DNA of 64,000 nt. Origin: Thermoplasmatota archaeon. GTDB taxonomy: Archaea > Thermoplasmatota > Thermoplasmata > Halarchaeoplasmatales > Halarchaeoplasmataceae. A program made the position numbers and the translations under genes. Positions 1-64,000 of the stretch are shown here, piece after piece; positions within the stretch are counted from its first letter, which is position 1, and every line of letters begins with the position of its first letter. Below the pieces are notes generated by a model. That model saw only the letters and a program-made list of their open reading frames with translations. It was not told the origin of the DNA and made no database searches. The stretch lies in the NCBI GenBank assembly GCA_036626195.1, contig JAZKSH010000001.1, positions 9,334 to 73,333 of the forward strand. The letters are read 5' to 3'.

Positions 1-4
1 GAAG

Positions 5-709
5 ATGTTCAGTGAAAAAAGGACACAGCGGAAGATCTTTTTGCCCATCTCTCTAGCACTTTTGGTCTACGGTTTCTTCCAGATGGTAGCTCTGTTGAGC
101 GATCTACTCATAGAAGGGATTTCCGCACTCGGCGGTCTGCCGAGTTTTGGTGTAGGATCCATATTTTTCGTCATCGGACTTTATATCATAATAAGGATCT
201 ATGAATTGGACAGGAAGGCCTTGGATCTGTATAAGAGGTTGAGCAGTGCTGTGAGAGAAGGTGCGGTCTGGTTACCCTTCGCAGTTGTAGCCATACTAAT
301 AGTGATAGGCAGTTCTATCCAAGGATGGAATGTGATAGTCGAGCAGGAGATCACCACCCCACTCCACATAGCTTTAAGTTTCGCCACCACGGTGATATGG
401 TGGTGGATAGGTGCAGTGTTCTTGTATGAATTGGGCAGACTGTTAGACACCTATATCACTCAGGGAAGAGTGAAATTATCCTTCTGGGCAATATTTTTAA
501 CTCTGTTCGCTCTGACGTTCATATTCTGGGGCGCTTTAGATTATATTCGGAGTATTGTCGGGATGGAAAAGGGCAGTATGATCCCCGTCGCTATAAACAT
601 AACCTTAGGTCTACTGATCGGTGTTTTGGCAGGATTGACACAGCGAAGTTTCAAAGAACGACAGCAGCAGGAAGAAAATGAGATGGGGGAATCCCTACCC
701 GATGGCTAG
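5..709 (+). CDS. Polytopic membrane protein of unknown function. The ATG is at nt 5, so the N-terminus may start upstream of the window.
   Basis: 234-aa ORF with several hydrophobic helices and an acidic/Q-rich C-terminal tail. No recognisable catalytic motif. Confidence 0.35.
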   Translation: MFSEKRTQRKIFLPISLALLVYGFFQMVALLSDLLIEGISALGGLPSFGVGSIFFVIGLYIIIRIYELDRKALDLYKRLSSAVREGAVWLPFAVVAILIVIGSSIQGWNVIVEQEITTPLHIALSFATTVIWWWIGAVFLYELGRLLDTYITQGRVKLSFWAIFLTLFALTFIFWGALDYIRSIVGMEKGSMIPVAINITLGLLIGVLAGLTQRSFKERQQQEENEMGESLPDG

Positions 710-734
710 ATAATTTGATCGGGAGGTCTTAAAG

Positions 735-1355
735 TTGGAGTTTGAAGATTGGAAACCTCTCTACAAAGAGATAATCTCAGAATTTGGATACTCTGAAGAA
801 GAGGACAGAAAAGCTGCAAAAATTTTGGCCAAGGAGAGAGAGAGCGACGGAGTGACACCTTTGAGAGAAATGAACGGCCGGGAAATCGAGATCAGCGGTC
901 CCTATTATTCCAAGCGGGAGAGCGAATTTACAATAGCGGCAGGAAGCTCTTTGGAACAGATGATAGATCAGGGCGTCGAGCCCGAACTCATCGTCACTGA
1001 CCTTGATGGGGATACGTCTCTACAATCGGAGATGAACACGAATGGGATCCCAGTAATGATGCATGCCCACGGTGATAATATAAAATTGCTCAGAAAATGG
1101 GCTGAGAGATTTAAGGGGCATGTGATACCTACATGCCAGTGTGAGCCTCCTGAGAAAAGCATATACAACTTCGGTGGGTTCACTGACGGTGATAGAGCTG
1201 CTTTCGTGGCTGAACATTTCGGTGCGAAAAAGATAATATTGAATGGCTGGGATTTTGAGGAAGCCCATGACGGCGGGAAAATCAAACAGAAAAAACTCCG
1301 TTGGGCGAAGAGGTTATTAAAGAAAATAGATGTCCCGATAGGACCCTATCCCTAA
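735..1355 (+). CDS. MptE-like 6-hydroxymethyl-7,8-dihydropterin diphosphokinase (DUF115 family), tentative
   Basis: The N-terminus W-x2-Y-x2-I-x3-FGYS-x3-D-x2-AA-x2-L resembles the start of archaeal DUF115/MptE proteins. Size (206 aa) fits. Confidence 0.4.
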   Translation: MEFEDWKPLYKEIISEFGYSEEEDRKAAKILAKERESDGVTPLREMNGREIEISGPYYSKRESEFTIAAGSSLEQMIDQGVEPELIVTDLDGDTSLQSEMNTNGIPVMMHAHGDNIKLLRKWAERFKGHVIPTCQCEPPEKSIYNFGGFTDGDRAAFVAEHFGAKKIILNGWDFEEAHDGGKIKQKKLRWAKRLLKKIDVPIGPYP

Positions 1356-1498
1356 AAACTGAAATAATCGATATAGAGAATTCGATATCCGCAGTGGGGA
1401 AGATTTATTTATTTTCATTCGTATTGCTACCCGGATTGTAAGTAGTGGGAACGATAGAGAGACGTTTAGGGGCAAAAATAATAGAAAAGTGATGCACC

Positions 1499-1876
1499 GT
1501 GTCTAGGATTACCTTAGATGAGATGAAAGAGGCTATCGAAATAGTATTTGAAGAGAATGATATAGACCAATATCGTGCTGAAGATATGGCAGAGACGGTG
1601 ATGAACCTTTTCGGATATGACAAAGCGATAACCGACAACCTTTTGTCCTCTGAAGAGAGAGATATTTTCTATAAATTAGAAGACGTTGGTCTCCTCTCTA
1701 CAGAAGAAGAAAGTACTAACCTGCCTAGCGGAAAAAAATGGAGGATCCATTATTGGATTTTGAACGAAAGGAAGATAAGAAAGATTTTAGATAGGAAAGA
1801 AAAGGAAGAGGAAAACGAAGAAGAATCCATTTATAACGACATCTCGGATAAGGTATGGGAGCGGACCGCCGAGTGA
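1499..1876 (+). CDS. Small acidic hypothetical protein
   Basis: 125-aa ORF with coding-like composition. No motif recognised. Confidence 0.3.
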   Translation: MSRITLDEMKEAIEIVFEENDIDQYRAEDMAETVMNLFGYDKAITDNLLSSEERDIFYKLEDVGLLSTEEESTNLPSGKKWRIHYWILNERKIRKILDRKEKEEENEEESIYNDISDKVWERTAE

Positions 1877-1937
1877 TATTTTTAAGAAGGGTATATGGGT
1901 ATATTATACTGATCTTCTCCTATGATGTGTGTTAACG

Positions 1938-2558
1938 ATGGCGGGAATAAAGAAAAAGGAATTAGAGATCAAATTGGAGGAAATCCCTTCCCATCCCGAT
2001 CCATCTCCTGATTTGGAACAGTACACGACTCCCGCTCATATCGCTGCAGACATCCTTTTCGCGGCCTACGGGAACAGACATGTGGCGAACAGAGTGATCG
2101 CTGATCTGGGATGTGGAACGGGGGTCTTTGCATTAGGATGCGTATATCTTGGTGCTGAAAGAGTTAAGGCTGTAGACCTTGACGAAGAGGCGGTAGAATT
2201 AGCGGCGGACACAGCTGAAGATTGGTCTTTTTCTGAAGTTATAGATTTCCAGGTGAAAGACATAAAAGAGTTTCAAGCGGAGGTAGACACAGTGATAATG
2301 AATCCGCCGTTTGGATCACAGAATAAGGGAGCCGATCTTCCTTTTTTAAAGAAAGCCTTCAAGTCAAGCGAGACGGTGTATTCCCTTCACAATGCAAAAA
2401 CCGTTGACTTTTTGGAAAAGTTTATCAAAGACCGAGGACACTGCATATTTTGGGAAAAAAGATATATGTTTGAAATTAATAGGCAGTTCGATTATCACGA
2501 AAAAGAGAAGGAAAATTTTGAAGTGGTATTATTAGGGATAAATATTGAGAGGGAATAA
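1938..2558 (+). CDS. METTL5-like SAM-dependent (N6-adenine) RNA methyltransferase, COG2263 type
   Basis: SAM motif I DLGCGTGVF and the catalytic NPPFG motif are present. In archaea this gene typically sits upstream of csl4, as here. Confidence 0.7.
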   Translation: MAGIKKKELEIKLEEIPSHPDPSPDLEQYTTPAHIAADILFAAYGNRHVANRVIADLGCGTGVFALGCVYLGAERVKAVDLDEEAVELAADTAEDWSFSEVIDFQVKDIKEFQAEVDTVIMNPPFGSQNKGADLPFLKKAFKSSETVYSLHNAKTVDFLEKFIKDRGHCIFWEKRYMFEINRQFDYHEKEKENFEVVLLGINIERE

Positions 2559-2559
2559 A

Positions 2560-3138
2560 ATGGCAGGTAATGAAGAAGAATTGGTTTTTCCAGGTGACAA
2601 AGTCGGGACCTCCGAAGAATGGATGGCCGGTAAAGGCACGTTCGAAGACGAAGGAAATATCTACGCTGCTCAGTTCGGTAAACTCATCTTCGACGAGGAT
2701 TCTTTGGAAGCAAAAGTCGATGCTGTTAACCCCATCGTAGAGGTGCAGGAAGGTGATGTCATTTATGGGAGTGTATTCATGAGAAAAGAGGCGATGGTGG
2801 TGATTATGATCGAAAAAATAGAAGGTGTTTCTAGAGATGTCAAAGAAGATGTCGAAGGAACCCTGCACATCTCAGAAGTCTCGGAAGATTACACAGAGGA
2901 GCTAGAAGAAGAATTTCTCGTTGGAGATATAGTAAGAGCAAAAGTGACCGAGACGGAACCCGCTATAAAATTATCTACAGCGGGGAAAAAGTTCGGTGTC
3001 GTTAGAGGTTACTGCCCCGATTGTAGAAAAGCGATGAAGTTTGAAAGAAAAAATGATAAGTTGTATTGTGAAAACTGTGATATCCAATCGGATAGGAACA
3101 TATCTAGGGTATATGGGAAAATAAAGCTGAAGAGGTAA
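2560..3138 (+). CDS. csl4: Exosome RNA-binding subunit Csl4
   Basis: N-terminal domain, then a central S1-like fold, then a C-terminal zinc ribbon CPDC-x11-CENC. The ORF overlaps the methylase stop, and an internal Met at 2560 is the likely start. Confidence 0.7.
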   Translation: MAGNEEELVFPGDKVGTSEEWMAGKGTFEDEGNIYAAQFGKLIFDEDSLEAKVDAVNPIVEVQEGDVIYGSVFMRKEAMVVIMIEKIEGVSRDVKEDVEGTLHISEVSEDYTEELEEEFLVGDIVRAKVTETEPAIKLSTAGKKFGVVRGYCPDCRKAMKFERKNDKLYCENCDIQSDRNISRVYGKIKLKR

Positions 3139-3165
3139 AGAATTACATGTGGAGGTATCATAGCC

Positions 3166-3408
3166 GTGGTTGACGTTGAAAAAGCGTTGATGGCTATAGA
3201 AGAAAAAAAAAGGTGGGAAAAAAGGGAGGAAGAGATATTAGAGGAGTTAAAGGAAGTTAGGTCTAAGAAGAAAAAGTTGAAAAAAGAGGCTAAAGAATTG
3301 AAAAATAAGATAAACGAGGCTGAGAGTGCTATCAAATCTGTAAATAATAAGAGAAGGGAGGTCCCGAACTTCTCTCTAGACCTAGGCGAGGAAATAAAGA
3401 GGATGTAA
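3166..3408 (+). CDS. Small K/E-rich coiled-coil protein
   Basis: 80-aa ORF, heptad-like charged sequence, immediately downstream of csl4. Confidence 0.3.
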   Translation: MVDVEKALMAIEEKKRWEKREEEILEELKEVRSKKKKLKKEAKELKNKINEAESAIKSVNNKRREVPNFSLDLGEEIKRM

Positions 3409-3429
3409 TACCACATAGAGTGATAAGAC

Positions 3430-3660
3430 ATGGCTGACAAGGAAGAAAATATCAAACATCTGCGGGAGGAAATCATGAGATATAAGAAAGAGTACTGGAA
3501 AATAAAAGGCAGGATCGAGGAACTGGACCAACAAGAAGAAGATCTAAAGGAAGAGTTGGAAAGAGTAAGAGATCATCTCTCATATTATCAATCACTCGTA
3601 TCTGATATGAAGAAAAAAATGGAGGGAAGAAAAATCGTAGATGTGTTTGAGAAACTCTAA
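3430..3660 (+). CDS. Small coiled-coil protein
   Basis: 76-aa ORF in the same frame as the previous small ORF, separated from it by stop codons. Confidence 0.3.
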   Translation: MADKEENIKHLREEIMRYKKEYWKIKGRIEELDQQEEDLKEELERVRDHLSYYQSLVSDMKKKMEGRKIVDVFEKL

Positions 3661-3835
3661 TCACAGAAAGTTAGCTTTTTAAGTTCATTGAGATCGGCTG
3701 AGAAAATTTAAATATGGAAAGGTTAATAGCGGTCATGTATTCGCTTTATAGAAAACCGCATTGTAGGAGCGTGTTACCATAAAAGCCAAAGGAGAAGTCG
3801 AAGAGATATTTAAGGAATACTGTGATAAAACCGGG

Positions 3836-4171
3836 ATGAAGGCCATTTCATTGACATCCAAGAACGGGGTGCCCATAGCTTTCCATCTGGAAAACGAGGA
3901 AGAAAACGAAAGCTTCAGCACTCTGTCAGCGACTATACTCGGCGCGAGTGAGGTCATCTTTTCAAGTTTTGAAAAGGAAAACCCCGAACTCATCGTGTGT
4001 AATTCTGATGACTCCACCCTTCTTATCAGTGAGGTAGGAACCAATGCAGTTCTCTCAGTACTCGGTGATTCTGATAGGAAGGAAGAGATGATCGAAGATA
4101 TGAAGGAAATGGTTTCTGAAATAGAAACCGCTGAAAAAGGTTCTGAAATGAAAGAGGTGCTTAAAAAATGA
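3836..4171 (+). CDS. Roadblock/LC7 (MglB-like) domain protein
   Basis: The 111-aa alpha-beta pattern (ATILGASE; LLISEVGTNAVLSVLG) is typical of Roadblock/LC7. Its stop overlaps the start of the next gene (ATGA). Confidence 0.6.
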   Translation: MKAISLTSKNGVPIAFHLENEEENESFSTLSATILGASEVIFSSFEKENPELIVCNSDDSTLLISEVGTNAVLSVLGDSDRKEEMIEDMKEMVSEIETAEKGSEMKEVLKK

Positions 4172-5682
4172 AAATGATCAAAAGTATACCACCAGAGATC
4201 AAAGAGTTTTTGGAAAAAGAAGGCGGTTCGTCCGTGTTCTTTGAAGGTTCTTCCGGTACGGGTAAAACGACTATAGCTCTTCAAATAATCGAAGAGCTTG
4301 CCGATCCTGAAAAAAGTTTTTATTTATCTACCCGGGTATCCGACGAAGCACTTTACACCCAGTTCCCATGGCTGGAAGACAAAGAGATGCGTTCTCAGAT
4401 AACTGATGCCAGTAAAGTCTTCCTCGAAACTCTGTATGGAGAAGAAGAGGAAGAAAAGGAACAGGTGATTGACGAGGAGAAAAAGAAGATCAAAGGAGCT
4501 AAGGAATTTTTAGACACGATACGAGAAGAAGGGCCTCCCGAGAACGTTGATAGGACTAGACTAAATCAGCTTGACAAGAGTATACCGGGCTTGGAAAGGA
4601 TCTACGATCGGATAGATAACGTACTTCCAGAACGATCCTTGCTTGTGATAGACAGTATCGAAGGTATCACACATAAGTACGATATAGACATGGAAACCTT
4701 CGTCATGACCATCCAAAAGGACCTTGTGGAAAATTCGAACACCAACTTGATAATGGTATTGGAAAAAGAGGAAGCACCGGACCTCGAATATCTTGGAGAC
4801 GGGGTAGTCCAGATGAACAGATATCAACTTGAGGGTAGAGACGTCCGTACCATAAAGCTGAAAAAACTGAGGGCTATCAGGATCAAGCAGCCTTCCTATC
4901 TTATGTCACTAGAAGGCGGTAGGTTCAAATGCTTTGAACCTTATGAACTGGACATCTCAGGCGGCCATGAATGGAAACCTGTGAAGGCACCGGAAGGGAA
5001 ATACAGCACTGGAACTGAAGATATCGACAGTCTTCTAGATGGCGGATTTGATGCGGGAAGCTACAACATCTTCGAAGTCAAAGAAAACGTCAGTAACGAA
5101 GAGTTCTTTTCGGTAATAAGGCCCATATTCTTGAATTTCCTATCACAGAATAGGGGAATCATAACGGTCCTCTCTGGTGGAACCCATCCTGAAAATCTTA
5201 AAGACGATCTTACAAGGTTCATATCGGAAAACGTTTTCAATGAAAAGTTCCGTATCGTCGACTATTTCTCCTCGAGGACAAACAAACCTTATAAGATGGC
5301 CCTCGCGGGGAAAAACCAGAGTCAATACAGGGAGATCTACAATGAAACGATGAAAGAATTGAGGGGAGACGAAGATCAGGGGATACTGGATTACACCGGT
5401 TTGGACACCATGGAGTACATGCAGGGTGGTGAGGTCGCCGTTAAACAACTTCTGAGCGGCGTAGCTAACACTAAAAATTCTGACGACCTCGGATTGGGGA
5501 TCGTAAAACCGGGCCTCAACCTCTCCCAAGAGATCAAAAATATGGCGGACAATTACTTCGTGATACTAAGTATCAACAAAACGCCCTGCCTGTATGGAGT
5601 GAAACCAAAAACAGGTCTATATGCCATAGTGACAGATGAAGAAAAGGGATTGCCGTATATAAGATTAGATCCAATAGTCTAA
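4168..5682 (+). CDS. KaiC/RecA-superfamily ATPase with tandem KaiC-like domains, the second degenerate
   Basis: Domain 1 has a Walker A motif, GSSGTGKTT. Domain 2 keeps the KaiC-like opening (IDSLLDGGFDAGSYNIF) but lacks a P-loop. Confidence 0.6.
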   Translation: MKMIKSIPPEIKEFLEKEGGSSVFFEGSSGTGKTTIALQIIEELADPEKSFYLSTRVSDEALYTQFPWLEDKEMRSQITDASKVFLETLYGEEEEEKEQVIDEEKKKIKGAKEFLDTIREEGPPENVDRTRLNQLDKSIPGLERIYDRIDNVLPERSLLVIDSIEGITHKYDIDMETFVMTIQKDLVENSNTNLIMVLEKEEAPDLEYLGDGVVQMNRYQLEGRDVRTIKLKKLRAIRIKQPSYLMSLEGGRFKCFEPYELDISGGHEWKPVKAPEGKYSTGTEDIDSLLDGGFDAGSYNIFEVKENVSNEEFFSVIRPIFLNFLSQNRGIITVLSGGTHPENLKDDLTRFISENVFNEKFRIVDYFSSRTNKPYKMALAGKNQSQYREIYNETMKELRGDEDQGILDYTGLDTMEYMQGGEVAVKQLLSGVANTKNSDDLGLGIVKPGLNLSQEIKNMADNYFVILSINKTPCLYGVKPKTGLYAIVTDEEKGLPYIRLDPIV

Positions 5683-5691
5683 AAAAAGGTC

Positions 5692-6345
5692 TCAAAACCC
5701 ATATTCGCCTTTCAGGGGAACGAAACGAACCCCTCCCAAATTTTCTTTCTTTATTTCGTATTCATCTATTTTGGTTGCTTTTACTAGTTTTTGAAAGAAT
5801 CTGCTTCCAAGCGGTAGCAGTATCTTACCTCCCACTTTTAACTGTTTTACCATCGGATCGGGTATCTTCGAGGCTCCGCAGGCGACAGAGATACGATCGT
5901 ATGGAGCTTTCTCTTGATAACCTGAAGAACCGTCTCCGTGGACCACCCTGACGTTTTGATAGCCGCATCCTTCCAATCTTTTCTGAGCCGATCTAGCCAA
6001 TGTTTCTATGAATTCGATGGTATATACCTCGCCATTTTCCCCTACTAGTTCCGCTATCACTGCGGCGTGATAACCTCGGCCGCCGCCGACCTCTAACACT
6101 CTCTGCCCTTCCTCTATATCGAGGTTCTCAACCATCATGGCCACCATATGCGGCGCAGATATGGTCTGGCCTTCACCAATAGGTTGGGGTCTATCCGTGT
6201 AAGCTCTGTCCTTTATGTTGGATGGAACGAACTCATGCCGGGGTACTTTTTTCATGGCCTCTTCTACAAGAGAGGTCTCTATATAACCGCGGTCTACGAG
6301 ACTTTTGACCATCTTTTCTCTTTTTTTCTTGTATTCGTTTTTCAT
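5692..6345 (-). CDS. pcm: Protein-L-isoaspartate O-methyltransferase
   Basis: Canonical PIMT motifs: VPRHEFVP, ISAPHMVA, LEVGGGRGYHAA, VVHGDG. Confidence 0.9.
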   Translation of the reverse strand: MKNEYKKKREKMVKSLVDRGYIETSLVEEAMKKVPRHEFVPSNIKDRAYTDRPQPIGEGQTISAPHMVAMMVENLDIEEGQRVLEVGGGRGYHAAVIAELVGENGEVYTIEFIETLARSAQKRLEGCGYQNVRVVHGDGSSGYQEKAPYDRISVACGASKIPDPMVKQLKVGGKILLPLGSRFFQKLVKATKIDEYEIKKENLGGVRFVPLKGEYGF

Positions 6346-6474
6346 ATTCTACCCTAAATGCTCCGTTTTATTATTTTGTTGGTCTATTATATTTTTTCTG
6401 GTCTCTGCCTTCCCTCCATCCATCGGTTTTTTATATCTCTCATACTTGTGTGAGAGAAATAAGAGTTCGATATT

Positions 6475-7203
6475 ATGGTTGAAGTACCCGAATCTCATCC
6501 TAGATATGAATCGTTAAAGACTAGGGAGTCGCTGGTGGAAGGGGTCGAGAAGGGGATAACATCCAAGGCCGGATTGATCGCTCACGGGCGTGGAGAGATG
6601 TTCGATTATCTGATCGGCGAGGAGACCGTCAAGCCGGCTGAAAAAGCTGAAAGAAAGGCCGTGGCTGAGATGCTGGAAGCAAAGAAGCCGGTCATCTCGG
6701 TTAACGGCAACGTTGCCGCGCTCGTCCCCGCAGGCATTGTTTCGCTCGCTCAAAGATTGGATGCAAAGCTGGAAGTCAATCTTTTTCATAGGACCGATGA
6801 GAGGATAAAAAAAATAGAAAAAGAACTGAAAGAAAACGGGGCGGAAAAAGTTTATGGAAAAAAGGCTGACGCTAAGATACCGGGGTTGGATCATGATAGA
6901 GCTCTGTGTGACAGGGAAGGGATTTTTTCAGCCGATGCAGTCTTCGTTCCTCTAGAGGACGGTGACAGAACTAAAGCCCTTAAGGATATGGGAAAAAAGA
7001 CCATAGCTATCGATCTGAATCCACTTTCTAGGACCGCTGAAACTGCGGATATAACCATAGTGGATAATATAATAAGGGGGGTTCCGAACATGATCGAGTG
7101 TGAACCTTTTTATGGCGATTTCGATAATGCTGAGAATCTAAGTTCAACCTTAGATCTTATGTGCAAAAGACTAGAATCTTTATCTGAGGAAGTGAGAACA
7201 TGA
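6475..7203 (+). CDS. Archaeal 4-phosphopantoate--beta-alanine ligase (phosphopantothenate synthetase, COG1701/DUF137)
   Basis: N-terminal HPRYESL...GLIAHGRGEMFDYLIGE matches the archaeal PPS family. It is divergent from pcm and overlaps ahcY. Confidence 0.65.
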   Translation: MVEVPESHPRYESLKTRESLVEGVEKGITSKAGLIAHGRGEMFDYLIGEETVKPAEKAERKAVAEMLEAKKPVISVNGNVAALVPAGIVSLAQRLDAKLEVNLFHRTDERIKKIEKELKENGAEKVYGKKADAKIPGLDHDRALCDREGIFSADAVFVPLEDGDRTKALKDMGKKTIAIDLNPLSRTAETADITIVDNIIRGVPNMIECEPFYGDFDNAENLSSTLDLMCKRLESLSEEVRT

Positions 7204-8435
7204 ATGATTTAGTGGTAAAGGGTAAGAAAAGATTAGAATGGGCACGCGAACATATGAAAGTTATAGAGAAAGTTAAAACGGAGATATCGGAGAGAGGTAC
7301 TCTAGAGGATAAAAATGTATCTATGGCACTTCATGTGGAAGCAAAAACGGGTATCCTCGCTCTTTCGCTGCGCGAGGCCGGGGCTAACGTGAAGATGGCA
7401 TCCTGCAATCCTCTTTCGACCGACAATTCTGTCGCCGAGGCACTGAGAGAAGAGCATGGGATGGACGTTTTCGCTAAAAGAGGACAGAACGATGAAGAAT
7501 ACTATAAGAATCTCAACTTAACCCTCGAACATGACCCCGACGTGGTTATAGACGACGGAGGCGACCTGATATCATTGATACATAAAGAGAGAGATGATCT
7601 GATCGAGAGTATAGCTGGAGGAGCCGAAGAAACGACCACTGGCATCGTTAGACTGAGAGCAATGGAAGAAGACGGAGTCTTACGTTTCCCGGTAATGTCA
7701 GTGAACGACGCCTATATGAAACACCTTTTCGACAATAGATATGGTACAGGTCAATCGACTATAGACGGCATATTGAAAGCGACCAATCTTCAGCTCAGCG
7801 GGAAAAACTTTCTCGTAGGTGGTTACGGATGGTGTGGAAGAGGTATAGCCATGCGTGCAAAAGGTATGGGTGCCGACGTCATGGTGGCAGAGGTGGATCC
7901 GATAAAGGCGGTGGAAGCCAAGATGGACGGATTTGAAGTTCTTCCTGCCGAAAAAGGGATAAAAAAAGCTGATTTCGTCGTCACAGCGACCGGATGCAAA
8001 GACGTGATAGGCGAAAAGGAGTTAGAGGTTGCGAAAGACGGCTGCGTTTTAGCCAACTCAGGTCATTTCAACAACGAGATATCTATAGAGAAGTTGGAAA
8101 AAATGGCTGTTTCTAAAAGAGAAGTGAGGGAGGATGTAACAGGATATGAGATGAAAGACGGCAGGAAGCTTTATCTGCTGTCTGAAGGACGATTGGTCAA
8201 TCTCGCCGCCGGACAGGGACATCCCGCAGAGATAATGGATATGAGTTTTTCACTGCAGATGATGGCCGCCGAATATGTAGTTGAGAACGAGGATCTAACC
8301 CCTAAAGTTCACGAGATACCGAGAAGAATAGACGAGAAGGTAGCTAACCTCAGATTGAAATCTGATAACGTAAAAATAGATAGACTCACCGATGAACAAA
8401 AAGAATATTTAGAGGGTTGGGAAGAAGGTACTTGA
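7200..8435 (+). CDS. ahcY: S-adenosyl-L-homocysteine hydrolase (short archaeal type)
   Basis: NAD-binding GYGWCGRG is present. The conserved N-terminal block and the HPAEIMD/SF motif are also present. Confidence 0.9.
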   Translation: MNDLVVKGKKRLEWAREHMKVIEKVKTEISERGTLEDKNVSMALHVEAKTGILALSLREAGANVKMASCNPLSTDNSVAEALREEHGMDVFAKRGQNDEEYYKNLNLTLEHDPDVVIDDGGDLISLIHKERDDLIESIAGGAEETTTGIVRLRAMEEDGVLRFPVMSVNDAYMKHLFDNRYGTGQSTIDGILKATNLQLSGKNFLVGGYGWCGRGIAMRAKGMGADVMVAEVDPIKAVEAKMDGFEVLPAEKGIKKADFVVTATGCKDVIGEKELEVAKDGCVLANSGHFNNEISIEKLEKMAVSKREVREDVTGYEMKDGRKLYLLSEGRLVNLAAGQGHPAEIMDMSFSLQMMAAEYVVENEDLTPKVHEIPRRIDEKVANLRLKSDNVKIDRLTDEQKEYLEGWEEGT

Positions 8436-8465
8436 CGTAGCGGTTGGAAATAACCGCTTAATAAA

Positions 8466-8735
8466 TCAGTCTATAAGAGTGATGTCCTCGGATTCCGCAC
8501 TTTGAATGTTCTCTATATTGTTCAATTTTTCTTCCATCTCATCCACGATTCCGCCTTCGTCAGGGATGACTATCTTCGCAACTATGGCCTTGAGGCCGAA
8601 GGCTACTTTCTCTTCCTTTGATCCTTTGAATGTACCGTATTCCTCGGCGATTTCTTTGATATCCTCTTTTATCCGGTCGAGGCCCGTTTCCGGTCCCTCG
8701 GGCATCACTTTGTAAACTATCATCACGTCGCCCAT
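8466..8735 (-). CDS. ef1b: Translation elongation factor 1-beta
   Basis: 89 aa, MGDV..VYKVMPEG...LKAIVAKIVIPDEGG, typical of aEF-1beta. Confidence 0.85.
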   Translation of the reverse strand: MGDVMIVYKVMPEGPETGLDRIKEDIKEIAEEYGTFKGSKEEKVAFGLKAIVAKIVIPDEGGIVDEMEEKLNNIENIQSAESEDITLID

Positions 8736-8736
8736 C

Positions 8737-8904
8737 TTAAGGCCCCCTGAAACCGCACTCAGGACATTCGTATTCCTCGCTCTGGTCTCGACATTTTTCG
8801 CATCTGCCTATGTCGGCCTCTCCACATTCAGGGCAAGGAAACACGGTGTTCTTTAGACCGACCAATGTTATTCCGCAGGATGTGCAGTTGTAATCTTCCT
8901 TCAT
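8737..8904 (-). CDS. Small zinc-ribbon protein (COG2888-type) co-transcribed with EF-1beta
   Basis: Hand translation gives [55 protein letters not shown]. It has two CxxC pairs plus extra Cys. Its stop lies 1 nt before the EF-1beta start. It is absent from the ORF track because it is under 60 aa. Confidence 0.6.
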
Positions 8905-9101
8905 GGTGATCGGACTTCGAAGAAAGGGGCGATTATTTAATTCTGTCGGAGTCTACACCACAAAATATGTTTGAATAATACGTAAACGAAAATATTATAT
9001 ACTTATGCTTTTTCCTTAAGCCTGTATGTCTCTTACAGCCAGTCAAGGAGCGATAAAAGGTAGCTCGTCGAATTTTTTATCATCGCATTTGGAGGGGTAT
9101 C

Positions 9102-9635
9102 ATGAAAAGAGGTAAAGCATTTGTATCGACTTTTCTGCTGGCCCTTTTTACGTATCTGTTATTGACATTAGCTGCTGGCCAGTCCTTGGCACAGGAAGCT
9201 CCCTGGAGTCAGATAATTTGGAGTTTTGAAGAAATAGTGATCGGTATCTCGATGAGCTTGATAGCTGCTGCGGTAGCTGATCACATTCTCTGTAGGAAGG
9301 GAGATTTCAGGATGTTGAATCCTATCCGCTGGTTGATAATGTTGGTTTACACGATTCCGCTCTTCATAGAGATGGCAAAGGCGAACTTCGATGTTGCTTA
9401 CAGGGTCATAACGGGCAAGATAGAACCCGGGATTGTAAAGATAGACCCGGGCCTCGAAACGGACCTAGGGATAACCTTCCTGGCAAATTCGATAACCCTA
9501 ACTCCAGGAACTTTGACCGTGGACGTAGACGACGAAAGGAGCGAAATGTACATACACTGGATAAAAGTTGGGGAGGATCCAACTGAAAATATAGCTGGAA
9601 GATTCGTTAGATGGATAAGGAGGTTTGCAGAATGA
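9102..9635 (+). CDS. mbhA: Mbh/Mrp subunit MrpE-like (MbhA)
   Basis: MnhE-like membrane protein. It is the first gene of the 14-gene cluster. Confidence 0.65.
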   Translation: MKRGKAFVSTFLLALFTYLLLTLAAGQSLAQEAPWSQIIWSFEEIVIGISMSLIAAAVADHILCRKGDFRMLNPIRWLIMLVYTIPLFIEMAKANFDVAYRVITGKIEPGIVKIDPGLETDLGITFLANSITLTPGTLTVDVDDERSEMYIHWIKVGEDPTENIAGRFVRWIRRFAE

Positions 9636-9901
9636 TCGATCTTACCACGCTTTTCTACGGTGCGGCACTTCTCTTTGGAATCTCTATCATCGTGTGTGTT
9701 TTCAGGATTTTTTTAGGCCCTACCGCAGCGGATAGAAATGTCGGATTGGACACTATCAACACTCTTGTAGTAGCAATCATGATTACGATGGGTGCTGCGA
9801 TGTGGGAAACGCTTTTCATTGATATAGCCATCGTATACGCCATACTTTCGTTTATAACTACGCTTTTCATCGCCAAATATCTGGAAGGAGGTGTAGATTG
9901 A
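9632..9901 (+). CDS. mbhB: MrpF-like (MbhB)
   Basis: Small three-helix membrane protein with an ATGA overlap onto the previous gene. Confidence 0.6.
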   Translation: MIDLTTLFYGAALLFGISIIVCVFRIFLGPTAADRNVGLDTINTLVVAIMITMGAAMWETLFIDIAIVYAILSFITTLFIAKYLEGGVD

Positions 9902-10330
9902 ATGGCTTTTAGTTGGCCTATCATTTTGATTGTCATACTACTGATCATTGCACAGGTATTCAATGTATTAGGCGCCATAGGCCTACATCGATTTCCCGAC
10001 GTTTATACTAGACTTCACGCCGCCACGAAATGCACTACATTTGGAACCATCTTCGTGACTTTTACCGTCATAGCTTATAGTGTTAGACAGTACATCCTTA
10101 CCGACGAAGGGAAATTCATCAATATGGCCATCCATACTCTGATCGCTTTGATAGCCCTCCTAGCAACGAATCCAACAGGTGCTCACGCCATCGCAAGGGC
10201 CGCCCACAAGATGGGGGTCAAGCCCGAAAAAGCTGTAAAAGACGATCTAAAAGGCGCTGATCTTCACCAGAAAAAAAGGTCGAAGAAGATGATGAAAAAA
10301 AAGGTTGATGAGTCGACGGAGGTGAACTGA
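9902..10330 (+). CDS. mbhC: MrpG-like (MbhC)
   Basis: MnhG signature HRFPDVYTRLHAATK. Confidence 0.65.
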   Translation: MAFSWPIILIVILLIIAQVFNVLGAIGLHRFPDVYTRLHAATKCTTFGTIFVTFTVIAYSVRQYILTDEGKFINMAIHTLIALIALLATNPTGAHAIARAAHKMGVKPEKAVKDDLKGADLHQKKRSKKMMKKKVDESTEVN

Positions 10331-10588
10331 ATGACTTTGATCGTTCAGATAATACAATTCTTATTGTTAATCGGATTGATTATAACGGCCTTAGCGGTTG
10401 TGATGTTCAAGGACCTCATTTCCGCGGCTATCGCTCTTGGGGCGAGTAGTTTACTTTTATCCCTGCAGTTTTACCTGTTGAGAGCCCCCGACGTGGCGAT
10501 CGCTGAAGCCGCAGTGGGTGCAGCACTGACCACCGCCATATTCATATTCGCGATAAAGTCTACAGAAAGAAAGGAGGGATACAGATGA
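10331..10588 (+). CDS. mbhD: MbhD (DUF4040, MrpA C-terminal-like)
   Basis: 85-aa membrane protein in its expected position. Confidence 0.55.
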   Translation: MTLIVQIIQFLLLIGLIITALAVVMFKDLISAAIALGASSLLLSLQFYLLRAPDVAIAEAAVGAALTTAIFIFAIKSTERKEGYR

Positions 10589-10872
10589 GAAAGGCAGTTG
10601 CGCTCATCGCATTCTTCGTAATATTCGCCTTTTTAGTTGTAGGGGTCGTCCAGATGAGACCCTTCGGTGAGCCGGAAAATGAGGAGATGGACGATCACTT
10701 CTTGGGGGATAGCCAGCAAAGACATCAGGTAAATAACGTGGTCACTGCAGTGCTCTTCGATTACAGAGGCCTTGATACGTTGGGAGAAGCTACGATTCTT
10801 TTTTCAGCCGTGTCCGGTGTTTTGACCGTGCTCCGCAAGGTCAAAGATGAAAAAGAGGGGGTGGAAGATTGA
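10585..10872 (+). CDS. mbhE: MbhE-like small membrane subunit
   Basis: 95 aa with one TM helix, overlapping the neighbouring genes. Confidence 0.5.
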   Translation: MRKAVALIAFFVIFAFLVVGVVQMRPFGEPENEEMDDHFLGDSQQRHQVNNVVTAVLFDYRGLDTLGEATILFSAVSGVLTVLRKVKDEKEGVED

Positions 10873-11360
10873 ATTGGGGGATGTCTAGAGTCGTCAGAAC
10901 CGTCGCCGATATCCTTGTAGTCCCTATAATCATATTTGGTATATACTTGGTGCTTCACGGACATCTCACCCCTGGTGGAGGATTTCAAGGTGGTGCGGTT
11001 ATAGCTTCGGCTACCGCTCTTCTAATAATTTCCTACGGATCATTGGGAAAGCACAAGAAAGATCTTTCATCCATGGAAGCGATCGGTTTAACGCTGTTCA
11101 TCCTGATCGCTTTCTTCGGAATCGGGTACACGATGTTCTATAATTACCTAGCCGGTACTGGTGGGATCTTCGGTGGAACGGTCCCGGTGGGGCCAAACCC
11201 CGGATCCATTAATACGGGAGGAACCGTGACGCTCATGAATCTAATGGTCGGAGTAGAAGTCTCCGCAGCCCTCAGCTTGATCCTTTGGATGATGTCCCGA
11301 GAGAGCGGTGTTATGGAACCGATGAAAGAAAGTTCTGATGAAACGGAGGTGGAAGATTGA
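10869..11360 (+). CDS. mbhF: MrpB-like (MbhF)
   Basis: Contains the MnhB-domain GGGFQGG motif. Confidence 0.6.
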   Translation: MNWGMSRVVRTVADILVVPIIIFGIYLVLHGHLTPGGGFQGGAVIASATALLIISYGSLGKHKKDLSSMEAIGLTLFILIAFFGIGYTMFYNYLAGTGGIFGGTVPVGPNPGSINTGGTVTLMNLMVGVEVSAALSLILWMMSRESGVMEPMKESSDETEVED

Positions 11361-11716
11361 CATGGGAGACATTTTTCCTAACGATGCCTTATTTGGCCGT
11401 GGTTATACTTTTCTCCATAGGGCTTTACGTCGTCCTTTTCAAGAAAAATTTGATCAAGATCATCATGGGGATAATGATAATGCAGAACGGCGCTAATCTG
11501 TTCCTAGTCTCTCTAGCCTACAGAGACGGTTACTACGCGCCGATATTCACTAGTGCCGAATCCGCTGATATGGTGATGCCGACTCCTCACGCGCTCACAT
11601 TGACCAGCATCGTGATCGGGTTGGCCACCACAGCTCTCATGCTCTCTTTCACTATAATGATCAAAAGGCACTACGGGAGCATCAACACTGAAGATGTCCG
11701 GAGGTGTAAAGAATGA
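11357..11716 (+). CDS. mbhG: MrpC/NuoK-like (MbhG)
   Basis: 119-aa three-helix membrane protein. Confidence 0.6.
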   Translation: MTWETFFLTMPYLAVVILFSIGLYVVLFKKNLIKIIMGIMIMQNGANLFLVSLAYRDGYYAPIFTSAESADMVMPTPHALTLTSIVIGLATTALMLSFTIMIKRHYGSINTEDVRRCKE

Positions 11717-13251
11717 CATGGGATACTATCGTTACGAGCAGCCCCACGTTCATCTTGGGATTACCCCTTCTCTTCGCATTTTTAACCACTTTAGCGGGAA
11801 AATTCTCCAAGAAGTTAGGGAAGATACTGTTTGGTATAGGGTTACTCCTAACAGCTTTCTTCGTGGGCGTGATGTCCTATCAAGTTCTTACTGTAGACTC
11901 CTGGTTCTATGTCTTTGGAGCCGACCAGCCCACTCCTGAGAATCTACTGTCTTTCTTTAGGATCACTTTTGTTGCTGACGGATTCGCTGTTTTGGCGACC
12001 GTAACGATAGCTATAACTGCCGTGGCCGCAGGGATATATTCCTACAGCTTCATGAAAGGTGAAAGCGGGTTGAATAAGTTCTATACCTTGTTCCTGTTGA
12101 CCCTCGCGGGAGTCAACGGGATGGTGCTGACTGGTGATCTATTCAACCTTTTCGTCTGGTTCGAAGTCACATCGGTGGCGTCTTGTGCCCTTGTCGCGTT
12201 CCAAAACTACAGAGGAAGAAGCATCGAGGCCGCGTTAAAATACATGGTCCTCAGCACTGTGGGAGGTCTATTCGTTTTATTCTCTATCGGTCTATTATAT
12301 GGGCAATATGGTGTGCTGAACTACGCTCTATTGAGAGAAGGTATAACTGGAACTTTCATAGACAAACTCGCCTTGGGAATCTTAGCGGTCGTATTGGCGA
12401 TGAAATCCAGCAGTGCACCGATGCACATGTGGGCACCCGACGCTTACGGAGAAGCGCCGGGTTCCGTTACGCCTTTCATCGCCGTGACGAGCATGGGATC
12501 ACTTTTCGTACTGTTTAGGCTGCTTTTCGGTGTGTTCTCAGTGAGCATCGATCCTGCAGTCTCGGGCTCTATCTTGATTATCCTCGGCGTACTCTCTATG
12601 ATCGTCGGGGTTACGATGGCCCTCGTACAGAGCGATCTGAAACGTTTGATCGCCTACCTTTCAGTTTCACAGATCGGTTATATGATGATGGCCGTTGGTG
12701 TCGGCCTGGCCACTTTGAACACTGGAGACTATGAGAGCTTTGGAGAACTGGCGATGCGTGGTGGGCTTTTCCACATGATAAACGACGGTGTCTACAAGGC
12801 TCTGCTGTTCCTCTCCGCCGTGGCGGTGGTCCATTCTACAGGCATAAGGAGTCTGAACGAGCTCGGCGGAGTCGCCCACCAGATGCCCTACACCACTTTC
12901 TTCTTTTTACTGGGAGGTTTATCCATAGCCGGGATACCTCCACTTTCTGGCTTCAGTTCAAAACTGCTCATATACCAATCTGTATATCGTTACAGTCCCA
13001 TCTTGGCTATCATCGCTTTAGTGGTCAGCATAATCACCCTGGCGATAATCGGAAAGGCATTTTTCAACGCTTTCCTGGGACCAGACCAGGGATTGGTCAA
13101 CAAAAAGGTATCCAAGACCATGCTGCTGGGGATGGGTATTTTGGCCGCAGTTTTGGTAATATTCACCCTGTTCCCGAACCTCGTTGTAACAGAGATCGTC
13201 TCTCCGGCCATCGACGGCTTGATCGGATCCTTTGAAGGGGTGTTACCATGA
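11713..13251 (+). CDS. mbhH: MrpD/NuoN-like proton-translocating antiporter subunit (MbhH)
   Basis: 512 aa and polytopic, with the proton-pumping-membrane-protein fold signature. Confidence 0.75.
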   Translation: MTWDTIVTSSPTFILGLPLLFAFLTTLAGKFSKKLGKILFGIGLLLTAFFVGVMSYQVLTVDSWFYVFGADQPTPENLLSFFRITFVADGFAVLATVTIAITAVAAGIYSYSFMKGESGLNKFYTLFLLTLAGVNGMVLTGDLFNLFVWFEVTSVASCALVAFQNYRGRSIEAALKYMVLSTVGGLFVLFSIGLLYGQYGVLNYALLREGITGTFIDKLALGILAVVLAMKSSSAPMHMWAPDAYGEAPGSVTPFIAVTSMGSLFVLFRLLFGVFSVSIDPAVSGSILIILGVLSMIVGVTMALVQSDLKRLIAYLSVSQIGYMMMAVGVGLATLNTGDYESFGELAMRGGLFHMINDGVYKALLFLSAVAVVHSTGIRSLNELGGVAHQMPYTTFFFLLGGLSIAGIPPLSGFSSKLLIYQSVYRYSPILAIIALVVSIITLAIIGKAFFNAFLGPDQGLVNKKVSKTMLLGMGILAAVLVIFTLFPNLVVTEIVSPAIDGLIGSFEGVLP

Positions 13252-13592
13252 TCGATATAAGTATAGTCCTGGAGAATATGTGGAGTCCCGTCATATTTAT
13301 CTTGGTAGTGCTGGTAAATCTTGCTATAGCATACTGGCTCTACAGGATGGGGAATCCTGAGTACAAGAAGACGGAACACAGTGGAGAGCCTTTCATCTCC
13401 GGTAATCGACCACCTGGAGATGTGAAGAAGATACATGTTGCTGGAGATAACTTGTTCTGGGGATTCCAGGACGCGTTGAAGCGGTACTTCGAACCGCTGA
13501 TTGAGGGACATACGGGAAAGCTCAATGATTACATGTATTGGGTCGTGATCACTTTAGCCGTGGTTTTGGTTTATATCTATCTGGTGGTGTAA
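13248..13592 (+). CDS. mbhI: MbhI small membrane subunit
   Basis: 114 aa, in its expected position. Confidence 0.5.
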   Translation: MIDISIVLENMWSPVIFILVVLVNLAIAYWLYRMGNPEYKKTEHSGEPFISGNRPPGDVKKIHVAGDNLFWGFQDALKRYFEPLIEGHTGKLNDYMYWVVITLAVVLVYIYLVV

Positions 13593-14038
13593 AGATGAAG
13601 TTATCTAAAACTTTCGATAAAGCCCTCTGGGTCTTTCACGTGAACAGCGGTTCATGCAACGGATGCGATATCGAGATAGTCGCAGCCGTAACCCCTAGAT
13701 ATGATACGGAGAGATTCGGAATCAAACTCGTAGGTTCTCCGAGGCACGCCGACGTACTGTTGTTTACGGGTCCAGTCACTAAAAGGATGAAGGACAGGGT
13801 CCTACGAGTTTATGAGCAGACCCCTAATCCAAAGGCTGTACTTGTGATAGGAAATTGTGCAAATACTACCGGGGTTTATTACGACAGCTACGCGGTGGAG
13901 GGCCCTATAGATAGGATACTCCCCGAAGATGCGCACATCATTTACGTTAACGGATGTCCCGTCAGACCGGAGAACGTGATAAACGGCGTAAAAGAAGCCT
14001 GGCTACACCTAGAGAAACTTAGAGGTGATGACAAATGA
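13593..14038 (+). CDS. mbhJ: [NiFe]-hydrogenase small subunit, NuoB-like (MbhJ)
   Basis: CNGCDIE...GNCAN...NGCPVRP, the proximal [4Fe-4S] cysteine pattern of NuoB-type subunits. Confidence 0.8.
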
Positions 14039-14625
14039 ATCAAGAGTTACCGCTCAGCGTCGAAGAAGTCGAAGATCATTTTAAAGAGAAATTGGGGGAG
14101 AACGTCAAGGATAGCGAAAAGGAGGAATTCAAAAAAGGTGTGGAAGAAACCGAAATGAAATGGATATGGATGACCGTTGAAAGAGAAAAATTCAGGGAAG
14201 CGGTCAAAGCTCTAGCGGAACTGCAGATACCACACCTTTCGGTCACTTCCGGTTCGGATATGGGAGAATTCGTTGAACTCATCTATCACTTCCAGATCAA
14301 TTACAGTCATCCAAGCGAGGAGATCTCGGTGAATATAAAAGTCCATCTACCCAAAGATGACCTGACGATCCCGACTATAACGGATATCGTCCCGGGAGCC
14401 TTGACCACGGAGAGAGAAAAACAGGAATTTTTAGGTGTTGAGGTAACAGATATACCCGATTCCCGGAAATTGTGGCTGGATGAAGAATTTCCTGACGACA
14501 GATATCCATGGCGCTGGGATGAAAAGGGGATGGAAGAGATGTCGAGATATGTTCATGATTCCGAGGAGGCGTCTGATAAGCCCACCTCTCAAAAGGCGAA
14601 AGAAAGGAAAGGAGGTGAAGATTGA
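14035..14625 (+). CDS. mbhK: NuoC-like subunit (MbhK)
   Basis: 30-kDa-subunit-like sequence sitting between the NuoB-like and NuoD-like genes. Confidence 0.65.
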   Translation: MNQELPLSVEEVEDHFKEKLGENVKDSEKEEFKKGVEETEMKWIWMTVEREKFREAVKALAELQIPHLSVTSGSDMGEFVELIYHFQINYSHPSEEISVNIKVHLPKDDLTIPTITDIVPGALTTEREKQEFLGVEVTDIPDSRKLWLDEEFPDDRYPWRWDEKGMEEMSRYVHDSEEASDKPTSQKAKERKGGED

Positions 14626-15872
14626 TGGCTGAAGAAGAGGAAACAACCTATGAGGTCCCGATCGGGCCCATACATCCGGCTCTGAAGGAACCCTTCCTGA
14701 TCCAATTCAAATTGGATGGTGAAGAGATAGTCGACGCAGACCCTCATCCAGGGATGAACCACCGTGGGATAGAATTCATGGGGATGCATAGAAATCCGAT
14801 GAAAGTGATACCTCTGTCCGAAAGAATATGCGGTATATGCTCTATAGTACATCAGCACATGTACACCACTGCAACTGAACACGCTGCGGGTATCGTACCC
14901 ACCAATAGATCTAGGTATATCAGGGCAATACTGTGCGAACTGGAGCGAATCCATTCACACATATTATGGGCGGGAGTTGCGGCCCACGAGATCGGTTTCG
15001 ATACCCATTTACATTTCACCTGGAAGATACGGGAGAAAGTGATGGACCTTTTAGAATACATCACTGGAAATCGGGTCAACTATTCGATGTGGACCTTTGG
15101 AGGCGTGAGAAGAGATATAACTGAGGATATGCATCCGAAAATCTTTGAGACGTTGGAGTATTATGAGGAGTTATACGAAAAATTAGAAGACATATTTTTA
15201 AACGACCCGAGCATAAAGATGAGGACTAAAGACGTTGGTATACTCACTAAAGAAGATGCGCTCAAACTCTGTGGTGTCGGTCCCACCGTTCGCGCATCGG
15301 GTGTGAAGAAGGACGTTAGGATAGACCAGCCTTATGCGGCTTATGGGGATTTAGATATAGATTATGTCGTGCCGTCACGGTACGGTTACGAAGACAAGGG
15401 CGACGTTTTCTGTAAAACGCTGGTGAGGTTGAAGGAGGTCCTTCAATCGATCGATATCATAAAACAATGTGTGGAACATATGCCTGAAGGTGAAATAACC
15501 AGCGAACAGAACAAAGCAGCTCTTTTGAACAAGCTGAAGGGGATGGACGGGGAAGGTATAGGGAGGATCGAAGCTCCCCGTGGTGAAGCAATACATTACG
15601 TGAGACTCAAAGGCGGAAAGAAAGAAGTGGATGCCTGGAAAGTGAGAGCCTCAACTTACAACAATCTAGCTACGTACGGACCCATGTTTATGGGCGAGCA
15701 GATAGCTGATATACCTATCATAGCAGCTTCGATAGATCCATGTATAGGATGCATGGACAGAGCGGAGATAACTGATGTAAATACCGGCGAAACTGAATCA
15801 TATTCGAAGGAAGAACTCCATGAATTGTCCGTTAAGAAGACGGAAGAGATAACAGACGGAGGGATAGAATGA
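14622..15872 (+). CDS. mbhL: [NiFe]-hydrogenase large subunit, NuoD-like (MbhL)
   Basis: N-terminal RICGICSIVH and C-terminal DPCIGCMDR are present. All four Ni-Fe ligand cysteines are retained. Confidence 0.8.
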   Translation: MMAEEEETTYEVPIGPIHPALKEPFLIQFKLDGEEIVDADPHPGMNHRGIEFMGMHRNPMKVIPLSERICGICSIVHQHMYTTATEHAAGIVPTNRSRYIRAILCELERIHSHILWAGVAAHEIGFDTHLHFTWKIREKVMDLLEYITGNRVNYSMWTFGGVRRDITEDMHPKIFETLEYYEELYEKLEDIFLNDPSIKMRTKDVGILTKEDALKLCGVGPTVRASGVKKDVRIDQPYAAYGDLDIDYVVPSRYGYEDKGDVFCKTLVRLKEVLQSIDIIKQCVEHMPEGEITSEQNKAALLNKLKGMDGEGIGRIEAPRGEAIHYVRLKGGKKEVDAWKVRASTYNNLATYGPMFMGEQIADIPIIAASIDPCIGCMDRAEITDVNTGETESYSKEELHELSVKKTEEITDGGIE

Positions 15873-16876
15873 ATTTCGTGGTAGACTGGGGGATAAAGTT
15901 CCTTCTGGTCATAGTTATATCTTTGATAGGGATTTTTTTAGGGCTGCTCTATAAGGGATTTGACAGAAAGATTACAGCAATGATGCAGGCGAGGATCGGA
16001 CCGCCGTGGAGGCAGCCTTTCCGTGATGTTAAGAAACTTTTCATGAAAGAGACCATCGTTCCGGACTCCGCCGTACCTTGGCTTTTCCATACCGCACCGA
16101 TCTTCGCCCTAGTTGCTCCTCTAGTGGCTCTAGCTTACTTACCTCTTGGACCCTTTGAGCCCCTGATGGAAGGTTACGGCAACCTGATACTTATTCTTTA
16201 TTTGCTGGCTATCCCCGCTGTTGCCATGGCCATGGGGGGATTGGCTAGTGGGTCGCCCTACGCTACTGTCGGTTCTCAACGTGAACTAGTACTTATGATG
16301 AGCTATGAGCTTCCTCTCGCGATAGCTGCAGTAACGCTGGCATACAATTACAATACGTTTTCCCTAGCGGTCATCTCCTCCGACCCCGTTTGGAATACCG
16401 TGGGCGCGATGGGTATCCTCGGTTTTGCATTGATACTCGCAGCTCTGATCGCCGTGATGCCTGGCGAGTTATCCAAGGTTCCTTTCGATCAGGCGGAAGC
16501 TGAAACGGAACTAGCTGAAGGGCTGTTCGTGGAATATTCCGGTAGAAATCTAGGGGTCTTTTACATAGCAGAAGTCGTTAAGATGATCTTTGTCGGGGCA
16601 TTATTGATCGCTCTATTCTTTCCTTACAACCTTTCAAATTGGTATTCCTTCGGAGGCCCAGAAGTGGTAAACGGTATGTTATTGGGAAACTTGATAGCGG
16701 ACGTACTGTTTTTCTTGCTTAAGTTGTTAGTGATCATATACGTAGGTGTCTCCGTGATAAGAGTCGCTTTTGCTAGGTTCCAGATCAACAAAGCAAGTTA
16801 TTTCTACTGGGTACCGATGACGGTCGTTGGTCTGCTAGGAACGCTTCTTGTAGTATTGGAGAATGGTGGATTATGA
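15869..16876 (+). CDS. mbhM: NuoH-like membrane subunit (MbhM)
   Basis: 335 aa, polytopic. Confidence 0.7.
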   Translation: MNFVVDWGIKFLLVIVISLIGIFLGLLYKGFDRKITAMMQARIGPPWRQPFRDVKKLFMKETIVPDSAVPWLFHTAPIFALVAPLVALAYLPLGPFEPLMEGYGNLILILYLLAIPAVAMAMGGLASGSPYATVGSQRELVLMMSYELPLAIAAVTLAYNYNTFSLAVISSDPVWNTVGAMGILGFALILAALIAVMPGELSKVPFDQAEAETELAEGLFVEYSGRNLGVFYIAEVVKMIFVGALLIALFFPYNLSNWYSFGGPEVVNGMLLGNLIADVLFFLLKLLVIIYVGVSVIRVAFARFQINKASYFYWVPMTVVGLLGTLLVVLENGGL

Positions 16877-16887
16877 GGTGATAAAAA

Positions 16888-17292
16888 ATGCCGACACAAA
16901 CCATCTACACGCTCATCAAGCAGCTCTTAACCGAGAAAGCAACGAATCCTTTCCCTGTAAAGTACACTCCCGACAATATGCACGATGCCGCTGAGTTGAT
17001 AGAAAAAGGAAAGTTGGAAATCAATCCTCCAGTGGAAGTTCCGTCGGATTTTAGAGGAAAGCTGGAGTATGATAAGGAATCCTGTATCGGGTGTAAGTTG
17101 TGCGTAAGAGTTTGCCCGTCCGAAGCCCTGATATTCAAAGAGGATGAGGAGAAAATCAAACATTATGTGGCAAGATGTACCTTCTGCGGTCAATGCGTGA
17201 ACATCTGTCCTCAGAATTGCTTCAAGTTCAGCGAAGAGTTCCTCATAGCAGGTCCGGAAAAAGAATCTGAAGATCTAGTCATAAACCCGTGA
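16888..17292 (+). CDS. mbhN: NuoI-like 2x[4Fe-4S] ferredoxin subunit (MbhN)
   Basis: Two clusters, CIGCKLCVRVCP and CTFCGQCVNICP. Confidence 0.8.
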   Translation: MPTQTIYTLIKQLLTEKATNPFPVKYTPDNMHDAAELIEKGKLEINPPVEVPSDFRGKLEYDKESCIGCKLCVRVCPSEALIFKEDEEKIKHYVARCTFCGQCVNICPQNCFKFSEEFLIAGPEKESEDLVINP

Positions 17293-17352
17293 GATGGTTT
17301 TAGGGGTTGATCGGTGGTAGGCTCGTAGGGGCCTAGAGCTCGTACACCTTGA

Positions 17353-17808
17353 TCATTTTTTCTTTTTGAGTTCCGGTATTTCTCTCCATTCTCCAGATTT
17401 CAAAAGTTCTATCATCCTGTTTTTTGCTTCCTCGAGCTCGGGTGTCATCCCTTCTTTCAAACTCATATCCTTTGGTTGGATACCTATCAAGATTACTTCA
17501 TCGACCTTTTTGTCTAAAAAACCCATAACGGTAGAAAGCGGCATCGCGTGAGTGCTCATCGTGAACACGCCTAGATGCTCCCTCGGCACGATCCTCAGCT
17601 CTCCAGGCTCTAATCCCATTTTAGCAGCATCTATTATAACTACAAGTTCGTACTGGTCATCTTCGATCAGAGTTATATGGTTCTCCGGGACCGAGCCACA
17701 GTCCACTGTCTCCCACTCCTCGCTTTCGAATTCCCTAGCGACGATCTCCCCGGCCGCATCGTCTCCTCTGATGTCGTTCCCAACGCCCATCAAAAGTTTT
17801 TTTGCCAT
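17353..17808 (-). CDS. hycI: Hydrogenase maturation endopeptidase (HycI/HybD family)
   Basis: GVGNDIRGDDAAG, then a D-x-A region, then an H-containing block. It is divergent from the mbh cluster. Confidence 0.75.
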   Translation of the reverse strand: MAKKLLMGVGNDIRGDDAAGEIVAREFESEEWETVDCGSVPENHITLIEDDQYELVVIIDAAKMGLEPGELRIVPREHLGVFTMSTHAMPLSTVMGFLDKKVDEVILIGIQPKDMSLKEGMTPELEEAKNRMIELLKSGEWREIPELKKKK

Positions 17809-17908
17809 ATCTATCGCAACATGATTGGGTATTTACAATTTTTGCGGGTGTAAATTTTCACTCGGTCAAAAACAGAAAAATATTTTAGAGGTCAGACAAT
17901 TTCTGCCG

Positions 17909-18832
17909 CAGATGGAAGAGGAACTAGAAAGAGCAGAGAGATTTCTAGAACTCGCTCCTGAGTCCGAAGTCGACGAATATGCGCTGGATAAATTGAAGAA
18001 TCGCATCTATAGGTGGAAAAATGCCGATGTAGAATATCTAGCGGACTTGGAGTATTTTATAAATGGGAAAAGGTATGACGACCTGTTGAATGCCTTCTCC
18101 GAAATAGAAGATCTAAAAAAAATTAAGATTAAATTTTTGAAGCCTAATGTAGACGGGGAATGGAATTTTTCTAAACCTACGAAGGAGGTAAAAGAAAAAG
18201 ATGGGAAGGGTGTATGTAAGACCTTCGACTACGATCCGAAATCTCTAGATAGCTGGATAGATGCTGAATATTCTAATTTTGAAAAAGTGATGATTAGAGC
18301 TTTTATATCAGACTTTTTTGTACCAATCTCCATCCAAAAAAAGTCAGAGTATCATCGCGCTGAAGAGGTACCTAGGCAGTATGATCCTCGATTGAAAAAA
18401 CTACAGGGATTATGGTCAGATATTAGGTCGGGAGTCCTCCCGTTATGCATCCGACTTTGTCTTTACACTAAAACCCAGAGATACCCGATCTTGATCGACC
18501 CCATGAATAACAAGGTTAAACCGCATCCTCTCAGTTTCATAACCATGGTGGATACTGTGGATAAGGAGCCATTGGAGTACATGAATTTCGATAAAGTTTT
18601 AGCTGCGATTGAATTTCCTAAGTTGGTAAAGAATATATTTGAGCTTTTGTTCATGACCGGTAGAACTTCGATATTCGATATAGCTGGACAGTTGAACATG
18701 GATCGAAACGTGGCTAAAAACAACATCAAGAGTCTAGAAAGTGAAGGTCTAGTAAAAAGGGAGAAAGACATATACTATAAGATAAATAAAGATAAACTGA
18801 AAAAGATGGCTGAAGATTTATCGGTTGATTGA
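17909..18832 (+). CDS. Hypothetical protein with a C-terminal winged-helix-like region
   Basis: The ORF is open from 17825 and Met 17909 is the likely start. The C-terminus IFDIAGQLNMDRNVAKNNIKSLESEGLVKRE looks wHTH-like. Confidence 0.35.
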   Translation, partial: QMEEELERAERFLELAPESEVDEYALDKLKNRIYRWKNADVEYLADLEYFINGKRYDDLLNAFSEIEDLKKIKIKFLKPNVDGEWNFSKPTKEVKEKDGKGVCKTFDYDPKSLDSWIDAEYSNFEKVMIRAFISDFFVPISIQKKSEYHRAEEVPRQYDPRLKKLQGLWSDIRSGVLPLCIRLCLYTKTQRYPILIDPMNNKVKPHPLSFITMVDTVDKEPLEYMNFDKVLAAIEFPKLVKNIFELLFMTGRTSIFDIAGQLNMDRNVAKNNIKSLESEGLVKREKDIYYKINKDKLKKMAEDLSVD

Positions 18833-18862
18833 GGGGTGAAATCAGAAACGTCTGTGAGTGTG

Positions 18863-19345
18863 TCAGGACTTTTCCTCTATCAGATCACCGATTGTTAGCC
18901 CATCCGATCCCTCAGACCTTTTGGTAGAAGTGCTTTCTATCTTTTCCATCAACTCGATATTCAACGTGTTTTCTAACTTATTTCTCAGATCATCACTCGG
19001 TCTCATATCGCTTCTCTCGAGTTTTGCGATGACGGACTTTTTCTCGTTTAACTTTTTAGCTAGCTCTTCCTGCGTGAAGTCCTTTTCTATCCTCCCGCGT
19101 TCTATCCTCTCAGAGTAATCTAGTGCAAGCTCTTTTTTATCTCCCTTGTCTAGACCGGTTGTTTGACCTGTCCTTTTCTTATCTTTTATCCTCTGTAGGA
19201 TTTCTTTTTGGGAGGAATCAGATTTATCGCCTGAAAATATCTCTTTTCCGTAGCTTTTACAGGATTCACACACTTCTATCTCAGAGTTATCTATACTTAC
19301 CGTTGTAGTGTGAGACGTTTCCTTGCCGCAGATCTCGCAGTTCAT
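18863..19345 (-). CDS. mbf1: Archaeal multiprotein bridging factor 1 (aMBF1)
   Basis: N-terminal zinc ribbon CEICG...CESC plus a C-terminal XRE-type HTH, TQEELAKKLNEKKSVIAKLE. Confidence 0.75.
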   Translation of the reverse strand: MNCEICGKETSHTTTVSIDNSEIEVCESCKSYGKEIFSGDKSDSSQKEILQRIKDKKRTGQTTGLDKGDKKELALDYSERIERGRIEKDFTQEELAKKLNEKKSVIAKLERSDMRPSDDLRNKLENTLNIELMEKIESTSTKRSEGSDGLTIGDLIEEKS

Positions 19346-19527
19346 ACAACACACCCGCAATTCTCGTACTTTTTCACTCGATTACTAAATCAGTCAAATG
19401 ATTTAAAGATTGCCTATCTTTTCTTATATTTTCCTATGATTTGATAATTTTCATTGAGAAAACTTTTATATCCCTACTCTAATTACAGGGACGATTAAGG
19501 TAGTCTGAAAATCGAGAATGATATGGC

Positions 19528-20163
19528 GTGATATTCATGGCTTCAGAAGATAAGTCTAAAGAAGATGCGGGAGATTGGTTCGACGAATTAGATGCCGAAT
19601 TAGAAGAGAAAACATCGGAAGTATTTAGAGACCTAGGAGAGCGGAATTCCAAGATGGCGGAGCTCAATCGACAATTCGTGAAGGACTTCTGGCGCATATG
19701 GATAAGGTTTGAAAAATTGAACGTGCATTTCAGCATGAAGCCTGATCACAGTTCTTTTGCTCGATTTAACGAATTCCCGGAAGATTGGGAGCTCAGAGAG
19801 GATTTTGACTTTTCCAACTTGAATAAAATTGAATTGATGGACAAGACCCAAGAAGACAACAGAACCGGAGATAGCATTGTACTCGAGTATTATTCTGAGG
19901 AGGACACTTTGAAGATAGGACTTTTCTTCGAATACTGCGAGGGGGAACAATATTACAAATACAGCGGTTGGAAGAGGATATTTGCAAGATACTCGCTTTT
20001 CGACGCCGAATTCCCCCTTGATGACGACAAGATGGACGAGTTCCATAATAAATTGAAGAGCGTCGTCAAAAGATGGTACGAATCACATCTGAAGCGGGAT
20101 AGAGACATAGTCCTCCAATATATCGAAGATGAGTTTGAGAAGATAGAGGAATATCCCGAGTAA
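19528..20163 (+). CDS. Hypothetical protein: a stand-alone copy of the C-terminal domain of the giant coiled-coil protein downstream
   Basis: About 50% identical to residues ~1545-1736 of ORF 20418..25628. Shared blocks are FPEDW, FDFS-L, LFFEYCE, RYSLF, KWYESHL. Confidence 0.55.
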   Translation: MIFMASEDKSKEDAGDWFDELDAELEEKTSEVFRDLGERNSKMAELNRQFVKDFWRIWIRFEKLNVHFSMKPDHSSFARFNEFPEDWELREDFDFSNLNKIELMDKTQEDNRTGDSIVLEYYSEEDTLKIGLFFEYCEGEQYYKYSGWKRIFARYSLFDAEFPLDDDKMDEFHNKLKSVVKRWYESHLKRDRDIVLQYIEDEFEKIEEYPE

Positions 20164-20417
20164 AAATACCTTTTTTCCACCTTATATTTAGTTGGCTTTG
20201 TTCATAGAATGCTACCTTTCATCAAGTAGAGTGATCGTTTTTAATCGAAAAATTTTATATCATGATGAAGGTATTATCAAAATAGATGAGACAAAAAGTC
20301 AACAGTCTTGAAGTTTTCACGCTTAGGAGGAGATTTAGAAGAACCTGTGTCGCTTCTAAAAATATACCAAGCTTTTGAAAAGTAATCATCCATAAAAAAC
20401 AGGATGCTAAGATAAAG

Positions 20418-23400
20418 ATGAGTGATGGAAAACAAAGTAAAGATGAATCAATCGACGAGTTAACCCAGATATCCGAGATAGAAGCCGAAAGAGCCAAAGA
20501 GCTCTGCGAAAATGGTTGTGAATCAATAGATGATCTCATAGACGAAGGGATTGAAGGACTGGTAGATAACTACCAATTTGAGGAAAAAAGGGCATCTGAA
20601 ATATTTAAAGAGGCTAAAGAACTGGAAAAAAAGAGGGTTGAGGAAGAGGAGGGAGGAGAAGTAGGTGAATTGCTAGATGAGATCGATGAGCTCGAGCAGT
20701 CCCTACCAGATTCGGATACCTCTGAAGAAGAAAAAGAATCTAGCGAAGAGAAAAAAGACGAAAAAGAAGGCAAGGGAGATCTGTCAACCCAGATCGAGGA
20801 ACTCGAGAAAGCACTTTCGGAGTCAGATATCGCGGAAGAATCGATAGAAAAAGAGATCGTAGAAAGAAAAAAAGAGAAAGAAAAATTGGAAAAGGAACTA
20901 GAAGAGTTGAAAAAAGAGAGAGACAAGGTCGAAGAAAGGGTTGAGGAATCTTCTGATCAGATATCTAGTCTAAAGGAGAAAAGAGATGAACTTGAAGGAG
21001 AAATAGATGACCTAGAAGAGAAAAAAGAAAAATTGGAAGAAGTCAAGGAAGAACTCAATGACATAGAGAAAGAGATCGACGAAAAGAAAGAGGAAAAAGA
21101 AAGTCTAGAGGAAGAACTCGAAAATTTGAAAGAGGAAAGAGAAGCTCTAGAAGAGAGGGAAAAAGAGTTAGAAAATTACGAAGAAGAATTGGAAGAGAAA
21201 AAGAAAAAAATTAGCGAAAAGGAAAAAGAACTAGAAGATAAAAAAAGTGAACTCGATGAACACGAAAGTGAACTTGAAGAACTAAAAAGCGAAAAAGAGG
21301 AGCTTGAAGATGAAATAGATGAACTGGAAACTACAAAAGATGACCTAGAAGAACTCGAAGAAGAAAAGGAAAATTTGGAAGACGAAATCGAAAGCCTGAA
21401 AGAAAGTAAGGAAAGATTGGCGGAAAAAGAAGACCAACTTGAAGAGTATGAAAATGAACTGGAGAAGAAAAAGGAAAAAATAAGCGAAAAAGAAAAAGAA
21501 CTAGATGACAAAAAAAACGAAATCGATGATTACGAAAGCGAGCTTGAAGAACTAAAAGATGAAAAACAACAGCTCGAAGATGACGTCAATCAATTCTCTG
21601 AGCAGATCTCCGACCTAGAAGACGAAAAAGAGGAGCTTGAAGATAAAATAGATGAACTGGAAACTACAAAAGATGATCTAGAAGAACTCGAAGAAGAGAA
21701 GGAAAATTTGGAAGACGAAATCGAAAGCCTGAAAGAAAGTAAGGAAAGACTGGCTGAAAAAGAAGATCAACTGGAAGAGTACGAAGGTAAATTAGAGGAG
21801 AAAAAAAGTGAACTTAATGAACTAAAAGAGGAAAAACAACAGCTCAAAGACGACGTCAACCAATTCCATGAGGAGATTTCTAAGCTGGAAGACGAAAAGG
21901 AAGAACTTGAAAAGGAGGTCAACGAAAGGAAAGAAGAAAAAGAAAGTTTGAAAGAAGAACTAGAAAGCAAGGAAGACCAAAAAGATAAGTTAGAACGTCA
22001 GGAAAAAAAATTGAAAGAATATAATCAGAAATTAAAAGATAAAAAGGAGAAAATAAGCGAAAAAGAAAAAGAACTGGAAGATAAAAAAAGCGAACTAGAG
22101 GAACACGAAAATGAACTACAAGAACTAAAAGAGGAAAAACAACAGCTCAAAGGCGAGATCAACCAATTTTCTGGACGGGTATCTGATCTGGAAGAGAAAA
22201 AAGAAGGACTTGAAGACAAAATAGAGGAACTAGAAAGGAAAAAAGAAGAGTTAGAAGGACTCGATGAGAAACTCCAGCAGATAGAAAAGAAGATCGATGA
22301 AAAAACAGAAGAGAAGAAAAACCTAGAAGAAGAATTAAAGGATCTGAAAGAGCAGAAAAAGAGATTAAAAGAACGGAAAAAAGAACTGGAAGAATATGAA
22401 GAAGAGTTGGAAGATAAAGAGGAAAAAATAAACGAAAAAGAAAAGGAACTAGAGGGGAAAAGAGAGAAGATCGAGCACCGAGTCGAAGAATTAGAGAAGA
22501 ATAAAACCAAACTTGAGAAGAAAAAAGAGCGACTAGAGGAAAAGAAGGAGGAACTGGATAAGAAAGAGGGTGAGTTAAAAAAGGAAGAAAAAAGGCTAGG
22601 ATCGTGGGAAGATGAGCTTGCAGATAAAAAAAAGAAGTTAGATGAAAAGGAAAAAAAACTAGGAGAGGAAAAAGAAAATCTTAAAGGAAAAGGAAACAGG
22701 CTAGATCTGTGGGAGGTCAAACTCGAAGGGTGGGAAAAGCAGTTGGAAGATAGGTTAGAAAAAATAAAGGAGAAAGAAGAAGAGATCGAAACTCGAGAGG
22801 AAACCCTCACATCAACAGAAGAGGAATTGGAAGAGAAAGATGGAAAACTTCAGGACAAGGAAAAAGAACTCCAGTCTAAAGAGGATTCTCTAGAGAACTT
22901 AAAGAAAAATCTGGAAGAAAAAGAAGAGAGGCTGGAAAAAAGGAAAGAATCCCTAGAAGAGTTAGAAGATGAACTTGAAGAAAAAGAGGATGACTTGGAG
23001 AATTTCGAGGAAAAACTTGAAAACAAGAAGAAAGAACAGGACATAAGAGAGGTGAAATTAGAAGGGTGGGAAAGCCAGCTGGAAGAAAGGGATAATAACC
23101 TATCGGAAAAAGCTGATGCCCTAGAGGGGGAAGAAGAAGAACTTGAAGAAACTAGAGTGCAGCTATCCCAAAAAGAAGAGGAACTTGATGAGTTAGAGAG
23201 TGAACTGAGAGATAAAGAAAAATCATTAGAGGATTTAGAAGAAGAGCTAGAAGAGCGGAAAGAAAGATTGGAAAATTACGATAAAGAGCTACAAGAGAAA
23301 GAGGGCGAATTGGAAGAACGGGAGGAACTATTGGACGAAAAAGAGGAAAAATTGGAAAACAAGGAGGATGAACTAGAAAATTGGGATGGAGAGCTGAAGG

Positions 23401-25628
23401 AGAAAAAAGAAAATCTAGATGAACTGAAAAACGAGCTGGACGAGAGAGAAAAAGAAATAGAAAGCGAGAATCAGAAACTCCAGGAGAGGGAAGAAGAGCT
23501 CGATAAATTAGAGGATGGGTTGGAGTCTAGAGAGGAGGAATTGAATAGCTTTGAAGAAGAGCTAGACGGGAGAGAAGAGGAATTAAAAACCTGGAAATCT
23601 GAACTGGAAGAGAGAGAAGGAAAGCAGGAAGAATTTGAAGAAGAATTAGAAAAACGGGAGAGACGGTTGATAGAACAGCAGAAAAATCTCGACCTCCAGG
23701 AAGTCAAATTGGAGGGATGGGAATCTACTCTAGATGAAAGAGAAAATTCCTTGGACCAAAGAGAAGCAGAGTTAAAGGAAAGAAAAAACGACCTTATCGA
23801 AACTAAAGATGAAGTCAACCAGAGAAAGAAAGAGCTGGATGAATATAGTGATGAACTAGAAGAAAAAGAGGAATCTTTGGAAGAATTTGAAGAGACATTG
23901 GGTGAACGTGAGAGAGAACTTGACGAGAGCCAAAAATCCATCGAAAAAAAGGAGTCTGAATTGAGCCAAAGGGAAGAGGAACTCGATGATTTGAAAGAAA
24001 AATTGGACACAAGGAGAGAAGATATTTCAGAAAAAGAAGATGAGTTACAAAGCTGGGAAAGCGAGCTGGAAGATAAGGAAGCCTCCCTAAAAGAAAAAGA
24101 AAGCAAATTAAATAGAAAAGAAAAAGAGATCGAAGAAGAAAAAAGCGTGCTTGATGAGCGGAAAGAGAAGTTGGAAGAAATAAAAGATGATCTAGATGGT
24201 CGAGAAAAGGAGTTGGACGAGGTCGAGAAAAAATTAGAGAAAAGGGACGGAGAATTGAGATCTTGGGAGGAAGAGTTAGAAGAAAGGGAAAAAATACTCG
24301 ATAAGGAGAGAAACGATCTTGAGGAAATGAGAGACGAATTGGAAAGAAAAGAAAAGAGACTACAGGATAAAGAGAACGAGGTCGACTTTAGAGAAGTTAA
24401 GGTCGAGGGTTGGGAACGGGAGATGGAACAGAGAGCGCAAAAACTCTCTGACAAATCAAAAAGTCTAGACGAAAGGGAAGAGATATTGGCCAAAACTAAA
24501 AATGACCTCGATAAAAGAGAGGAAGAACTTTTAGACCTTGAAGAAGAATTCAGAGAGAAGCAAAAGTCCTTAGAAGCCTTTGAAGAAAAACTTCAGAAGA
24601 ATGAAACCGAACTCGAGGATTATAGAAGCCGATTGGAAAGAAAAGAGGCTGAGATCAAGGAGAAGGATAGAAATCTAGATCAACGTGAGAAAGAGATCGA
24701 TTCCTGGAGAGAGGACTTGGAAGAAAGGGAAGAAAAAATAGAGGAAAAATCTGATGAACTGGATGAAAGGATGGAAAGCCTGAATAAAAAGGAAGATGAA
24801 TTGACAGAGATGAAGGAAGAGTTAGAAGAAAGAGAAAAGAGTTTAGAAGAGGAAAGAGAAAAAATAAGGAAAGACGGGGAAGAATTAGAAAAGGAAAAAA
24901 GCAGGATATCCGAGATGGAAGCGGATTTAGAATCTGAAAAGGAAAAGGTAGAAGAAAAGAAAGCCGAGCTAAAGAGGGAGGAAAAAGAACTCAAAGAGAG
25001 AAAACAAGAGGTTAAGATGAAAAAGGAGGAACTGCTCGAAGTCTCAGAAGATACGGAGGAGAAAGCGAAAAAGATCTGGGAGCATTTCCAGAATGATGAA
25101 AAAATAGACGTGAATATGAAGGAACTGAACAAACAGTTGATAAGAGACTTTATTAGGATATGGAGCAGGTTCCAAAAAGCCGATGCCCACATAGGGATGC
25201 ATCCTGAGCCGAGCTCTTTCGCTGAGTTCATCAGCTTCCCCGAGGATTGGAAGTTCAAAGACGAATTCGATTTCTCTAAATTGAAGATGATCAGGTTGAC
25301 CAAGAAAACCCAATATGAAAATGGAGCTGAAGATGGTTTAATTTTAGATTACCATCTTGACAGTGATAAAGATCTTGTTATGGAATTATTTTTCGAATAT
25401 TGTGAAGAGAACACATACTCACGATCTTGGGGATGGGGGCGAAGCGTGACTAGATATTCTCTGTTTTCTGAAAAGCTCCCCCTTGAAGACGATAGGATGG
25501 GGGTATTCCATGAAGAATTAAAGGATTTTGTTAAAAAATGGTACGAATCTCATCTGACAAAGCATAGGGATCTGATACTCGATTACGTAGAGGACGAATA
25601 CGAGAGGGTGGAAAGTCGCCTTGAGTAG
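20418..25628 (+). CDS. Giant (1736 aa) coiled-coil protein: HhH-like N-terminus, ~1450 aa E/K-rich repetitive coiled coil, conserved C-terminal globular domain
   Basis: A single uninterrupted ORF. The reverse-strand Ser-rich ORFs inside it are frame artefacts. 333-nt tandem repeat units and a recurring EVKLEGWE motif are present. Confidence 0.7.
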   Translation: MSDGKQSKDESIDELTQISEIEAERAKELCENGCESIDDLIDEGIEGLVDNYQFEEKRASEIFKEAKELEKKRVEEEEGGEVGELLDEIDELEQSLPDSDTSEEEKESSEEKKDEKEGKGDLSTQIEELEKALSESDIAEESIEKEIVERKKEKEKLEKELEELKKERDKVEERVEESSDQISSLKEKRDELEGEIDDLEEKKEKLEEVKEELNDIEKEIDEKKEEKESLEEELENLKEEREALEEREKELENYEEELEEKKKKISEKEKELEDKKSELDEHESELEELKSEKEELEDEIDELETTKDDLEELEEEKENLEDEIESLKESKERLAEKEDQLEEYENELEKKKEKISEKEKELDDKKNEIDDYESELEELKDEKQQLEDDVNQFSEQISDLEDEKEELEDKIDELETTKDDLEELEEEKENLEDEIESLKESKERLAEKEDQLEEYEGKLEEKKSELNELKEEKQQLKDDVNQFHEEISKLEDEKEELEKEVNERKEEKESLKEELESKEDQKDKLERQEKKLKEYNQKLKDKKEKISEKEKELEDKKSELEEHENELQELKEEKQQLKGEINQFSGRVSDLEEKKEGLEDKIEELERKKEELEGLDEKLQQIEKKIDEKTEEKKNLEEELKDLKEQKKRLKERKKELEEYEEELEDKEEKINEKEKELEGKREKIEHRVEELEKNKTKLEKKKERLEEKKEELDKKEGELKKEEKRLGSWEDELADKKKKLDEKEKKLGEEKENLKGKGNRLDLWEVKLEGWEKQLEDRLEKIKEKEEEIETREETLTSTEEELEEKDGKLQDKEKELQSKEDSLENLKKNLEEKEERLEKRKESLEELEDELEEKEDDLENFEEKLENKKKEQDIREVKLEGWESQLEERDNNLSEKADALEGEEEELEETRVQLSQKEEELDELESELRDKEKSLEDLEEELEERKERLENYDKELQEKEGELEEREELLDEKEEKLENKEDELENWDGELKEKKENLDELKNELDEREKEIESENQKLQEREEELDKLEDGLESREEELNSFEEELDGREEELKTWKSELEEREGKQEEFEEELEKRERRLIEQQKNLDLQEVKLEGWESTLDERENSLDQREAELKERKNDLIETKDEVNQRKKELDEYSDELEEKEESLEEFEETLGERERELDESQKSIEKKESELSQREEELDDLKEKLDTRREDISEKEDELQSWESELEDKEASLKEKESKLNRKEKEIEEEKSVLDERKEKLEEIKDDLDGREKELDEVEKKLEKRDGELRSWEEELEEREKILDKERNDLEEMRDELERKEKRLQDKENEVDFREVKVEGWEREMEQRAQKLSDKSKSLDEREEILAKTKNDLDKREEELLDLEEEFREKQKSLEAFEEKLQKNETELEDYRSRLERKEAEIKEKDRNLDQREKEIDSWREDLEEREEKIEEKSDELDERMESLNKKEDELTEMKEELEEREKSLEEEREKIRKDGEELEKEKSRISEMEADLESEKEKVEEKKAELKREEKELKERKQEVKMKKEELLEVSEDTEEKAKKIWEHFQNDEKIDVNMKELNKQLIRDFIRIWSRFQKADAHIGMHPEPSSFAEFISFPEDWKFKDEFDFSKLKMIRLTKKTQYENGAEDGLILDYHLDSDKDLVMELFFEYCEENTYSRSWGWGRSVTRYSLFSEKLPLEDDRMGVFHEELKDFVKKWYESHLTKHRDLILDYVEDEYERVESRLE

Positions 25629-25747
25629 AAAAAATGCAATAATACCGAAAGCAACTTTCACTTACCCCTCCCCTGCTAAATATTAAATAAGAGCGGCTCC
25701 TCTACTAATAGCGGTCCAAAAAACAAGACGGACCATGAAGTGATAAA

Positions 25748-27061
25748 ATGCAAGAAAAAGAAAAATTCGCGCCCCACATAGAAGATATAAACCGGGCGTT
25801 AAACGGAAAGTTGAGCGAAGATCAGATCGAAGAGGAACTCCGTACCTATACGGAAAGATACGGAGTGCCCTTGGGAAGTGCAAAAAGATCTATCGTCAAG
25901 AAGTACGAGGGAGATCCTCAGGAACTCTATGTCAGTACAGAGAAAGCTATAGAGGATATAGAGGGTAACGAACAGGGTCTTAACCTCAAATGCAGGATCG
26001 TCTCGATAAACGAGAAAGAGATCGAAGTCGACGAGGAACCGAAGCAGATATGGTACGGTATACTCGGAGACGAGACTGGGACAATCCCTTTCACGCTTTG
26101 GGAAGAACCGTCTATCGAACTGGATAAAGGAGATACTATTAAGATAGAGAACGGCTACGCTAACACATGGAACGAGAAACCGCAGGTGAACATCGGTTCC
26201 AAGGCGAGCATAAAGGAAATAGAAAGCGAAGAGGTACCAGATTTCGATAGAGAACCGCAGAAGCTGGATCTGAAAGATATCAGGGAGAACATGAGGAACC
26301 TCGATGTGACCGCGAGAGTAACGTCCATCGAGAAGAAGATAGTTAACGGTCAGGATGACGAGGAAAAAGAACTCTATTCTGGTATCATTGCGGACGAATC
26401 AGGAAAGGCACAGTTCAGCGCGTGGCACGACTTCGGTATAGAACAGGACGACGTGATCAGAGTTAAAGGCGGTTATGTAAGATCCTGGAGAGGTATACCT
26501 CAGTACAGCTTCGACGATAGTGCCGAAGTTGAGTTTTTAGATGACGACGAGTTACCCCCTTCCGAGGAGCTTGATGAGATTTCAGTTTACACCATCTCCG
26601 ACCTCGCTAAAAGAGGCGGGGCCGTAGACGCTATAGTTGACGCGGTAATGATCGATATAAAGAGCGGCAGCGGTCTCATATTTAGATGCCCCGAGTGTAG
26701 AAGAGTTATACAGAAAGGGGCATGCAGGGTACATGGAAAAGTCGACGGTGAACCGGATCTAAGGGTCAAAGGCATCCTGGATGACGGAACAGGCGCATTG
26801 ACGGTGGTAATCAATAAAGAATTGACGGAAGAAGTGCTCGGTTATGACCTTGAGGAAGCCATGGATGCAGCAAAAGACGCCATGAATCAAGAAGTGATCA
26901 GAGATGAAGTGGAAGAGAAGTTGATCGCTCAGCCGTTGCGAGTCAAAGGCAACATCACCAGCGATGACTACGGATTGATGCTGATAGCGGACGAAGTCGA
27001 CTACAAGAGTATAGACGTGGAAGAAGAAGCTAGAAAGATGTTAGATGAGGTGAGAGTATGA
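25748..27061 (+). CDS. rpa: Replication protein A (multi-OB-fold ssDNA-binding protein with zinc ribbon)
   Basis: Repeated OB-fold blocks and a CPECRRV...CRVHGK zinc ribbon. Confidence 0.8.
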   Translation: MQEKEKFAPHIEDINRALNGKLSEDQIEEELRTYTERYGVPLGSAKRSIVKKYEGDPQELYVSTEKAIEDIEGNEQGLNLKCRIVSINEKEIEVDEEPKQIWYGILGDETGTIPFTLWEEPSIELDKGDTIKIENGYANTWNEKPQVNIGSKASIKEIESEEVPDFDREPQKLDLKDIRENMRNLDVTARVTSIEKKIVNGQDDEEKELYSGIIADESGKAQFSAWHDFGIEQDDVIRVKGGYVRSWRGIPQYSFDDSAEVEFLDDDELPPSEELDEISVYTISDLAKRGGAVDAIVDAVMIDIKSGSGLIFRCPECRRVIQKGACRVHGKVDGEPDLRVKGILDDGTGALTVVINKELTEEVLGYDLEEAMDAAKDAMNQEVIRDEVEEKLIAQPLRVKGNITSDDYGLMLIADEVDYKSIDVEEEARKMLDEVRV

Positions 27062-27118
27062 GGGTAAACACCACTCCCTCATCCTTTTTATCGTTAAAAT
27101 CAAACAGGAGGTTTTAAG

Positions 27119-28012
27119 ATGAGTATGATAAATAGAGAAGTAGCTTGGAGAGTGTTCGCTAGAGAGTTCAACGACTCTGACCTGATGTTAGAAGGGGACG
27201 AGGAAAGAGCCCCGAGCTACTTGGTAACGCCGTTAGGAGCCAAGATTAATCGGATATATCTAGTAGGTGTTTTGACAGAATGTGAAAACATAGGGACGGA
27301 GGAAGAACCCATGTGGCGAGCAAGGATTACCGATCCTACCGGAACTTTCTTCGTGTCGGCCGGTCAGTATCAACCCGGTGTAGCGACTGCCTTGGCAAAC
27401 ATGGAGCCTCCTCTTTTTGTGTCTGTGGTCGGAAAGGCCAGCACGTATCAACCTGACGAGGAGACTTTCCTGACCTCTATAAGGGCGGAGATGATCAAAG
27501 AAGTAGATGAGGAACAGCGTGATATCTGGATATTGGAAGCGGCGAGATCCTTAAAAGATAGACTAGAGATCGGCATAGAGGCTTCTAAGATGGAAGAGGT
27601 ATCCGTAGAAGAACTGGTCGATCTCGGTTTTGAAGAAAAATTGGCGGAAGGTTTCAAAAAGGCGTCGGAGCACTACGAATCATCCTCTTTTGAGAATTAC
27701 GAGCGGATGCTGGAGGATTCACTTAGATACGTTCTCCCAGAATACGAGAGTCAATCCATTGAAGATATAGAGAAGGAGGAGAAAGAAGACGAAGATAGAG
27801 ACGAGGAACTCGAAGAATTGATAATCGGCATCGTTTCAGACATCGAAGAAAAAGAGGATCTAGAAAACGGTGTGGAATACGAGAGGGTAAAAAGTGAAGT
27901 CATGGACGAGGAAGATATCAATCAGGATAAATTTGAAGAAGTAGTGAACGACCTGAGATCCGACGGAAGGCTCTACGAACCCGTTTTAGGGAACTTAAAA
28001 GTGATCGGGTAG
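27119..28012 (+). CDS. RPA-associated OB-fold protein (RPA32/RPAP-like)
   Basis: Single OB-fold N-terminal region with an acidic C-terminal tail, immediately downstream of rpa. Confidence 0.45.
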   Translation: MSMINREVAWRVFAREFNDSDLMLEGDEERAPSYLVTPLGAKINRIYLVGVLTECENIGTEEEPMWRARITDPTGTFFVSAGQYQPGVATALANMEPPLFVSVVGKASTYQPDEETFLTSIRAEMIKEVDEEQRDIWILEAARSLKDRLEIGIEASKMEEVSVEELVDLGFEEKLAEGFKKASEHYESSSFENYERMLEDSLRYVLPEYESQSIEDIEKEEKEDEDRDEELEELIIGIVSDIEEKEDLENGVEYERVKSEVMDEEDINQDKFEEVVNDLRSDGRLYEPVLGNLKVIG

Positions 28013-28017
28013 CCTCT

Positions 28018-28785
28018 TCAACTTTTTTCTTCTCCCTCTTCGTCCTTTTCATTTTCCTTCTGTTCGCTTATCGCCTCTTTCATCTTAAGGTCTCCCTCTA
28101 CAACTTTTTTGGCGAGATCCTTTGAGATGGTTATATCTCCACTCTCTATCCGGCTCCTTCTCTGCATCTCCCTCATCTCGCCTTCTGTCGCGTTGACATC
28201 ATAATCCCCTAAAGCCAATTCACCTTCACTGAGAGCGATCTTTTTAGCCGCCTCTATATCGGGAGAATCGGTCAGTTTTGTGGTGCCCTCTTCATTCACG
28301 ATCTCTATCCTCACCGCTAGCCCCTCTAGGGAATTTATAGTCCTGTTCCGGTTGGTTTTATCCCCGTGGCCTATCCTGATAGTCATCCTCTGGAAATCGT
28401 AACCCTCTATGAACCCTTCGACTTTCTTTCTCACCTCTTCAGGTGACTCCGCATGCAGGGTCTCTAGAACCTTCCCGTCACCTACGAGAGCTATCCCTGG
28501 TTGGGTTCCCGGATCGATGCCTACGATCATGCTTTGATATGATAATTTTCCCTTTATCATGGAAAGCGCTTTTCGAACACCTTTCCTTATATCGTCGTCA
28601 ACAGCTACTACATTCTGAAAATCTATCCCTTCGGCTTCATGCTCAGTGGTTAAGATAACCTCGACATTAGAGGGAACGGGATCGGAAGGGGATAAACTGA
28701 TAAACGGGATGTTCCTCTGTTTCAACTCCCTTACCATCTCGTAGTAGAATTCGAAATTCTCCGTCGCTATCGCTAGTATCTTCAC
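28018..28785 (-). CDS. RNase H-fold (YqgF/RuvC-like, DUF460-like) nuclease-domain protein, tentative
   Basis: The MIVGIDPGTQPGIALVGDGKV motif is typical of YqgF/RuvC-fold nucleases. Confidence 0.35.
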   Translation of the reverse strand: MKILAIATENFEFYYEMVRELKQRNIPFISLSPSDPVPSNVEVILTTEHEAEGIDFQNVVAVDDDIRKGVRKALSMIKGKLSYQSMIVGIDPGTQPGIALVGDGKVLETLHAESPEEVRKKVEGFIEGYDFQRMTIRIGHGDKTNRNRTINSLEGLAVRIEIVNEEGTTKLTDSPDIEAAKKIALSEGELALGDYDVNATEGEMREMQRRSRIESGDITISKDLAKKVVEGDLKMKEAISEQKENEKDEEGEEKS

Positions 28786-28844
28786 AGATATAGAAATATG
28801 TTAAGGAATATAGAGTTTTTGAATTTAGAAAAAAGAAAAAGGGT

Positions 28845-30209
28845 TTAGCTGAGGTCCACATCTGGAGCGTCTTCTATGTATCCCGCTTCCATCATGTGTT
28901 GGGTTTTATCCCTGCTGGACTGGATAGCTTTCTCAGCTTTCTCTCGCAGCTGCTCTTCTGAGAGATCTTTTTTCGCCAGCCCCTGTTCTATTGCTTTTCG
29001 ACCAACACGAACAGCCTGCCGGATGTAGACTTCCGTATTTTCCATAGTAGGAACGAGGCTTTCCTCGTCAAGTCCTTTCTCTTCCGCCACTTCGGCGATG
29101 GCATAAGCGGCCTCGATGTGCATTTCGTCACTTATGGTTTCTGCCCTGACGTCTAGGGTGCCTCTGAAAATGCCCGGGAAGCCTATCGAATTGTTCACCT
29201 GGTTGGGGAAGTCTGAACGGCCGGTACCTACGATCCTAACCCCGGCGTCTTTAGCATCCCAGGGCCAAATTTCAGGTATAGGATTGGCCTCAGCGAAGAG
29301 TATACCGTCGTCGTTCATCCCCCCTAACCATTCTTTTTTGATCGTATCAGGACCAGGAGCCGAGGCAGCGACCACAACATCTTTACCTTCTATCAACTCG
29401 GGAATGCCACCTTCTTTTTCTTCCTTGTTCGTCTTCTGGGCGAATTTCCACTTTTCAGGCGTAGTTTCTTCATCTAGATCCTCTCTCCCGGGGTGCAGAA
29501 GACCTGTCGAATCACAGAGATACAGGTTCTCCTCAGGTAATCCCGCCTTGAGGAGTGTTCTCGCTAGACAGAGGTTGGCGGCACCAGCACCTATTAGTCC
29601 GACTTCCACTTTGTCTAATTCTTTATCTACAACTTTCAGTCCGTTGATTATGCCTGCTAGGGTGATCGCCGCGGTTCCCTGCTGGTCGTCGTGCCATACG
29701 GGTATGTCCAATTCCTCTCTAAGTCTATCTAGAACCTCGAAACACTTGGGTGTAGCTATATCTTCTAGATTGATACCGCCGAAGGAAGGAGCTATCCACT
29801 TGACCGCTTGAACTATCTCATCGGGTTCGTGTGCATTTAAACAAATCGGGAAGGCATCTACTCCCCCTAGGTATTTGAACAATAAACCTTTACCTTCCAT
29901 CACGGGCATCCCTGCTTCAGGTCCTATATCTCCAAGACCTAGGACTCTACTTCCATCGCTGACTACAGCTACGTTATTCCATTTGTTCGTATGTTCATAC
30001 ACCATCTCGGGATTTTTAGATATGTCTTCACACGGTTCTGCTACTCCCGGGGTGTACCAAACTCCGAAGTCGTCGAAACTTTTGATCTGTACCTTTGGAG
30101 ATACATCTATCTTTCCCCTGTAGAATGGATGCCACTCCATGGCTTTCTTAGCCGGTTCCTTCGCCTTTTCCAATAATTCTTCCTTGGTGACCTTTTCTTT
30201 TTCTCCCAT
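28845..30209 (-). CDS. NAD(P)-dependent malic enzyme
   Basis: Malic-enzyme blocks [20 protein letters not shown] and GAGAAN are present. The ORF extends to 30305, but Met 30209 is the likely start. Confidence 0.85.
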
Positions 30210-30295
30210 TTTATCCTCATAATTGGGAGGGAAATAGGGTATAAATAAATAATGGAAAGAACAGAGAAAGGATTTGTGAGATTTCAGATGACAAC

Positions 30296-31264
30296 TCAGC
30301 GCCAAGTGACTTCCACTTCGTCGGTCCTGAATTTTTGCTTGATATGGCTATCTTCTACAGGGGTAGAGATGCCCGACTCGTGCATCAGATAGCCCGTCCA
30401 GGCTATCATAGCGGCGTTGTCGACACAGAATTCAGGTTCAGGCACGTGATAGCTTGCGTCCCTCTCTTCCGTCATCTTTTCGATCATCTCCTGGAGTCTT
30501 TTGTTTTGGACAACTCCGCCGCCTAAGAGGACTTCCTCTCTCTTCGTATGTGCCAATGCGCGCTCAGTGACTTCCGTCAACATGGCAAAAGTCGTCTCCT
30601 GGAGTGAAAAGCATATATCTTCTAAAGGAGCATCTTTATTCAATGCGGAAGTCATTATACCGGAAAATTCTACGTCCATCCCTTTTACGCTGTAGGGAAG
30701 ATCTAGTAATTTTTCGCCTTTTTTTGCCTTCTCCTCTATAGTGGGGCCCGCAGGAAAAGGCATATCCCTTTCTCGGCCGAACTTATCAAGCATATTACCG
30801 AGACCTATATCCAGCGTTTCTCCGAAGACCCTGTACCTCCCCTTTTTGAAGGCGATCACCTGAGTGTTTCCACCGGAAGCGTACAGCAGGACCGGATTTT
30901 GTGCTCTAGTACTCAACCTTCCTATCTCAAGGTGCGCTATACAGTGGTTCACACCGACTAACGGTACCTCAAGAGACAATGACAGACTCCTAGCCGCTGT
31001 AGCTACAGTGCGGAGACAGGGGCCTAAACCGGGCCCTTGGGAAAATGCTACTAGCTCGATGTCACTTTTCTTTATACCAGCTTCATCCACCGAGTCTTCG
31101 AGAAGTTGAACGATCTCCGCAGCATGGTGGTTAGCTGCTTCCCGTGGGTGTATCCCCTCCTTCTCCTTGTAAGTCTTAAAAACATTTGAAAGTACTTCGC
31201 CCTCCCCACTAATTACACTGGCACCAACAGTATGGGCCGTCCCTTCAATTCCTAAAACTAACAT
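30296..31264 (-). CDS. kae1: tRNA N6-adenosine threonylcarbamoyltransferase Kae1
   Basis: N-terminal MLVLGIEGTAHTVGASV plus the metal-binding His/Tyr blocks. There is no fused Bud32 domain. Confidence 0.9.
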   Translation of the reverse strand: MLVLGIEGTAHTVGASVISGEGEVLSNVFKTYKEKEGIHPREAANHHAAEIVQLLEDSVDEAGIKKSDIELVAFSQGPGLGPCLRTVATAARSLSLSLEVPLVGVNHCIAHLEIGRLSTRAQNPVLLYASGGNTQVIAFKKGRYRVFGETLDIGLGNMLDKFGRERDMPFPAGPTIEEKAKKGEKLLDLPYSVKGMDVEFSGIMTSALNKDAPLEDICFSLQETTFAMLTEVTERALAHTKREEVLLGGGVVQNKRLQEMIEKMTEERDASYHVPEPEFCVDNAAMIAWTGYLMHESGISTPVEDSHIKQKFRTDEVEVTWR

Positions 31265-31314
31265 AGAATTAGAAGATTAAACCTTTATATTTCTAGACCT
31301 AGATAAAGAAGGAT

Positions 31315-31478
31315 TTAGTCCGAACTGAGTATTCTGTAAACGCCGGTGCCACAGTCCGGGCATTCGCCTTTCATCGCCGGCCTTCCGTTCTTCATCTCAG
31401 TCTTTTCTGCATTTTTTATCTCCACTTTCTCGCCGCATTTTACACAATATGCTTTAGCCATGATTTTCACTTCGGACA
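31315..31478 (-). CDS. Small zinc-ribbon protein (DUF5679-like)
   Basis: Hand translation gives MSEVKIMAKAYCVKCGEKVEIKNAEKTEMKNGRPAMKGECPDCGTGVYRILSSD, with two CxxC pairs. It is under 60 aa, so it is absent from the ORF track. Confidence 0.45.
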
Positions 31479-31524
31479 TACAAGTAAACAGAGGTATTAA
31501 TATTTTGCTTCCTTAAAAAGGAAG

Positions 31525-31866
31525 GGGTGTCAGGTGACCGATGTAAGCCCCTTTCTGTTTGGTATCAGCCGACATTCACCTGCGCGTCCTACCTGCCGGT
31601 CCCGGAAAAGTCATCCCGGCTTTTTTGGACTTGCTCCAGTGGGGTAAAGTGGCCGTTTCATCGCTCCCTCTAGTTCTCAGCTCCGCAGATTAACTCACCT
31701 CCCTTGCGAGAGGTTTCGCACGCTTCACAGCTCTCTAGAGGACGTGTCGTTTCTGCGCCCTGAACCGTGGCTCTCACCACACCAGCTTGCACTGATCCAC
31801 CTTTCCTGTGGAGAGGGGACTTTCCTCAGGTTGCGACCCGTCAGTCAGCCACGGTCTCCTGACAGT
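31525..31866 (-). ncRNA. rnpB: RNase P RNA (archaeal), on the minus strand
   Basis: The minus strand carries GAGGAAAGUCCCC (the P4 5' strand) and ACAGAAAGGGGCUUAC (the P4 3' strand, CR-IV-like). A terminal ~12-bp P1 helix (GUCAGGAGACCG/CGGUCACCUGAC) closes the molecule. The region is GC-rich and ORF-free. Confidence 0.65.
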
Positions 31867-31914
31867 ATATGGATTGTAAGAGGTTGATATTTAACTTTTC
31901 CTTCTGAAAATTTT

Positions 31915-32613
31915 TCATCCTGCAGTCTTCACATCAGGAGGGCGAGAGGCTTTCAATACCCATCTACCTTCCGTGTTCTCGTATCTCCACTCACCTTTCA
32001 CTACGGCGGGCTTTCCGAGTATGTCCCCTTCTTCCTCCCATGGCCTCATTGTACAGGTGAGCTCATACCTATCTTCACCCTCATCAATACTCGAAAGAAT
32101 CAACTCAGTTTGCTGAGACGAGTTCTTCTTCTCAACCACGTCCCCTCTAACTTTCAGTTCCATACCTTCATACCATCTAGGGTCCTCGAGGAGAGAAGAA
32201 ATTTTGGTAAAACTACTGTGCGCCTTTTCTAAAACTGATAGATAGCCGAGTTCATCCACTCTAAGATTCAGGTCACCCTCATATTCTTCTAAAACCCCTT
32301 CCACCTCTACGACGGCTCCAGCCTTCAGGTCTCTTTTATCTTCCTCCTGAACCCTCTCGATTTCTTTGTCAACAGCTACGGTCAGTGATTTCTGGTGGTC
32401 CTCCTCCTTTAGTTCCAACAGAACTGTATTTGGTAACCTGGTTATCCCGGAAACCGTACCTTCAGTGACTACTCGGGAACCTATCATGCCTTCATCGATC
32501 TCCGATATATTGGCCCGGACGGTGGACCGCTGGGATGACAACAGATACAGGGCGGATATCCCGCAGATGGATATTACCACGGCGAGCGTCAAAAGTTGTT
32601 CTCTCGTCAACAT
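31915..32613 (-). CDS. Membrane-anchored protein with two OB-fold-like (tRNA_anti/BOF-like) domains
   Basis: N-terminal TM helix followed by two beta-rich modules. Confidence 0.4.
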   Translation of the reverse strand: MLTREQLLTLAVVISICGISALYLLSSQRSTVRANISEIDEGMIGSRVVTEGTVSGITRLPNTVLLELKEEDHQKSLTVAVDKEIERVQEEDKRDLKAGAVVEVEGVLEEYEGDLNLRVDELGYLSVLEKAHSSFTKISSLLEDPRWYEGMELKVRGDVVEKKNSSQQTELILSSIDEGEDRYELTCTMRPWEEEGDILGKPAVVKGEWRYENTEGRWVLKASRPPDVKTAG

Positions 32614-32634
32614 CTGAGGATCTCCTCCATCGTA

Positions 32635-33804
32635 TCATATCATGGTCTCTATCTTTTTTTCGAGTTCCTCCGCTGTGATGTCAGAAAGAGATATCTTGGT
32701 CGTTCTTCCCGACCCGTCCGCAAATGTCCTAGTATTCAATATCCCTTCGTCGGAGAGGGACTGCAGATAGTTCCAAAATTGAGTGTGACCTAGTTTCTTA
32801 TTATCCTTTTCTTCACAAACCACCTTATATATCTCCTCTATATCACCCGTAGTGGTATAGGTGGTATTTTTTAAAGCTCTAGTCGCCGCAAGCAGTATCA
32901 TCTTCTCCTGTTCCTTGAGATCCCTCAGTTTCCTCTCGGTTATATGGGGATTGACTTCAGCTTTCGCCGACCTTACATCCTCCGTTGTGACCTCATTTTT
33001 CCCGTTCATCTCAGCGATCAGGCACGATTTCTCCAGCAGCTCTATCCCAAACCTAGCGTCTCCTCTTCCGTCTCCACCTTTGCCGGAAACGTCGGACAAA
33101 AGCCGTATCTTTTCCTCGTCTATCGAGCCGGGATGTAGTGCGATTTCGACCCTCTGTTGGAGTATCGGTAAGAGCTCTTCATTTGTGTACTTGGGAAACT
33201 TCACTCGATTGCTTCTTTTAAATGAACTTCTCGCGCTTTCCTCTAGAAGTTGAAATGCGTTCTTTTGGGATATGAGCAGGATAGATATATTTCCTGCAGG
33301 TTTTAACCTCTCTTCATCGAACCTCGAGAGCAAGTAGATCAGATCCGACCCGTTATTTTGGATGAGATAATCCACCTCGTCCAGTACGATGATAAGATGG
33401 AGATTTTTCTCCTCTATCTTTTTCTTTATGACCTCCATCATCTCCTCTGTAGAGAAGCCCCTATCCGGAAAGCCTTTATCGAAGTGATGGACAACTTTCC
33501 ACATCACTGAGCTGTCCTTTTTCCTTCTCCTGCAGTTCACGAAAACATAATCTATCGTTTTTCCTTTATCTTTAGCCCAATCTTCGAAATCCATACAAAA
33601 TCTTTTGGCGGTTGCTGTCTTTCCTGTGCCGACTGGGCCGTGAAGGAATACGTTCTGAGATACGTCCGAAGAAACGATCCCTCTGAACAAACCGAAGAGT
33701 TTCTGCATCTGGTCTTCTCTATTTGGAAGGTCTTCAGGTATATAGTCGAACGATAGTTTTTCTTGATCTTTGATTATCTTTCCAGTAGATCCTTCAAAGT
33801 TCAT
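32635..33804 (-). CDS. orc1: Orc1/Cdc6 replication initiator
   Basis: AAA+ Walker A LHGPVGTGKTATAKRF plus a C-terminal winged helix. Confidence 0.9.
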   Translation of the reverse strand: MNFEGSTGKIIKDQEKLSFDYIPEDLPNREDQMQKLFGLFRGIVSSDVSQNVFLHGPVGTGKTATAKRFCMDFEDWAKDKGKTIDYVFVNCRRRKKDSSVMWKVVHHFDKGFPDRGFSTEEMMEVIKKKIEEKNLHLIIVLDEVDYLIQNNGSDLIYLLSRFDEERLKPAGNISILLISQKNAFQLLEESARSSFKRSNRVKFPKYTNEELLPILQQRVEIALHPGSIDEEKIRLLSDVSGKGGDGRGDARFGIELLEKSCLIAEMNGKNEVTTEDVRSAKAEVNPHITERKLRDLKEQEKMILLAATRALKNTTYTTTGDIEEIYKVVCEEKDNKKLGHTQFWNYLQSLSDEGILNTRTFADGSGRTTKISLSDITAEELEKKIETMI

Positions 33805-33855
33805 GATAGCTCACTTCGCTTTGGTTGACTATCTACATCTAAAACAATTATAAAA

Positions 33856-34956
33856 TTATACCGTTAGATCGGCCTCACAGACTTCACAGGATTCCGCACC
33901 TTTATCGTTCATATGTTGACAGATAGGACACTCTATCTTATCTTTTTCCTCATCTCTCTCCTTATCTACATTTTCCTCCTCGATATCGTCTTTTTTGGAG
34001 TTGATGCTCTCTAGTCCTTCCTGGATATTTTTACTCAAGTCTTCTACCTCGCTCATGTCTCTCTCCTCTTCTTCTAATTCTCTTTCAGCCTTTATTTTTT
34101 CCTGTTCCATCTCTTCTTTAGAACGTGGTAAGACCGATTCCTTAATGGTTACGTGTTCTCCTGTACTTAGTGAACCCACATATTCCACACTACCTTTCAC
34201 GTCGACGCCGTCCGCTAGGGTTACGCTTCCTCCTGCAGAGATATCCATGACTTCTGAGCTCTTACCTATATCCAGTTCGGAATCACTCTCTAAGGCTCTC
34301 GCGCTGACTTCCTCTCCCATCTGAATTTTTTTAGCGCTTATCAATCCTTTAATCTCGCTGTTGTCCCCTATCTTCACTTCCCCTAGAGGGGATATCACAT
34401 CTCCATCTACTTCGGTGTTTGCTCCCAGCCTTATATCCCCACCGGCCTCCACAGATCCTCTTATCCTGACATTCTCTTCGCCTTCTATCATACCGCTGCA
34501 TTCTATGCTTCCAGAGACAACTGTATCGGGTGAAAGGGCGATGTCCGTACCAGATAATACCGGACCGTTGTTGGACCCTTCTCCTTTATTCTTCATCTTC
34601 CTCATCAGATTTTCGTTCTCCCGGTTCAGCTCTTCCACCTGTTTTTCTAACTCCTGATTTTCATTCTCCAACTCCTGGATTATCTTGTCTTTCCCCGGGT
34701 CCTCTTCTTTCTTTAACTCCTCTTCCATCTCTTCGATCCTTCTTTCTTTCTCCTCCAGCATCTTCTTCTTTTTGTCCTGTATTGCTCTATTCTCCCCTTC
34801 CAACTGCTCGATCTCCTCTTCAAGGCTCTCCTTCTCCTCCCTCAACCGACGTATCTGATCGCGATATTTCTTGAGCTTTGTACGGATATAATCTTTCTCA
34901 TCATCCATAATCTGCACTTCCACATTGATTTTTTTAAAGGTTTCTATAATATACAA
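33856..34956 (-). CDS. Bactofilin-like (beta-helical polymer domain) protein with N-terminal coiled coil and C-terminal zinc ribbon
   Basis: The central region carries hexapeptide-like repeats (VRIRGSVEAGGDIRLGANTEVDGDVISPLGEVKIGDNSEIKG...). The C-terminus is CPICQ...CEVC. Confidence 0.5.
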   Translation of the reverse strand: MYIIETFKKINVEVQIMDDEKDYIRTKLKKYRDQIRRLREEKESLEEEIEQLEGENRAIQDKKKKMLEEKERRIEEMEEELKKEEDPGKDKIIQELENENQELEKQVEELNRENENLMRKMKNKGEGSNNGPVLSGTDIALSPDTVVSGSIECSGMIEGEENVRIRGSVEAGGDIRLGANTEVDGDVISPLGEVKIGDNSEIKGLISAKKIQMGEEVSARALESDSELDIGKSSEVMDISAGGSVTLADGVDVKGSVEYVGSLSTGEHVTIKESVLPRSKEEMEQEKIKAERELEEEERDMSEVEDLSKNIQEGLESINSKKDDIEEENVDKERDEEKDKIECPICQHMNDKGAESCEVCEADLTV

Positions 34957-35004
34957 TGTTGTCTTACATTATTTAAGATTTGTTTTGACTGAAAAAGGCA
35001 GAGG

Positions 35005-35661
35005 TTACAGTTCTTTTTCCAAGGTCTCGCTTAAGATGTCCACCACTCCCTCCATCCTCTCTTCCTCTATTAAACCTATCAGAGCTCCTCTTTTAGAGAG
35101 GCGTTTTATGTTCTTCGCCATCACCTTTTCTCTATGGTTTTCCAGCTCCTGAAAGCCGGTCAGCTTGTTTATAATCTTGTCCCACTTTAGGGCGAATTCC
35201 TCAGGGGTTTCGGCATCCACATTTTTTCTCCGCAGGGTTTTTTCTCTCAAAGCCTGTCTAAGCCACTGTGTTCCGGTGACGTGATCGCAGTAGGCCATGG
35301 TGTAGTGTTCTTCATCCATGTCAAAAGCTTCTATATCTATATCACGTTCTTTACAATAATCGAGAAAAAAGGTATAGGAGGGTGGGGGTAAACTCACTTC
35401 GCCGAATTGACTCAGTTTTTCGGCATATATCCTTTCTGGGGTGGACGGTTCAACTTCTATCTCGTCGTCCGCACCGCTTTTTTCTACAAAATCTTTCAAC
35501 CCCTTGACCTCTTCCTTCGAGATCGGGAGTCCTCCCACATCGAAATCCGGTTTTAATCGCTCTATATCCTCTTTCAATCTATCTCCTTCAGAAACCAGCC
35601 CCTTTACCACACCTAAAAGATAGACTTCAGAACCATCAATATTTAATTTGTATTTGCTCAT
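35005..35661 (-). CDS. TraB/PrgY-like family protein, tentative
   Basis: N-terminal LLGVVKG...PDFD resembles the start of TraB/GumN proteins. The assignment is weak. Confidence 0.3.
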   Translation of the reverse strand: MSKYKLNIDGSEVYLLGVVKGLVSEGDRLKEDIERLKPDFDVGGLPISKEEVKGLKDFVEKSGADDEIEVEPSTPERIYAEKLSQFGEVSLPPPSYTFFLDYCKERDIDIEAFDMDEEHYTMAYCDHVTGTQWLRQALREKTLRRKNVDAETPEEFALKWDKIINKLTGFQELENHREKVMAKNIKRLSKRGALIGLIEEERMEGVVDILSETLEKEL

Positions 35662-36614
35662 TTTCTATCATCCAAAAGTTCTGTCACCTTTTCTCTATCC
35701 TTTATTTTCGACAGTTCCTTCTTCTCTATTAGCGGTATGCCTTCTATGTTACTCCTGCTGTAACTTTTCCGCAGGAATATGACCGAGTCTTTTTCGGCGA
35801 TGTTCGACAGATTCGAAACCACCTTAGCTTTTTCCTTTAAGTCCTTGTTTTCTTGAGAACTGATGCCGCTGATAAGGACCGTCTCGTCGTCTTCAGTTAT
35901 AGCTTCAAACGGACACTTGCAGGTGGGAACTATCTTGTATCCTATCGACCTTAGAGATTTGAAGATGCTCCGTTCCAACCCGGAGTACTGGTCTAGTTCT
36001 ACTGATTCCGAGTATTCCCTGTCTTCGGATTCCGTTTCCTCTTTTTCGAAGGGGTTGATAGGGAGTATGAGATCCTCTCCCAAAAATTCTTCCAGCTTCA
36101 AAGCCACATCCAAATCGGCACCCATGCCGTTCTCGTACTTCTGTATGGACTTGCGAGAGACTCCTGCGACTTCTGCAAGTCTGCTGAGCGAGATCTTCTT
36201 TTCCTTCCTCGCTTCCTTTAAAATCTCTGAATCCATCTTCACGTAGAATCCACCCGGGGCAGAAAAGACATAAGGGGGTACGCCTTCCAAGACCATATCT
36301 TTCAAAGTGTCAGGGTTGAGCAATGGGATCCCGTTCCTCGAGTATACAACACCGGGCTTCAACTTTCTCTGTCCACCCACCAACGAGACGTAAAGAGGGG
36401 TGGCATCTATAGCTTCACAAAGTACTTTCATCTCCTTAGCATCTCCAGGGCGAGAGCTATCGGCGTTGACCGTGGCTCTGATGACGTATAGCTGTTCATC
36501 TTTCCTGGCGATTATATCGAATATCGTCCCGGGCTGATACTGTCTCTGGGATAGGTAAAACCCTCCTTTTGATAGAATTTCCCGGACTTCTTCTATCAGT
36601 TGAAGTCGGTTCAT
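35658..36614 (-). CDS. Archaeal COG1395-type HTH (XRE-like) transcriptional regulator
   Basis: Central HTH ISLSRLAEVAGVSRKSIQKYENG. The N-terminal domain is of the kind conserved in archaea. Confidence 0.5.
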   Translation of the reverse strand: MNRLQLIEEVREILSKGGFYLSQRQYQPGTIFDIIARKDEQLYVIRATVNADSSRPGDAKEMKVLCEAIDATPLYVSLVGGQRKLKPGVVYSRNGIPLLNPDTLKDMVLEGVPPYVFSAPGGFYVKMDSEILKEARKEKKISLSRLAEVAGVSRKSIQKYENGMGADLDVALKLEEFLGEDLILPINPFEKEETESEDREYSESVELDQYSGLERSIFKSLRSIGYKIVPTCKCPFEAITEDDETVLISGISSQENKDLKEKAKVVSNLSNIAEKDSVIFLRKSYSRSNIEGIPLIEKKELSKIKDREKVTELLDDRK

Positions 36615-36664
36615 CAGTACTTTATTTAGTCTGAGGTTCTATATAAAGGTAAGGTCAGATTTAG

Positions 36665-39004
36665 TCAATCGCCCATCTCTTTTCCGAGAGTTTCCTTCCA
36701 AGATCTTCTTATCTCCTCTAAACTTAAATCTATCTTCTCTTTTTCGTTCACTTCGACTTTGACTTTACCTTTCACTTCGGAGACGGATCCTATCCTCTGG
36801 ATTGGTACGGAGAAGTTTTTCTCGAATTCTTCAATATTTTTCTCCTCTACCTCCACGATCCACCTCGTGTTGCTCTCGGAGAAGAGGAATTTATCCGGTC
36901 GTAAATCCGTCTGTAGATCGACTTTTACACCTAGATCGCCGGCCAAACACATCTCCGCTAGAGCCACACCGAAACCGCCCAGAGATACATCGTGACAGCT
37001 CCTTATCAACCCTTTCGAGTGAGCACTCAACATCTCGTCTTTGCTCTTCTGTAGAATATTCACGTCGACTTGGGGCACCTTCCTGCTCGAGCAATCTTCC
37101 ATCTGGTAGTACTCGGAACCTCCCATCTCTTCTTTTGTCTTTCCAACCAGGTAAAGGACGTTACCTTCCTCTTTCAGGTCCATGGTCTCCGCTTCTCTCA
37201 CGTCATCTATCAGACCGCTGGCTAGTATGGAAGGCGTTGGCTTGACAGGTCCCTCTTCTGTCTCGTTGTAGAAACTGACGTTTCCCGAAACGAACGGTAT
37301 CCCCATCGGTCTCGCGACCGCTTCTAGACCTTCCGCGACCCTTTCAAAGTCTCCGAGTCTTTCCGGCTTCTCAGGGTTGCCGAAATTAAGACAGTCCGCG
37401 AAGGAATGAGGTTCGGCTCCTACCGCAACCAGGTTGCGGACAGCTTCGTCAAGGACGGACATAGCCCCGGCCTTCGGATCTAAAGCAGTCAACTTCGGGA
37501 TAACGTCCGTCGTGATCGCAACACCTTTGAACGAATCTTCGAGAGGTTTGATCAGAGAAGCATCTCCTGGACCTTGCTTTCCCAGTACGCCCTGTAAAGG
37601 CTTCAAAACAGTATTTTCTCTGACCTCGTGATCGTACTGCCTGATCACCCACTCCTTGCTGTTGATATTGTCTCTCTGGAGGAGTGTAAGAAGAACGTCC
37701 CCATAATCTTCGGGTTCTTCCGGCTCTTTCTCTTCTATCTTTCTTACATGCTCTACGGATTCTGTAGGTCTGCAGTATGTAGGTCCGCCAGTCTGAAATT
37801 CTAAGTCTAGATCCATTATCTTTTCATCTTCGTAGTAAACTTTCATCCTTTTCTCGTCGATAACCTTTCCTATCCTTGTCGCCTCAACGTCCCATTTTTC
37901 GCAGATTTGCATCACTTCTTCAACATCTTTCTCTTTGACGGCGTACATCATCCTTTCCTGGCTTTCAGAGACCCAGATCTCCCAGGGAGCCATGTCTTCT
38001 TCTTTGAGCGGAACTTTATCCAGTTGCACTTCCGCACCGTAACCCGCATCGAGACCCATCTCGCCGGCTACACAGGACAGTCCTCCACCGCCGAAGTCCT
38101 TCATACCTTGTAACAAACCTTTCCTGTTCAACTCCAAGCTCGTATGTATCAGTGGCTCCTTCGTTATCGGGTCGCCGACCTGTACCGCTCCGATATCTTC
38201 CTCTTCGGAATCTTCATGTAATTCGTCAGAAGCGAAAGTGACTCCATGGATTCCGTCTCTACCGGTCTTCCCTCCCGCCATGATGAAGACGTCGCCGGGT
38301 TCTTTGACCCTGCTGCGTATCAATTCCTCCTTTTTTGCTATCCCTACGCAGCCGACGTTGACGAGACAGTTAGAGGTATAACAATCGTCGAAGTAAACCA
38401 TCCCCGCTACCGTAGGGATCCCGAGCCTGTTTCCGTAATCGCTTATGCCGTGGACCACGCCGTCGAAGAGATATCTTGGATGCTTGGTACCGGAAGGAAG
38501 ATCATCATAGTCTATATCCAAAGGTCCGAAGAACAGCGGATCGACAAAAGCTAAAGGTTGAGCGCCCATACAGGTCACATCTCTAACGATGCCTCCTATC
38601 CCGGTAGCTGCTCCTCCATAAGGTTCTATGGCGGAGGGATGATTGTGACTCTCCAATGCGACAACGTAAGCGTGATCGTCGTCGAACTCTACCACGCCGG
38701 CGTCTTCTTCGACCACGTAGATGTTCTGGGGCGCCTCTATATCGAATACAGTATCTTTCAATATAGGTTTAGAGGATTTGTAGCAGCAGTGCTCGGACCA
38801 GGCCTGTCCTATGGCCTCCAACTCGAGGTCCGTGGGATTCCGCCCGATCTTTTCAAAATGTTCCTTCACCATCTTCATCTCGTCGAGACTCAGGCCGACC
38901 CCGCTTTCCCTGCTGATCTCTTCCAAGTCTTTTTCATCCGCATCTAGGACGTTCACTTCGTGCAGTTCGAAAGGAACTTCTCTCTCGATGTAATGTTTCA
39001 TCAT
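36665..39004 (-). CDS. purL: Phosphoribosylformylglycinamidine synthase subunit PurL
   Basis: 779 aa with PurM-like tandem domains and conserved GGLS/GDA blocks. Confidence 0.9.
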   Translation of the reverse strand: MMKHYIEREVPFELHEVNVLDADEKDLEEISRESGVGLSLDEMKMVKEHFEKIGRNPTDLELEAIGQAWSEHCCYKSSKPILKDTVFDIEAPQNIYVVEEDAGVVEFDDDHAYVVALESHNHPSAIEPYGGAATGIGGIVRDVTCMGAQPLAFVDPLFFGPLDIDYDDLPSGTKHPRYLFDGVVHGISDYGNRLGIPTVAGMVYFDDCYTSNCLVNVGCVGIAKKEELIRSRVKEPGDVFIMAGGKTGRDGIHGVTFASDELHEDSEEEDIGAVQVGDPITKEPLIHTSLELNRKGLLQGMKDFGGGGLSCVAGEMGLDAGYGAEVQLDKVPLKEEDMAPWEIWVSESQERMMYAVKEKDVEEVMQICEKWDVEATRIGKVIDEKRMKVYYEDEKIMDLDLEFQTGGPTYCRPTESVEHVRKIEEKEPEEPEDYGDVLLTLLQRDNINSKEWVIRQYDHEVRENTVLKPLQGVLGKQGPGDASLIKPLEDSFKGVAITTDVIPKLTALDPKAGAMSVLDEAVRNLVAVGAEPHSFADCLNFGNPEKPERLGDFERVAEGLEAVARPMGIPFVSGNVSFYNETEEGPVKPTPSILASGLIDDVREAETMDLKEEGNVLYLVGKTKEEMGGSEYYQMEDCSSRKVPQVDVNILQKSKDEMLSAHSKGLIRSCHDVSLGGFGVALAEMCLAGDLGVKVDLQTDLRPDKFLFSESNTRWIVEVEEKNIEEFEKNFSVPIQRIGSVSEVKGKVKVEVNEKEKIDLSLEEIRRSWKETLGKEMGD

Positions 39005-39010
39005 ATCCCT

Positions 39011-39256
39011 CTAATCTGTTATCTCTATGTCGTAAGTTTGGATCACTGGATTCGCGAGCAGTTTCCTACACATCTCCTCTACTTCGTCTTTAGCGTCTTC
39101 TTTCGAGATATCATCTCCGAGGTCTATCTCGAAGATCTTGCCCGTTTCGACCTTCTCGACGTCCCAGCCCAGGAGTTTCAAAGTCTTCTTCGTGTTCATA
39201 CCTTCTGGATCTGCGACGCCTTCTTTGAGCTCAATAACGACTTCAGCGACTACCAT
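39011..39256 (-). CDS. purS: PurS subunit of FGAM synthase
   Basis: About 81 aa, starting at the internal Met MVVAEVVIELKEGVADPEG. It sits immediately upstream of purL. Confidence 0.7.
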   Translation of the reverse strand: MVVAEVVIELKEGVADPEGMNTKKTLKLLGWDVEKVETGKIFEIDLGDDISKEDAKDEVEEMCRKLLANPVIQTYDIEITD

Positions 39257-39329
39257 CTGACCACGGATGTAAATTGGAAGGTTGTTTAATAGGTTTTCTA
39301 ATCCAAAATTTCGCATGTAGATATCTTCG

Positions 39330-40145
39330 ATGAGAGTTAAATACACGCTCTATAATTATGTAGTGATGAGTCTCCCGCTAAAATGGATTATAGTTTTGGC
39401 CGTTTCACTCCTACCGTCTTTAGGATACTCGATCTACATAAGAAATATAGAGGAATATAAGAAAGAGCCCTGGAGATACGTCGCTCTGGCTTATCTGTGG
39501 GGTGCCGTCGCGGCGGGCATCTTCGTGCTCATCTCCTTTCTCATATACGGCCAGATAGAAAGGGAGCATGAGTACTTCCAGTTCTTCCGTTCTTTCTCCA
39601 ATGCGTTCATAATAGTCATATTCTTCCCGCTCTTGGGTGAAGGTCTGAAGGCCGTAGGTTTGCTCTTAGTAAAAAAAGAGCTGGACGAGGTGGAGGACGG
39701 TCTCATACACGGAGCTATTCTAGGGCTAGGATTCGGTGGATTCGCCAATATAGCTTACTTTTACACGGCCTTCACCTGGCAGTCCGAGATGATAGGTGGT
39801 TATGAGGTGCCAACTCTCCTCTTTCTCATCATGGCTAGTGTCTCCACCATACTCCTTCACGGCAGTTCCACCGCAGCTGCGGGCTATGGAGTTTCCAGCG
39901 CCCTTGTAGATTTTGATTATACTCATCTGGTAATGTACTTCTTTGCCGGTGTTTCCATCCATCTATTCTTCAATCTCCTGAATACCATAACAATATACTT
40001 AGAAGTGCAGTCCGGCCTTTACTATCTTATCGGACTAGCCGGTGTACTTCTCATATCCAACCTAGTCTTCAGAACGATAAGGACTAGGCTGCTCAAATTG
40101 ATCGAGATCTTGGATCTGGAGACGCATGAAGAAAGGACTAAATGA
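39330..40145 (+). CDS. PrsW-family-like intramembrane protease homolog
   Basis: Polytopic membrane protein with a GEGLKAV and GLGFGGFANIAY pattern. Confidence 0.4.
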   Translation: MRVKYTLYNYVVMSLPLKWIIVLAVSLLPSLGYSIYIRNIEEYKKEPWRYVALAYLWGAVAAGIFVLISFLIYGQIEREHEYFQFFRSFSNAFIIVIFFPLLGEGLKAVGLLLVKKELDEVEDGLIHGAILGLGFGGFANIAYFYTAFTWQSEMIGGYEVPTLLFLIMASVSTILLHGSSTAAAGYGVSSALVDFDYTHLVMYFFAGVSIHLFFNLLNTITIYLEVQSGLYYLIGLAGVLLISNLVFRTIRTRLLKLIEILDLETHEERTK

Positions 40146-40734
40146 AAGGCGAAACGATGAACCACACACCGAAAATCAACATTATCGCTCCGCATACCGC
40201 AAAGACCTTTCTCCTGTGTTTATGCCAGTAATCCAGAGTGCTGTGTGAAGAAAAGGTCAGGAATGAATCCCACATCAGGTCGCAGGACCAGTGAACGACT
40301 GCGAACACTACCAAAAAAAGAACACTATACTCGAGAGCTCGAGTGATCAGCGCCGCTCCGACGGTGGCCCACCAGATGAAGAAGTATGGATTCGCCGCGC
40401 TGGTTATTACTCCGACCATAGTGGGTTTATATGGAAACCTTTTCTCCTCCTCATCAATAGGCCTAAAAAGTTGAATTCCCAGGTAGATCAATAAAATACC
40501 GCCCACTACGCCGATAACGGCTTTAGCTTCCCAAGAAGCTATGAACGTCAACCCTAGAGCCACTAAAGCGATGATAGGGAACTCGATCAGGGCGTGACCG
40601 AGTGCTATTCTGATCCCAGCTTTCTTATCTTCCGCTCCCTTCGCGATCGCACCGGCGGTGACCGGTCCGGGCATCATGACCCCACTGAGGGAGATGACCA
40701 CCGTCGCTCCGAGGAGAGCTAATGCTTCCCACAT
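40138..40734 (-). CDS. LysE/RhtB-family amino-acid exporter
   Basis: 198 aa with six TM helices. The N-terminal architecture is LysE-like. Confidence 0.5.
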   Translation of the reverse strand: MWEALALLGATVVISLSGVMMPGPVTAGAIAKGAEDKKAGIRIALGHALIEFPIIALVALGLTFIASWEAKAVIGVVGGILLIYLGIQLFRPIDEEEKRFPYKPTMVGVITSAANPYFFIWWATVGAALITRALEYSVLFLVVFAVVHWSCDLMWDSFLTFSSHSTLDYWHKHRRKVFAVCGAIMLIFGVWFIVSPFI

Positions 40735-40738
40735 CTTC

Positions 40739-41893
40739 TTATCCGACCACGCCGCCCTCTTCCTCTATATCCATCTCTTCGAACCTTTCTACGCTCAATC
40801 TTTCTATGTCTATAGAGGGCTCTTCTCCTATGACCAGTTCAGCGGTCACCTTATCCACCATCGGTGAGACCATGAACCCGTGCCCGCTGAATCCGTTGAC
40901 CTGGTAGAATCGCTCGACCTCCGGAACCGAACCTAAGATCGGCTGAGCGTCCGGTGTGGTGTCGTAAAGACCGGCCCACTGCCTTATCATGTTGACGCCG
41001 CTGAACCTGGGTATGAAATCTAAAAGGGTGTCTGAAAACTTCTTCAAAAACCATAGACTCCCCTTCTGGTTGATACCGGGTTCTTCGTCCGGGTTTCCTA
41101 TACCCCCAACTATGTTCCCGTGTTCACTCTGGCTGAAGTATATACCGTGGGAAAATGAGATGACCATGGGTTCCAAGAAACGCTGATAGGGCTCCGTCAC
41201 CATGATCTCGTGTCTTACGGGCACGTTAGGAATCTGGGCGCCGGCCATCTTCGCTATTTCTTTAGACCAACCTCCGGCGGCGTTCACCACCGTATCTGTT
41301 TTTATTTCTCCCTCATCAGTCTTCACTTTCTTTATCTCATCACCTTCGGTTTCGATATCTAGAACTTCGGTATGCTCTTTCACGTCGATTCCCATCTCCC
41401 TGACTCTATTGGCGTAACCGTGGATGACTTTGAACGGATAGATCGTGCCGTCGCTCTGGTTGAAAGTGGCGGCGACTACGTCCGAGATGTTCAACTCCGG
41501 TACGATCTCTTTCGCCTCTTCGGGGCTCAAAAATTCACTCTCTACACCCAGTCTATTCTGAAGTTTGACGTTCTCCCTGAACTCCTCGGCTTCTTCCTCG
41601 TCGAAGGATAAAACGAGGTAACCTCCCTGGTAGAATTCAAGGTCTTCCTCTAACTCTTCATCAAGGTCCTCAAACATCTTCCTGCTTTCTCTAGCCAGTT
41701 TGATATTCTCTTCGGAGGTCCACTGCTGTCTTATCCCGCCTCCGTTCCTGCCGCTGGCTCCGTAGCCAAGGTAAGACTTATCCACGACAGCAACATCGGT
41801 AAAACCTTTCTTCCCGAGGTGGTAAGCGGTACCGAGACCGTTCACCCCTCCGCCCACTATCACCGCGTCGTACTCTTCACTCATCGTCTTCAA
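40739..41893 (-). CDS. FAD-dependent amino-acid dehydrogenase beta subunit (proline dehydrogenase / sarcosine oxidase beta-like)
   Basis: DAVIVGGGVNGLGTAYHL FAD-binding fold. Operonic with three partner subunits. Confidence 0.7.
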   Translation of the reverse strand: MKTMSEEYDAVIVGGGVNGLGTAYHLGKKGFTDVAVVDKSYLGYGASGRNGGGIRQQWTSEENIKLARESRKMFEDLDEELEEDLEFYQGGYLVLSFDEEEAEEFRENVKLQNRLGVESEFLSPEEAKEIVPELNISDVVAATFNQSDGTIYPFKVIHGYANRVREMGIDVKEHTEVLDIETEGDEIKKVKTDEGEIKTDTVVNAAGGWSKEIAKMAGAQIPNVPVRHEIMVTEPYQRFLEPMVISFSHGIYFSQSEHGNIVGGIGNPDEEPGINQKGSLWFLKKFSDTLLDFIPRFSGVNMIRQWAGLYDTTPDAQPILGSVPEVERFYQVNGFSGHGFMVSPMVDKVTAELVIGEEPSIDIERLSVERFEEMDIEEEGGVVG

Positions 41894-42185
41894 CCTCCTC
41901 TGGAGAAGCTAGTAAACTGAAGGATACGGGCTGCGAAGGGGGTCTTGAAGTGGGATTATCCATCTCTTCCACGCTCTTGCCCGTTTCTCTACTCAATATC
42001 CTTCTCGTTAAAAGCATACATGTTTTACCCTGGCAGGGCCCCATTCCAAGCCTTAAATGCCTCTTCAACTTTTCAAGTTCGTCGTAACCTTCCTCTATCG
42101 CTTCGACTATATCTTCTTCAGTGATATCTTCACACCTGCAGACCACGGTGGTCATTCTATCACCTCCAACCCTCTCACGTTCCAA
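41877..42185 (-). CDS. BFD-like [2Fe-2S]-binding small subunit
   Basis: Cysteine pattern VVCRCE...GPCQGKTC. Confidence 0.5.
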   Translation of the reverse strand: MERERVGGDRMTTVVCRCEDITEEDIVEAIEEGYDELEKLKRHLRLGMGPCQGKTCMLLTRRILSRETGKSVEEMDNPTSRPPSQPVSFSLLASPEEVEDDE

Positions 42186-42628
42186 ACGTTCTCTTTGTCC
42201 ACTTCTAAAGTCACCGCGTAGGTCTTTCCGGATTTCCTTATATTGGCCACTTCCGCTTTTTCGACCTTTTCACCTTTCTTATCTAATGCTATGACTTCTT
42301 CGCCTTCATCTGGAACGGGCAAATACTCGTACGGGACCGTCACCTCACACTTCTCTTCGCTGTAACTGCAGTCGATAACGAAGATGGCTAGACCGGGACA
42401 TTCGGTAACGCAGAAACCGCAGCCCGTGCAGGTATCGAAATCTACATCCGGCGTCTCGGTGAGCTCGTCCATCTCCACTGCTCCGAAGGAGCAGGCGGCG
42501 ACACAGGGATCGCAAGGAATATTCTCGACGCACTCCATTACCACCACGGGGCCCTCTTGGAGTCTCTCATCGTCGGGAATTTGAAGATCTTCTTTTTTGA
42601 CCACACCTGTTTTCTCATAATCGCTCAT
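42152..42628 (-). CDS. 2x[4Fe-4S] ferredoxin-domain subunit
   Basis: CDPCVAACS and CTGCGFCVTECP motifs. Confidence 0.6.
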   Translation of the reverse strand: MSDYEKTGVVKKEDLQIPDDERLQEGPVVVMECVENIPCDPCVAACSFGAVEMDELTETPDVDFDTCTGCGFCVTECPGLAIFVIDCSYSEEKCEVTVPYEYLPVPDEGEEVIALDKKGEKVEKAEVANIRKSGKTYAVTLEVDKENVWNVRGLEVIE

Positions 42629-42703
42629 CCGCAGTTCACCCCCTTTGTGATCATCCGCAGATCACCTCTTTTGTGATCGAGGAGGATGGGACGAAGTCCC
42701 CAA

Positions 42704-44140
42704 TCATCCGCACACCTCCTCGTCGACAGTACAGCTTTTGACGCCTTGTCTGGGCACTTCTCCATAAGGCCCTTTTCTCATCTGTTCGAGCCCTTCTTCA
42801 GCCTCTCTTTTCAGCCTTTCCGTATCTTCATCTTCTCCTCTCAGCTCTTCATGAAGGGCGGCACCAGCCAATTTTCCTTCCAAAGCCGCCACGGTAGCCT
42901 CTTCTATCCCTGCGGAGTCGCCGGCTACGTAGATACCTTTTGCGGTAGTCCTCATCTCCTCGGTCCTGAGAGGAACGAAACCACCTAATTCGGCAACATA
43001 TTCCATTTCGCAGTCCGCCTGTCTCAGAAAATCCGTATCTGGTCTCAGCCCGACGGCCAAGCAGATGATATCACAATCTATCTGCCTTTCGGTCCCCTCG
43101 ACTTTGTTCCAATTTTCATCCACCTGGTGAACCACCGCGCCTTCGACTTCCTCTTCACCGAGCGCTTTCACTATGGTATGGCTGGTTTGGATAGGCACGC
43201 CTTTCCTTCTGATCTTCGAAGCGTGGACCTGGTATCCGCCTATATTAGGTAGGGCTTCGATGACTTCGACGACGTCGACTCCCGCCTGGAGTAACTGGTA
43301 ACTTACTATCAATCCCACGTTACCCGAACCCACCATGAGTACTTTTTCTCCTGGAATTACCCCCTCTTCATTCATCAGGGTCTGCACCCCCCCTGCACCG
43401 TAAACCCCTGGGAGGTCGTTATTTTCGAAACCTAGATAATTTTCTATGGCTCCCCCTGCATACACTATCCCCTCCGTATCATATATCTCCAAACGACCGT
43501 TCCTCTCAACGGTTATTTTATTCTCTTCATAATAGCCGAGTACCTTCGTGTTCGGATGTAGATTCACGCCCAACTTTTTCGCCTCTTCGACCAGATCTTC
43601 ACCGATATCGATCCCTCTAGTTCCTGCGTCCTCCTCGTGGCTGCCGAAGAACTGGTGGGTCTGTTTTACAAGCTGCCCTCCAAGATCGGCTCCTTCATCG
43701 AAAAGATGGACTTCACTTCCGAGTTCAGCGGCGGTTATAGCCGCCATCAGACCTGCCGGTCCTCCACCGATCACCGCTATCTCTACATCTTTCTCTCTTC
43801 TCTCCTTTCCTCTACCTATGTCTACATCTGGAAATTTCGGCTTGGAGCCGTGCCTTTCGACTTTCATACCCGGTTCGGCTGGAGTTACACACGTCCTAAC
43901 GTGAGGTCTTCCATCCACCGACATTATGCATGACGAGCATTTACCTATGGCGCAGAAGAATCCTCTAGGTCGTTCCAATTTTTTACTCTCTGTGAATTTT
44001 CTGAGAGCATCGGCGTAAAGCGCTGAAGCAACGGTCTCCCCCTCATAAGCTTTTACTTTTTCACCTTCAAAATCGAAATAGAACTCTTCTCCTCTGTCGA
44101 AATCTAAAACGGGGTGGTCAAAGATCCTTCTTTCCTTCAT
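42704..44140 (-). CDS. FAD/NAD(P)-binding oxidoreductase alpha subunit with N-terminal 2Fe-2S ferredoxin-like domain
   Basis: Cluster motif CAIGKCSSC, then two Rossmann motifs, IAVIGGGPAGLMAA and MVGSGNVGL. Confidence 0.65.
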   Translation of the reverse strand: MKERRIFDHPVLDFDRGEEFYFDFEGEKVKAYEGETVASALYADALRKFTESKKLERPRGFFCAIGKCSSCIMSVDGRPHVRTCVTPAEPGMKVERHGSKPKFPDVDIGRGKERREKDVEIAVIGGGPAGLMAAITAAELGSEVHLFDEGADLGGQLVKQTHQFFGSHEEDAGTRGIDIGEDLVEEAKKLGVNLHPNTKVLGYYEENKITVERNGRLEIYDTEGIVYAGGAIENYLGFENNDLPGVYGAGGVQTLMNEEGVIPGEKVLMVGSGNVGLIVSYQLLQAGVDVVEVIEALPNIGGYQVHASKIRRKGVPIQTSHTIVKALGEEEVEGAVVHQVDENWNKVEGTERQIDCDIICLAVGLRPDTDFLRQADCEMEYVAELGGFVPLRTEEMRTTAKGIYVAGDSAGIEEATVAALEGKLAGAALHEELRGEDEDTERLKREAEEGLEQMRKGPYGEVPRQGVKSCTVDEEVCG

Positions 44141-44262
44141 CCGAGCACCGCAATCTCCAACTTGACCAGACCAATAAAAATATTTCCTTTGTGCTAATCC
44201 GAAGCTTTAATATACCTATATTCGATATCAAATTGGATGCCTTCAAAATTGGAAGGGATATC

Positions 44263-47200
44263 ATGAAAGCGGGGCTAAAATCGTGTATTTTCGTTCTTAC
44301 AGCCGTTTTGTTGGTAAGCAATTTTTCTGCTGCAGCACAAGCTTTTTCTGGATCGGTCGAGAGCTCTCCTGATAGTATTGATATGCCTGAAGAATCTGCA
44401 AGTACAGCAGAGGAAGTTGAGATACCAGATAAGAGCGGACCCGATCACGAATCTATCTCCCAAAATATAGAAGTGTTAAGGAAACAATACGAGGCGATAA
44501 AGGAAAGAGCGGAGGAAGTGAGAGAGTCCAAAGAATATTATTTCGATCAAGATGAGAGTTCTGAACAGAGAGACCTTGTGATCCCCGAGGACAGGGAAAA
44601 GCGGGACCCTATCAGGATTGAGTCTAACGAGGAGTTCTCAGAGAAGGCAGAAAATAACAACTGGTCTGGAGATGGTTCTGAAGATGATCCTTATACCATC
44701 GAAGGATACGAGATCAACGGGAATGAGACCGGGTATGGTATATATATAAGAAACGTGACGGATCACTTCGTAGTGAAAGATTGCTCCATATACAATGCTA
44801 CCAATGCTAGCGGTGTAAACTTAGATCCCAATGAGAACAGCGGCATATATCTACAAAACACGTGGAACGGTCATCTAGAGAATAATACTGTTTTCCGGAA
44901 TCATCAGGGCATATATTTGGTTTCTAGCTCAGGCAATACTATATCCAAGAATAACGCTTCTAACAATGCAGCAACCGGTATAAATCTCAGCGAGTCTTAT
45001 GACAATACGCTCGAAGACAACATTGTAGGATGGAACGAAATAGGTATCCAGATATGGCAATCTATCAATAATGAGATAGTAGAAAACATCGTGAAAGGCA
45101 ACGAAGCGAGAGGGATCTCTCTAGACACACAGCTTCTTTCTTTCCCTGGAGCTATTAATAACCAGGTGATCGGCAATGAAATATCCGGGGATGGGTCCGG
45201 TCTCAACCTCGACATTGATTATGGCATCTATATCGGCGCCTTTTCCAATGAGAACCTTATCAGGTCCAATGATATATCCGGGTATTTCTTTGGTATCTAT
45301 GTAGGCCTGCCCTTAAATCAGATCGATCTTCCAACGCCTTCTCCCAGCGGGCTTTTCCCCATATCTCCACAGGATAACACTATCACTGATAACGTAATCC
45401 AGAGCGGTCAAAATCTACTCAATTTCAACCCCTACAGCATCGGGCTCTTCTTTACGGAGAACAATCTCATCGATAACAATACCATGCAGAATGGAGGTAT
45501 CATGATATTGGGTTTGATATTATCGCACTGGAACACCCACACGATCACCGAGGAAAATACTGTCAACGATAGACCTGTGCGTTACTGGAAAGATAGAGAG
45601 GGGGGTGTTGTCCCCGAGGGTTCTGGCCAAGTGCTACTTGGCAATTGTAGTGATGTAGTGATAGAAGAGCATGAGTTGACAGAAGCCTCTGTAGGGATTC
45701 AACTGGGATTCTCAGACGAGAACATCATCCGGAACAACACGTTAGCTGGCGGTGTGCAGGCCATGGGTGTACAGAGTTCGTCGAACAATCTCATCTACCG
45801 TAACGAGTATGAAGAAAATTTTGTAGGTCTTGTGATGTTGTTATCTACCGAGAACGAAATTTATCACAACAATTTCCTCGAAAACATGCTGACCAATGCC
45901 ATGGACTTAGGGATGAATCAGTGGGACAACGGTTATCCTTCTGGAGGTAACTACTGGTCCGATCATGAAGGAAGTGATGAATACCACGGCCCGGAGCAGA
46001 ACACGTCAGGCAGTGACGGCATCATTGACGAACCATATGGAGAAAATTTTACTGACGAGTATCCTCTTAAGGAACCGGTACCTACACCTCATGTGAGGAT
46101 AGAACATCCCCTAGACGGCTCAGCTGTATCGGAAAAGGATGTGACGGCAAGGTGGACTGGCATTTATCGTTTTACAGATTATTTGGAATACGAGATAAGA
46201 TTGGATAGTGGTAATTGGATAGATATGGGGGAGGAAAAAAATTATGATTTCATGGGTCTAGAGGAGGGCCCTCACGATCTTTACGTGAGAGTTGCCGACG
46301 AGGAGGGGAATACTTTCACCAACCGGGCGTCCTTTATCGTAGATGTAACTTGTCCTGATGTACATATAACCGCACCAGAGGAGGATAAGATATTCGAAAC
46401 GGAGAATGTGACGGTGGAATGGGAAGGTATCGACGAGGGCAGCGGTATCGACTTTTATGAGTTGATTCTCGATGGAGAGCTAGAATACCAGGGTAGTAAG
46501 GAACGATATAATTTGACCGGCGTAGAGGACGGAAATCACGAGATAGAAATACGGGCCGTGGATAGAGCCGGTAACGAGGATATCGATGATTTATCTTTCT
46601 CAGTAGATACTACACCCCCAAATATACAGATAGTATCGCCGGAGGAAGGAGAAAAAATCGGTAATGAATCGGTGATAGTTGAGTGGGAAGCTAGCGACCC
46701 GATAGCCGGTGTAAATTCCTTCGAAATCAGGATAGAAGAAGAGGATTGGAGAGATGTAGGATCCTCTTTGAATTATGAATTCACAGGTCTTGAAGATAGA
46801 GAATATACGGTAGAGGTGAGAGCTCTCGATGAAGTAGGGAACAGCGGCATAGATGAGGTGAGTTTTACTGTGAACACCGTTCCTCCGGTCGTAGATATAT
46901 TGCAACCTAGTGAGAGGGAATTGATTGGTGAAGAATCCATAACTATCCTCTGGGAAGGTGAAGGGGAAGGGACGGAAATAGAGTATTATGAAGTCCGAAT
47001 TGATGAAGGTCCCTGGATCGAAGTTGGAATGGATACATCCTATACTTTTGATAATATTGAAGATGGAGAACATACCGTTGGAGTTCAAGCTACTAATGGA
47101 TTGGGGAACGCTGCCATCGACAGGACTACTTTGAAAGTCGATACAACTCCGCCTGAAGTAGGGATTACCACTCCTGAGGAGGACGAAGTGAGGCATACGA

Positions 47201-47823
47201 GTGATGTCGATATCCGCTGGGACGGGAGCGATGAAATCGGCGGTATAGATCATTATGAGGTACGTTTAGAAGGAGATGATTGGATAGATGTGGGAGGTTC
47301 CGAGAGTTATGTATTCTCCGATCTCCAAGACGGGGAGTATACCGCTGAGGTCAGAGCATGGGACAATGCGGGAAACGCTCGGACGGAAAGTGTCAGTTTT
47401 CTTATCGATCTGCCTGAAGAATATACTATAACCGTCGGACCGGTTAGAGATGTGAAAGGGGAGTTCATCGATGATCTAACAGTCACTTTGTTGGTGGACG
47501 GTGAAGAGAAATTGACCTTCGGAGGAGAGAACGGACGTTACAATTTCACCGTGGAGTTGATTTCACCTCCAGACGAGGTCGAATTTGAATATAAGATCGA
47601 ACATGAAGAGCTTGAAGAGGACAAAACGGGATCGTTCTATGGTAAGAATTCCGGCGAAGTGATAATAGACATGCACGGGGCAGACCCGTCCGCTCTCTTA
47701 TTTGCTATAGCTGTAGGGACGATCACGGCTATAATTTTGGGGGCGATAGTTGTTAAAAAGAGAGGAAATTCATCTTCGAAGGAAAGGAAGAATCTTGTAA
47801 AGTTGAAAAAGAGAGATAGATAA
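44263..47823 (+). CDS. Secreted, C-terminally membrane-anchored surface protein with an N-terminal right-handed beta-helix (NosD/pectate-lyase-like) region and six ~85-aa Y_Y_Y/Ig-like repeats
   Basis: Met 44263 is followed by a signal-peptide-like stretch. Many N-x-S/T sequons are present. The repeat unit is W-EG-DE-SGI--YE-RLD---W-------Y-F-GLEDGEH---V-A-D--GN. A C-terminal TM helix is followed by a basic tail. Confidence 0.6.
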   Translation: MKAGLKSCIFVLTAVLLVSNFSAAAQAFSGSVESSPDSIDMPEESASTAEEVEIPDKSGPDHESISQNIEVLRKQYEAIKERAEEVRESKEYYFDQDESSEQRDLVIPEDREKRDPIRIESNEEFSEKAENNNWSGDGSEDDPYTIEGYEINGNETGYGIYIRNVTDHFVVKDCSIYNATNASGVNLDPNENSGIYLQNTWNGHLENNTVFRNHQGIYLVSSSGNTISKNNASNNAATGINLSESYDNTLEDNIVGWNEIGIQIWQSINNEIVENIVKGNEARGISLDTQLLSFPGAINNQVIGNEISGDGSGLNLDIDYGIYIGAFSNENLIRSNDISGYFFGIYVGLPLNQIDLPTPSPSGLFPISPQDNTITDNVIQSGQNLLNFNPYSIGLFFTENNLIDNNTMQNGGIMILGLILSHWNTHTITEENTVNDRPVRYWKDREGGVVPEGSGQVLLGNCSDVVIEEHELTEASVGIQLGFSDENIIRNNTLAGGVQAMGVQSSSNNLIYRNEYEENFVGLVMLLSTENEIYHNNFLENMLTNAMDLGMNQWDNGYPSGGNYWSDHEGSDEYHGPEQNTSGSDGIIDEPYGENFTDEYPLKEPVPTPHVRIEHPLDGSAVSEKDVTARWTGIYRFTDYLEYEIRLDSGNWIDMGEEKNYDFMGLEEGPHDLYVRVADEEGNTFTNRASFIVDVTCPDVHITAPEEDKIFETENVTVEWEGIDEGSGIDFYELILDGELEYQGSKERYNLTGVEDGNHEIEIRAVDRAGNEDIDDLSFSVDTTPPNIQIVSPEEGEKIGNESVIVEWEASDPIAGVNSFEIRIEEEDWRDVGSSLNYEFTGLEDREYTVEVRALDEVGNSGIDEVSFTVNTVPPVVDILQPSERELIGEESITILWEGEGEGTEIEYYEVRIDEGPWIEVGMDTSYTFDNIEDGEHTVGVQATNGLGNAAIDRTTLKVDTTPPEVGITTPEEDEVRHTSDVDIRWDGSDEIGGIDHYEVRLEGDDWIDVGGSESYVFSDLQDGEYTAEVRAWDNAGNARTESVSFLIDLPEEYTITVGPVRDVKGEFIDDLTVTLLVDGEEKLTFGGENGRYNFTVELISPPDEVEFEYKIEHEELEEDKTGSFYGKNSGEVIIDMHGADPSALLFAIAVGTITAIILGAIVVKKRGNSSSKERKNLVKLKKRDR

Positions 47824-47840
47824 ACGGGTTCGAGGAGACC

Positions 47841-48122
47841 ATGACTAAGCGATATATCTGTCCCAAATGCAAAGAAATCTCGAGTAAAAAAAAGAAATGC
47901 CCTATCTGTGAGAATCGGATGAGGGAAGTCACTCTTGATTTCGGCTTCGAAAGGTGGTTCCCTTACGTGACGGCCGTGTTAGCCGCTTTATTGTTGCTGC
48001 TCGGATTCGTATTCGACGAACCAATCTTGACATGGCTTACTTTCCCTCTTATAGGTGTGGGTCTTCTCTTTGACCATCTCTATCAAAAACAGGTAGATGA
48101 AGCGATCAAGGACATGATATAG
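47841..48122 (+). CDS. Zinc-ribbon plus two-TM small membrane protein
   Basis: CPKC...CPIC followed by hydrophobic helices. Confidence 0.4.
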   Translation: MTKRYICPKCKEISSKKKKCPICENRMREVTLDFGFERWFPYVTAVLAALLLLLGFVFDEPILTWLTFPLIGVGLLFDHLYQKQVDEAIKDMI

Positions 48123-48351
48123 GAGACAAAAATGACACCTTTCCTAAGAAGTTAAATCCTCTTATTATCCTTTTTATACCCAGGGGTGGAAAGATTAATA
48201 TAGCCCGAAACCATGTGATATATTGTCCCTAAGAAGTCGTTTCAAAGTCGTAGGGATGCACTCAAAATCTGCAAAGATCAAGTCGAAAAAATTAGGAAGT
48301 TATAGGTCCTTTCAAACGGTTTGTAAGAGAGATATATGGATTTAAAGGTAG

Positions 48352-50298
<1,947 letters not shown>

Positions 50299-50299
50299 G

Positions 50300-52807
50300 G
50301 TGAGAGAGATGGAAGAATCTACAGAGGAAACTAAAATGGCGGACGAAGTCTACACCAAACATCTAGAAGAGGAGATGGAAGATTCTTACATCAATTATGC
50401 CATGAGCGTGATAGTAGGGAGGGCTTTACCCGACGTTAAGGATGGATTGAAACCCGTCCACAGGAGAATACTTTACTCGATGAAGCAGGAAGGTTTGTCT
50501 TCGGACAAATCCCATAAAAAGTCTGCAAGAGTGGTCGGTGACGTTCTCGGTAAGTACCATCCTCACGGCGATCAGGCCGTCTATGACGCTTTGGTTAGGA
50601 TGTCCCAGGACTTTTCTTTACGCTATCCTCTAGTCGATGGGCAGGGTAATTTCGGTTCGTTGGACGGCGACGAGCCCGCGGCGATGAGGTACACCGAGGC
50701 CCGCTTGGAGAAGATAGCCGAGGAGATGATGGAAGACCTTAAAAAAAATACTGTGGGGTTTAGGGATAACTATGACGGTACTTTAGAGGAACCTGAGGTT
50801 TTACCGGCGAAACTACCCAATCTATTGCTGAACGGCGCGAGCGGCATAGCGGTCGGGATGTCTACCAACATACCTCCTCATAATCTGAACGAACTCGTTG
50901 GTGCGATAAAGTTGCTTATCGATGAACCCGATGCCGAGATAGTAGATCTGATGGAGGAATTACCGGCACCGGACTTTCCCACCGGAGGCATAATCCATGG
51001 GTATAACGGGGTGTACAACGCTTACAAAGAAGGTAGAGGGAAGATAAAGATAAGAGCTAAAACTGAGATCAAAGATCTGGGAGGAAACCGAAGCAGAATA
51101 ATAATCACAGAGATGCCCTATCAGGTCAATAAAGCGAAACTGGTAGAGAGCATCGCAAAGCTGGTTAATGACGACGTGATAACCGAAATATCTAACCTAA
51201 GAGACGAGTCGGATAGAGAGGGAGTCAGAGTGGTGATCGACCTGAAAAGAGGGGTGATCCCTGATGTGGCGCTGAATAAACTGTTCAAGCACACCCAGAT
51301 GGAAGTCACTTTCGGCGTCATAAATCTCGCCCTGGTCGATGACGAGCCGAAGATTCTGGATTTGAAAGAGACTCTCCAGCACTATATCGACCACCGGATT
51401 GACGTGATAACCCGCAGAACAAAATACGATCTGGACAAGGCACAGGACAGGGCTCATATACTCGAGGGTTTGCTGACTGCTTTAGACAATCTGGATAAAG
51501 TGATAAAGATAATCCGTTCTTCGGAAGAGGATTCGGAAGCAAAGGGTAGGCTGACCTCGGAATTTTTATTGAGCGATAAACAAGCTGCCGCGATCCTTGA
51601 CATGCGGTTGAGAAGATTGACCGGGTTAGAAAGAAAAAAACTGCAGGACGAGTACGAGGAGATACAGGAGAAGATAGAGAATTACAAGGAGATACTCGGC
51701 GACGAGGAGAAGGTTCTCAACATAATAAAGGATGAGCTGGACGAACTTGTAGAGAAGTACGGCGACGAGAGAAGGACGGAGATAAACAGAGATGCGGTCG
51801 ATGTTGAAACCGAGGATCTCATCCCTGAAGAGGATCTAGTTATCACGCTTACCCATAAAGGGTATATCAAGAGATTACCTGTGGAAACTTACAGGAAACA
51901 GAGGAGAGGCGGAGTCGGTCTAATAGGTATGGATACCAAGGAAGAAGATCATGTAGTGGATCTCTTCATCTCAAATTCACACGATTACCTCCTGTTCTTT
52001 ACCAACAAGGGGAGAGTCTACTGGTTGAAGGCATATAAACTGCCGAAGGGAAGCAGGCGTTCCAAGGGTAGGCCTATCGTCAATATGCTGCCCCGGCTGG
52101 ACGATGACGAGAAGATAGAGGATCTGATACCGGTCAGCGACTTCTCCGAGGACAAGTATCTGCTGTTCTCGACCAAGAAAGGCAAGATAAAGAGGACCCA
52201 ACTCTCAGAATACAGTAATCCGAGAGTTACCGGGATCTGGGCGATCAAACTGCGTGAAGGAGACGAACTTGTAGATACGAAACTCTCCGACGGCTCTAAA
52301 GAGGTGATGCTGGCGACAAAGAACGGCCAGGCGATTAGATTCGATGAAGAAGATGTGAGAGCTACTGGCCGATACACCATGGGTGTGAAAGGTGCTCGAT
52401 TGGAAAAAAACGACAAGGTTGTCAGTATGACGCTGGTAGATGAGGACGACACTGTATTGACACTTACCGAAAAGGGATACGGCAAACGCTGTGATGTCGA
52501 GAACTACAGGAAGACTAACCGCGGAGCTAAAGGTGTCATAACGATGAATATCAGGGAGAGGAACGGTAAAGTGGTCTGCACGCGCAAAGTGGAAGAGGAG
52601 AAAGGTCAGGAGCTAATCTTGGTCAGCAAAGAAGGCATGATCATCAGGACTGTTGTAGACGATATAAGTAAACAGGGGAGGAACACAATGGGCGTAAAAG
52701 TGATGGAACTGAAAGAGGACGATAGATTGAATGCTATGTCCAAGGTGATCGGTGAAAAGGAAGAGAAGGAGATCATCGAAGGTGAAGAGGAAGAGGAGGA
52801 GGAGTGA
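50300..52807 (+). CDS. gyrA: DNA gyrase subunit A
   Basis: [26 protein letters not shown] active-site region with the catalytic Tyr. Beta-pinwheel repeats in the C-terminal domain. Confidence 0.95.
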
Positions 52808-52976
52808 ATCGAAAAACTCTTATTTTCCTATGGATTGAGCTATCATCGAATTTAGATTAGCGCATGGGCGCGTGGCCTAGCGGGGAAGATGAAAAATAAC
52901 ATCCTCCCCTCACATTCAAGGCCATCAAGATGCCCTTGAATATAGCCCGGACATAAACCTATTCAAAACTTTAATT

Positions 52977-53051
52977 GGGCGCGTGGCCTAGCCTGGACAT
53001 GGCGCTGCCCTTCTAAGGCAGACAGCACGGGTTCGAATCCCGTCGCGTCCG
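52977..53051 (+). tRNA. tRNA-Arg (anticodon TCT)
   Basis: Acceptor helix GGGCGCG/CGCGUCC with a G3:U70 pair. Anticodon stem CUGCC/GGCAG, loop CUUCUAA. T arm ACGGG-UUCGAAU-CCCGU. Confidence 0.75.
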
Positions 53052-53178
53052 TTTTTCTGTGAAAAACGGGCAAGGCGAGTGCGTCGGCACTCGTCGGCGT
53101 CCGCTTTTCTGTGAAAAGCGGTAAGTTAGAAATCTTTGATTTCTGACACGTCCGTTAAACTTGCTTTAACGGGCAAGG
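53035..53178 (+). repeat. Direct repeat copy 1 (144 nt): the tRNA 3' terminus plus three downstream stem-loops
   Basis: Identical to 53349..53492. It begins inside the tRNA T-loop (GAATCCCGTCGCGTCCG). Confidence 0.85.
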
Positions 53179-53348
53179 CGAGTGCGGCAGCATTCGCCGG
53201 CGTCCGCTTTTATTTTTTTAGCAAGGGATGAGAACCCTTGGGTTCTAAAGGAATGAATTCCTTATCATCCTCACCAAGTATGCCTCGGGTTCGTGAACAA
53301 ATCTACGGTTTCGTATGATTTGTGAGCGTTTGGAACTTGTTCCGATCA

Positions 53349-53492
53349 GAATCCCGTCGCGTCCGTTTTTCTGTGAAAAACGGGCAAGGCGAGTGCGTCG
53401 GCACTCGTCGGCGTCCGCTTTTCTGTGAAAAGCGGTAAGTTAGAAATCTTTGATTTCTGACACGTCCGTTAAACTTGCTTTAACGGGCAAGG
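53349..53492 (+). repeat. Direct repeat copy 2 (144 nt, exact)
   Basis: Exact match to 53035..53178 at an offset of 314 nt. It is preceded by GGGTTCG plus a ~57-nt insert, which looks like a T-arm split by an insertion. Confidence 0.85.
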
Positions 53493-53544
53493 TGAATGCA
53501 TGAGCATTCTTTAGCGTCCGCTGACCTCATTTTAATCATTTATT

Positions 53545-53982
53545 CTAATCCGCTTTCACCACTGCTACGGTAGTCTCTGTGTGTTTGAGTACTCTTGTGG
53601 TAGTGCTTCCTATGAAAAATGACTTCAGCCCGGATCTCCCGTGAGAACATATATAGATTATATCATTTGGATTCGCTACAGCAGAGATCTCTTCATAAGG
53701 TTCCCCATCTCTTATCTCCGTTTCGAGCTCTACTCCGGCTTCGTCAGCCATTTTCTTGACTTTATCAAGCACCTTTTGCCCTTTATCCTTCTGTTGTTTC
53801 CTGAACTGATTTATCAGGTTCATCCCGGACTCTTCAAGTCTATGTCCTGATATAGCACTCGGTGGGATGACATAGACAGCTACAGCGGAAATTCCATAAG
53901 CCTTTGCAGCCTCTAACCCCTCTTCGACCCCATGAAAAGAAAGATCGGAGCCATCGGTGGGTAGGACGACTTTGTCGTACAT
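53545..53982 (-). CDS. Universal stress protein (UspA family)
   Basis: VLPTDGSD...IIYICSHGRSGL...GSTTTRVLKHT. Confidence 0.75.
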   Translation of the reverse strand: MYDKVVLPTDGSDLSFHGVEEGLEAAKAYGISAVAVYVIPPSAISGHRLEESGMNLINQFRKQQKDKGQKVLDKVKKMADEAGVELETEIRDGEPYEEISAVANPNDIIYICSHGRSGLKSFFIGSTTTRVLKHTETTVAVVKAD

Positions 53983-54071
53983 ATATACTACAATATAAAA
54001 CATGATAGTAAATATTTGTGGTCTGAAAAATGAGAGTTAATTTTATTAATACACCCATTTTTCCCTTAGCC

Positions 54072-55568
54072 ATGTCGCCTTTTGAAGAATTATTGGAGAT
54101 CTCCAACCGGCTTCGAAATATACAGCGAGCTCTATACCTTTTGGCTTGGGATGAAAGAACATATATGCCAAAGGGAGCAGTAGAGGGTCGATCCGAAAGC
54201 AAGGCAGAACTTTCTCGGCTATATCACGAGAGACTCACTTCTGAAAAAACGAAAAGGTGTATAAAGAAACTTAACAAAGAATCAAAGCAGGCAGAATTGG
54301 ACAAAGTACAGAAAGCCGCGGTAAGAGAGATGACGAGAGATTTTGAAAGGAAGTACAAGGTGCCGGATGAACTCATAGAGAAGATGTCGAAGGCTTCGAC
54401 GAAGGCTCAATCTGCCTGGGAGGTGGCTAGAGAAAAATCAGATTTTGAACACTTCCTGCCGCACCTGGAAAAGCTGGTCGAACTGAAAAAGGAAGCTGCA
54501 GAATATATAGGATACGAAAACGAACCTTATGACGCCCATATAGATGAATTCGAACCTGGATTTACCGCCGAAAAGATAAATAATATTTTCGAACCGATGA
54601 AAAATGAGCTGAGTTCTATTGTTTCAGAAATCCTCTCGACAGAGGTGAAACCTGGAGAAGGAGCCTTTGAAGGAAAAAAGTTCTCCATCGAGAAACAGAG
54701 AGATTTCTGTCATAGATTAGCCGAGGAACTTGGGTACGATTATGACCACGGTAGACTCGATAAAGCGGTGCATCCCTTCACCATGGGGATGGATGACGAT
54801 GTGAGGATCACCAACAGATATTCTGAAGAGAATATAACCTCCATCTTCAGCTTGATGCACGAAACAGGCCACGCACTTTATGAACAGGGACTTCCATCCG
54901 ATTGGTACGGTCATCCTTTGGGCAGAAGGATATCTATGGGATATCACGAGTCACAATCCAGGATGTGGGAGAACTTTGTCGGAAGGAGCAGAGAATTCTT
55001 GGACTATGTGTTTCCGAAACTCTGCGAAGAATTCCCTAAATTGGAGGATGTTTCCAAGGAAGAATTTTATCGGAGAGTCAATAGAGTCAAACCCACGTTC
55101 GTCAGGGTGGAAGCGGACGAAGTGACCTACAATCTTCACATCGCACTCAGGTACGACATAGAGCTCGGGCTCTTCAGAGGTGAGATCGAACCGGAAGAGA
55201 CTAAGGTGGTATGGGAGAACAAGATGGAAGAGTACCTCGATGTTAGGCCTGAAGATCCTTCTAAAGGTGTCCTTCAAGATGTGCACTGGTCTACTGGTCA
55301 ATTCGGTTACTTCCCGAGTTATGCTTTGGGCAATCTCTACGCTGCTCAGATATTCCATACTGCTGAAAAAGAGATCGACGGCCTGAAGGAAAAGATCGCT
55401 GAAGGAGATTTCGAGAGTTTGAGAAATTGGTCAAGAGAAAATATACACAAGCAAGGAAGGATGTACAAAGCTGAAGAGATGACCAAAAATCTGACGGGAG
55501 AAGAACTTAACGAAGAATATCATATCGAGCATCTAGAAGAGAAATATAAACCGATATACGGGCTGTGA
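54072..55568 (+). CDS. M32 carboxypeptidase (Taq-type)
   Basis: LAWDERTYMP near the N-terminus, a HETGHALYE zinc motif, and the expected size. Confidence 0.85.
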   Translation: MSPFEELLEISNRLRNIQRALYLLAWDERTYMPKGAVEGRSESKAELSRLYHERLTSEKTKRCIKKLNKESKQAELDKVQKAAVREMTRDFERKYKVPDELIEKMSKASTKAQSAWEVAREKSDFEHFLPHLEKLVELKKEAAEYIGYENEPYDAHIDEFEPGFTAEKINNIFEPMKNELSSIVSEILSTEVKPGEGAFEGKKFSIEKQRDFCHRLAEELGYDYDHGRLDKAVHPFTMGMDDDVRITNRYSEENITSIFSLMHETGHALYEQGLPSDWYGHPLGRRISMGYHESQSRMWENFVGRSREFLDYVFPKLCEEFPKLEDVSKEEFYRRVNRVKPTFVRVEADEVTYNLHIALRYDIELGLFRGEIEPEETKVVWENKMEEYLDVRPEDPSKGVLQDVHWSTGQFGYFPSYALGNLYAAQIFHTAEKEIDGLKEKIAEGDFESLRNWSRENIHKQGRMYKAEEMTKNLTGEELNEEYHIEHLEEKYKPIYGL

Positions 55569-55583
55569 TTTTAACCATCGAAA

Positions 55584-55988
55584 TCAGAAGACGGGTATCT
55601 TCCTTCTGCTGAGTTCATCCGCCCTTTTGTTCCTGTCTCTTTCTATCCATTCGAAGGAGACGTTCATCTTGTTCGCCACTTTTGAAGCTTTCTTCCAAAG
55701 GTCGAAGAGGTTGTCGCTGTTCACGCTGAACTCACCGGTCATCTGATTTATCACCAGCTTTGAATCTCCTCTACATATGATCGATTGTTCCGGATAATGT
55801 GTTTTGACATATTTTAGCCCGATTATAAGAGCTATGTACTCCACCCTATTGTTGGTGATATCGTTCATATTTTTTATGCTGCCCGCCAACTCGTCTATGA
55901 CTCTACCATCCTTTTTGATCACCACCCCATATCCGCCAGAAGGTGTAGGAGTCTCTCTACAAGCACCGTCGAATTCCACTATCAGCAT
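55584..55988 (-). CDS. rnhA: RNase HI (type 1, archaeal RNase H)
   Basis: DGACRETPTPSGGYGVV...NNRVEYIALIIGL...DSKLVINQM, a DEDD-type fold. Confidence 0.7.
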   Translation of the reverse strand: MLIVEFDGACRETPTPSGGYGVVIKKDGRVIDELAGSIKNMNDITNNRVEYIALIIGLKYVKTHYPEQSIICRGDSKLVINQMTGEFSVNSDNLFDLWKKASKVANKMNVSFEWIERDRNKRADELSRRKIPVF

Positions 55989-56554
55989 GTTTTTAGCTCC
56001 ATTTGATCCGATTCGATTTTCTTCTAATTCTTCTCAGAGAAATACCATCATCTCCAATTGAGGAATATATAGCGTACCTTTTCCGCAATACCTGATCGTC
56101 CAGAGTATCCGCTAGGTGATGCCTCCTCTGGATAAGTATCATCCATCCCTATAGATTTTGTCCTCTCATCAACCTTATCCCCTTTTTCCTTTGGGATCGG
56201 CGTAAAGTTTCACATTCATCTTATCCAACCTTTTCAATTAATCGATATACCTCCCGTCCTTTAGGATTATTATATCTCCTCTCAATACTTCGTGATATTC
56301 ATCTTCGAATATAATATTTTCAAGCCCATGGATATCTTCCACCTAGATCTTCATACTTTTCTGGTACATCTTCCCTCTCTATCCGTAGTTCATCCATATC
56401 TACACTCAATATCTTTTCGCTCATAGAATCATCATTTTTCTAACTACTCAATATACTCGAAGACATATATCTCTTGCCCTTGATATAATAGGGGCTTAGA
56501 AACAAAATAATTTATAAAGAAGTTGGTAATCTGAAAAGAACAGGTGTTGAGCAG

Positions 56555-57460
56555 TTGAGGATAAAGATCGAGGAAAAACCTTGGGATTTGTTGTTCGTAG
56601 CCGTAGTGACGGCTTTACTTATACTTGCCATAGCAGTCATCCCTGACAGCGCCCTCCGCACGATCCTCGGCCTGCCGTTCATACTGTTCTTTCCAGGCTA
56701 CGTACTGATCTCTTTTTTGTTCCCGGAGGACGAACCTTTAGATAAAATAGAAAGGATCGCCCTCTCCTTCGGTTTGAGCATCGCGATCACACCTTTAATC
56801 GGTCTTCTTTTGAACTACATCTGGGAGATCAGCCTCGTTCCCATATTATATTCACAATCTCTGTTCATATTCACATTTTCTTTACTCGCCTTTCTGCGCC
56901 GGAGGGCGATCCCGACGGAGGAAATGTTCAGTATAGAGTTCGAGATAAATCCGCCGGACTGGGAAAACTATGATATCATCGACAAAGCGTTGGTGGTAGC
57001 TACTGTTGGATTACTGATAGCGTCAGGATCACTAGCTTACCATATAGCTACAACCCCAAGAACAGGGGAAAGATTCACCGAGTTCGGGGTTCTTGGTCCG
57101 GAAGGGATGGCCGATGATTACCCCACTAACCTGACGGTTAATGAAACCGGGACAGTCATAGTCATGGTTACCAATCGTGAGCATGCCTCGGTAAATTACA
57201 CCTTGGTGATAGGTGTAGGGCATTCCTACGATAATATGAGCGATGAAGGGGATATACCGGAGGATTTCAACGTCACACTCCCATCGAACAATACCTATAA
57301 AGAAACCAGTGTCAGATTAAGGCACAGTGAAAAATGGAATAGGACCGTCAACTTTTCGATAGGAGAAGAAGATAGAGCTCTTAAACTCAATTTCTTCCTG
57401 CTGAAAGATGGAGACGTTTACAGGCAGCTCCATCTGTGGGTTGATGTATTGGAGGGATGA
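56555..57460 (+). CDS. DUF1616-family archaeal membrane protein
   Basis: N-terminal pair of TM helices with DSALRTILGLPFILFFPGY, then an extracellular beta-rich region carrying N-glycosylation sequons. Confidence 0.5.
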   Translation: MRIKIEEKPWDLLFVAVVTALLILAIAVIPDSALRTILGLPFILFFPGYVLISFLFPEDEPLDKIERIALSFGLSIAITPLIGLLLNYIWEISLVPILYSQSLFIFTFSLLAFLRRRAIPTEEMFSIEFEINPPDWENYDIIDKALVVATVGLLIASGSLAYHIATTPRTGERFTEFGVLGPEGMADDYPTNLTVNETGTVIVMVTNREHASVNYTLVIGVGHSYDNMSDEGDIPEDFNVTLPSNNTYKETSVRLRHSEKWNRTVNFSIGEEDRALKLNFFLLKDGDVYRQLHLWVDVLEG

Positions 57461-58853
57461 TTTGATAGAAGTGAAACTCAGTAGAAGGGGCAAGATATTG
57501 CTCTTACTACCTATCTTTCTAGTAGCTATCTCGATGTATTTCAGTGAGCCCTACTTGGCGGTGACCGCCGCATTGTTGTTTTCTCTATTTTTCTATTCAA
57601 GGGCTGAGATCGCCAACTGTTCTGTAGATATCGAAGACAACTTACCTGAGGGAAATAAAACGGTCGGCGAAGCCTTCAAGGTCCAACATAAGGTGAAAGG
57701 CAGTAGAGTTTTAGACCTAAAATTCTCAAAGAAGATGAACGACGAATTCGAGTTGAAAGGAAAAGATGAAGAAGAACAGGTAAGAACGGGTTCTCGATTT
57801 TCATATAAAGTTATGCCTCAAAGCAGAGGATATCACAGGTTGGGGAAGATAGAGGGCTGGCTCTACGATCCTCTGAGGATATATAAGAAGCAGATAGAGC
57901 ACGATATCGAGGAGGAAGTGGTCGTACGGAGTTCGAAGGAAGCGATAAAAAGAGCTAAAACGTACTCGAAGAGAAAACATGCGGAGGAGTTCGTTGAGGA
58001 TCCTTTCGCTTTCACACAGCGCTCTAATGAATTCGAGGGGATTAGAGAGTTCCACCCGGGAGATTCACTGAGAGATATACACTGGAAGTCGTTTTCCAAG
58101 TTCCAGAAATTGATGACCAGGATTTACGAAAGGGTTTCCCCCATCGGTGCCCAGATACTGCTCGATTGCTCCCCGTCTATGAGAAGAAGACTGCCGGATG
58201 GCACAACCAAACTCGACCATACCATATACGTCTCACTTCAGATATTGAAGAACTTCGAAGTCTTAGGTCACGCGATAGGCATGACCGCCTATGATCACAA
58301 AAAAGTGATCTTTCATAAAAGTCCAGATCTGGAAAGTACGGCCTTTAGAAGGTTGTATGAGAAGGTCAGTGATCTCCCTAGGGCCATCGAGCCTAAAGAC
58401 ATCTCTATAGATAGGTACGACGATTCTCTAGATTTCTCCGATCTAGATTCAGATGAAAAGCGTTTTTCTAAAAAGATCGGACAATTCATTTCTAAGAATG
58501 GACGCCAGAATATCGCAGGTGTACTTTCTTCCGTCGACCAGATGAAGGCGAGAGAGGAAAAAAGAAAATTGGTTATCATAATCTCGGACCTCGAGATGCA
58601 GGCTAAGGCGACATTGAAGGCCGTGGAGCATCTAAAAGAGATGAAACATGAAGTCTGGATTATAGTTCCTTTTAGTCCCTGGTACGACGTAGAAGATGTT
58701 GATGAAAAAACGCTTGAGAAGGCTTACCAAGAGTATGAAAAGTTGGAGAATATTTTAGGTTATATGGAACGCTTAGGCTGTCCTATATTCGAACTCTATC
58801 CGGATAGAGAAGGTTTCACTATACTGGAGGAATGGGGTGAGAGAAAGATATGA
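57408..58853 (+). CDS. DUF58-family protein (partner of MoxR ATPases)
   Basis: REFHPGDSLRDIHWKSFSK motif. The ORF overlaps the previous gene, and the true start is probably an internal Met. Confidence 0.6.
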   Translation: METFTGSSICGLMYWRDDLIEVKLSRRGKILLLLPIFLVAISMYFSEPYLAVTAALLFSLFFYSRAEIANCSVDIEDNLPEGNKTVGEAFKVQHKVKGSRVLDLKFSKKMNDEFELKGKDEEEQVRTGSRFSYKVMPQSRGYHRLGKIEGWLYDPLRIYKKQIEHDIEEEVVVRSSKEAIKRAKTYSKRKHAEEFVEDPFAFTQRSNEFEGIREFHPGDSLRDIHWKSFSKFQKLMTRIYERVSPIGAQILLDCSPSMRRRLPDGTTKLDHTIYVSLQILKNFEVLGHAIGMTAYDHKKVIFHKSPDLESTAFRRLYEKVSDLPRAIEPKDISIDRYDDSLDFSDLDSDEKRFSKKIGQFISKNGRQNIAGVLSSVDQMKAREEKRKLVIIISDLEMQAKATLKAVEHLKEMKHEVWIIVPFSPWYDVEDVDEKTLEKAYQEYEKLENILGYMERLGCPIFELYPDREGFTILEEWGERKI

Positions 58854-59347
58854 AAGGGAAAAAATTTGCCACGCACCTTCTCGGCTCTCTACTCGTCCTG
58901 TCTACCCTATACCATTCAGATACATTATATTCGCTTTTAGTAGTTATACCCTTTTTATCAGTCTCTTACTTCGTCTATCGAGAAAAAAATCGATTGGTCT
59001 TCCCTTCACTGCTTTTTGTCACTTTATCCACATCTTTCTTCATCTCCGGTGGCTCGATGAACGAACTATTTTCCTTGTTCATCTTCCTCATAAGTTTTGC
59101 CGGCCCTCTATTAATATACTGGTTAATCGTACTTTTAGACGAACCGAAAATAAGATTGAGACCTCTCGGTGTCGCTCTCTCTTACGTCTTTATGACCGGT
59201 TTGCTGTTCTACCTACTTCCGGCTCTATTAGGTATTTCTGGTTTTATCATATCAGCGGAAAATAGAGGCCCTCAGACTCTCCTGTTTTTTGGCGCCGGGG
59301 TGCTGATTGCGGTACCTTATCAAATGATACTAGAGATGAAAGGCTAG
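58850..59347 (+). CDS. Small polytopic membrane protein
   Basis: 165 aa, four to five hydrophobic helices, ATGA overlap with the DUF58 gene. Confidence 0.4.
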   Translation: MKGKKFATHLLGSLLVLSTLYHSDTLYSLLVVIPFLSVSYFVYREKNRLVFPSLLFVTLSTSFFISGGSMNELFSLFIFLISFAGPLLIYWLIVLLDEPKIRLRPLGVALSYVFMTGLLFYLLPALLGISGFIISAENRGPQTLLFFGAGVLIAVPYQMILEMKG

Positions 59348-60313
59348 TTTCTAGAAAGGTTCCCTTTCGGAGCCTCCACTCTCTCACCTAGGATATCATC
59401 TAAAATATGGTGTTCATCTATATCTTCCAATTCGGCCTCTACTGAGACAATCAACCTGTGGGGTAATACTCTTCTTGCCATCTCCTTAACGTGATCAGGT
59501 ATCACATAATCCTTTTCATTTATAAGAGCAAAAGCTTTCGATGCATAGAGCAGCTGCTCACCGGCCCTCGGGGAAGCCCCTACTACCAGTTCTTCGACAT
59601 TCCTAGTCTCGAAGATTATGTCTCTTATGTAACTTAACACGCTGTCTGAAACGAAAACGTTTTCATGAAGATTACGGATCTGCAATCCGAAGTCGTCTTC
59701 CACCTTGTTCACTTTTTTAACGTCCCAATCACCGTTCTTGCTTCAGCATATCCAACTCGTCTTCCCGACCGAGATAACCCATGTCGCTCTTTATCATGAA
59801 CCTGTCAAGTTGGGCTTCGGGTAGGGGGTAAACTCCCTCGGTCTCGATCGGATTCCTAGTGGCTATTACGAAAAATGGTTCGGGAAGCCCTAACGTTTTA
59901 CCTTCTATGGTCACTTGGTTCTCCTGCATCGCCTCTATGAGCGCCGACTGAGTTTTGGGCGGAGCCCTGTTTATCTCGTCCGCCATCAGCACCTGAGCGA
60001 AGACCGGTCCTTTTCTCAACTCGAATTCGCTGCTTTTCTGATCATAATAGTAATGCCCAGAGATATCCGCAGGCAGCATATCCTGGGTGAACTGTATCCT
60101 CTCGTAGTCGAGATCGACGGCCTTAGTAAAGACTTTTATCATGGTGGTCTTGGCTATCCCGGGAACCCCTTCCAGTAAGAGGTGTCCACCGGTCATCAAG
60201 CACACCAAAAAATCATCTATCACATCTTCATAGCCGATGATGACCTTGCTCACTTCTTTTTTGACCCGGTCGAACTTATTTTTGTAGAGTTCATGATCCT
60301 CCAAATTCTTCAT
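59344..60313 (-). pseudogene. moxR: MoxR-type AAA+ ATPase split into two frames (N-terminal ATPase 59729..60313; C-terminal lid 59344..59712)
   Basis: The Walker A GVPGIAKTT and sensor regions lie in ORF A. VFVSDSVLSYIRDIIFETR lies in ORF B. Frame B is open upstream to 59742 and frame A stops at 59729..59731. A 1-nt indel in 59732..59742 would fuse them into ~316 aa. Confidence 0.6.
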
Positions 60314-61412
60314 CTCCTTTATCGACTTTGATGAATCGGTCGTTTATCATCTCAAGTTTGTCTTTATCCCAATCGGGATGATTATTTAACACTTTTGCGA
60401 TAGGTTCTTCTTCCTTTTCTTCACCGATTAAATAGAACAAAAATTGCTTCAACTTCTTCAAAATAGTATCTCCGCTCTCGGTCCAGGTATGATATACACC
60501 TACACCTATACCGAAGAACAGGAGTAGAACGGCCGCGATCAGGTTGGGGACGGCCCCCGTATATATCATCCTATTGACAAAGCTCATCTCCCTGTGACTT
60601 TCGTCGAATATCAAATTGGATCTTCCCCGGGAAAGGTAATCCAATATGTTAACGCTCAGAGCTCGATTATCCATCTTGTTCAACATCGAGTTGATGAATA
60701 TACTCGGATCAGAAACTAATATGAGTTCGCCTTCCCCGTAACTTTCCGCGGTAATCAATGGATACTGTTTAAAAGATTCGTCATCATCCTTCATCTTATT
60801 TTCGTTTTCATCCAGCCAAGAGGCTCTCGAGCTCGTCAAGAGAGTGGTCGCATTTTCGTCCTTATCGATAGCCGTAGGTGCGTTGAGCATCACGTGAGAT
60901 ATGTTATCTGTGATGTGGTGTTCAGTAGTATTGTAGGCTACTCCAAATTTTGGTTTTTTCTCAAAAGACAGGTCTAAAAGAGGAGAGGTGCGAAAGGACG
61001 AGTTAGTATCGAGTCCCTCTAAAAGGGAGTTTCCGCTTCCCCGATCATCCGCTAACACCACTTTTCCTCCATCTTGAAGAAAATCGTGGACAAAATCCTT
61101 GCTTTCACCGCTGAATTCCTGCCTAGGACCTATAATCATAATACCGGTCTTTTCCGGTTCTGCATCATATTCAGTCAGCTCTTTTTGGGTCACTTCGGTT
61201 CTTTTCCCTTCTGCAAGTTCGATATTGGGAGTAAAACTTCCCATCTCCCGGGTTTTGACGGCTAGATCGCTGCAGCCGTTCCAGCCCGGATTGTAGATAC
61301 TGAAATCACTATCGTTGACCACGAGAGGTGCCGATATCGCTAGAAAAAATATCAAAAAGAACACGGCGATAGCGATTATGTATATGGTGACCCTCCTCAT
61401 CTTCTCTTTCAA
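60291..61412 (-). CDS. Membrane protein with a large extracytoplasmic domain (DUF4350-like), tentative
   Basis: TM helices at both the N- and C-termini. It sits within the MoxR/DUF58 cluster. Confidence 0.35.
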   Translation of the reverse strand: MKEKMRRVTIYIIAIAVFFLIFFLAISAPLVVNDSDFSIYNPGWNGCSDLAVKTREMGSFTPNIELAEGKRTEVTQKELTEYDAEPEKTGIMIIGPRQEFSGESKDFVHDFLQDGGKVVLADDRGSGNSLLEGLDTNSSFRTSPLLDLSFEKKPKFGVAYNTTEHHITDNISHVMLNAPTAIDKDENATTLLTSSRASWLDENENKMKDDDESFKQYPLITAESYGEGELILVSDPSIFINSMLNKMDNRALSVNILDYLSRGRSNLIFDESHREMSFVNRMIYTGAVPNLIAAVLLLFFGIGVGVYHTWTESGDTILKKLKQFLFYLIGEEKEEEPIAKVLNNHPDWDKDKLEMINDRFIKVDKGDEEFGGS

Positions 61413-63409
61413 GGCGATACCTCCTCGGTCAGCCTAGAAATGGATGAATTGAACTTTTCGATCTCAGAAGAGGAGATACTTTTGTCCGTGAAGAGCACCT
61501 TTTCGAATCGATCTGTTACGTACCTGACGTGGTTTTCTAGATCCTTCAGTTTGGGGTGAGAACTAATTTCACGCTCGAGCTCTTGATGGGTCTTACCCTT
61601 AGAAAAATCGATGAATCCAGAACTCTGCAGTATATCTAGAAAATTTCGATAGGCTGCGGGGATATCCTCGCTAGAACTCGCACTCGGTATGGAAATCTTC
61701 GAGGAAGGTTCTCTTATCTTCTCTTTCACACCCTCTTCCTCTTCTTTTTCTTCTTCACCTGTGAGTACATATAACAGGATCAATGCCACTGCGATCAATA
61801 CCGCTATCATACTGATAAATGTATAACTCTTCCAAAACGGTTCTTCTTCCTCTACGTCGATCTGAATATCTTCAGTTCTTACATCTCTAAACTTTTCCGT
61901 TCCTTCGAAATAAACGTTCAGTACGTGGTGGCCGCTCTCAAGTTCCTGATCAGCGGAAAAGACGAAAGTGAAATTCCCTCCGGCTCCCGTTTCTACCGAT
62001 CCCACCACCTCACCATTTAGACTTATACTCAGATTCTGCCCCTCTATACCTTCTCCGGACAAGGCGTTCAAGAGTTTACCGTTTAAAGCAAATTCATCGG
62101 TTCGGTCTTTCCTTATAACTTCTGGATGAGTTAAATCCACTATTTCTGTAGGTATGCTGACCTCGAAACTTATGGTTTTTGAGACCGGTGAGATAGTCCT
62201 GTTTCCCGGGTATTTTAAACTAAGTTCTGTTCTACCCCACCTGAATTCTTTCGAATTGTTTTTCAGCTCGAAAAATCCATCGGATGTAAGATTTGTTATC
62301 CCGGCAAAAGTGTCATTTTTATAGATACTCAGATCTATCTCAGATAGATTCACATCCGCAGGTGTTTTAAAAACTCCAAAAATCTCGACGGTCTCGTTAT
62401 AATACAAGTCTTTTTCTTTCTCCAATTCCAAGCTGGAAGTATAAGGAACTATATCTATCGTCAGGTTTCTCGAACGGATCTTTTTCCCTTCAAGTTCGAC
62501 CTCCGCCCTAAAGGTTAGAGTTTTATTTAGGTCCCGGTCCCAACTGATATTATACGTATATTCGTAAGACCCGTTATCTGTTAAAACTTTATCTATTTCC
62601 TCTTCATTCTTAAAAATCTGGATCTCAGCACCCGTGGTTTCATTTCCTTCGTGGATATGATATCCACTTATATCTATACCAGCGCCGGGATGTCCTACCT
62701 CTAGACCGTAGATCGTCAAAGCTGTAGGTTCCTCGTTTTCCTTAAGCTGACCTAAAAGGATCTCATACTTCGAGATTAAATCCTCATTTTCTTCAACCGA
62801 AGTCTCCAATCGGTCCAAGTCAAGAAAATCGATCTCCCTTACGATTTCATCCATGCTCTTTAAAGTATTATTCATAAGTTCTAAATGATTAAGAGAGTTA
62901 GCGATCAAACCCCCCATGGTTTCTCCCCCATAATCTGACTCGTTCAAACTTCCTTCGATCATCCGGCCGATGAGGGTTAAATTGGAGACCATATAAGAAT
63001 GACTTTTGGCATACCTGGTCAGATTGGCAGAGGTACTCTGGAAAGGAACAAAATATTCGTCAAGGTACTCGGCGCTTTCGACTTCGCCTCTTATATCTTC
63101 TAATACTGAATCCGGCCCCGATAGATTCTCTTCAATATCAACAGCTATCTCTTCAGAGCGTTTAAGAGACTCATGATCGGCAAAGGTATCCTCTTCCTTT
63201 CTTTCTAGGGTATAGTTCACCTCTAAAGCTCGTTCGAGAGATCTGTTCATCTGTTCTTTTGTTGTTTCTAGGATGTCAAAAAGCGACTCCAGATCCCCCT
63301 CAGCCTCATCCGGGTCTTCATGACCAGCTAGAACCGTATTTAACAGCAAGGTGGATAGAAGGATAATCAGGACCACGAATACTGAGTTGAAGTACTTTGA
63401 ATTTAGCAT
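61409..63409 (-). CDS. Large secreted/membrane-anchored protein with an N-terminal signal, a beta-rich ectodomain, a C-terminal TM helix and a cytoplasmic DUF4129-like tail, tentative
   Basis: MLNSKYFNSVFVVLIILL signal/anchor. A TM helix occurs near residue 540. Many N-x-T sequons. Confidence 0.4.
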   Translation of the reverse strand: MLNSKYFNSVFVVLIILLSTLLLNTVLAGHEDPDEAEGDLESLFDILETTKEQMNRSLERALEVNYTLERKEEDTFADHESLKRSEEIAVDIEENLSGPDSVLEDIRGEVESAEYLDEYFVPFQSTSANLTRYAKSHSYMVSNLTLIGRMIEGSLNESDYGGETMGGLIANSLNHLELMNNTLKSMDEIVREIDFLDLDRLETSVEENEDLISKYEILLGQLKENEEPTALTIYGLEVGHPGAGIDISGYHIHEGNETTGAEIQIFKNEEEIDKVLTDNGSYEYTYNISWDRDLNKTLTFRAEVELEGKKIRSRNLTIDIVPYTSSLELEKEKDLYYNETVEIFGVFKTPADVNLSEIDLSIYKNDTFAGITNLTSDGFFELKNNSKEFRWGRTELSLKYPGNRTISPVSKTISFEVSIPTEIVDLTHPEVIRKDRTDEFALNGKLLNALSGEGIEGQNLSISLNGEVVGSVETGAGGNFTFVFSADQELESGHHVLNVYFEGTEKFRDVRTEDIQIDVEEEEPFWKSYTFISMIAVLIAVALILLYVLTGEEEKEEEEGVKEKIREPSSKISIPSASSSEDIPAAYRNFLDILQSSGFIDFSKGKTHQELEREISSHPKLKDLENHVRYVTDRFEKVLFTDKSISSSEIEKFNSSISRLTEEVSP

Positions 63410-63471
63410 TTAAATAATCAACTTAAAGGTTCCAATTAAAACTTTTCTGTTACTAAGTCAGAAATCATATT

Positions 63472-64000
63472 TTATCCAATAACATCTTCTAGTGCATCCA
63501 TGGTTCTCTTCACTTTTTCTCTCTTAGCGTTAAATCCCATGTGACCAACTCTTATGATATCATCTTCCATTTCTCCGAGACCAGTAGCTAAAAGTATATC
63601 GTGCTCTTCTTTCATCTCTTTTTGTATCCGGAGAGCTTCGCCCTCCACTTCAAAGGCGGTGACAGTATCCGAAGAGATACCCTCTATTTCTGGGTAGAGG
63701 GAGAGGCCTATCTCCTTCCCTCTTTTTCTACATATGCTGGCAACCTCTTCATGCCGGGCATAGATATACGGGATACCCTCCTCAAGAAGGGTTTTCACCG
63801 ATTCGTCAAGAGCGTAAAGGTTAGAGACGAGATGAGTATATGGAAATCGGCCTTCTTCTAACCACATCTCTTTCCAAACTTTCAAGCTGGTATAGTAATG
63901 ATGGTTCTCTTTCTCATCATCCATGATCACGTCCCAGGCGTCATCGCTTACGGACATGGGTGCCAAGCCAGGAGGGGAACTAAAACACTTTTGAGACCCG
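63472..64000 (-). CDS. Class V aminotransferase (AGXT/serine-pyruvate aminotransferase family), C-terminal part; the gene continues beyond the window
   Basis: The reading frame stays open upstream of the listed start. A GSQKCFSSPPGLAP block and a C-terminal HMGF block are present. Confidence 0.75.
   Translation of the reverse strand, partial: GSQKCFSSPPGLAPMSVSDDAWDVIMDDEKENHHYYTSLKVWKEMWLEEGRFPYTHLVSNLYALDESVKTLLEEGIPYIYARHEEVASICRKRGKEIGLSLYPEIEGISSDTVTAFEVEGEALRIQKEMKEEHDILLATGLGEMEDDIIRVGHMGFNAKREKVKRTMDALEDVIG

Follow-up and report, generated by a model that had tools for sequence, protein, structure and literature searches.

The overlap of a Roadblock/LC7 gene with the gene of a KaiC-like ATPase raises the question of whether the two products work together and, if so, as what. 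The pair was found on the plus strand of the 64-kb stretch of DNA analysed here (the window), which comes from a halophilic Thermoplasmatota MAG. The pair consists of an ORF of 111 aa at 3836..4171 and one of 504 aa at 4168..5682, joined by an ATGA stop/start overlap (4168..4171, plus strand), in which the ATPase ATG shares letters with the Roadblock TGA. The ORFs, their overlap and the motifs quoted in a sequence-only reading of the locus were all re-found. With 334 database relatives of the ATPase (top identity 100%, E = 0 for many) and 75 of the Roadblock protein, both ORFs are genuine genes rather than chance ones.

The Roadblock gene exists as that reading claimed, but its start at ATG 3836 is probably too far downstream, and homology reaches upstream to 3779. 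When compared with Pfam Robl_LC7 (PF03259; cut-off 23), the 111-aa ORF scored 22.9 bits and its match began only at profile position 18, while the 130-aa translation from ATA 3779 scored 30.1 bits over profile positions 2–90 of 91. Of the two lengths, only the 130-aa form passes the profile and includes helix α1. Because an in-frame TAG occupies 3764–3766, ATA 3779 is the sole near-cognate start; GTG and TTG starts were sought in frame between 3767 and 3836 and none was found, and the invariant GTG at 3771–3773 is out of frame with the Roadblock gene. Relatives have ATT or ATC at the matching codon, and the NCBI products called from these are 130 aa long. Furthermore, synonymous changes relative to relatives occur within 3779–3835, indicating that the segment is translated. 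A Shine-Dalgarno-like sequence, AGGAGCGTG (3765..3773, plus strand), lies 5–9 nt ahead of ATA 3779, and the nucleotides of its GGAG and GTG are invariant while the overlapping 'codons' switch amino acid (CGT/TGT/AGT). Collectively, the start is most likely ATA 3779, giving a product of 130 aa rather than 111 and a probable full extent of 3779..4171 on the plus strand.

The AF2 model of this protein (pLDDT 89.3) has the topology α1-β1-β2-α2-β3-β4-β5-α3, with α1 coded upstream of 3836. Its elements (helix 2–18, strands 22–27 and 32–37, helix 40–63, strands 71–75, 79–86 and 90–97, helix 98–129) include the α-β-β-α-β-β-β order of the Roadblock/LC7 fold. Foldseek returned TM scores of 0.76–0.83 to 9jue, 6izw_B, 3t1s and 7f8m, and the matches include an Asgard Roadblock protein, MglB and LAMTOR2. 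Conservation is strong in both proteins of the pair; when relatives of the Roadblock protein were aligned, its β1-β2 hairpin and α2 (LSATILGASEV) were invariant. Profile search had been named as the test that could overturn the Roadblock assignment; the full-length ORF passes Pfam and the AF2 and Foldseek results agree on the fold, so that the assignment survives.

The pair appears to carry its own expression signals. A promoter-like element of archaeal type was located at 3700..3714 on the plus strand, made up of an A-rich BRE-like stretch followed by a TATA box, TTTAAATA (3707–3714). In 12 aligned upstream regions GAAA-N-TTTAAATA was invariant and the next ~50 nt were freely variable. Judged by the archaeal consensus, this conserved BRE/TATA element would be the promoter of the pair. 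A second Shine-Dalgarno-like sequence, GAGGTG (4154..4159, plus strand), lies within the 3' end of the Roadblock gene, 8 nt ahead of ATG 4168, and is read here as the putative ribosome-binding signal of the ATPase gene.

By profile, BLASTP, hhalign and Foldseek comparison, the 504-aa protein (4168..5682, plus strand) is a GvpD-family ATPase of tandem KaiC-like layout. It matched Pfam GvpD_P-loop (PF07088) with 60.7 bits (cut-off 24) over profile positions 1–188 of 189 and GvpD_bR2 (PF20440) with 47.2 bits (cut-off 27.9), the latter domain being collinear with GvpD to the final residue, and it also scored above the cut-off of Pfam KaiC ATPase (32.8 bits). BLASTP against Halobacterium GvpD gave 8e-37 with 25% identity over the full length, and hhalign aligned 453 columns with a probability of 99.9% (profile positions 5–510 to GvpD residues 14–491). 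Every one of the best 50 Foldseek matches was a full-length KaiC, with 515–549 aligned columns, and no solved GvpD structure was among the PDB matches. The NCBI name is 'gas vesicle protein GvpD P-loop domain-containing protein', and the family numbers 482 clusters (50% identity) at E ≤ 1e-30. The NCBIfam FlaH model gave 21 bits against a cut-off of 194, placing the protein outside single-domain ArlH/FlaH, and PADLOC returned only weak P-loop noise, with no indication of a defence role. The sequence-only reading had taken the ATPase to be of an uncharacterised kind, which both Pfam domains and the end-to-end alignment to Halobacterium GvpD contradict. It had also allowed that membership of a well-characterised family would undo its proposal, and this applies in part: the family is that of GvpD, but the identity is only 25% and the gene lies outside any gas-vesicle cluster.

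Domain 1 keeps the elements of a P-loop ATPase. Its Walker A motif, GSSGTGKTT (residues 27–35; 4246..4272, plus strand), aligns to the P-loop of KaiC CI, and all 28 homologues compared share G27, G30, G32, K33, T34 and T35, leaving the PF07088 domain with an intact Walker A (GxxGxGKTT invariant). The Walker B strand LLVID (residues 158–162; 4639..4653, plus strand), followed by S-I-E165, aligns to the 'VSIDS' segment of KaiC, and D162, S163 and E165 are invariant. At R56-V57 of an STRV motif (4333..4338, plus strand), hhalign to KaiC places the catalytic Glu77-Glu78 pair. Both R56 and V57 are invariant among the homologues, and STRV also occurs in Halobacterium GvpD. A charged insertion (residues 73–135; 4384..4572, plus strand) was predicted by AF2 with low confidence, with pLDDT < 50 for residues 73–105 and 109–121, and is shorter or missing in ~460-aa relatives and in GvpD. 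Further along, the ATPase stretch LEGRDVRTIKLKKLRAIRI aligns to ERGRTRRQLRLEKLRGVRI of GvpD; R227 and R235 are invariant and R224 almost so, and the stretch probably corresponds to the first Arg-rich region, the published bR1, which GvpD requires for GvpE breakdown.

The second domain (residues 276–504; 4993..5679, plus strand; Pfam GvpD_bR2) was found by profile, hhalign and AF2 to be KaiC/RadA-like without a P-loop. Its KaiC-type opening motif is DSLLDGGFDAGSYNIF (residues 287–302; 5026–5073, plus strand), and EVKENVSNEE (residues 303–312; 5074..5103, plus strand) follows at the place where KaiC and SSO2452 have G-x-x-G-x-G-K-T. None of the 28 homologues has GK[ST] at this position, while the motifs GGTHPE, KPGL and CIYGxKPKT are conserved. 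The domain 2 profile alone matched the start of KaiC CII, SSO2452, FlaH (profile positions 8–195) and RadA/Rad51 (E = 2e-4 to 1e-2), and its secondary structure in the AF2 model is RecA-like. With a 161-sequence alignment, hhalign of domain 1 against domain 2 gave a weak but collinear match (203 columns, E = 0.003, probability 10%), and with the shallow 28-sequence alignment it gave none. Together with the alignments to KaiC and the Foldseek matches, these results bear out the tandem KaiC-like layout with a second domain devoid of a P-loop. The further description of the protein as a pseudo-ATPase module is right for domain 2 only, and the results lend no support to the polarity-type role that the sequence-only reading had suggested.

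We found that the pairing is conserved well beyond the window. Among 77 species-level loci with sufficient upstream sequence, 58 have a co-directional Roadblock ORF immediately ahead of the ATPase gene. In 44 of these 58 pairs the Roadblock 3' end runs into a candidate start of the ATPase gene, with a 4-nt ATGA-type overlap in 23, and adjacency is maintained to ~48% ATPase identity while the flanks change. The tight two-gene coupling proposed from the single locus is thus kept across species. The Roadblock neighbour is absent from the other 19 informative loci, including one whole deep clade with alanyl-tRNA synthetase upstream instead. Distant GvpD-like proteins (Theionarchaea, Geothermarchaeales, others) have no Roadblock neighbour, related Roadblock genes are stand-alone in some GC-rich Thermoplasmata, and no Roadblock-ATPase fusion occurs among the top 150 family representatives. 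Stretches of Thermoplasmatota species genomes that contain the ATPase family number 452, and in the loci examined its neighbours are of housekeeping type. In the window the pair is accompanied by Csl4, two small coiled-coil ORFs and an isoaspartate methyltransferase (PIMT); these were considered and rejected as module members, their synteny being limited to the close halophilic clade (32 loci), past which the flanking genes change and the pair persists. Neither in the window nor in three related loci (L001–L003) does a small GTPase gene adjoin the pair, and the neighbours there include no Ras-like (MglA-like) GTPase of the kind that partners MglB. The same four loci have no adjacent KaiA or KaiB-like (thioredoxin-fold) genes, and the examined loci show no linkage of the pair to archaellum genes.

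Based on these data, we propose that the pair forms one transcription unit encoding a two-protein, nucleotide-dependent regulatory switch with the Roadblock protein as partner, a reading to which we give a probability of roughly 0.45. The retained Walker A, Walker B and Arg-rich 'finger' stretch suggest that domain 1 would bind ATP, and turnover is probably slow and switch-like because Arg-Val replaces the KaiC-type catalytic Glu-Glu. Domain 2, having lost nucleotide binding yet being under strong selection, is probably an interaction or oligomerisation platform. The overlapping stop/start codons would keep synthesis of the Roadblock protein in step with that of the ATPase, which the Roadblock protein would bind, probably as a dimer, either tuning its nucleotide state or passing that state on to a target; the models for this role are the pairs MglB–MglA, Ragulator–Rag GTPases and KaiB–KaiC. 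By analogy with GvpD, the switch may act post-translationally on a target protein, setting its amount or activity, and not on gas vesicles. A more specific version would make the Roadblock/LC7 dimer a dedicated regulator or read-out of the nucleotide state of a GvpD-type KaiC-family ATPase, and hence the first case in which the ancient Roadblock 'NTPase platform' serves a RecA-fold, non-GTPase P-loop protein, in a lineage-wide Thermoplasmatota housekeeping switch that sets the level of a regulator; this version is tentative and somewhat doubtful.

The pair could instead be co-transcribed but functionally independent, the Roadblock protein serving, like MglB, a small Ras/Arf-like GTPase encoded elsewhere and the ATPase acting alone, as GvpD-like proteins seem to do in other lineages. 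The linkage broken in one clade, the stand-alone Roadblock genes, the distant GvpD-like proteins without a Roadblock neighbour and the presence of the GTPase regulator MglB among the top structural hits for the Roadblock model are all consistent with independence. It is harder to reconcile with an adjacency and stop/start overlap that persist in 58 species-level genomes, despite changing flanks and down to ~48% ATPase identity, or with the loci examined, in which no GTPase gene is close by, and we consider it unlikely. A KaiC-style autokinase/phosphatase timer with the Roadblock protein in the KaiB role appears quite improbable, given that the CII-equivalent domain has no P-loop, whereas CII of KaiC bears the kinase site and phospho-sites, that Arg-Val replaces the catalytic Glu-Glu of CI and that no KaiA or KaiB genes are adjacent; in its favour are the tandem layout, collinear with KaiC over the CI–CII junction, and earlier work that looked for a second component of archaeal KaiC-like ATPases (PMC4858521). 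A RadB/Rad55-like recombination mediator, with the Roadblock protein as accessory factor, would be a long shot.

To the view that the protein is a genuine GvpD orthologue and repressor of gas-vesicle genes we give almost no credence. Both Pfam GvpD domains, the full-length collinear alignment and the NCBI name would suit such a protein, but the two proteins are only 25% identical, the C-terminal Arg-rich bR2 has not been kept and no GvpA signature was detected in the 64-kb window. No gvpE-like gene follows the ATPase gene either, in contrast to pNRC200, where gvpD-gvpE and gvpF...M are contiguous beside gvpA (gvpA | gvpD-gvpE-F...M). The 452 Thermoplasmatota stretches with housekeeping-type neighbours in the loci examined also argue against this role.

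The retention of a GvpD-like ATPase with a Roadblock protein in many Thermoplasmatota archaea points to an unstudied regulatory switch. GvpD is the sole studied member of a large archaeal family, and a conserved partner in another lineage offers a concrete handle on GvpD-type ATPases outside gas vesicles, in the form of a two-protein system that can be expressed and assayed for binding and ATP turnover. If the proposed partnership is true, the role of Roadblock domains would extend beyond GTPase regulation, and the archaeal KaiC-like signalling hubs that have been proposed would gain a defined input/output adaptor. If it is false, what remains is a correctly annotated GvpD-family gene next to a Roadblock gene.

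Among known systems, GvpD of Halobacterium salinarum and Haloferax mediterranei has the same two-domain layout as the window ATPase from end to end. The two have in common the P-loop, STRV, LEY(L/I)VDGVV and an Arg-rich stretch before KLRG, and both open domain 2 with (Y/F)STGxxDLDxxLxGGF. [quoted passage not shown] Unlike GvpD, the window ATPase has a ~60-residue charged insertion in domain 1, and at the position of the C-terminal bR2 (RRR in Hfx. mediterranei) it has PGLNLSQEIKNMAD, with zero arginines, against PGTALRTRADRVAD in GvpD. The conserved partner gene also differs, being an upstream Roadblock gene for the window ATPase and a downstream GvpE gene for GvpD.

KaiC shares the tandem RecA-like domains, aligns collinearly across the CI end and the CII start and supplies the best, full-length Foldseek matches. 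In contrast to KaiC, which has Walker A and catalytic glutamates in both domains, the window protein lacks Walker A in domain 2 and has Arg-Val at the aligned CI Glu-Glu, and its gene pair has no KaiA/KaiB neighbours. The archaeal KaiC-like proteins ArlH/FlaH, SSO2452 and PH0284 have one domain, compared with two here, and ArlH belongs to archaellum operons, a setting that the pair does not share in the loci examined. A role as signalling hubs in archaea, with inactivation of KaiC domains, has been described for KaiC-like ATPases (Makarova, Galperin and Koonin 2017, cited in PMC5847659); in general outline the window pair fits this idea, with an ATPase of the KaiC family, a KaiC domain that is inactivated and a small protein partner encoded beside it. 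The searchable literature, whose coverage excludes that survey, holds no description of a Roadblock protein paired with a GvpD-like or KaiC-like ATPase.

The fold of the window Roadblock protein matches those of MglB-MglA, Ragulator (LAMTOR)-Rag and Asgard Roadblock systems (TM ~0.8), and it also has the C-terminal helix of MglB, with an identity to MglB of only 15–17%. To our knowledge, the characterised NTPase partners of Roadblock proteins are all small GTPases and none is a RecA-fold ATPase. The gene of the window Roadblock protein likewise adjoins that of a P-loop NTPase, which the protein may regulate, but this NTPase is of the RecA-fold KaiC/GvpD type and not a small TRAFAC GTPase.

On re-reading the sequence we found the Roadblock ORF at 3836..4171 (111 aa) and the ATPase ORF at 4168..5682 (504 aa), both on the forward strand, with the ATPase start codon overlapping the Roadblock stop codon in the ATGA at 4168-4171, as the sequence-only reading had it. 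Homologue searches returned 75 relatives of the Roadblock protein and 334 of the ATPase; among the latter, an NCBI protein from a Thermoplasmatota MAG is 100% identical, and close relatives carry the names Candidatus Natronoplasma and Saliniplasma. Since each has many conserved relatives, both ORFs are judged to be real genes. Scanning a single genome for each GTDB species revealed 452 stretches encoding an ATPase relative. The best 80 of these were all from Thermoplasmatota, including Methanomassiliicoccales, Proteinoplasmatales SG8-5, Aciduliprofundum and Lutacidiplasma, and 77 were informative, with at least 420 nt upstream of the ATPase relative. A Roadblock ORF lay directly upstream on the same strand in 58 of the 77, so the pairing is conserved across Thermoplasmatota loci, though not universal. 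A candidate ATPase start overlapped the Roadblock 3′ end in 44 of the 58 pairs, and 23 of these overlaps were of the ATGA type. At about 52% identity the pair persisted with entirely different flanks, and synteny with Csl4, the coiled-coil ORFs and PIMT was limited to the 32 closest, halophilic loci.

In a GC-rich Thermoplasmata clade at 45–47% identity (loci L070-L084), the ATPase gene had no upstream Roadblock. Judging by N-terminal motifs read by eye, the gene in that place looks like an alanyl-tRNA synthetase, ending some 100 nt short of the ATPase gene (for example 2262-4898 in locus L072). This clade has a conserved neighbourhood of its own. The Roadblock relatives found in GC-rich Thermoplasmata stand alone, and these genomes may belong to the same clade. 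At locus L038, from one Thermoplasmata genome, the usual Roadblock place, directly upstream of the orthologue, was occupied by a second, divergently oriented GvpD-like paralogue on the minus strand (3347-4942). The wider GvpD-like family comprised 482 clusters at E ≤ 1e-30 and extended to Theionarchaea and Geothermarchaeales; no Roadblock neighbour was found at the 4 loci of distant members inspected, and a fusion search among the top 150 family representatives found no Roadblock-ATPase fusions.

The 111-aa Roadblock ORF scored 22.9 bits against Pfam Robl_LC7, just under the cut-off of 23 bits, with a match from profile position 18, whereas the 130-aa translation from ATA at 3779 scored 30.1 bits over profile positions 2-90 of 91. 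The Roadblock assignment thus held for the full form and narrowly failed for the extent first proposed. A profile built from homologues matched the stop-to-stop frame from 3782 onward, differences from relatives in 3779-3835 were mostly synonymous, and this segment encodes helix alpha1 in the AF2 model (pLDDT 89.3). An in-frame TAG at 3764-3766 precludes a start further upstream, and the sequence between it and 3836 contained no ATG, GTG or TTG start in this frame. In several relatives the ATG corresponding to 3836 is missing and the codon matching 3779 is ATT or ATC; it is at this codon that the NCBI 130-aa products P0124 and P0135 begin. Relatives also differ in their start site, some having an ATG or GTG that lies further upstream and others AT[ATC]. 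In the aligned upstream regions, GGAG-N-GTG (3766-3773) was invariant in nucleotides, though the overlapping triplets would alter the amino acid, a pattern more in keeping with a Shine-Dalgarno element than with translated sequence. A BRE/TATA-like GAAA-N-TTTAAATA (3703-3714) was likewise invariant, with a variable spacer between the two elements. Taken together, the homology, alpha1, the TAG, the relatives' starts and the conserved elements place the gene at 3779-4171, probably with a non-canonical AUA start codon and its own promoter.

The Roadblock model showed an alpha-beta-beta-alpha-beta-beta-beta topology followed by a long C-terminal helix. Its best PDB matches were Asgard Roadblock proteins (9jue, 7f8m), MglB (6izw, 3t1s, 1j3w, 6hjm) and LAMTOR2, at TM-scores of 0.75–0.83 and identities of 13–23%. 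Among 32 subfamily sequences with overall identity down to 26%, the beta1-beta2 hairpin (S-x-x-G-x-P-I-A) and helix alpha2 (LSATILGASEV) were invariant or nearly so.

The ATPase exceeded the Pfam cut-offs for GvpD_P-loop (60.7 bits against 24), GvpD_bR2 (47.2 against 27.9) and KaiC ATPase (32.8 against 26.6), and in tblastn of plasmids haloarchaeal gvpD genes were its sole matches. The pNRC200 GvpD, taken from a gvpA | gvpD-E-F...M cluster, aligned with it end-to-end by BLASTP (E = 8e-37, 25% identity) and over 453 columns by hhalign (probability 99.9%); the layout is therefore the GvpD architecture, in which a tandem KaiC-like ATPase carries a second domain that is inactivated. The ATPase thus belongs to a family already known and named, as its NCBI annotation states, and is ordinary in that respect; its description as an uncharacterised kind was overstated. 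The proposed tandem KaiC-like architecture was well founded. The family profile aligned over the KaiC CI end and CII start, and the best 50 Foldseek matches were all full-length KaiC (515–549 aligned columns), with a low global TM because domain orientation differs in the model. Domain 1 retains the Walker A GSSGTGKTT (residues 27-35), a Walker B strand LLVID and an Arg-rich stretch preceding KLR. Domain 2 keeps the opening DSLLDGGFDAGSYNIF (residues 287-302), followed by EVKENVSNEE without GK[ST], in agreement with the reported loss of the P-loop. At E = 2e-4 to 1e-2, a domain 2-only profile matched the beginning of KaiC CII, SSO2452, RadA/Rad51 and, across almost the entire domain, FlaH, with the family's E-x-G-x-x-V at their P-loop position; when a 161-sequence alignment was used, the two domains aligned weakly but collinearly. 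A Glu/Lys-rich insertion in domain 1 (residues 73-135; 4384-4572) was predicted with very low confidence, holds invariant positions A111, F114, L115, V127, R129 and L132, and is shorter or absent in relatives of about 460 aa and haloarchaeal GvpD.

The pair's neighbours were housekeeping genes: Csl4, two small coiled-coil ORFs, protein-isoaspartate methyltransferase, phosphopantothenate synthetase, AdoHcy hydrolase and a membrane complex. The highly charged coiled-coil ORFs, at 3166-3408 (80 aa) and 3430-3660 (76 aa) between csl4 and the Roadblock gene, gave only sub-threshold Pfam coiled-coil matches, a weak bZIP_1 among them (E = 0.019), and within the halophilic clade were conserved in 30-31 loci, but not outside it. 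The long forward-strand run of membrane-subunit ORFs at 9102-17292, which extends into further ORFs, looks like an Mrp/Mbh-type complex unrelated to the pair; its Pfam identities come from the syntenic locus L003 (MnhE, MrpF, MnhG, MbhD, MbhE, MnhB and a proton-antiporter-like subunit).

Roadblock dimers are known to serve as platforms for regulating small GTPases or reading out their state (MglB, Ragulator), in line with the structures matched above. GvpD oligomerises, binds GvpE and lowers its level, for which an Arg-rich region is needed as well as the Walker motif (PMC4390858), and archaeal KaiC-like ATPases mostly have no identifiable second component according to an earlier survey (PMC4858521). 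On these three grounds we tentatively propose, at a probability of about 0.45, that the two proteins work as a nucleotide-dependent switch module. Domain 1 of the GvpD-like protein would bind ATP and probably turn it over slowly, and domain 2 would be a conserved platform without catalytic activity; the Roadblock protein, translated together with the ATPase, would bind it to set its state or pass that state on, and the output would be control over how much of a target protein there is or how active it is. The evidence for the pair is at the gene level, from which we infer its binding, oligomeric state and output.

The main rival, that the two proteins act independently despite co-transcription, seems doubtful to us given how often the genes are linked, although it gains from the exceptions to that linkage and from the fact that, to our knowledge, all characterised NTPase partners of Roadblock proteins are GTPases. 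The GvpD kinship might suggest a gas-vesicle role for the ATPase, which is unlikely; a signature search found no GvpA within the 64-kb window. A role in recombination is also improbable. We likewise do not expect a KaiC-style phospho-timer, for all the KaiC resemblance; in hhalign with KaiC, R56-V57 stand at the place of catalytic E77-E78, an observation to be taken as a lead and not as firmly established.

The pair is a clean, testable two-gene system broadly conserved in one phylum. The joining of the ATPase with a Roadblock protein, in place of a GTPase, was undescribed in the searchable literature, whose coverage left out the survey likeliest to list it. The ATPase itself is GvpD-like, sharing with GvpD the STRV motif that holds R56-V57, and the novel aspect, as far as the literature searched goes, is that it is conserved alongside a Roadblock protein, to which it is translationally coupled, where a GTPase would be the expected partner.

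Follow-up and report, generated by a model that had tools for sequence, protein, structure and literature searches.

The window analysed here, a 64-kb stretch of DNA from a Thermoplasmatota archaeon, carries in tandem the genes of a small stand-alone protein and of a giant protein built on a long heptad rod, both ending in the same domain, termed here the head. The preliminary description had placed this pair between aMBF1 and the RPA genes, and the profile and domain matches agree with that placement:

18863..19360, minus strand: aMBF1 gene, the divergent upstream neighbour (TIGR00270, 130.8 bits, cutoff 110)
19537..20163, plus strand: small stand-alone protein, 208 aa, start ATG 19537
20164..20417, plus strand: intergenic spacer from the small gene to the giant, read from the sequence
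20418..25628, plus strand: giant protein, 1736 aa, from its open reading frame (ORF)
25748..27061, plus strand: Rpa1-like ssDNA-binding protein (OB folds and a Cys-rich segment; PF01336, PF21473)
27119..28012, plus strand: Rpa2-like partner gene (weak match to winged-helix PF21120 at the C-terminus, 20.6 bits)

Both ORFs of the pair exist as originally claimed, at 19528..20163 (+) and 20418..25628 (+), the former being the mechanical reading of the small gene from GTG 19528 (211 aa). Because its orthologs begin MAS(E/K)D, the true start is ATG 19537, giving 208 aa. The spacer contains an oligo-T tract right behind the small-gene stop and TATA-like A/T boxes ahead of the giant, and the two genes are probably separate transcription units. 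Minus-strand S-rich ORFs within the giant are shadow ORFs of its GAA/GAG-rich coding strand, and tblastn found no further head copies in the window beyond these two proteins. The adjacency of aMBF1 to the small gene is kept across the halophilic clade, the Rpa2-like gene follows Rpa1 at every locus compared, and Orc1/Cdc6 and GyrB/GyrA genes lie less than about 25 kb away. The designation Rpa2-like for the gene at 27119..28012 is putative and follows the Rpa1/Rpa2-like gene pairs reported in PMC8329085.

The small protein belongs to a previously undescribed, Thermoplasmatota-restricted family of about 205 aa, in which an acidic DWFxxLDxELE helix precedes an alpha/beta sandwich head:

19573..19605, plus strand: motif DWFDELDAELE in the N-terminal part of the small protein, from the family alignment
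19654..20148, plus strand: head domain, stand-alone copy, residues ~40-204, with 51% identity to the C-terminus of the giant

Its 183 homologs (~203-208 aa) are all from Thermoplasmatota and all annotated as hypothetical; genomes representing species contain 274 loci of the family, almost all of them under a Thermoplasmatota label, and a search of 1.84 billion representatives returned just 75 clusters at E<=1e-3. With more than 180 conserved orthologs, the 211-aa ORF is no pseudogene fragment. Motif residues W14, F15, L18, E21, and L22 are nearly invariant across the family, and a divergent subfamily of ~180 aa keeps the motif as (D/E)W(F/I/L)xxLxxEL; it is absent from the giants, where the rod stands in its place. 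Head residues N44, F58, P69, P81, D112, E135, Y139, G144, W145, W180, H184, and E204 (208-aa numbering) are invariant and present in both window copies, and a nearly invariant aromatic/basic hairpin, EGEHYYKYSGWKR, also marks the domain. Some distant family members bear AT-hook-like (RRGRPP) or K/R-rich N-terminal tails.

The two heads of the window align by BLASTP with 84/166 identities (51%, E=3e-55; residues 43-207 of the small protein against 1567-1732 of the giant), so that the earlier figure of about 50% identity stands, while the shared length of ~190 aa shrinks to ~166 aa; the blocks quoted at the time, FPEDW, DFDFS/EFDFS, LFFEYCE, RYSLF, and (R/K)WYESHL..(D/H)RD, all lie within the alignment. 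Structure prediction, proposed earlier as a check, gave the same topology for both. The AlphaFold model of the small protein (pLDDT 84.8, pTM 0.76) comprises helix 8-61, seven strands, helices 163-186 and 190-199, and an extended element, E201-207; in that of giant residues 1500-1736 (pLDDT 82.8), the rod helix passes unbroken into the first helix of the head. Sequence, profile, and structure comparisons yielded no match of the head to a named family, in line with the preliminary description, and the family profile matched nothing in the PDB, P. abyssi RPA chains included. Among the closest known folds are two-layer alpha/beta sandwiches, namely the Med17 C-terminal domain, frataxin/CyaY, and PsiB; assignment to frataxin/CyaY was rejected for want of family-level structural or sequence similarity. 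The small protein resembles AROD/DUF2240 and Rpa3/RPA14 in that its gene lies beside Rpa1/Rpa2 and its N-terminus is acidic and helical, but differs from both in fold, being no three-helix bundle and no OB fold. No DUF2240 match was obtained at E<=10 with the whole protein or its N-terminal 54 aa, and the model, a beta sandwich preceded by a single long helix, departs from the AROD three-helix bundle of ~56 aa; an Rpa3/RPA14-like subunit was likewise rejected, the OB fold with C-terminal trimerisation helix not being found. AROD/DUF2240 itself occurs as a stand-alone protein in some Thermoplasmata (PMC10122647).

Linkage of the small gene to RPA spans most Thermoplasmatota lineages sampled, Methanomassiliicoccales included. 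Rpa1 lies downstream at 59 of the 74 informative species-level loci, directly adjacent at 49 of them with a gap of 100-243 nt; the remaining 15 consist of 14 genuine exceptions and one truncated giant contig (L014). The two genes are always at least 100 nt apart, each with a TATA-like element of its own, which makes co-transcription of the small gene with Rpa1 unlikely. Together with the nearby Orc1 and gyrase genes, the helix-hairpin-helix (HhH) domain of the giant, and the AT-hook-like tails, the RPA linkage of the parent gene points weakly to DNA metabolism. Function can only be inferred, however, because the HhH glycines are missing and a divergent subfamily member adjoins Pus10-L21e-RpoF, not RPA.

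The giant is organised as follows:

20454..20621, plus strand: (HhH)2 domain, residues 13-68 (PF14520, HHH_5)
20628..20837, plus strand: acidic linker containing S, G, and P, residues ~71-140 (composition, periodicity)
20838..22253, plus strand: N-terminal half of the rod, residues ~141-612 (heptad analysis)
22254..25097, plus strand: C-terminal half of the rod, residues 613-1560, ~135 heptads in a single unbroken register
22713..22736, plus strand: box 1, EVKLEGWE, residues 766-773, W772 conserved in 6/6 orthologs
23049..23072, plus strand: box 2, EVKLEGWE, residues 878-885, W884 conserved in 6/6 orthologs
23700..23723, plus strand: box 3, EVKLEGWE, residues 1095-1102, W1101 conserved in 6/6 orthologs
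24393..24416, plus strand: box 4, EVKVEGWE, residues 1326-1333, W1332 conserved in 5/6 orthologs
25116..25613, plus strand: head domain, rod-borne copy, residues 1567-1732 (BLASTP alignment)

The N-terminal HhH suggested from the sequence is upheld by HHH_5, which scores 27.3 bits on isolated residues 1-81 (Pfam cutoff 27) and only 22.1 bits against the whole giant, and which matches 7/7 orthologous N-termini (best E=1.6e-9); the giant at L017 has no HhH domain at all. A profile of the giant (HhH)2 domain retrieves Haloarcula L32e (4e-7) and NusA C-terminal repeats (3e-6), as well as Hel308 domain 5 and the Rad51/RadA NTD, and the domain resembles the N-terminal extension of L32e, the acidic repeats of NusA, and the latter two modules. 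In HhH motifs, the G-h-G hairpin glycines contact DNA phosphates. These glycines are missing from the window giant, which has EIE and QFE instead (I-S-E-I-E-A, Y-Q-F-E-E-K), and DNA binding by its N-terminus is uncertain for that reason; orthologs keep at most one hairpin glycine, in the first hairpin, with one kept in 3/7. In lacking them, the hairpins recall the protein-binding NusA repeats more than the canonical HhH modules that bind DNA, and we know of no HhH protein with a comparable rod-plus-head context. Windows within the linker that follows contain Gly and Pro and are without heptad register.

The E/K-rich coiled-coil rod of the preliminary description is corroborated by composition (31% E, 16% K, 12% L), a 7-aa period (21 nt by TRF), and periodicities of 3.5 and 7.0 residues in the Fourier spectrum; its net charge is -267, and the rods are free of proline throughout. 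In the N-terminal half, both core positions are hydrophobic, the register shifts repeatedly, recent internal repeats of ~90, 111, and 281 aa are found, and length ranges from ~470 to ~760 aa across orthologs. The C-terminal half follows the consensus L-E-E-(K/R)-E-E-E, with position 0 hydrophobic in 129/133 heptads (counted over residues 622-1547) and the second core position, position 3, occupied by K/R in 76/133 and by W/L/F/Y in 28/133; the equivalent run in six orthologs measures 948, 952, 934, 941, 917, and 798 aa. All 11 rod Trp residues fall at position 3 of C-half heptads. Trp sites lie at fixed distances from the head and are conserved in 5-6 of 6 orthologs, and indels between rods are nearly all multiples of seven. 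Judged from its register, heptad-preserving indels, conserved Trp sites, and a dN/dS of ~0.1, the rod is functional.

Comparison of loci shows that the small protein is the ancestral, phylum-wide form and the giant a tandem-duplicate derivative. This reverses the polarity of the earlier reading and corrects its picture of a head found generally both alone and on a stalk, as the giant is confined to one halophilic Thermoplasmata clade. Besides the window, a second head copy occurs only at L010, L012, L013, L015, and L017, at the same locus and in proteins of ~1850-2000 aa, while the truncated contigs L011, L014, and L016 carry an HhH-encoding ORF behind the small gene. The search proposed earlier for heads on long coiled coils elsewhere returned no other long fusion among the 75 clusters from 1.84 billion representatives. 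In the tree, the giant heads form a single clade (100/100) that joins the small proteins of halophiles (100/100), and the giant and its L010 ortholog differ with a dN/dS of ~0.08-0.11. The giant is missing from the nested close relatives L019, L023, and L027; being clade-restricted and lost in these, it is accessory and dispensable.

On these grounds, we tentatively favour, with somewhat less than even confidence, a giant that works, in the context of DNA replication or repair, as a two-ended tether or spacer built on a parallel coiled coil. In one halophilic clade, the parent gene was duplicated in tandem, the short N-terminal helix of the copy exchanged for a heptad rod of ~1,420 residues, and an acidic linker and (HhH)2 domain placed ahead of the rod. 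The product would be a parallel, in-register homodimer of ~210 nm that carries a pair of (HhH)2 modules on one end and a pair of heads on the opposite end, keeping the partner of the head at a fixed distance from that of the (HhH)2 domain. The former would most likely be the small paralog, the head itself, or an RPA-associated partner; the latter may be nucleic acid or protein, perhaps protein because the hairpins are degenerate. Homology, domain order, fold, heptad continuity, the conserved Trp sites, purifying selection, phyletic pattern, and the RPA linkage of the parent gene are established by the analysis, whereas the oligomeric state, every partner, and the cellular role are presumptive. 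The degenerate hairpins, the HhH-less giant at L017, the unlikely co-transcription with Rpa1, the loci with no Rpa1 downstream, the Pus10-L21e-RpoF neighbourhood, and the dispensability of the giant count against this reading. Tethering, already raised in the preliminary description, suits the two-ended architecture, while its function is something that we infer.

The rod could alternatively serve a cytoskeletal or filament scaffold of the intermediate-filament, crescentin, or Scy/FilP type, assembling laterally or head-to-tail to shape or stiffen cells with no specific DNA link. The giant shares with crescentin and Scy/FilP a long heptad-based prokaryotic rod and a weak Rod_CreS match (PF19220), but the match (24.4 bits, cutoff 100) is explained by composition, the end domains differ, no segmented rod with conserved end motifs of the intermediate-filament type is present, and the net charge speaks against lateral packing. 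A protein that determines cell shape would hardly be expected to be missing from close relatives within the clade, as the giant is, and the HhH module and RPA-linked parent gene also count against such a scaffold, which we consider unlikely. Somewhat more doubtful is a direct role on RPA or single-stranded nucleic acid, in which the head family would be an unrecognised partner contacting either through its hairpin or the acidic DWF helix. The giant might then display such contacts, perhaps with its regularly spaced acidic Trp boxes among them, on a 140-nm ruler that organises RPA-coated ssDNA. As a ~210-nm ruler, a proposal we consider equally doubtful, it would use its heads, and perhaps the conserved acidic Trp boxes, to couple such ssDNA at forks or sites of repair to (HhH)2-bound duplex DNA, a replisome, or a cell landmark. 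The ligands of RPA OB clefts are typically acidic-aromatic helices, and the invariance of the N-terminal helix and near-invariance of the hairpin, the conserved Rpa1/Rpa2 adjacency of the parent gene, and the positional conservation of the Trp boxes all favour this role, as does the divergent subfamily beside RNA-handling genes, which fits a general single-stranded nucleic-acid function. Binding of AROD, an acidic helical domain, to OB-1 of Rpa1 offers a precedent for the acidic helix (PMC10122647).

Other architectures fit the rod less well. Its very high E+K+R content and a C-terminal half with one strictly hydrophobic position per heptad recall a monomeric single alpha-helix, a rigid spacer or spring stabilised by salt bridges. 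This is improbable given the continuous seam of Leu/Ile/Val at the same position in 129/133 heptads, the aromatics recurring at the second core position, and an i,i+4 opposite-charge density of 0.17 per residue, below that of like charges (0.22) and the 0.7-1.0 of an idealised single alpha-helix. A long coiled coil with globular termini near replication genes also brings to mind an SMC/Rad50-like fold-back, with an intramolecular antiparallel coiled coil joining HhH and head; yet ABC-ATPase, SMC_N, and AAA matches and a hinge are lacking, no ortholog has a Walker A motif (GxxxxGK[ST]), and there is no CxxC zinc hook, the only cysteines of the giant being 30, 34, and 1662. The putative arms differ in kind (shifting against unbroken register) and in length (~470 against ~950 aa) and do not co-vary, the N-half ranging over 470-760 aa while the C-half is constant, and L facing K/R in antiparallel a-d' pairing would be unfavourable, all of which makes folding back very improbable. 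Hardly credible is the view that the giant is a pseudogene, an assembly artefact, or an expansion of repeats without function: low-complexity GAA/GAG-rich DNA, the recent N-half repeats, an in-frame stop in one ortholog, and absence of the giant from a large protein collection might suggest it, but the 1736-aa ORF is intact, four or more further species-level genomes have ORFs of 1850-2000 aa, and the heptad-preserving indels, positionally conserved Trp residues, and low dN/dS argue otherwise.

Closest in kind to the favoured two-ended tether are eukaryotic long coiled-coil tethers such as EEA1 and the golgins, which have no homology to the giant. The giant differs from them in its (HhH)2 and novel alpha/beta end domains, its archaeal host, its unusual L-x-x-(K/R) heptad, and its 950-residue stretch without register break, its parallel dimer being a prediction. 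Few long-range structural proteins have been characterised in archaea, and the mapping of archaeal RPA partners is just beginning (PMC10122647, PMC11686378). Binding of the head to RPA or ssDNA, if real, would make the giant the first coiled-coil tether in archaea to act on intermediates of replication or repair and, were the ruler reading true, a chromosome-associated long-range tether of a kind undescribed in archaea. The small-protein family would be experimentally tractable if cultured Methanomassiliicoccales carry it, and the giant offers a natural experiment, the conversion of a small protein into a rod of ~210 nm whose far end bears another kind of module. The rod, unusual in itself, may serve as a model for coiled-coil stabilisation in salt-in halophiles and as a candidate molecular ruler. 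K/R at the second core position of 57% of C-half heptads, combined with the charge of -267, would be uncommon in a stable dimer unless salt is high, which counts against the favoured reading.

The two open reading frames of the preliminary description, 19528..20163 and 20418..25628, are both present on the plus strand, the first encoding a small stand-alone protein and the second a 1736-aa protein (hereafter, the giant) that ends in the same domain, the head. BLASTP aligns residues 43-207 of the small protein with residues 1567-1732 of the giant (84/166 identities, 51%, E=3e-55); the proposed identity of about 50% thus holds, whereas the aligned stretch is 166 aa and not about 190 aa, and all the shared blocks quoted earlier lie within it. 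The window contains only these two head copies, as determined by tblastn. Orthologs of the small protein begin with MAS(E/K)D, which identifies the ATG at 19537 as the real start of its gene and yields a product of 208 aa. The pair had also been correctly located between aMBF1 and the RPA genes, in the following arrangement.

Features of the pair and its neighbourhood
Upstream of the small gene, minus strand: aMBF1 (TIGR00270, 130.8 bits)
19528..20163, plus strand: small protein
20418..25628, plus strand: giant
Giant residues 13-68: (HhH)2 domain, matching HHH_5
Giant residues ~71-140: acidic linker containing Gly, Ser, and Pro
Giant residues ~141-612: N-half rod, both core positions hydrophobic, repeated register shifts
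Giant residues 613-1560: C-half rod, ~135 heptads in a single unbroken register, consensus L-E-E-(K/R)-E-E-E
25748..27061, plus strand, downstream of the giant: Rpa1-like gene with OB folds
27119..28012, plus strand: Rpa2-like gene
32635..33804, near the pair: Orc1/Cdc6
48361..52807, near the pair: GyrB/GyrA

The head, which the preliminary description could assign to no named family, indeed falls outside every described family and constitutes a new domain family. A word-indexed search returned 183 homologs of the small protein, all ~203-208 aa long and labelled 'hypothetical', from Thermoplasmata, Methanomassiliicoccales, Saliniplasma, and Natronoplasma. When 185,579 species-representative genomes were scanned with a pattern, 274 loci emerged; of the 80 titles retained, nearly all name Thermoplasmatota lineages. 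Exhaustive profile searching of 1.84 billion representatives yielded only 75 clusters (E<=1e-3), none of them another long fusion of the head. Profile searches also recovered a divergent subfamily of ~180 aa that keeps (D/E)W(F/I/L)xxLxxEL at its extreme N-terminus, along with a few members bearing 'RRGRPP' or K/R-rich N-terminal tails. In three distant family members (P0181, P0184, and P0164), basic tails replace the region of the N-terminal DWF motif, two of them with 'RRGRPP', whose sequence resembles the AT-hook core. An echo of the small protein's DWFDELDAELE motif in the rod Trp motifs or in the post-HhH 'LLDEIDELEQSL' was rejected, the motif HMM scoring at best 3.9 in giants against a shuffled maximum of 6.9.

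Among the loci fetched with the small gene, tblastn detected a second head copy at only five (L010, L012, L013, L015, and L017), and on three truncated contigs (L011, L014, and L016) an HhH-encoding ORF follows the small gene; at precisely these loci and no others, the small protein is at least 78% identical to that of the window. Neighbour-joining analysis of the head unites the giants in one clade (100/100), which joins the halophile small proteins (100/100), and the giants branch in the same order as the small proteins of their own genomes. Three loci without a giant (L019, L023, and L027) are nested among giant-bearing genomes. The distribution, the head tree, and the nested losses show the giant to be a tandem-duplicate derivative that arose in the halophilic lineage, was inherited vertically, and was lost in some branches. 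Giants were recovered from genome contigs; a word-indexed search with the giant's head gave only two fragments, and the giant's exact sequence is absent from a collection of 15 billion proteins in which the flanking V5A88_00220 and V5A88_00230 are present. Giants of this type are easily missed in protein-level surveys. Two MAGs labelled Candidatus Aenigmatarchaeota carry Thermoplasmata-type small/RPA loci, namely L012 (JBKHKA010000005.1; small protein 90% identical to the window's, with a giant too) and L028 (PWEA01000019.1; 71%), and both contigs are probably mis-binned.

The suggested N-terminal helix-hairpin-helix of the giant was recovered as HHH_5 at 27.3 bits (cutoff 27) with the isolated N-terminus, and all seven orthologous N-termini match. 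A profile of these N-termini reaches the (HhH)2 modules of Haloarcula L32e (4e-7) and the NusA C-terminal repeats (3e-6), as well as Hel308 domain 5 and the Rad51/RadA NTD. The G-h-G hairpins are degenerate (EIE and QFE in the giant, at most one Gly in orthologs), and the module is an HHH_5 member by score without the defining hairpin glycines. The L017 giant (2628-8345, ~1894 aa) has no HhH domain, its acidic N-terminal segment running straight into the rod, so this end is not universal among giants.

The C-half rod is the most unusual portion of the giant. Across residues 622-1547, position 0 is L/I/V/M/F in 129 of 133 heptads; at position 3, K/R accounts for 76 heptads and W/L/F/Y for 28, and every one of the 11 rod Trp is among the latter. 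The run measures 948, 952, 934, 941, 917, and 798 aa in six orthologs, and nearly all indels among them are multiples of 7. W772, W884, and W1101 are conserved in 6/6 orthologs and W765, W1059, W1213, W1283, and W1332 in 5/6, four of the conserved Trp lying in an 'EVKLEGWE' box. The N-half carries recent internal repeats (offsets 90, 111, and 281 aa) and ranges from ~470 to ~760 aa among orthologs. No Pro, CxxC, or Walker A motif occurs in the rod of any ortholog. At 0.1485 nm per residue, the predicted span is ~211 nm, with ~141 nm contributed by the invariant C-half. The window's rod has a net charge of -267; molar K+ in salt-in halophiles screens charge, and such extreme acidity is compatible with this kind of host.

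Against the closest ortholog, dN/dS is 0.08-0.11 in every giant segment, values to be read only qualitatively since dS (1.4-2.4) is near saturation, and they suggest purifying selection. The coding strand is rich in GAA/GAG/AAA, with GC skew up to 0.49 and AT skew up to 0.56, which explains the Ser-rich long minus-strand ORFs within the giant (22025-22810, 23471-24493, and 24680-25303) as shadow ORFs rather than genes. In MAG GCA_003555395.1 (L001/L010, 6880-6882), one in-frame TAA interrupts the giant ortholog ('SELE*YLESEKEKV' versus 'SEMEADLESEKEKV' in the window), which is called as two genes (1665 and 219 aa). A genuine split design was rejected because the single TAA lies in a continuous homologous frame; a sequencing error or a nonsense mutation of recent origin is the probable cause, readthrough being a further possibility.

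We favour a parallel, in-register dimer of the giant, in which two (HhH)2 modules would sit at the end opposite the two heads and which would act as a two-ended tether or spacer. A rod made of single alpha-helices is improbable, since the Leu seam is unbroken, aromatic residues occupy the second core position, and i,i+4 opposite-charge pairs (density 0.17) are rarer than like-charge pairs (0.22), all of which argue for a coiled coil. These coiled-coil features, together with the missing signs of an SMC/Rad50-type fold-back, favour the parallel arrangement; such a fold-back is very improbable, the rod halves being dissimilar with lengths that do not co-vary, and no ATPase, hinge, or hook having been found. 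The idea of a non-functional repeat expansion has least to recommend it and is excluded by the conservation data.

A cytoskeletal or filament scaffold is the more serious competitor, albeit an unlikely one, as the giant is absent from close relatives, is highly charged, and carries an HhH end. In the tether model, the partner of the (HhH)2 end may be DNA or, in view of the degenerate hairpins, a protein. The head might self-associate or bind the small paralog; a third candidate partner is RPA-related or a single-stranded nucleic acid. Three observations point to this last candidate: the parent gene's linkage to RPA, the head's aromatic/basic hairpin EGEHYYKYSGWKR, which is almost invariant, and the DNA-binding-like N-terminal tails of some distant family members. 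Long two-ended coiled-coil tethers, EEA1 and golgins among them, come closest to the giant in function and architecture but share no homology with it. The giant would belong to the long coiled-coil tethers or scaffolds, with a domain family that is new; its anatomy is striking, it is confined to uncultured MAGs, and its function is one that we infer. Searches of the literature on giant archaeal coiled coils and on these halophilic Thermoplasmata lineages gave no description of either protein.

RPA linkage was judged on the 74 of 80 species-level loci with enough downstream sequence. Rpa1 lies downstream of the small gene on the same strand in 59, of which 49 are adjacent (100-243 nt), five have one intervening gene, and five have the giant between; the remaining loci show mixed, uninformative contexts. 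The order recurs on separately fetched contigs from Methanomassiliicoccales, Saliniplasma, and other Thermoplasmata. The small gene and Rpa1 are always at least 100 nt apart, each gene in the window comes with a TATA-like element of its own, and the small gene is followed by an oligo-T tract; the arrangement is probably a conserved adjacency and not an operon. AROD (DUF2240), the acidic Rpa1-binding domain, occurs as a stand-alone domain in some Thermoplasmata (Madru et al., PMC10122647). The small protein is not such a domain, since no DUF2240 hit appears at E<=10 and its fold is different, and an OB-fold subunit was likewise ruled out. The small family qualifies as a credible new factor of the RPA neighbourhood. 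At L090 (10001-10558), a divergent 185-aa member (P0163) lies directly upstream of the conserved Pus10-L21e-RpoF(Rpb4)-DUF655 cluster, the last base of its gene being the first of Pus10, with RPA not adjoining; this placement hints at a broader, possibly RNA-related family association.

Several neighbouring genes deserve mention. Upstream of aMBF1, a 335-aa ORF (17825-18832, plus strand) belongs to no Pfam family, but its C-terminus weakly matches a winged HTH (Csa3-like HTH, 33 bits; cutoff 60); it is a putative regulator. Convergent to Rpa2, a 255-aa gene (28018-28785, minus strand) with only a weak DUF460 match is syntenic throughout the halophilic clade (63-94% identity) and represents a further conserved unknown of the RPA neighbourhood. 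At L004 (10616-12076) and L005 (8479-9939), from one non-halophilic lineage of Thermoplasmata, the small gene and Rpa1 are separated by a minus-strand gene of 486 aa without a Pfam family. The 650-nt gap beside Orc1/Cdc6 contains no ORB-like origin repeats. Adjoining Orc1/Cdc6, a 366-aa protein (33856-34956, minus strand) has a coiled coil at its N-terminus and a CPIC...CEVC zinc ribbon at its C-terminus, along with beta-helix repeats of bactofilin type that score below threshold (PF04519, 22.4 bits; cutoff 27.9); a comparably sized protein (~340-350 aa) adjoins Cdc6 at L001 and L008, and the 366-aa protein is a candidate second polymer-forming protein close to replication genes.

Follow-up and report, generated by a model that had tools for sequence, protein, structure and literature searches.

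The locus examined here raises the question of what the near-identical segments inside a giant open reading frame represent: a regular, recently duplicated tandem array, as the first-pass annotation had it, or another kind of variation within a long helical protein. The window, which is the whole 64,000-nt stretch of DNA that was analyzed, comes from a Thermoplasmata archaeon that is halophilic or lives in soda lakes. In our view, the region that drew attention is likely the part of a giant, very acidic helical rod protein that changes fastest, its modules having been duplicated, deleted, and partly homogenized; the suggested role of the rod is that of a tether or filament.

Architecture of the Giant Protein

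The analysis confirmed a 1736-aa ORF, with a frame open throughout its 5.2 kb on a contig of at least 64 kb. From the N- to the C-terminus, the encoded protein comprises a helix-hairpin-helix (HhH)-like head, an acidic linker, a segmented rod, a continuous rod, and a C-terminal globular domain.

20418–25628, + strand: giant gene, 1736 aa, TAG stop (ORF call and orthologues)
20454–20621, + strand: HhH-like domain, aa 13–68 (Pfam HHH_5, weak PDB matches)
20790–22313, + strand: segmented rod, aa 125–632, the length-variable zone (sliding-window and Viterbi phase tracking)
22314–25052, + strand: continuous rod, aa 633–1545, 913 residues (~130 heptads) with the heptad frame kept throughout
25056–25625, + strand: C-terminal globular alpha/beta domain, aa 1547–1736 (no Pfam or NCBIfam family)

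Orthologues of 1854 to 1998 aa occur at an unchanged syntenic position in at least six Thermoplasmata metagenome-assembled genome (MAG) loci. L005 denotes the nearest relative, and the other L-numbered loci are from halophilic Thermoplasmata MAGs. The rod is composed of 33.5% Glu, 17% Lys, and 13% Leu, with ~20% of its residues hydrophobic and a net charge of -272. Proline is absent between aa 98 and 1595 (1498 residues), and Cys occurs only at aa 30, 34, and 1662. The protein is presumably cytoplasmic, without a signal peptide or anchor. Pfam and NCBIfam scans returned only sub-threshold coiled-coil cross-matches (SMC, ASRP, Rad50, the RNase Y N-terminal region, and crescentin), which we rejected as family assignments, and the giant coiled-coil family is undescribed in the literature searched.

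The giant gene lies near genes for RPA, a single-stranded-DNA-binding protein, and Orc1/Cdc6. Synteny with the RPA gene is conserved; an exact-sequence look-up with the RPA protein of the window returned no matching record.

The Continuous Rod

Hydrophobicity power between aa 700 and 1545 peaked at periods of 3.5 and 7.0, and no power appeared near 3.6–3.7, where a hendecad signal was sought. The periodicity and the persistent frame expected of a coiled coil are thus both present in the continuous rod, and unbroken runs of 916, 889, and 887 residues were found in the orthologues. The core positions are occupied very differently. Position a holds Leu in 100 of 121 heptads and Leu, Ile, or Val in 116, while position d holds Lys or Arg in 69 (57%), Glu in 10, and Trp, Leu, or Phe in 24 (11, 8, and 5, respectively), so that a and d are not both mainly apolar. 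Such a Lys/Arg-rich d position would ill suit a classical coiled coil of two strands. Identity to L005 reached 87% at a, 72% at both d and e, and 54% at f, giving an order of conservation of a > d ~ e > b > c > g > f.

Four Trp-rich motifs lie within this rod.

22701–22736, + strand: Trp-rich motif 1, LDLWEVKLEGWE, aa 762–773 (same position in L005, L006, and L011)
23037–23072, + strand: Trp-rich motif 2, QDIREVKLEGWE, aa 874–885 (sequence)
23688–23723, + strand: Trp-rich motif 3, LDLQEVKLEGWE, aa 1091–1102 (sequence)
24381–24416, + strand: Trp-rich motif 4, VDFREVKVEGWE, aa 1322–1333 (sequence)

The octapeptide EVKLEGWE, reported previously as occurring four times after Arg, Gln, or Trp, is exact in three of them, starting at aa 766, 878, and 1095 (nt 22713, 23049, and 23700) and preceded by Trp, Arg, and Gln, respectively; the fourth copy, at aa 1326 (nt 24393), follows Arg and reads EVKVEGWE. 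L005 has the same spacings of 112, 217, and 231 aa, and there, too, 410 aa separate the last motif from the C-terminus; the motifs are old and fixed in position.

The alternative that we regard as unlikely, though deserving of serious weight, is that the rod is a largely monomeric, charge-stabilized single alpha-helix with the role of a ruler or spacer, whose length the repeats would simply adjust. The low hydrophobic content, the Lys or Arg at the second core position in 57% of heptads with flanking Glu, the extreme Glu/Lys content, and the 1498 residues free of proline all agree with such a helix. These traits recall the ER/K single alpha-helix domains (e.g., of myosin VI/X), which share the extreme Glu/Lys/Arg composition, the lack of helix breakers, and a probable role as spacer or lever. 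ER/K domains, however, have no hydrophobic seam, whereas the giant rod carries a conserved Leu stripe every seventh residue and periodic Trp, Leu, or Phe at the second core position. Against a lone helix stand the Leu, Ile, or Val in 116 of 121 heptads at one position, 87% conserved, with no frame break over 913 residues, and the Trp, Leu, and Phe residues that fill d at spacings of multiples of seven. That the heptad frame is conserved exactly speaks for an interface between helices that continues along the rod.

A Near-Identical Pair among Five Degenerate Units

The segmented rod consists of heptads broken by +3 frame shifts every ~42 to 110 residues, where a +6 shift represents two merged shifts, and L005, L006, and L011 share this architecture. 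Gapped alignment resolved five degenerate tandem units.

20976–22514, + strand: five degenerate tandem units, U1–U5 (gapped alignment)
20976–21290, + strand: U1, aa 187–291, 105 aa
21291–21623, + strand: U2, aa 292–402, 111 aa
21624–21893, + strand: U3, aa 403–492, 90 aa
21894–22196, + strand: U4, aa 493–593, 101 aa
22197–22514, + strand: U5, aa 594–699, 106 aa
21290–21448, + strand: first copy of the near-identical core, within U2 (152/159 nt shared with the second copy)
21623–21781, + strand: second copy of the near-identical core, within U3 (152/159 nt shared with the first copy)

U2 and U3 are 89% identical and every other pair 45–64%, with indels of 14, 21, and 21 aa, all multiples of seven residues. 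The landmarks ETTKDD, SLKESKERLAEKE, KISEKEKEL, and VNQF follow the same order across the units. The first-pass annotation had described four units at an exact 333-nt spacing. Without gaps, however, the windows starting at 20958 and 21957 share only 41–54% of their nucleotides (18–35% of amino acids) with the others; the fourth unit begins at 21894 rather than 21957, and the 333-nt step holds solely from U2 to U3. Consistently, TRF on the whole window (periods up to 500) reported within the gene only heptad-level periods of 21 nt and no 333-nt array, and family D4 of the repeat search had start-to-start spacings of 270, 333, and 240 nt. The repeat search also lists dozens of "families" at 60–70% identity.

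The claim that the units at 21291 and 21624 are nearly identical survives for their first 53 codons. The best ungapped segment (21290–21448 versus 21623–21781, offset 333 nt) matches at 152 of 159 nt (95.6%), with a longest exact match of 51 nt, and both units encode the shared peptide ELED(E/K)IDELETTKDDLEELEEEKENLEDEIESLKESKERLAEKEDQLEEYE. The remainder of the two units shows 79% nucleotide identity and a 21-aa deletion. Six of the seven differences in the core are synonymous and one is non-synonymous, corresponding to a dS of 0.27, a dN of 0.008, and a dN/dS of ~0.03. These values indicate that the pair is not very recent and that its protein identity is owed to purifying selection as much as to youth. 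The core has a dS (7/26.8 sites) that does not differ significantly from that of the unit's remainder (9/18.7 sites). The comparison therefore does not prove a discrete gene-conversion tract over one duplication followed by uneven constraint, and we do not claim such a tract.

A single-sequence, monomeric AF2 model of aa 130–760 was almost all helical (pTM 0.24). Its helix breaks and fold-backs were of low confidence and fell at non-equivalent positions in the near-identical U2 and U3, which makes the model uninformative on topology.

The Repeat Zone in Related Genomes

Comparison with L005 disclosed a 184-aa insertion in the relative exactly within the repeat zone, followed by 961 aa aligned without a gap; all length differences greater than 8 aa between the two proteins fall in the segmented rod. 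The predicted length variability is therefore borne out. The orthologues contain tandem repeats of their own in the same N-terminal zone (gene nt ~630–2300), 93–98% identical, with periods of 97, 104, 69, 118, 111, and 191 aa (in nucleotides, 291, 312, 207, 354, 333, 573, and 552). Among them, L006, L009, and L011 each carry high-identity repeats of differing period, and the first two ESLKESK cores of L005 are, as in the window, 111 aa apart. Unit lengths of 69, 97, 104, 111, and 118 aa all equal 7n+6, which implies two frame shifts per unit. The zone differs by 160–260 aa between genomes because each lineage made its own high-identity repeats there, and neighboring genes are 90–94% identical between genomes whose repeat zones differ by hundreds of residues. 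A metagenome scan with the C-terminal domain recovered one locus, L015, a second assembly of the L005 population and not a new strain.

The copies are 95.6% identical in nucleotides within the window, 85–92% within L005, and 80–84% between the two genomes, with a dS of 0.21–0.43 within genomes versus 0.9–3.8 between them. Thirteen fixed differences, each common to every copy in a genome, separate the window from L005. Copies from one genome agree fully in the first half of the core, which differs between genomes; the second half, SLKESKERLAEKE(D/N)QLEEY, is conserved between genomes too.

One could suppose that the duplicates are old and that strong purifying selection alone has kept their core identical, without recent duplication or concerted evolution. 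The dN/dS of ~0.03 at a dS of 0.27, the conserved second half of the core, and a core dS that is statistically no lower than in the unit's remainder are what such constraint would leave. It would leave neither a genome-specific first half with 13 fixed differences common to each genome's copies, nor a dS of 0.9–3.8 between genomes against 0.2–0.4 within them, nor the repeats of other lineages, which differ in period at 93–98% identity. Because constraint alone cannot yield this pattern, we judge the explanation improbable. Duplication or concerted evolution, as originally suggested, is supported by the closeness of copies within a genome; the term "recent" needs the qualification imposed by a dS of 0.27 and a dN of 0.008.

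Reliability of the Assembly

The risk of assembly error raised in the first reading applies to the gene family. The contigs of L002 and L003 begin, and those of L008 and L009 end, inside the giant gene; L007 contains 100 N within it, and L006 has an exact repeat of 276 nt. In two assemblies of one population, 9 of 14 mismatches lie in the giant gene, including a false or variant stop codon. Copy numbers in short-read MAGs may themselves be collapsed. The practical value of the repeat is a warning that short-read assemblies often break, and may collapse, in this gene family.

These breaks in the relatives' short-read contigs and the concentration of mismatches in the gene are also what would be cited for reading the 333-nt duplicate as an artefact of mis-collapse, mis-expansion, or consensus polishing. 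In the window, however, no exact repeat exceeds 51 nt and 7 of 159 positions distinguish the two copies, making collapse unlikely. The ratio of six synonymous changes to one non-synonymous change is a pattern of real evolution and not of polishing, and the frame is intact over 5.2 kb on a contig of at least 64 kb. Moreover, L005 shares the 111-aa core spacing, and the length of its giant gene is identical in two independent assemblies. An artefact is, in our view, very unlikely.

Chance Similarity and the Proposed Super-Repeats

In a sequence so rich in Glu, Lys, and Leu, two rod segments that share a heptad register will already show ~31% identity, and the many 60–70% "families" listed by the repeat search might suggest that the pair, too, is a chance similarity of low-complexity sequence and no true repeat. 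That is hardly credible for the 159-nt pair, which scored 124 when the best of 20 codon shuffles reached 24 (next-best lag, 36), or for the units, in which rare landmarks recur in order. We reject chance for the U2/U3 pair and the unit landmarks and accept it for the larger super-repeats that the EVKLEGWE motifs were said to define. When aa 700–1540 were examined for periodic similarity between motifs at lags that are multiples of seven, the best 49-aa window had 28/49 identities, and heptad-shuffled sequences gave 24–30. As the motif flanks are no more alike than shuffled heptads, super-repeats are not supported; only the motif itself, ~12–18 aa, recurs.

Terminal Domains and the Upstream Paralogue

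Scanned alone, the N-terminus matched Pfam HHH_5 with 26.1 bits (E = 1.2e-5, model positions 2–57 of 57), against a gathering cutoff of 27; in the whole-protein scan the score was 22.1 bits. A PDB search with this domain gave weak matches (E = 0.2) to NusA acidic-repeat HhH domains. The partners of HhH domains can be proteins instead of DNA. No homologues came back when the first 100 aa served as the query, which reflects a limit of the index, since orthologues exist in the fetched loci.

The C-terminal 190 aa are a clear member of an unnamed "hypothetical protein" family of ~205 aa from Thermoplasmata and Methanomassiliicoccales (E from 1e-50 to 1e-104), with a full-length profile match and the conserved residues of the family (e.g., FFEYCE, GW, and WYESH) both present. 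Its alignment has 11 invariant and about 35 nearly invariant columns. Nearly all other members stand alone at about 200 aa, in contrast to the fusion to a ~1500-aa rod, which is found in one halophilic clade only. A standalone paralogue is encoded upstream of the giant gene.

19537–20163, + strand: 208-aa standalone paralogue of the C-terminal domain, counted from the ATG at 19537 (mechanical ORF from the GTG at 19528)

The paralogue is 51% identical to aa 1567–1732 of the giant protein (E = 7e-61), and its gene is located directly upstream of the giant gene in 7 of 7 loci with both. In L012 and L014, the paralogue lies next to the RPA gene and the giant gene is absent. The fused domain evolves the faster of the two, with 71–74% identity between the window and L005 as compared with 93% for the standalone protein.

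That the giant protein is a diverged member of the SMC, Rad50, or archaea-specific SMC-related class, its repeats falling in the coiled-coil arms, can be dismissed as most improbable: it resembles this DNA-associated class in its nearby RPA and Orc1/Cdc6 genes and in large but sub-threshold NCBIfam scores (SMC_prok_B, 211.6 bits versus a cutoff of 567; ASRP, 196.5 versus 300; Rad50 models, ≤110 versus ≥700), yet these matches are split into many stretches of the rod only, a regex scan of the giant protein found neither Walker A ([AG]xxxxGK[ST]) nor a CxxC hook, and the HhH-like and alpha/beta termini are without ATPase similarity. Where SMC and Rad50 proteins have an ATPase head, a hinge or zinc hook, and two antiparallel arms, the giant protein has one continuous frame, and the unbroken 913 residues of aa 633–1545 leave no hinge.

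Comparison with Known Systems

The M proteins of streptococci and similar fibrillar coiled-coil proteins of the bacterial surface are virulence factors that are secreted, anchored in the wall, and exposed to immune selection; their repeat blocks, tens of residues long, vary in number by homologous recombination. The giant protein resembles them in its helical rod with non-ideal heptads, its variable tandem blocks, and paralogous repeats that are closer within than between strains. It differs in being archaeal and 3–4 times longer, in having no signal peptide or anchor, and in its additional long invariant rod.

Crescentin and the FilP/Scy proteins of Streptomyces, bacterial cytoskeletal scaffolds rich in coiled coil, likewise have a long non-enzymatic rod between short head and tail domains, with regular heptad discontinuities. 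No sequence homology of the giant protein to these proteins was found, and the crescentin-type rod profile Rod_CreS (PF19220) scored 24.4 bits versus a cutoff of 100. Scy and FilP contain a 51-residue hendecad-based repeat, unlike the +3 (not +4) shifts at irregular intervals of 42–110 residues seen here and the pure heptads of the main rod.

KfrA-type proteins are described in one account as plasmid-encoded, coiled-coil cytoskeletal proteins (PMC7821693). By analogy only, the giant protein shares with KfrA an N-terminal DNA-binding head, putative in our case, followed by a long helical coiled-coil tail. KfrA is a bacterial, plasmid-borne protein of a few hundred residues with a helix-turn-helix head and no known C-terminal globular domain.

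Spectrin-like repeats (~106 aa, three-helix bundles with a conserved Trp) were considered and rejected. There was no Pfam spectrin match, the AF2 breaks are not equivalent in U2 and U3, and the Trp residues, spaced by multiples of seven, belong to the rod of unbroken heptads.

Proposed Model

In the model that we favor, the N-terminal third (aa ~125–632) consists of heptad modules, separated by 3-residue frame shifts, that were duplicated, deleted, and partly homogenized via unequal recombination or gene conversion, for which the similar, GAA-rich, 21-nt-periodic DNA provided the substrate. The outcome in this genome is the five degenerate units of 90–111 aa with one pair sharing a 95.6% core, related lineages each having high-identity repeats of their own making in the zone. 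The C-terminal two-thirds form a single-copy, uninterrupted rod, conserved in length (887–916 residues) and bearing four Trp-rich patches at fixed positions.

The giant protein is probably a long cytoplasmic tether or filament subunit, with an estimated ~135 nm of continuous rod and up to ~75 nm of segmented part. One end would carry the HhH-like head, putatively DNA- or protein-binding, and the alpha/beta domain at the other would probably self-associate or bind the upstream paralogue. The fixed rod length and Trp positions next to the variable zone suggest an element of constant length joined to a spacer that can be tuned. How far the head reaches would be set by the variable N-terminal repeats.

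The rod protein family is so far undescribed, and its internal repeat is an ordinary, familiar event. More speculatively, and with considerable doubt, the protein could be the first recognized member of an archaeal family of giant (1,700–2,000 aa) non-SMC coiled-coil proteins of halophilic/alkaliphilic Thermoplasmata. It would act as a ruler or cytoskeletal tether of ~130 heptads (~135 nm) with four Trp-rich docking patches, linking DNA, through the HhH head, to the ~205-aa partner encoded beside the RPA gene, and the repeat zone would be an evolvable length adjuster. The gene is in any case more interesting than the repeat, as it encodes a 913-residue unbroken heptad rod in an archaeal protein that lacks an ATPase head, and it offers a first handle on an uncharacterized ~205-aa family that is conserved beside the RPA gene across Thermoplasmata.

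Repeat Units of the Giant Gene

An ORF search of the window revealed a 1736-codon ORF on the plus strand (20418-25628), referred to here as the giant gene. A lag scan disclosed a single outstanding ungapped self-match within it, at lag 333, pairing 21290-21448 with 21623-21781. This core is identical at 152 of 159 nt, and the seven differences comprise six synonymous changes and one Glu/Lys exchange. Scored at +1/-4, the pair reached 124, far above the runner-up lag (36) and the maximum of 20 codon shuffles of the rod (24), which indicates that the duplicate is real; the peptide quoted in the first-pass annotation was found in both copies. The four units at exact 333-nt spacing described there were not recovered. 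The 333-nt windows from 20958 and 21957 were 41-54% identical to the others in ungapped comparison, the repeat search returned four long copies (family D4) spaced 270, 333, and 240 nt, and Tandem Repeats Finder reported 21-nt heptad-level periods only and no 333-nt period. Gapped protein alignment gave five degenerate units.

Repeat units of the giant protein from gapped protein alignment
20976-21290, plus strand, U1, aa 187-291 (105 aa)
21291-21623, plus strand, U2, aa 292-402 (111 aa)
21624-21893, plus strand, U3, aa 403-492 (90 aa)
21894-22196, plus strand, U4, aa 493-593 (101 aa)
22197-22514, plus strand, U5, aa 594-699 (106 aa)

What distinguishes these units is which 14- and 21-aa modules they carry or lack. 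U2 and U3 are 89% identical and the remaining pairs 45-64%; the second part of U2/U3 retains 79% nucleotide identity, with a 21-aa deletion. The duplication had been taken as recent, but the core substitutions (dS 0.27 and dN 0.008 over 52 codons) show that it is not fresh; the copies look closer than their age implies because Glu, Lys, and Asp codons have few synonymous sites.

Probable Concerted Evolution and Assembly of the Repeat Zone

Syntenic loci were retrieved from Thermoplasmata MAGs using the C-terminal 190 aa of the giant protein as query. Their record and sample names suggest soda-lake and hypersaline origins, and some are labelled Candidatus Natronoplasma. Locus L006 (JBKHKA010000005.1) is titled Candidatus Aenigmatarchaeota, yet it shares synteny with the Thermoplasmata loci, with neighbour proteins 86-90% identical to those of the window; this bin is probably mislabelled or contaminated. 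In the nearest relative, L005, identity to the window is 93.8% for the RPA (single-stranded-DNA-binding) protein, 93.3% for a 208-aa protein, and 89.6% for an MCM-winged-helix-like protein. The giant protein is ~67% identical to its L005 orthologue, and the flanking proteins (25748-28012 and 19537-20163) are 90-94% identical.

L005 carries a 184-aa insertion whose site, window aa 602, falls exactly within the repeat zone; downstream of it, 961 residues align with zero gaps. Every orthologue with an assembled N-terminal part has its own tandem repeats (93-98% identical, gene nt ~630-2300), and their periods differ.

Tandem repeat periods in the giant gene and its orthologues
Window, 333 nt
L005, 573, 333, and 552 nt
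L006, 291 nt
L011, 312 and 207 nt
L009, 354 nt

Core copies are closer within than between genomes, with identities of 95.6% within the window, 85-92% within L005, and 80-84% between the two, and dS of 0.2-0.4 within genomes versus 0.9-3.8 between them. At 13 sites, fixed differences are common to all core copies of one genome, and the first two ESLKESK cores lie 111 aa apart in both. This within-genome likeness, together with the shared spacing and the differing periods, supports the concerted evolution and length variability proposed earlier. An ancestral array common to the window and L005 would have been homogenised and resized afterwards by unequal recombination or gene conversion, although the duplication could conceivably have arisen independently after the two split. 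The N-terminal third of the protein, which includes the region first singled out, is a recombination-prone mosaic of modules.

In the window, exact repeats within the giant gene extend to at most 51 nt, a length within reach of ordinary assemblers, so the anticipated assembly risk is low here. It is real for the gene family, whose copies generally pose more of an assembly problem: exact repeats reach 276 nt in L006 and 106-117 nt in L005, L009, and L011. Contigs of related MAGs start (L002, L003) or end (L008, L009) within the giant gene, or carry a 100-N gap there (L007), so that most database copies are fragments and protein databases gave C-terminal pieces only. The GenBank MAG copy (L005, the same as L001) has an in-frame TAA at 6880-6882, leaving two products of 1665 aa and 219 aa in place of one. 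L015, assembled independently by JGI from this population, aligns with L005 gap-free across 17,584 nt at 99.92% identity; it reads GAA at the equivalent 9866-9868 and has an intact gene of 1900 aa; nine of the 14 mismatches between these assemblies fall within the giant gene.

Architecture of the Rod

Heptad-frame tracking divided the rod into aa 125-632 and aa 633-1545. In the first part, +3 frame shifts occur at 42-110-residue intervals, which explains the repeat unit lengths: 69, 90, 97, 104, 111, and 118 aa equal 7n+6 (two shifts per unit), 80 aa equals 7n+3 (one shift), and 184 and 191 aa equal 7n+2 (three shifts). The second part keeps a single unbroken frame for 913 residues (916 in L005, 889 in L006, and 887 in L011); the C-terminal two-thirds of the protein is a heptad rod with conserved length. 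Proline is absent between aa 98 and 1595. A single-sequence AF2 run rendered aa 130-760 almost wholly helical, with low-confidence breaks at non-equivalent sites of near-identical units, a picture that does not support spectrin-like or other discretely folded repeat domains. Net charge of the rod is -272, and neighbouring proteins are acidic too (D+E 17-26%); acidic proteins are in keeping with a halophile whose cytoplasm accumulates salt. A 1210-aa ORF at 44191-47823 (plus strand) is also very acidic (D+E 19.7%, K+R 6.4%).

Leu fills one heptad position in 100 of 121 heptads (116 when Ile and Val are included), and the position three residues further on holds Lys/Arg (69), Trp (11), Glu (10), Leu (8), or Phe (5). 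Identity to L005 falls from 87% at a through 72% at d and e, 69% at b, 61% at c, and 57% at g to 54% at f, an order that matches expectation for a helix-helix interface. With Lys/Arg at most second core positions, the rod may have one or several strands, a leucine-striped single helix being a live alternative. An ER/K single helix by definition is ruled out by the conserved Leu seam, a Scy/FilP hendecad rod by the heptad-frame analysis, and a crescentin-type rod by profile comparison. Nor is the protein an SMC, Rad50, or ASRP member: all profile scores were far below cutoff, with no ATPase head, hinge, or hook; a search of the giant protein for Walker A and CxxC motifs found none.

All 11 Trp residues of the rod stand at multiple-of-seven spacings. 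EVKLEGWE, previously read as marking super-repeats, does recur at four sites, with exact copies at aa 766, 878, and 1095 and a variant, EVKVEGWE, at aa 1326. Inter-motif self-similarity (28/49) is not above the heptad-shuffle null (24-30), and L005 has identical motif positions (spacings of 112, 217, and 231 aa, with the C-terminus 410 aa beyond the last motif), which argues for old, position-fixed landmarks rather than super-repeat boundaries. Subsets of the motifs were found in L006, L007, L010, and L011. In heptad terms the motif reads L-x-L-W-x-V-x-L-x-G-W, packing extra apolar residues into two heptads to form a local hydrophobic patch, and these sites are possibly for docking or nucleation.

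The antisense strand of the giant gene contains long ORFs of 207-340 aa (22025-22810, 23471-24493, and 24680-25303, all minus strand), most likely as by-products of a GAA-rich sense strand that leaves few antisense-frame stop codons; L010 has similar Ser/Phe/Leu-rich antisense ORFs. Elsewhere, between two minus-strand ORFs, 42625-42678 holds a 26-nt tandem repeat (TCATCCGCAGATCACCCCCTTTGTGA, 2.1 copies, 89% match).

Terminal Domains and Paralogue

At the N-terminus, aa 13-68 gave a full-model match to Pfam HHH_5 (26.1 bits; cutoff 27) and weak PDB matches to NusA HhH repeats. The C-terminal 190 aa (C-domain) matched no Pfam or NCBIfam family. Its relatives (227 matches in a 5.8-billion-protein database; 57 representatives among 1.84 billion) are nearly all standalone hypothetical proteins of ~204-208 aa from Thermoplasmata and Methanomassiliicoccales. 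One is encoded directly upstream of the giant gene:

19537-20163, plus strand, standalone paralogue of the C-domain, 208 aa, 51% identity to the fused domain

In each of the seven loci with both, the paralogue gene comes before the giant gene. The small gene is kept beside the RPA gene across Thermoplasmata, and in L012 and L014 it adjoins RPA where the giant gene is absent, which makes the giant gene a clade-specific addition. Its C-domain derives from an ancient duplication of the neighbouring gene, and the fused copy (71-74% identical to its L005 counterpart) evolves much faster than the standalone one (93%).

Proposed Role

The giant gene is genuine; it is conserved, evolves fast, and encodes a giant protein in the form of a helical rod. 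The protein probably serves within the cytoplasm as a tether or as a subunit of filaments. Allowing ~0.15 nm for each residue, the length would be ~135 nm for the continuous rod and up to ~75 nm for the segmented part. An HhH-like DNA- or protein-binding head, its reach possibly tuned by the repeat zone, would occupy one end, and the other would bear a domain that pairs with a second copy of itself or with the paralogue encoded upstream. The giant gene neighbours the RPA gene, with that for Orc1/Cdc6 ~7 kb away, a circumstantial hint of a chromosome-related role. A 366-aa protein is encoded next to Orc1/Cdc6, ~7 kb downstream of the giant gene:

33856-34956, minus strand, 366-aa protein
32635-33804, minus strand, Orc1/Cdc6

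This protein has a sub-threshold bactofilin match (22.4 bits; cutoff 27.9) and, in its N-terminal ~120 residues, sub-threshold coiled-coil-like Pfam matches.

The repeats evolve like those of M proteins, bacterial coiled-coil fibrils with variable repeats, and the layout resembles that of DNA-binding proteins with a head and long tail, such as KfrA (PMC7821693); both likenesses are analogy, not homology. Among 22 surveyed proteomes, SMC, MukB, SbcC, and Rad50 had the longest coiled coils of prokaryotes (PMC1322226), and our literature search found no description of the giant-protein family. Overall, the first-pass observation was partly confirmed, and its interpretation found partial support. 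As an evolutionary phenomenon the repeat is ordinary; its host is an undescribed, architecturally striking archaeal protein family.

Follow-up and report, generated by a model that had tools for sequence, protein, structure and literature searches.

The gene directly upstream of orc1/cdc6 in the window, which is the whole 64,000-nucleotide stretch of Thermoplasmatota DNA analysed here, encodes a protein (33856-34908) that is on balance probably a divergent member of the bactofilin superfamily and would act as a filament-forming or oligomeric scaffold. Its architecture, in which a probable coiled coil of ~105 aa is followed by a beta-helix of ~8 windings, a variable acidic tether, and a small zinc ribbon, is previously undescribed, and a literature search for the class that combines a coiled coil, a beta-helix, and either a zinc ribbon or a helix-hairpin-helix (HhH) domain found no description in the searchable literature. 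The beta-helix would self-associate end to end in a nucleotide-independent manner, as bactofilins do, while the coiled coil might pair or bundle the chains, and the tethered zinc ribbon, for which an (HhH)2 domain substitutes in paralogues, might serve as an adaptor for recruiting a partner.

The gene is one of five closely packed genes on the minus strand, which encode an HTH regulator, p218, the bactofilin-like protein, Orc1/Cdc6, and an OB protein (Table 1). The regulator gene stands first in this conserved cluster and overlaps the p218 gene by 4 nt; the PDDEXK_19 domain was detected on orthologues of the regulator. The replication initiator is recognized by TIGR02928 with 281 bits, against a cutoff of 181.3, and by Cdc6_lid, Cdc6_C, and AAA_22 with 71.3, 64.5, and 47 bits, respectively. 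ORF calling recovered all three minus-strand frames that an initial annotation had described here, namely orc1 and its two neighbors. For the upstream neighbor, which had been taken to span 33856..34956, the frame held but the start did not, as alignment of the orthologues replaces TTG 34956 with ATG 34908 (MDDEKDY...). Because a TATA-like sequence, TTTAAAAAAA, is also found ~25 nt upstream of this ATG, the start was set there. The orthologues share 57-71% identity and keep the frame through in-frame indels, and this conservation rules out a chance ORF.

Table 1. Features at the orc1/cdc6 locus (positions are those of the window)
Feature	Position	Strand	Remarks
DUF5679 zinc-ribbon mini-protein, 48 aa	31315..31461	-	Pfam PF18930, 54.7 bits
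Archaeal RNase P RNA	31532..31860	-	Rfam RF00373, 201.4 bits
Membrane-anchored tandem OB-like protein, 232 aa	31915..32613	-	
orc1/cdc6 replication initiator, 389 aa	32635..33804	-	TIGR02928 with Cdc6_lid, Cdc6_C, AAA_22
Bactofilin-like gene	33856..34908	-	350 aa plus stop; start ATG 34908
C-terminal four-Cys zinc ribbon	33859..33936	-	IECPICQHMNDKGAESCEVCEADLTV
Acidic low-complexity linker, aa 267-324	33937..34110	-	Orthologue alignment; charge calculation
Right-handed beta-helix (bactofilin-like, predicted), aa 113-264	34117..34572	-	~8 windings of 16-19 residues
Charged N-terminal alpha-helix, probable coiled coil, aa 1-108	34585..34908	-	
p218, conserved 218-aa protein of unknown family	35005..35661	-	
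PDDEXK_19 + HTH_3 putative regulator, PRK04140 type	35658..36614	-	NF003162, 295.9 bits; HTH_3

The best Pfam family of the ORF 33856-34956 is Bactofilin (PF04519), which aligns aa 161-257 with positions 5-97 of the 98-position profile at 22.4 bits (E = 1.5e-4). Both this full-length score and that of the domain alone (25.2 bits) lie below the gathering score of 27.9 bits. PF04519 is the top Pfam family in five of five orthologues as well (best E, 4.8e-7). An exhaustive phmmer search, by which the relatives were found, gave 163 of them at E<=1e-3 and 22 at E<=1e-10. The gathering score is exceeded by P0001 (35.3 bits), P0002 (32.1), P0012 (28.8), P0016 (30.1), and P0025 (37.1), relatives linked by phmmer E values of 1e-27 to 1e-9, and PF04519 is present in 90 of the 99 more distant matches, with a best E value of 4.6e-22. 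A word-indexed protein search with aa 125-366 gave no match at E<=1e-3, and a metagenome scan with the family alignment, which picked coiled-coil patterns, returned one locus. When the PDB was searched with the single sequence, a bactofilin appeared only at E 0.068; a profile of five orthologues matched left-handed hexapeptide-repeat (LbH) proteins at E 0.17-0.7, and a profile of 22 family sequences placed GlmU (E 6e-6) and eIF2B-epsilon (E 1.6e-5), both left-handed, ahead of the bactofilin TtBac (E 2.7e-3). Since the family profile favors GlmU and eIF2B-epsilon over TtBac, the solenoid class is not separable by sequence alone.

The order of these matches would be expected if the protein were an LbH trimer, as are GlmU, LpxD, gamma-carbonic anhydrase, and eIF2B-epsilon, with its likeness to bactofilins being a convergence of repeats, and weak LbH_EIF2B matches and the clear 6-residue sub-period of the sequence agree with such a view. 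However, the Pfam scores for these families fall far below their cutoffs (Hexapep, 13.4 versus 27; LbH, 14-17 versus 54), the windings differ in length (16-19 residues), the protein carries no catalytic or nucleotidyltransferase domain, and genuine bactofilins cross-match Hexapep too, as exemplified by P0023, a true bactofilin that does so above the cutoff. In addition, the beta-helix modeled by AF2 from a single sequence gave a confident model (pLDDT 93.8; two of the five models were of low confidence, 71 and 37) that fits right-handed beta-helices, bactofilins among them, at 2-3 Å, whereas left-handed acyltransferases and other LbH structures superpose on it only at 10-12 Å. The LbH trimer is therefore a very unlikely explanation. 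The superposition on the bactofilins 6ria and 2n3d extends over their whole length, and the predicted model has the right-handed beta-helix, triangular cross-section, and ~18-residue windings of the bactofilin fold. A right-handed sense of the helix is thus predicted from one single-sequence AF2 model. The model is a single uninterrupted beta-helix of ~8 windings over ~145 aa (strands 9-153, with the register set manually from the sequence) and not the core of ~6 windings (~100-110 aa) that is characteristic of bactofilins; a Foldseek search of the model against the PDB gave nothing informative. The initial annotation had read the center of the protein as a bactofilin-like, hexapeptide-repeat beta-helix and had named a left-handed, acyltransferase-like model as the outcome that would speak against it. 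The best Pfam family and the AF2 model both agree with its reading, the left-handed outcome was not seen, and the "hexapeptide repeat" is a mere sub-period of the ~18-residue winding in the beta-solenoid.

A right-handed beta-helix might also function without polymerizing. One possibility is that the protein is an adaptor, like the C-terminal domain of MinC or FapA/DUF342, whose beta-solenoid is a rigid dimerization or spacer module used to position the cell envelope, the division site, or the motility apparatus, and the long coiled coil could then provide oligomerization without end-to-end stacking. Weak Pfam matches point in this direction: MinC_C was matched in two of five orthologues (E 0.004) and FapA at E 0.009, and FapA and DUF835 were found in eight and six of the 99 distant relatives, respectively. 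Moreover, the N-termini of P0013 and P0017 resemble the archaellum FlaC/D/E family by eye, and the gene for P0005 is divergent from an archaellum operon. Bactofilin, however, consistently ranks first and is covered over the full length of its profile, while MinC and FapA score far more weakly, so this adaptor reading seems unlikely, and a member of the bactofilin superfamily is still the preferred explanation.

The modules that flank the beta-helix are those proposed initially, and all three parts, i.e., the N-terminal coiled coil, the beta-helical center, and the C-terminal zinc ribbon, were found in the upstream ORF. Residues 1-108 probably form a coiled coil, as judged from the sequence: hydrophobic occupancy of the heptad a/d positions is 0.39 in this region versus 0.18 elsewhere, and the region is matched by coiled-coil families only (SMC, MutS2, and similar). 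The N-terminal helix opens with a conserved basic stretch, KDYIRxKLKKYRDQIRRLREEKE, which is an invariant block in the orthologue alignment. Neither a short hydrophobic or amphipathic membrane-targeting peptide before the beta-helix nor a transmembrane (TM) segment or internal helical hairpin anywhere in the protein is visible in the sequence. The acidic linker, with a net charge of -14, differs widely in length among the orthologues. The C-terminal CPIC...CEVC ribbon takes the form CPIC-x10-CEVC (CxxC-x10-CxxC), and its four cysteines are invariant in seven sequences; it gives weak matches to Zn_ribbon_3 and DZR in the window protein, and Zn_Ribbon_1 is above the gathering score in the relative P0001. 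The ribbon is acidic (net charge -5), which does not speak for DNA binding.

The relatives, which are annotated as hypothetical and apparently all come from Thermoplasmatota metagenome assemblies, share the coiled coil and the beta-helix and end in either a zinc ribbon (P0001, P0012, P0016, P0018, P0020, and P0025) or an HhH domain (P0003 and P0008, where HHH_5 exceeds the gathering score). The family appears to be archaeal and restricted to Thermoplasmatota. The (HhH)2 domain is a typical non-specific DNA binder, and the swap between the zinc ribbon and an HhH domain of DNA-binding type suggests that diversification concerns the cargo. The paralogues lie elsewhere, in unrelated gene contexts that include an archaellum operon, Nre plus a radical SAM protein, DHH/DHHA1, MscS, and TBP.

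As for the position of the gene, the cluster of HTH regulator, p218, orc1, and OB genes is kept in all relatives examined. Orc1 is 72-89% identical across eight loci from metagenome-assembled genomes, and p218 is 53-82% identical in 10 loci, although neither p218 itself nor an 11-sequence profile of it matched anything in Pfam, NCBIfam, or the PDB. Orc1 and OB genes form the tight pair of the cluster, with a spacing of 5-21 bp. Among the eight close relatives, the bactofilin-like gene is present in the cluster in four (L001, L002, L006, and L008), lacks its beta-helix in a fifth (L003), and does not occur between p218 and orc1 in the remaining three (L004, L005, and L007), where orc1 and the OB gene are intact. 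The gene is also found in the cluster in two distant lineages: in that of L009/L010, identity falls to 64.5% for Orc1 and 33% for the bactofilin-like protein, and in L014 the order HTH regulator, p213, bactofilin-like gene is followed by the end of the contig; orthologues of the bactofilin-like protein are present in L001, L002, L006, L008, L009, and L014. The three-gene arrangement, whose conservation the initial annotation had proposed to check, therefore recurs in relatives, including divergent ones, but is not obligatory. The bactofilin-like gene is dispensable at the orc1 site, and Orc1 does not require it as a partner there. With a TATA-like promoter of its own and a patchy occurrence among close relatives, it looks like an accessory insertion into an older conserved cluster.

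A functional tie of the bactofilin-like protein to replication is suggested only by gene adjacency. In such a case, the protein would work with Orc1 and the OB protein and form a filament or patch that positions the initiator, the origin region, or newly replicated DNA, and the zinc-ribbon or HhH tails might contact nucleic acid or Orc1, by analogy with the BacNOP-PadC-ParABS system. The adjacency to orc1 survives the deep split at which the bactofilin-like proteins are 33% identical and recurs in a third lineage, the C-terminal module of the paralogues is an (HhH)2 domain, other paralogues adjoin genes for DNA metabolism (Nre plus an SPL-like radical SAM protein, and a RecJ-like DHH/DHHA1 protein), and there is a bacterial precedent in Myxococcus (PMC5703909). 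Against these points, the gene is missing at the site in three of the eight close relatives while the orc1-OB pair stays intact, a promoter of its own seems to precede it, its zinc ribbon is acidic, one HhH paralogue adjoins the archaellum operon instead, no origin repeats are found near orc1, and neighbors are weak evidence in compact archaeal genomes. We regard such a scaffold for replication or the chromosome as improbable, and a replication role is no more than suggestive, because only some of the relatives have the gene next to orc1.

The surroundings of orc1 likewise offer no origin. The gaps that flank the gene are 21 and 51 bp, in agreement with the remark that no large intergenic region bearing origin recognition boxes (ORBs) adjoins it, and the one large gap in the vicinity (31265-31914) is occupied by the RNase P RNA and the DUF5679 mini-ORF. 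In L009, the RNase P RNA likewise lies downstream of the OB gene, and the DUF5679 gene is also present. Consensus and repeat scans near orc1 yielded no origin: the matches to the ORB consensus, which may not be that of this lineage, numbered 24 versus 22 expected and were thus at chance level, and repeated 11- or 12-mers were not found in the intergenic gaps around orc1 in the window or in the seven relatives scanned (L001-L003, L005, L006, L008, and L009). A repeat cluster in L009 turned out to consist of tRNA-end fragments. Adjacent repeated ORB or mini-ORB elements with an AT-rich unwinding stretch, which would mark an origin-linked orc1, were not found at the locus, and a divergent or distant origin would be compatible with these results.

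The OB gene, starting 21 bp after orc1, is probably co-transcribed with it. Its product had been described as a TM-anchored protein with two OB-like modules, and this description holds, with a TM helix at aa 4-27, OB1 at ~aa 32-129, and a second five-strand barrel at ~aa 135-225; the five-stranded beta-barrel, OB topology, and PF01336 match found for 31915-32613 are those of a tRNA_anti-codon/RPA-like OB fold. The charges flanking the TM helix are ambiguous, as the window protein favors the C-terminal side while the N-termini of P0162 and P0163 carry KKK (aligned sequences, by eye). A sequence record of the OB protein belongs to a Candidatus Thermoplasmatota MAG (locus tag V5A88_00265), and an exact-sequence look-up of Orc1 gave no record. 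A combination like that of Mcm10 (coiled coil, OB fold, and zinc finger) was rejected because the modules are on separate proteins and show no homology. It is quite improbable, even more so than a replication scaffold as such, that replication or chromosome organization in Thermoplasmatota is served by a cytoskeletal module of its own, in which a filament-forming bactofilin with zinc-ribbon or HhH tails binding DNA or Orc1, together with orc1 and the tandem-OB protein, would place the initiator or origin at the membrane. If true, such a module would be the archaeal counterpart of the bacterial bactofilin-ParABS scaffolds. For the present, the adjacency to orc1 and the tightly coupled orc1/OB pair give a lead on the spatial organization of replication initiation at the level of gene adjacency only.

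Canonical bactofilins have ~6 windings and form nucleotide-independent, non-polar filaments via head-to-head and tail-to-tail contacts, and a short N-terminal membrane-targeting sequence is common, though not universal, among them. The window protein was compared with those of PF04519/DUF583, namely BacA of Caulobacter, TtBac of Thermus, BacNOP of Myxococcus, and CcmA of Helicobacter. It agrees with them in the best-matching sequence family, in the predicted right-handed triangular beta-helix with ~18-residue windings, and in the variable disordered termini that flank the core. It differs in having ~8 windings instead of ~6, a probable coiled coil of ~105 aa in place of the short membrane-targeting peptide, and a C-terminal zinc ribbon (HhH in paralogues), and in scoring below the Pfam threshold. 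The adaptors FapA/DUF342 (PF03961) and the C-terminal domain of MinC (PF03775) are also right-handed beta-solenoids, used for positioning, that weakly cross-match in Pfam, and FapA-type proteins combine the solenoid with helical regions; however, their scores are much below that of Bactofilin, and their domain order and flanking modules differ. LbH proteins have the six-residue sub-repeat, with its aliphatic and Gly positions, in common with the window protein and give profile matches down to E 6e-6, while the predicted handedness is opposite, no enzyme domain is present here, and the Pfam scores are far under the cutoffs.

In bacteria, bactofilins scaffold the ParABS origin-segregation machinery of Myxococcus (PMC5703909). 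The likeness to BacNOP-PadC of Myxococcus xanthus would be one of function only, because there a bactofilin scaffold is tied to origin-proximal chromosome organization (PMC5703909) and here the gene adjoins an initiator gene, whereas no ParA, ParB, or PadC homolog is seen in the cluster and the link is a non-universal gene adjacency. Functional work on bactofilins in archaea began in 2024 and is confined to haloarchaea, where they shape the cell (PMC11459167). Longer cores are known from the HalB and BacEF groups, with HalB-type domains having up to 10 windings (PMC11459167). The halofilins HalA and HalB of Haloferax volcanii, which belong to the bactofilin superfamily, resemble the window protein in being archaeal, in their diverged beta-helices, and in carrying extra modules specific to their lineage; HalA consists of two head-to-head bactofilin subdomains that a membrane-targeting alpha-helical hairpin connects, and in HalB a bactofilin domain comes after an N-terminal TM domain (PMC11459167). 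Neither arrangement is seen in the model and sequence of the window protein, which is set apart from these published architectures by one continuous predicted beta-helix, the lack of a TM segment or hairpin, and the addition of a probable coiled coil and a zinc ribbon. The locus defines a further architectural class of probable bactofilins, apparently confined in this analysis to uncultured Thermoplasmatota. If the protein polymerizes, this phylum, about whose cell biology very little is known, would gain a cytoskeletal element.

The three genes of the orc1/cdc6 arrangement described in the initial annotation are real, as judged from the ORFs, family assignments, and gaps in the window, whose GC content is about 45%, and they belong to a longer run of genes on the same strand. 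From the HTH regulator (a PDDEXK_19 and HTH_3 protein) through p218, the bactofilin-like gene, and orc1 to the gene for the membrane-anchored OB protein, the intergenic gaps are -4, 48-96, 51, and 21 bp, the p218 start overlapping the stop of the HTH regulator by 4 nt. The bactofilin-like ORF exists as proposed, but its start had been placed at TTG 34956, and alignment of orthologs moved it to ATG 34908 (MDDEKDY...). About 25 nt ahead of this ATG is a TTTAAAAAAA element, and to judge from the sequence the gene appears to have its own promoter and a near-leaderless transcript; the orc1 ATG also has an upstream element, TTTTATAA, about 45 nt away. The OB gene, which starts 5 bp past orc1 in the distant locus L009, is adjacent to orc1 in every locus, and the two are likely co-transcribed. 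Elsewhere in the window, each of two direct repeats starts within the 3' end of tRNA-Arg(TCT) (GAATCCCGTCGCGTCCG) and is made up of short hairpins in series; this stretch (52865-53522) looks like att-site remnants of integration/excision or a local duplication, and L009 shows a comparable arrangement of tRNA-end fragments (12521-12726).

Features of the window, in order of position
Feature	Position (nt)	Strand	Remark
Giant ORF, 1736 aa	20418-25628	+	
kae1, then malic enzyme	after DUF5679 mini-ORF	-	
DUF5679 zinc-ribbon mini-ORF, 48 aa	31315-31461	-	downstream of orc1-OB pair
RNase P RNA (archaeal)	31532-31860	-	Rfam, 201 bits; downstream of orc1-OB pair
Membrane-anchored OB protein, 232 aa	31915-32613	-	
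orc1/cdc6	32635-33804	-	TIGR02928, 281 bits
Bactofilin-like gene	33856-34908	-	
p218, 218 aa	35005-35661	-	without family match
PDDEXK_19 + HTH_3 regulator, PRK04140 type	35658-36614	-	NF003162, 296 bits
purL	36665-39004	-	
NosD/right-handed-beta-helix surface protein, 1210 aa	44191-47823		with Ig-like domains
gyrB + gyrA (DNA gyrase)	48361-52807	+	about 15 kb from orc1
22-nt duplicate of tRNA-Arg(TCT) 5' end	52865-52886		
tRNA-Arg(TCT)	52976-53052		
174-nt direct repeat, first copy	53035-53208		95% identical to second
174-nt direct repeat, second copy	53349-53522		

The bactofilin-like protein is 350 aa long. A charged helical stretch with heptad periodicity spans residues 1-108 (hydrophobic a/d occupancy of 0.39 vs 0.18 elsewhere) and opens with a basic block, KDYIRxKLKKYRDQIRRLREEKE, that is near-invariant in the alignment of close orthologs. 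The repeat region (aa ~113-264) has a six-residue hydrophobic sub-period (autocorrelation of 0.26 at lag 6) with further self-identity peaks at lags 18 and 24, and can be arranged manually into eight windings, each of 16-19 residues with the pattern G-x-[IV]-x-[IL]-G ... [IV]-x-G-x-[IV]. An acidic linker follows (aa 267-324, net charge -14), whose length is highly variable among orthologs, L006 and L008 carrying long insertions. The C-terminal zinc ribbon recognized initially was found as CPIC-x10-CEVC in the last 26 residues, and all four Cys are invariant even in relatives at 36-44% overall identity.

In Pfam, both the window protein (22.4 bits, E = 1.5e-4, profile positions 5-97 of 98) and each of the five orthologous domains (best E = 4.8e-7) match PF04519 best, always below the gathering score of 27.9 bits. 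When the beta-helix domain alone was queried against 1.84 billion cluster representatives in an exhaustive phmmer search, 163 proteins reached E ≤ 1e-3 and 22 of them E ≤ 1e-10, and five of the ten scanned proteins among the best matches passed the Pfam bactofilin threshold (28.8-37.1 bits). More distantly, 90 of 99 proteins matched PF04519 (best E = 4.6e-22), while LbH_EIF2B was matched by 28 and Hexapep by 11 of the same 99. The repeats might alternatively form a left-handed hexapeptide helix (LbH), and a search of PDB sequences with a family profile built from 22 sequences did rank GlmU (E = 6e-6) and eIF2B-epsilon (1.6e-5) ahead of the Thermus bactofilin TtBac (2.7e-3). We read this ranking as cross-talk between repeat types; P0023, a bona fide bactofilin (56 bits), is itself above the Hexapep cutoff. 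Handedness is beyond what sequence alone can settle; an AlphaFold2 model of aa 109-264 from the single sequence was unusually confident (pLDDT 93.8, pTM 0.86; three of five models >92). Right-handed helices (tapirin, TPS and autotransporter passengers, pectate lyase) agreed with it at 1.9-3.5 Å, whereas GlmU, LpxD, LpxA, and gamma-carbonic anhydrases were all at 10-12 Å rmsd with similar Z, which we attribute to helices of opposite hand, because internal-distance comparison is blind to mirror images. The unrelated left-handed enzyme helix, raised at the outset as the competing explanation, is in our judgment very improbable. Variable winding lengths and single-residue indels in the family alignment also count in favor of a bactofilin domain; a Foldseek search against the PDB was uninformative. 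In our judgment, the repeat region is quite probably a right-handed, bactofilin-related helix.

The close relatives of the window are soda-lake and Great Salt Lake sediment assemblies labeled Thermoplasmata or Thermoplasmatota. The three-gene arrangement is conserved as regards orc1 and the OB gene, which are kept together with the HTH regulator and p218 in all eight loci of related MAGs (Orc1 72-89% identical), preceded by purL and followed by kae1 and malic enzyme wherever contigs reach; for the bactofilin-like gene it is conserved only in part. Four loci (L001, L002, L006, L008) carry this gene at full length, and three (L004, L005, L007) lack it, with p218 separated from orc1 by about 70-85 bp; in L003 (9497-9949), in-frame deletion of the beta-helix and acidic linker left 150 aa of coiled coil and zinc ribbon, which points either to a gene in decay or to end modules that are able to function on their own. 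The same five genes, in identical order, occur in a far more distant genome (L009/L010; GCA_905333785.1, GCA_964394465.1), where identities to the window are 64.5% for Orc1, 37% for the OB protein, and 33% for the bactofilin-like protein; RNase P RNA and DUF5679 come next (L009 11797-12137 and 12195-12341). The homolog P0001, 50% identical in the beta-helix, is preceded by the HTH regulator and p213, the p218 counterpart, at a contig end. Evolution is much faster in the bactofilin-like and OB genes than in those for Orc1, the HTH regulator, and p218. Orthologs of p218, for which Pfam, NCBIfam, and PDB gave no match, occur in L001-L009 and L014 with an invariant MDxEHYTxAYCD motif, and their place is always between the regulator and orc1 (or the bactofilin-like gene). 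Further members of the bactofilin-like family are found in other settings: a zinc-ribbon-less paralog directly downstream of Nre-family and SPL-like radical SAM genes in two independent assemblies (L013 3810-6831, L018 3723-6750; Nre_N/Nre_C confirmed by Pfam for L013 only), one between an upstream radical SAM gene and downstream MscS, one convergent with a DHH/DHHA1 gene near rpS15, P0005 (L012) divergent from a complete archaellum operon, one near TBP, and others amid unrelated metabolic genes. In one branch of this family, therefore, adjacency to orc1 is ancient, although it is not a universal or an obligatory trait.

The OB protein is identical to NCBI V5A88_00265, a "hypothetical protein" of Candidatus Thermoplasmatota archaeon. 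Its AlphaFold2 model from a seven-sequence alignment (pLDDT 78.9, pTM 0.46) agrees with the description as a TM-anchored protein with two OB-fold-like modules: it predicts a TM helix (aa 4-27), a first domain with the OB fold (strands 47-59, 63-69, and 76-82, helix 83-88, strands 101-111 and 114-119), and a second five-strand barrel (aa 152-222). As initially remarked, no large ORB-containing intergenic region adjoins orc1; ORB-like repeats, an AT-rich unwinding element, or a sizeable noncoding gap were not found near it in the 64-kb window or within the available flanks of the seven relatives scanned. This is consistent with the idea that orc1 here may not mark the origin, within 64 kb and with an ORB consensus that may not be the lineage's own. 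A direct action of the bactofilin-like protein with Orc1 and the OB protein seems unlikely, and the orc1 neighborhood is a testable but weak lead to replication or chromosome organization.

The best-supported reading is that the protein is a bactofilin-type scaffold. Starting from the fold, family, and synteny described here, we infer its assembly and cargo: stacking of beta-helices would form filaments or oligomers, the coiled coil might pair chains, and the tethered zinc ribbon (HhH in paralogs) could be a cargo adaptor. Another possibility, about as likely as direct action with Orc1 and its OB neighbor, is a nonpolymerizing adaptor of the MinC or FapA kind. As a separate observation, the 1736-aa ORF of the window, extremely purine-rich (GC skew up to 0.49), with degenerate E/K-rich heptad-like repeats, a 71-nt repeat family of 58 copies, and a 300-nt unit present four times, matches coiled-coil families only (RNase_Y_N; faintly the Crescentin rod); it is a giant coiled-coil protein and possibly another cytoskeletal or SMC-like element.

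An arrangement of coiled coil, beta-helix, and acidic linker is common to the closest relatives of the proposed scaffold, which vary at the C terminus. This is a zinc ribbon in P0001, P0012, P0016, P0018, P0020, and P0025, and is replaced by an (HhH)2 domain in P0003, P0005, P0006, P0008, P0009, P0011, and P0014 (HHH_5 at about 45 bits in both proteins scanned, P0003 and P0008), P0008 having both together; P0002 and the L018 protein have no further module. In P0013 and P0017, inspected by eye, an N-terminal archaellum FlaC/D/E-like segment and a DUF835-like region precede the beta-helix. Few members are named, being Thermoplasmata/Thermoplasmatota MAG proteins called "hypothetical" or "helix-hairpin-helix domain-containing," and no description of proteins with the coiled coil, beta-helix, and zinc ribbon/HhH layout was found in the searchable literature. 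The present findings extend archaeal bactofilin diversity to Thermoplasmatota, with a domain architecture not reported before. The paper on the halofilins of Haloferax volcanii distinguishes canonical, HalA, HalB, and 13-winding BacEF-like groups (PMC11459167), none of which has the architecture of the window protein.
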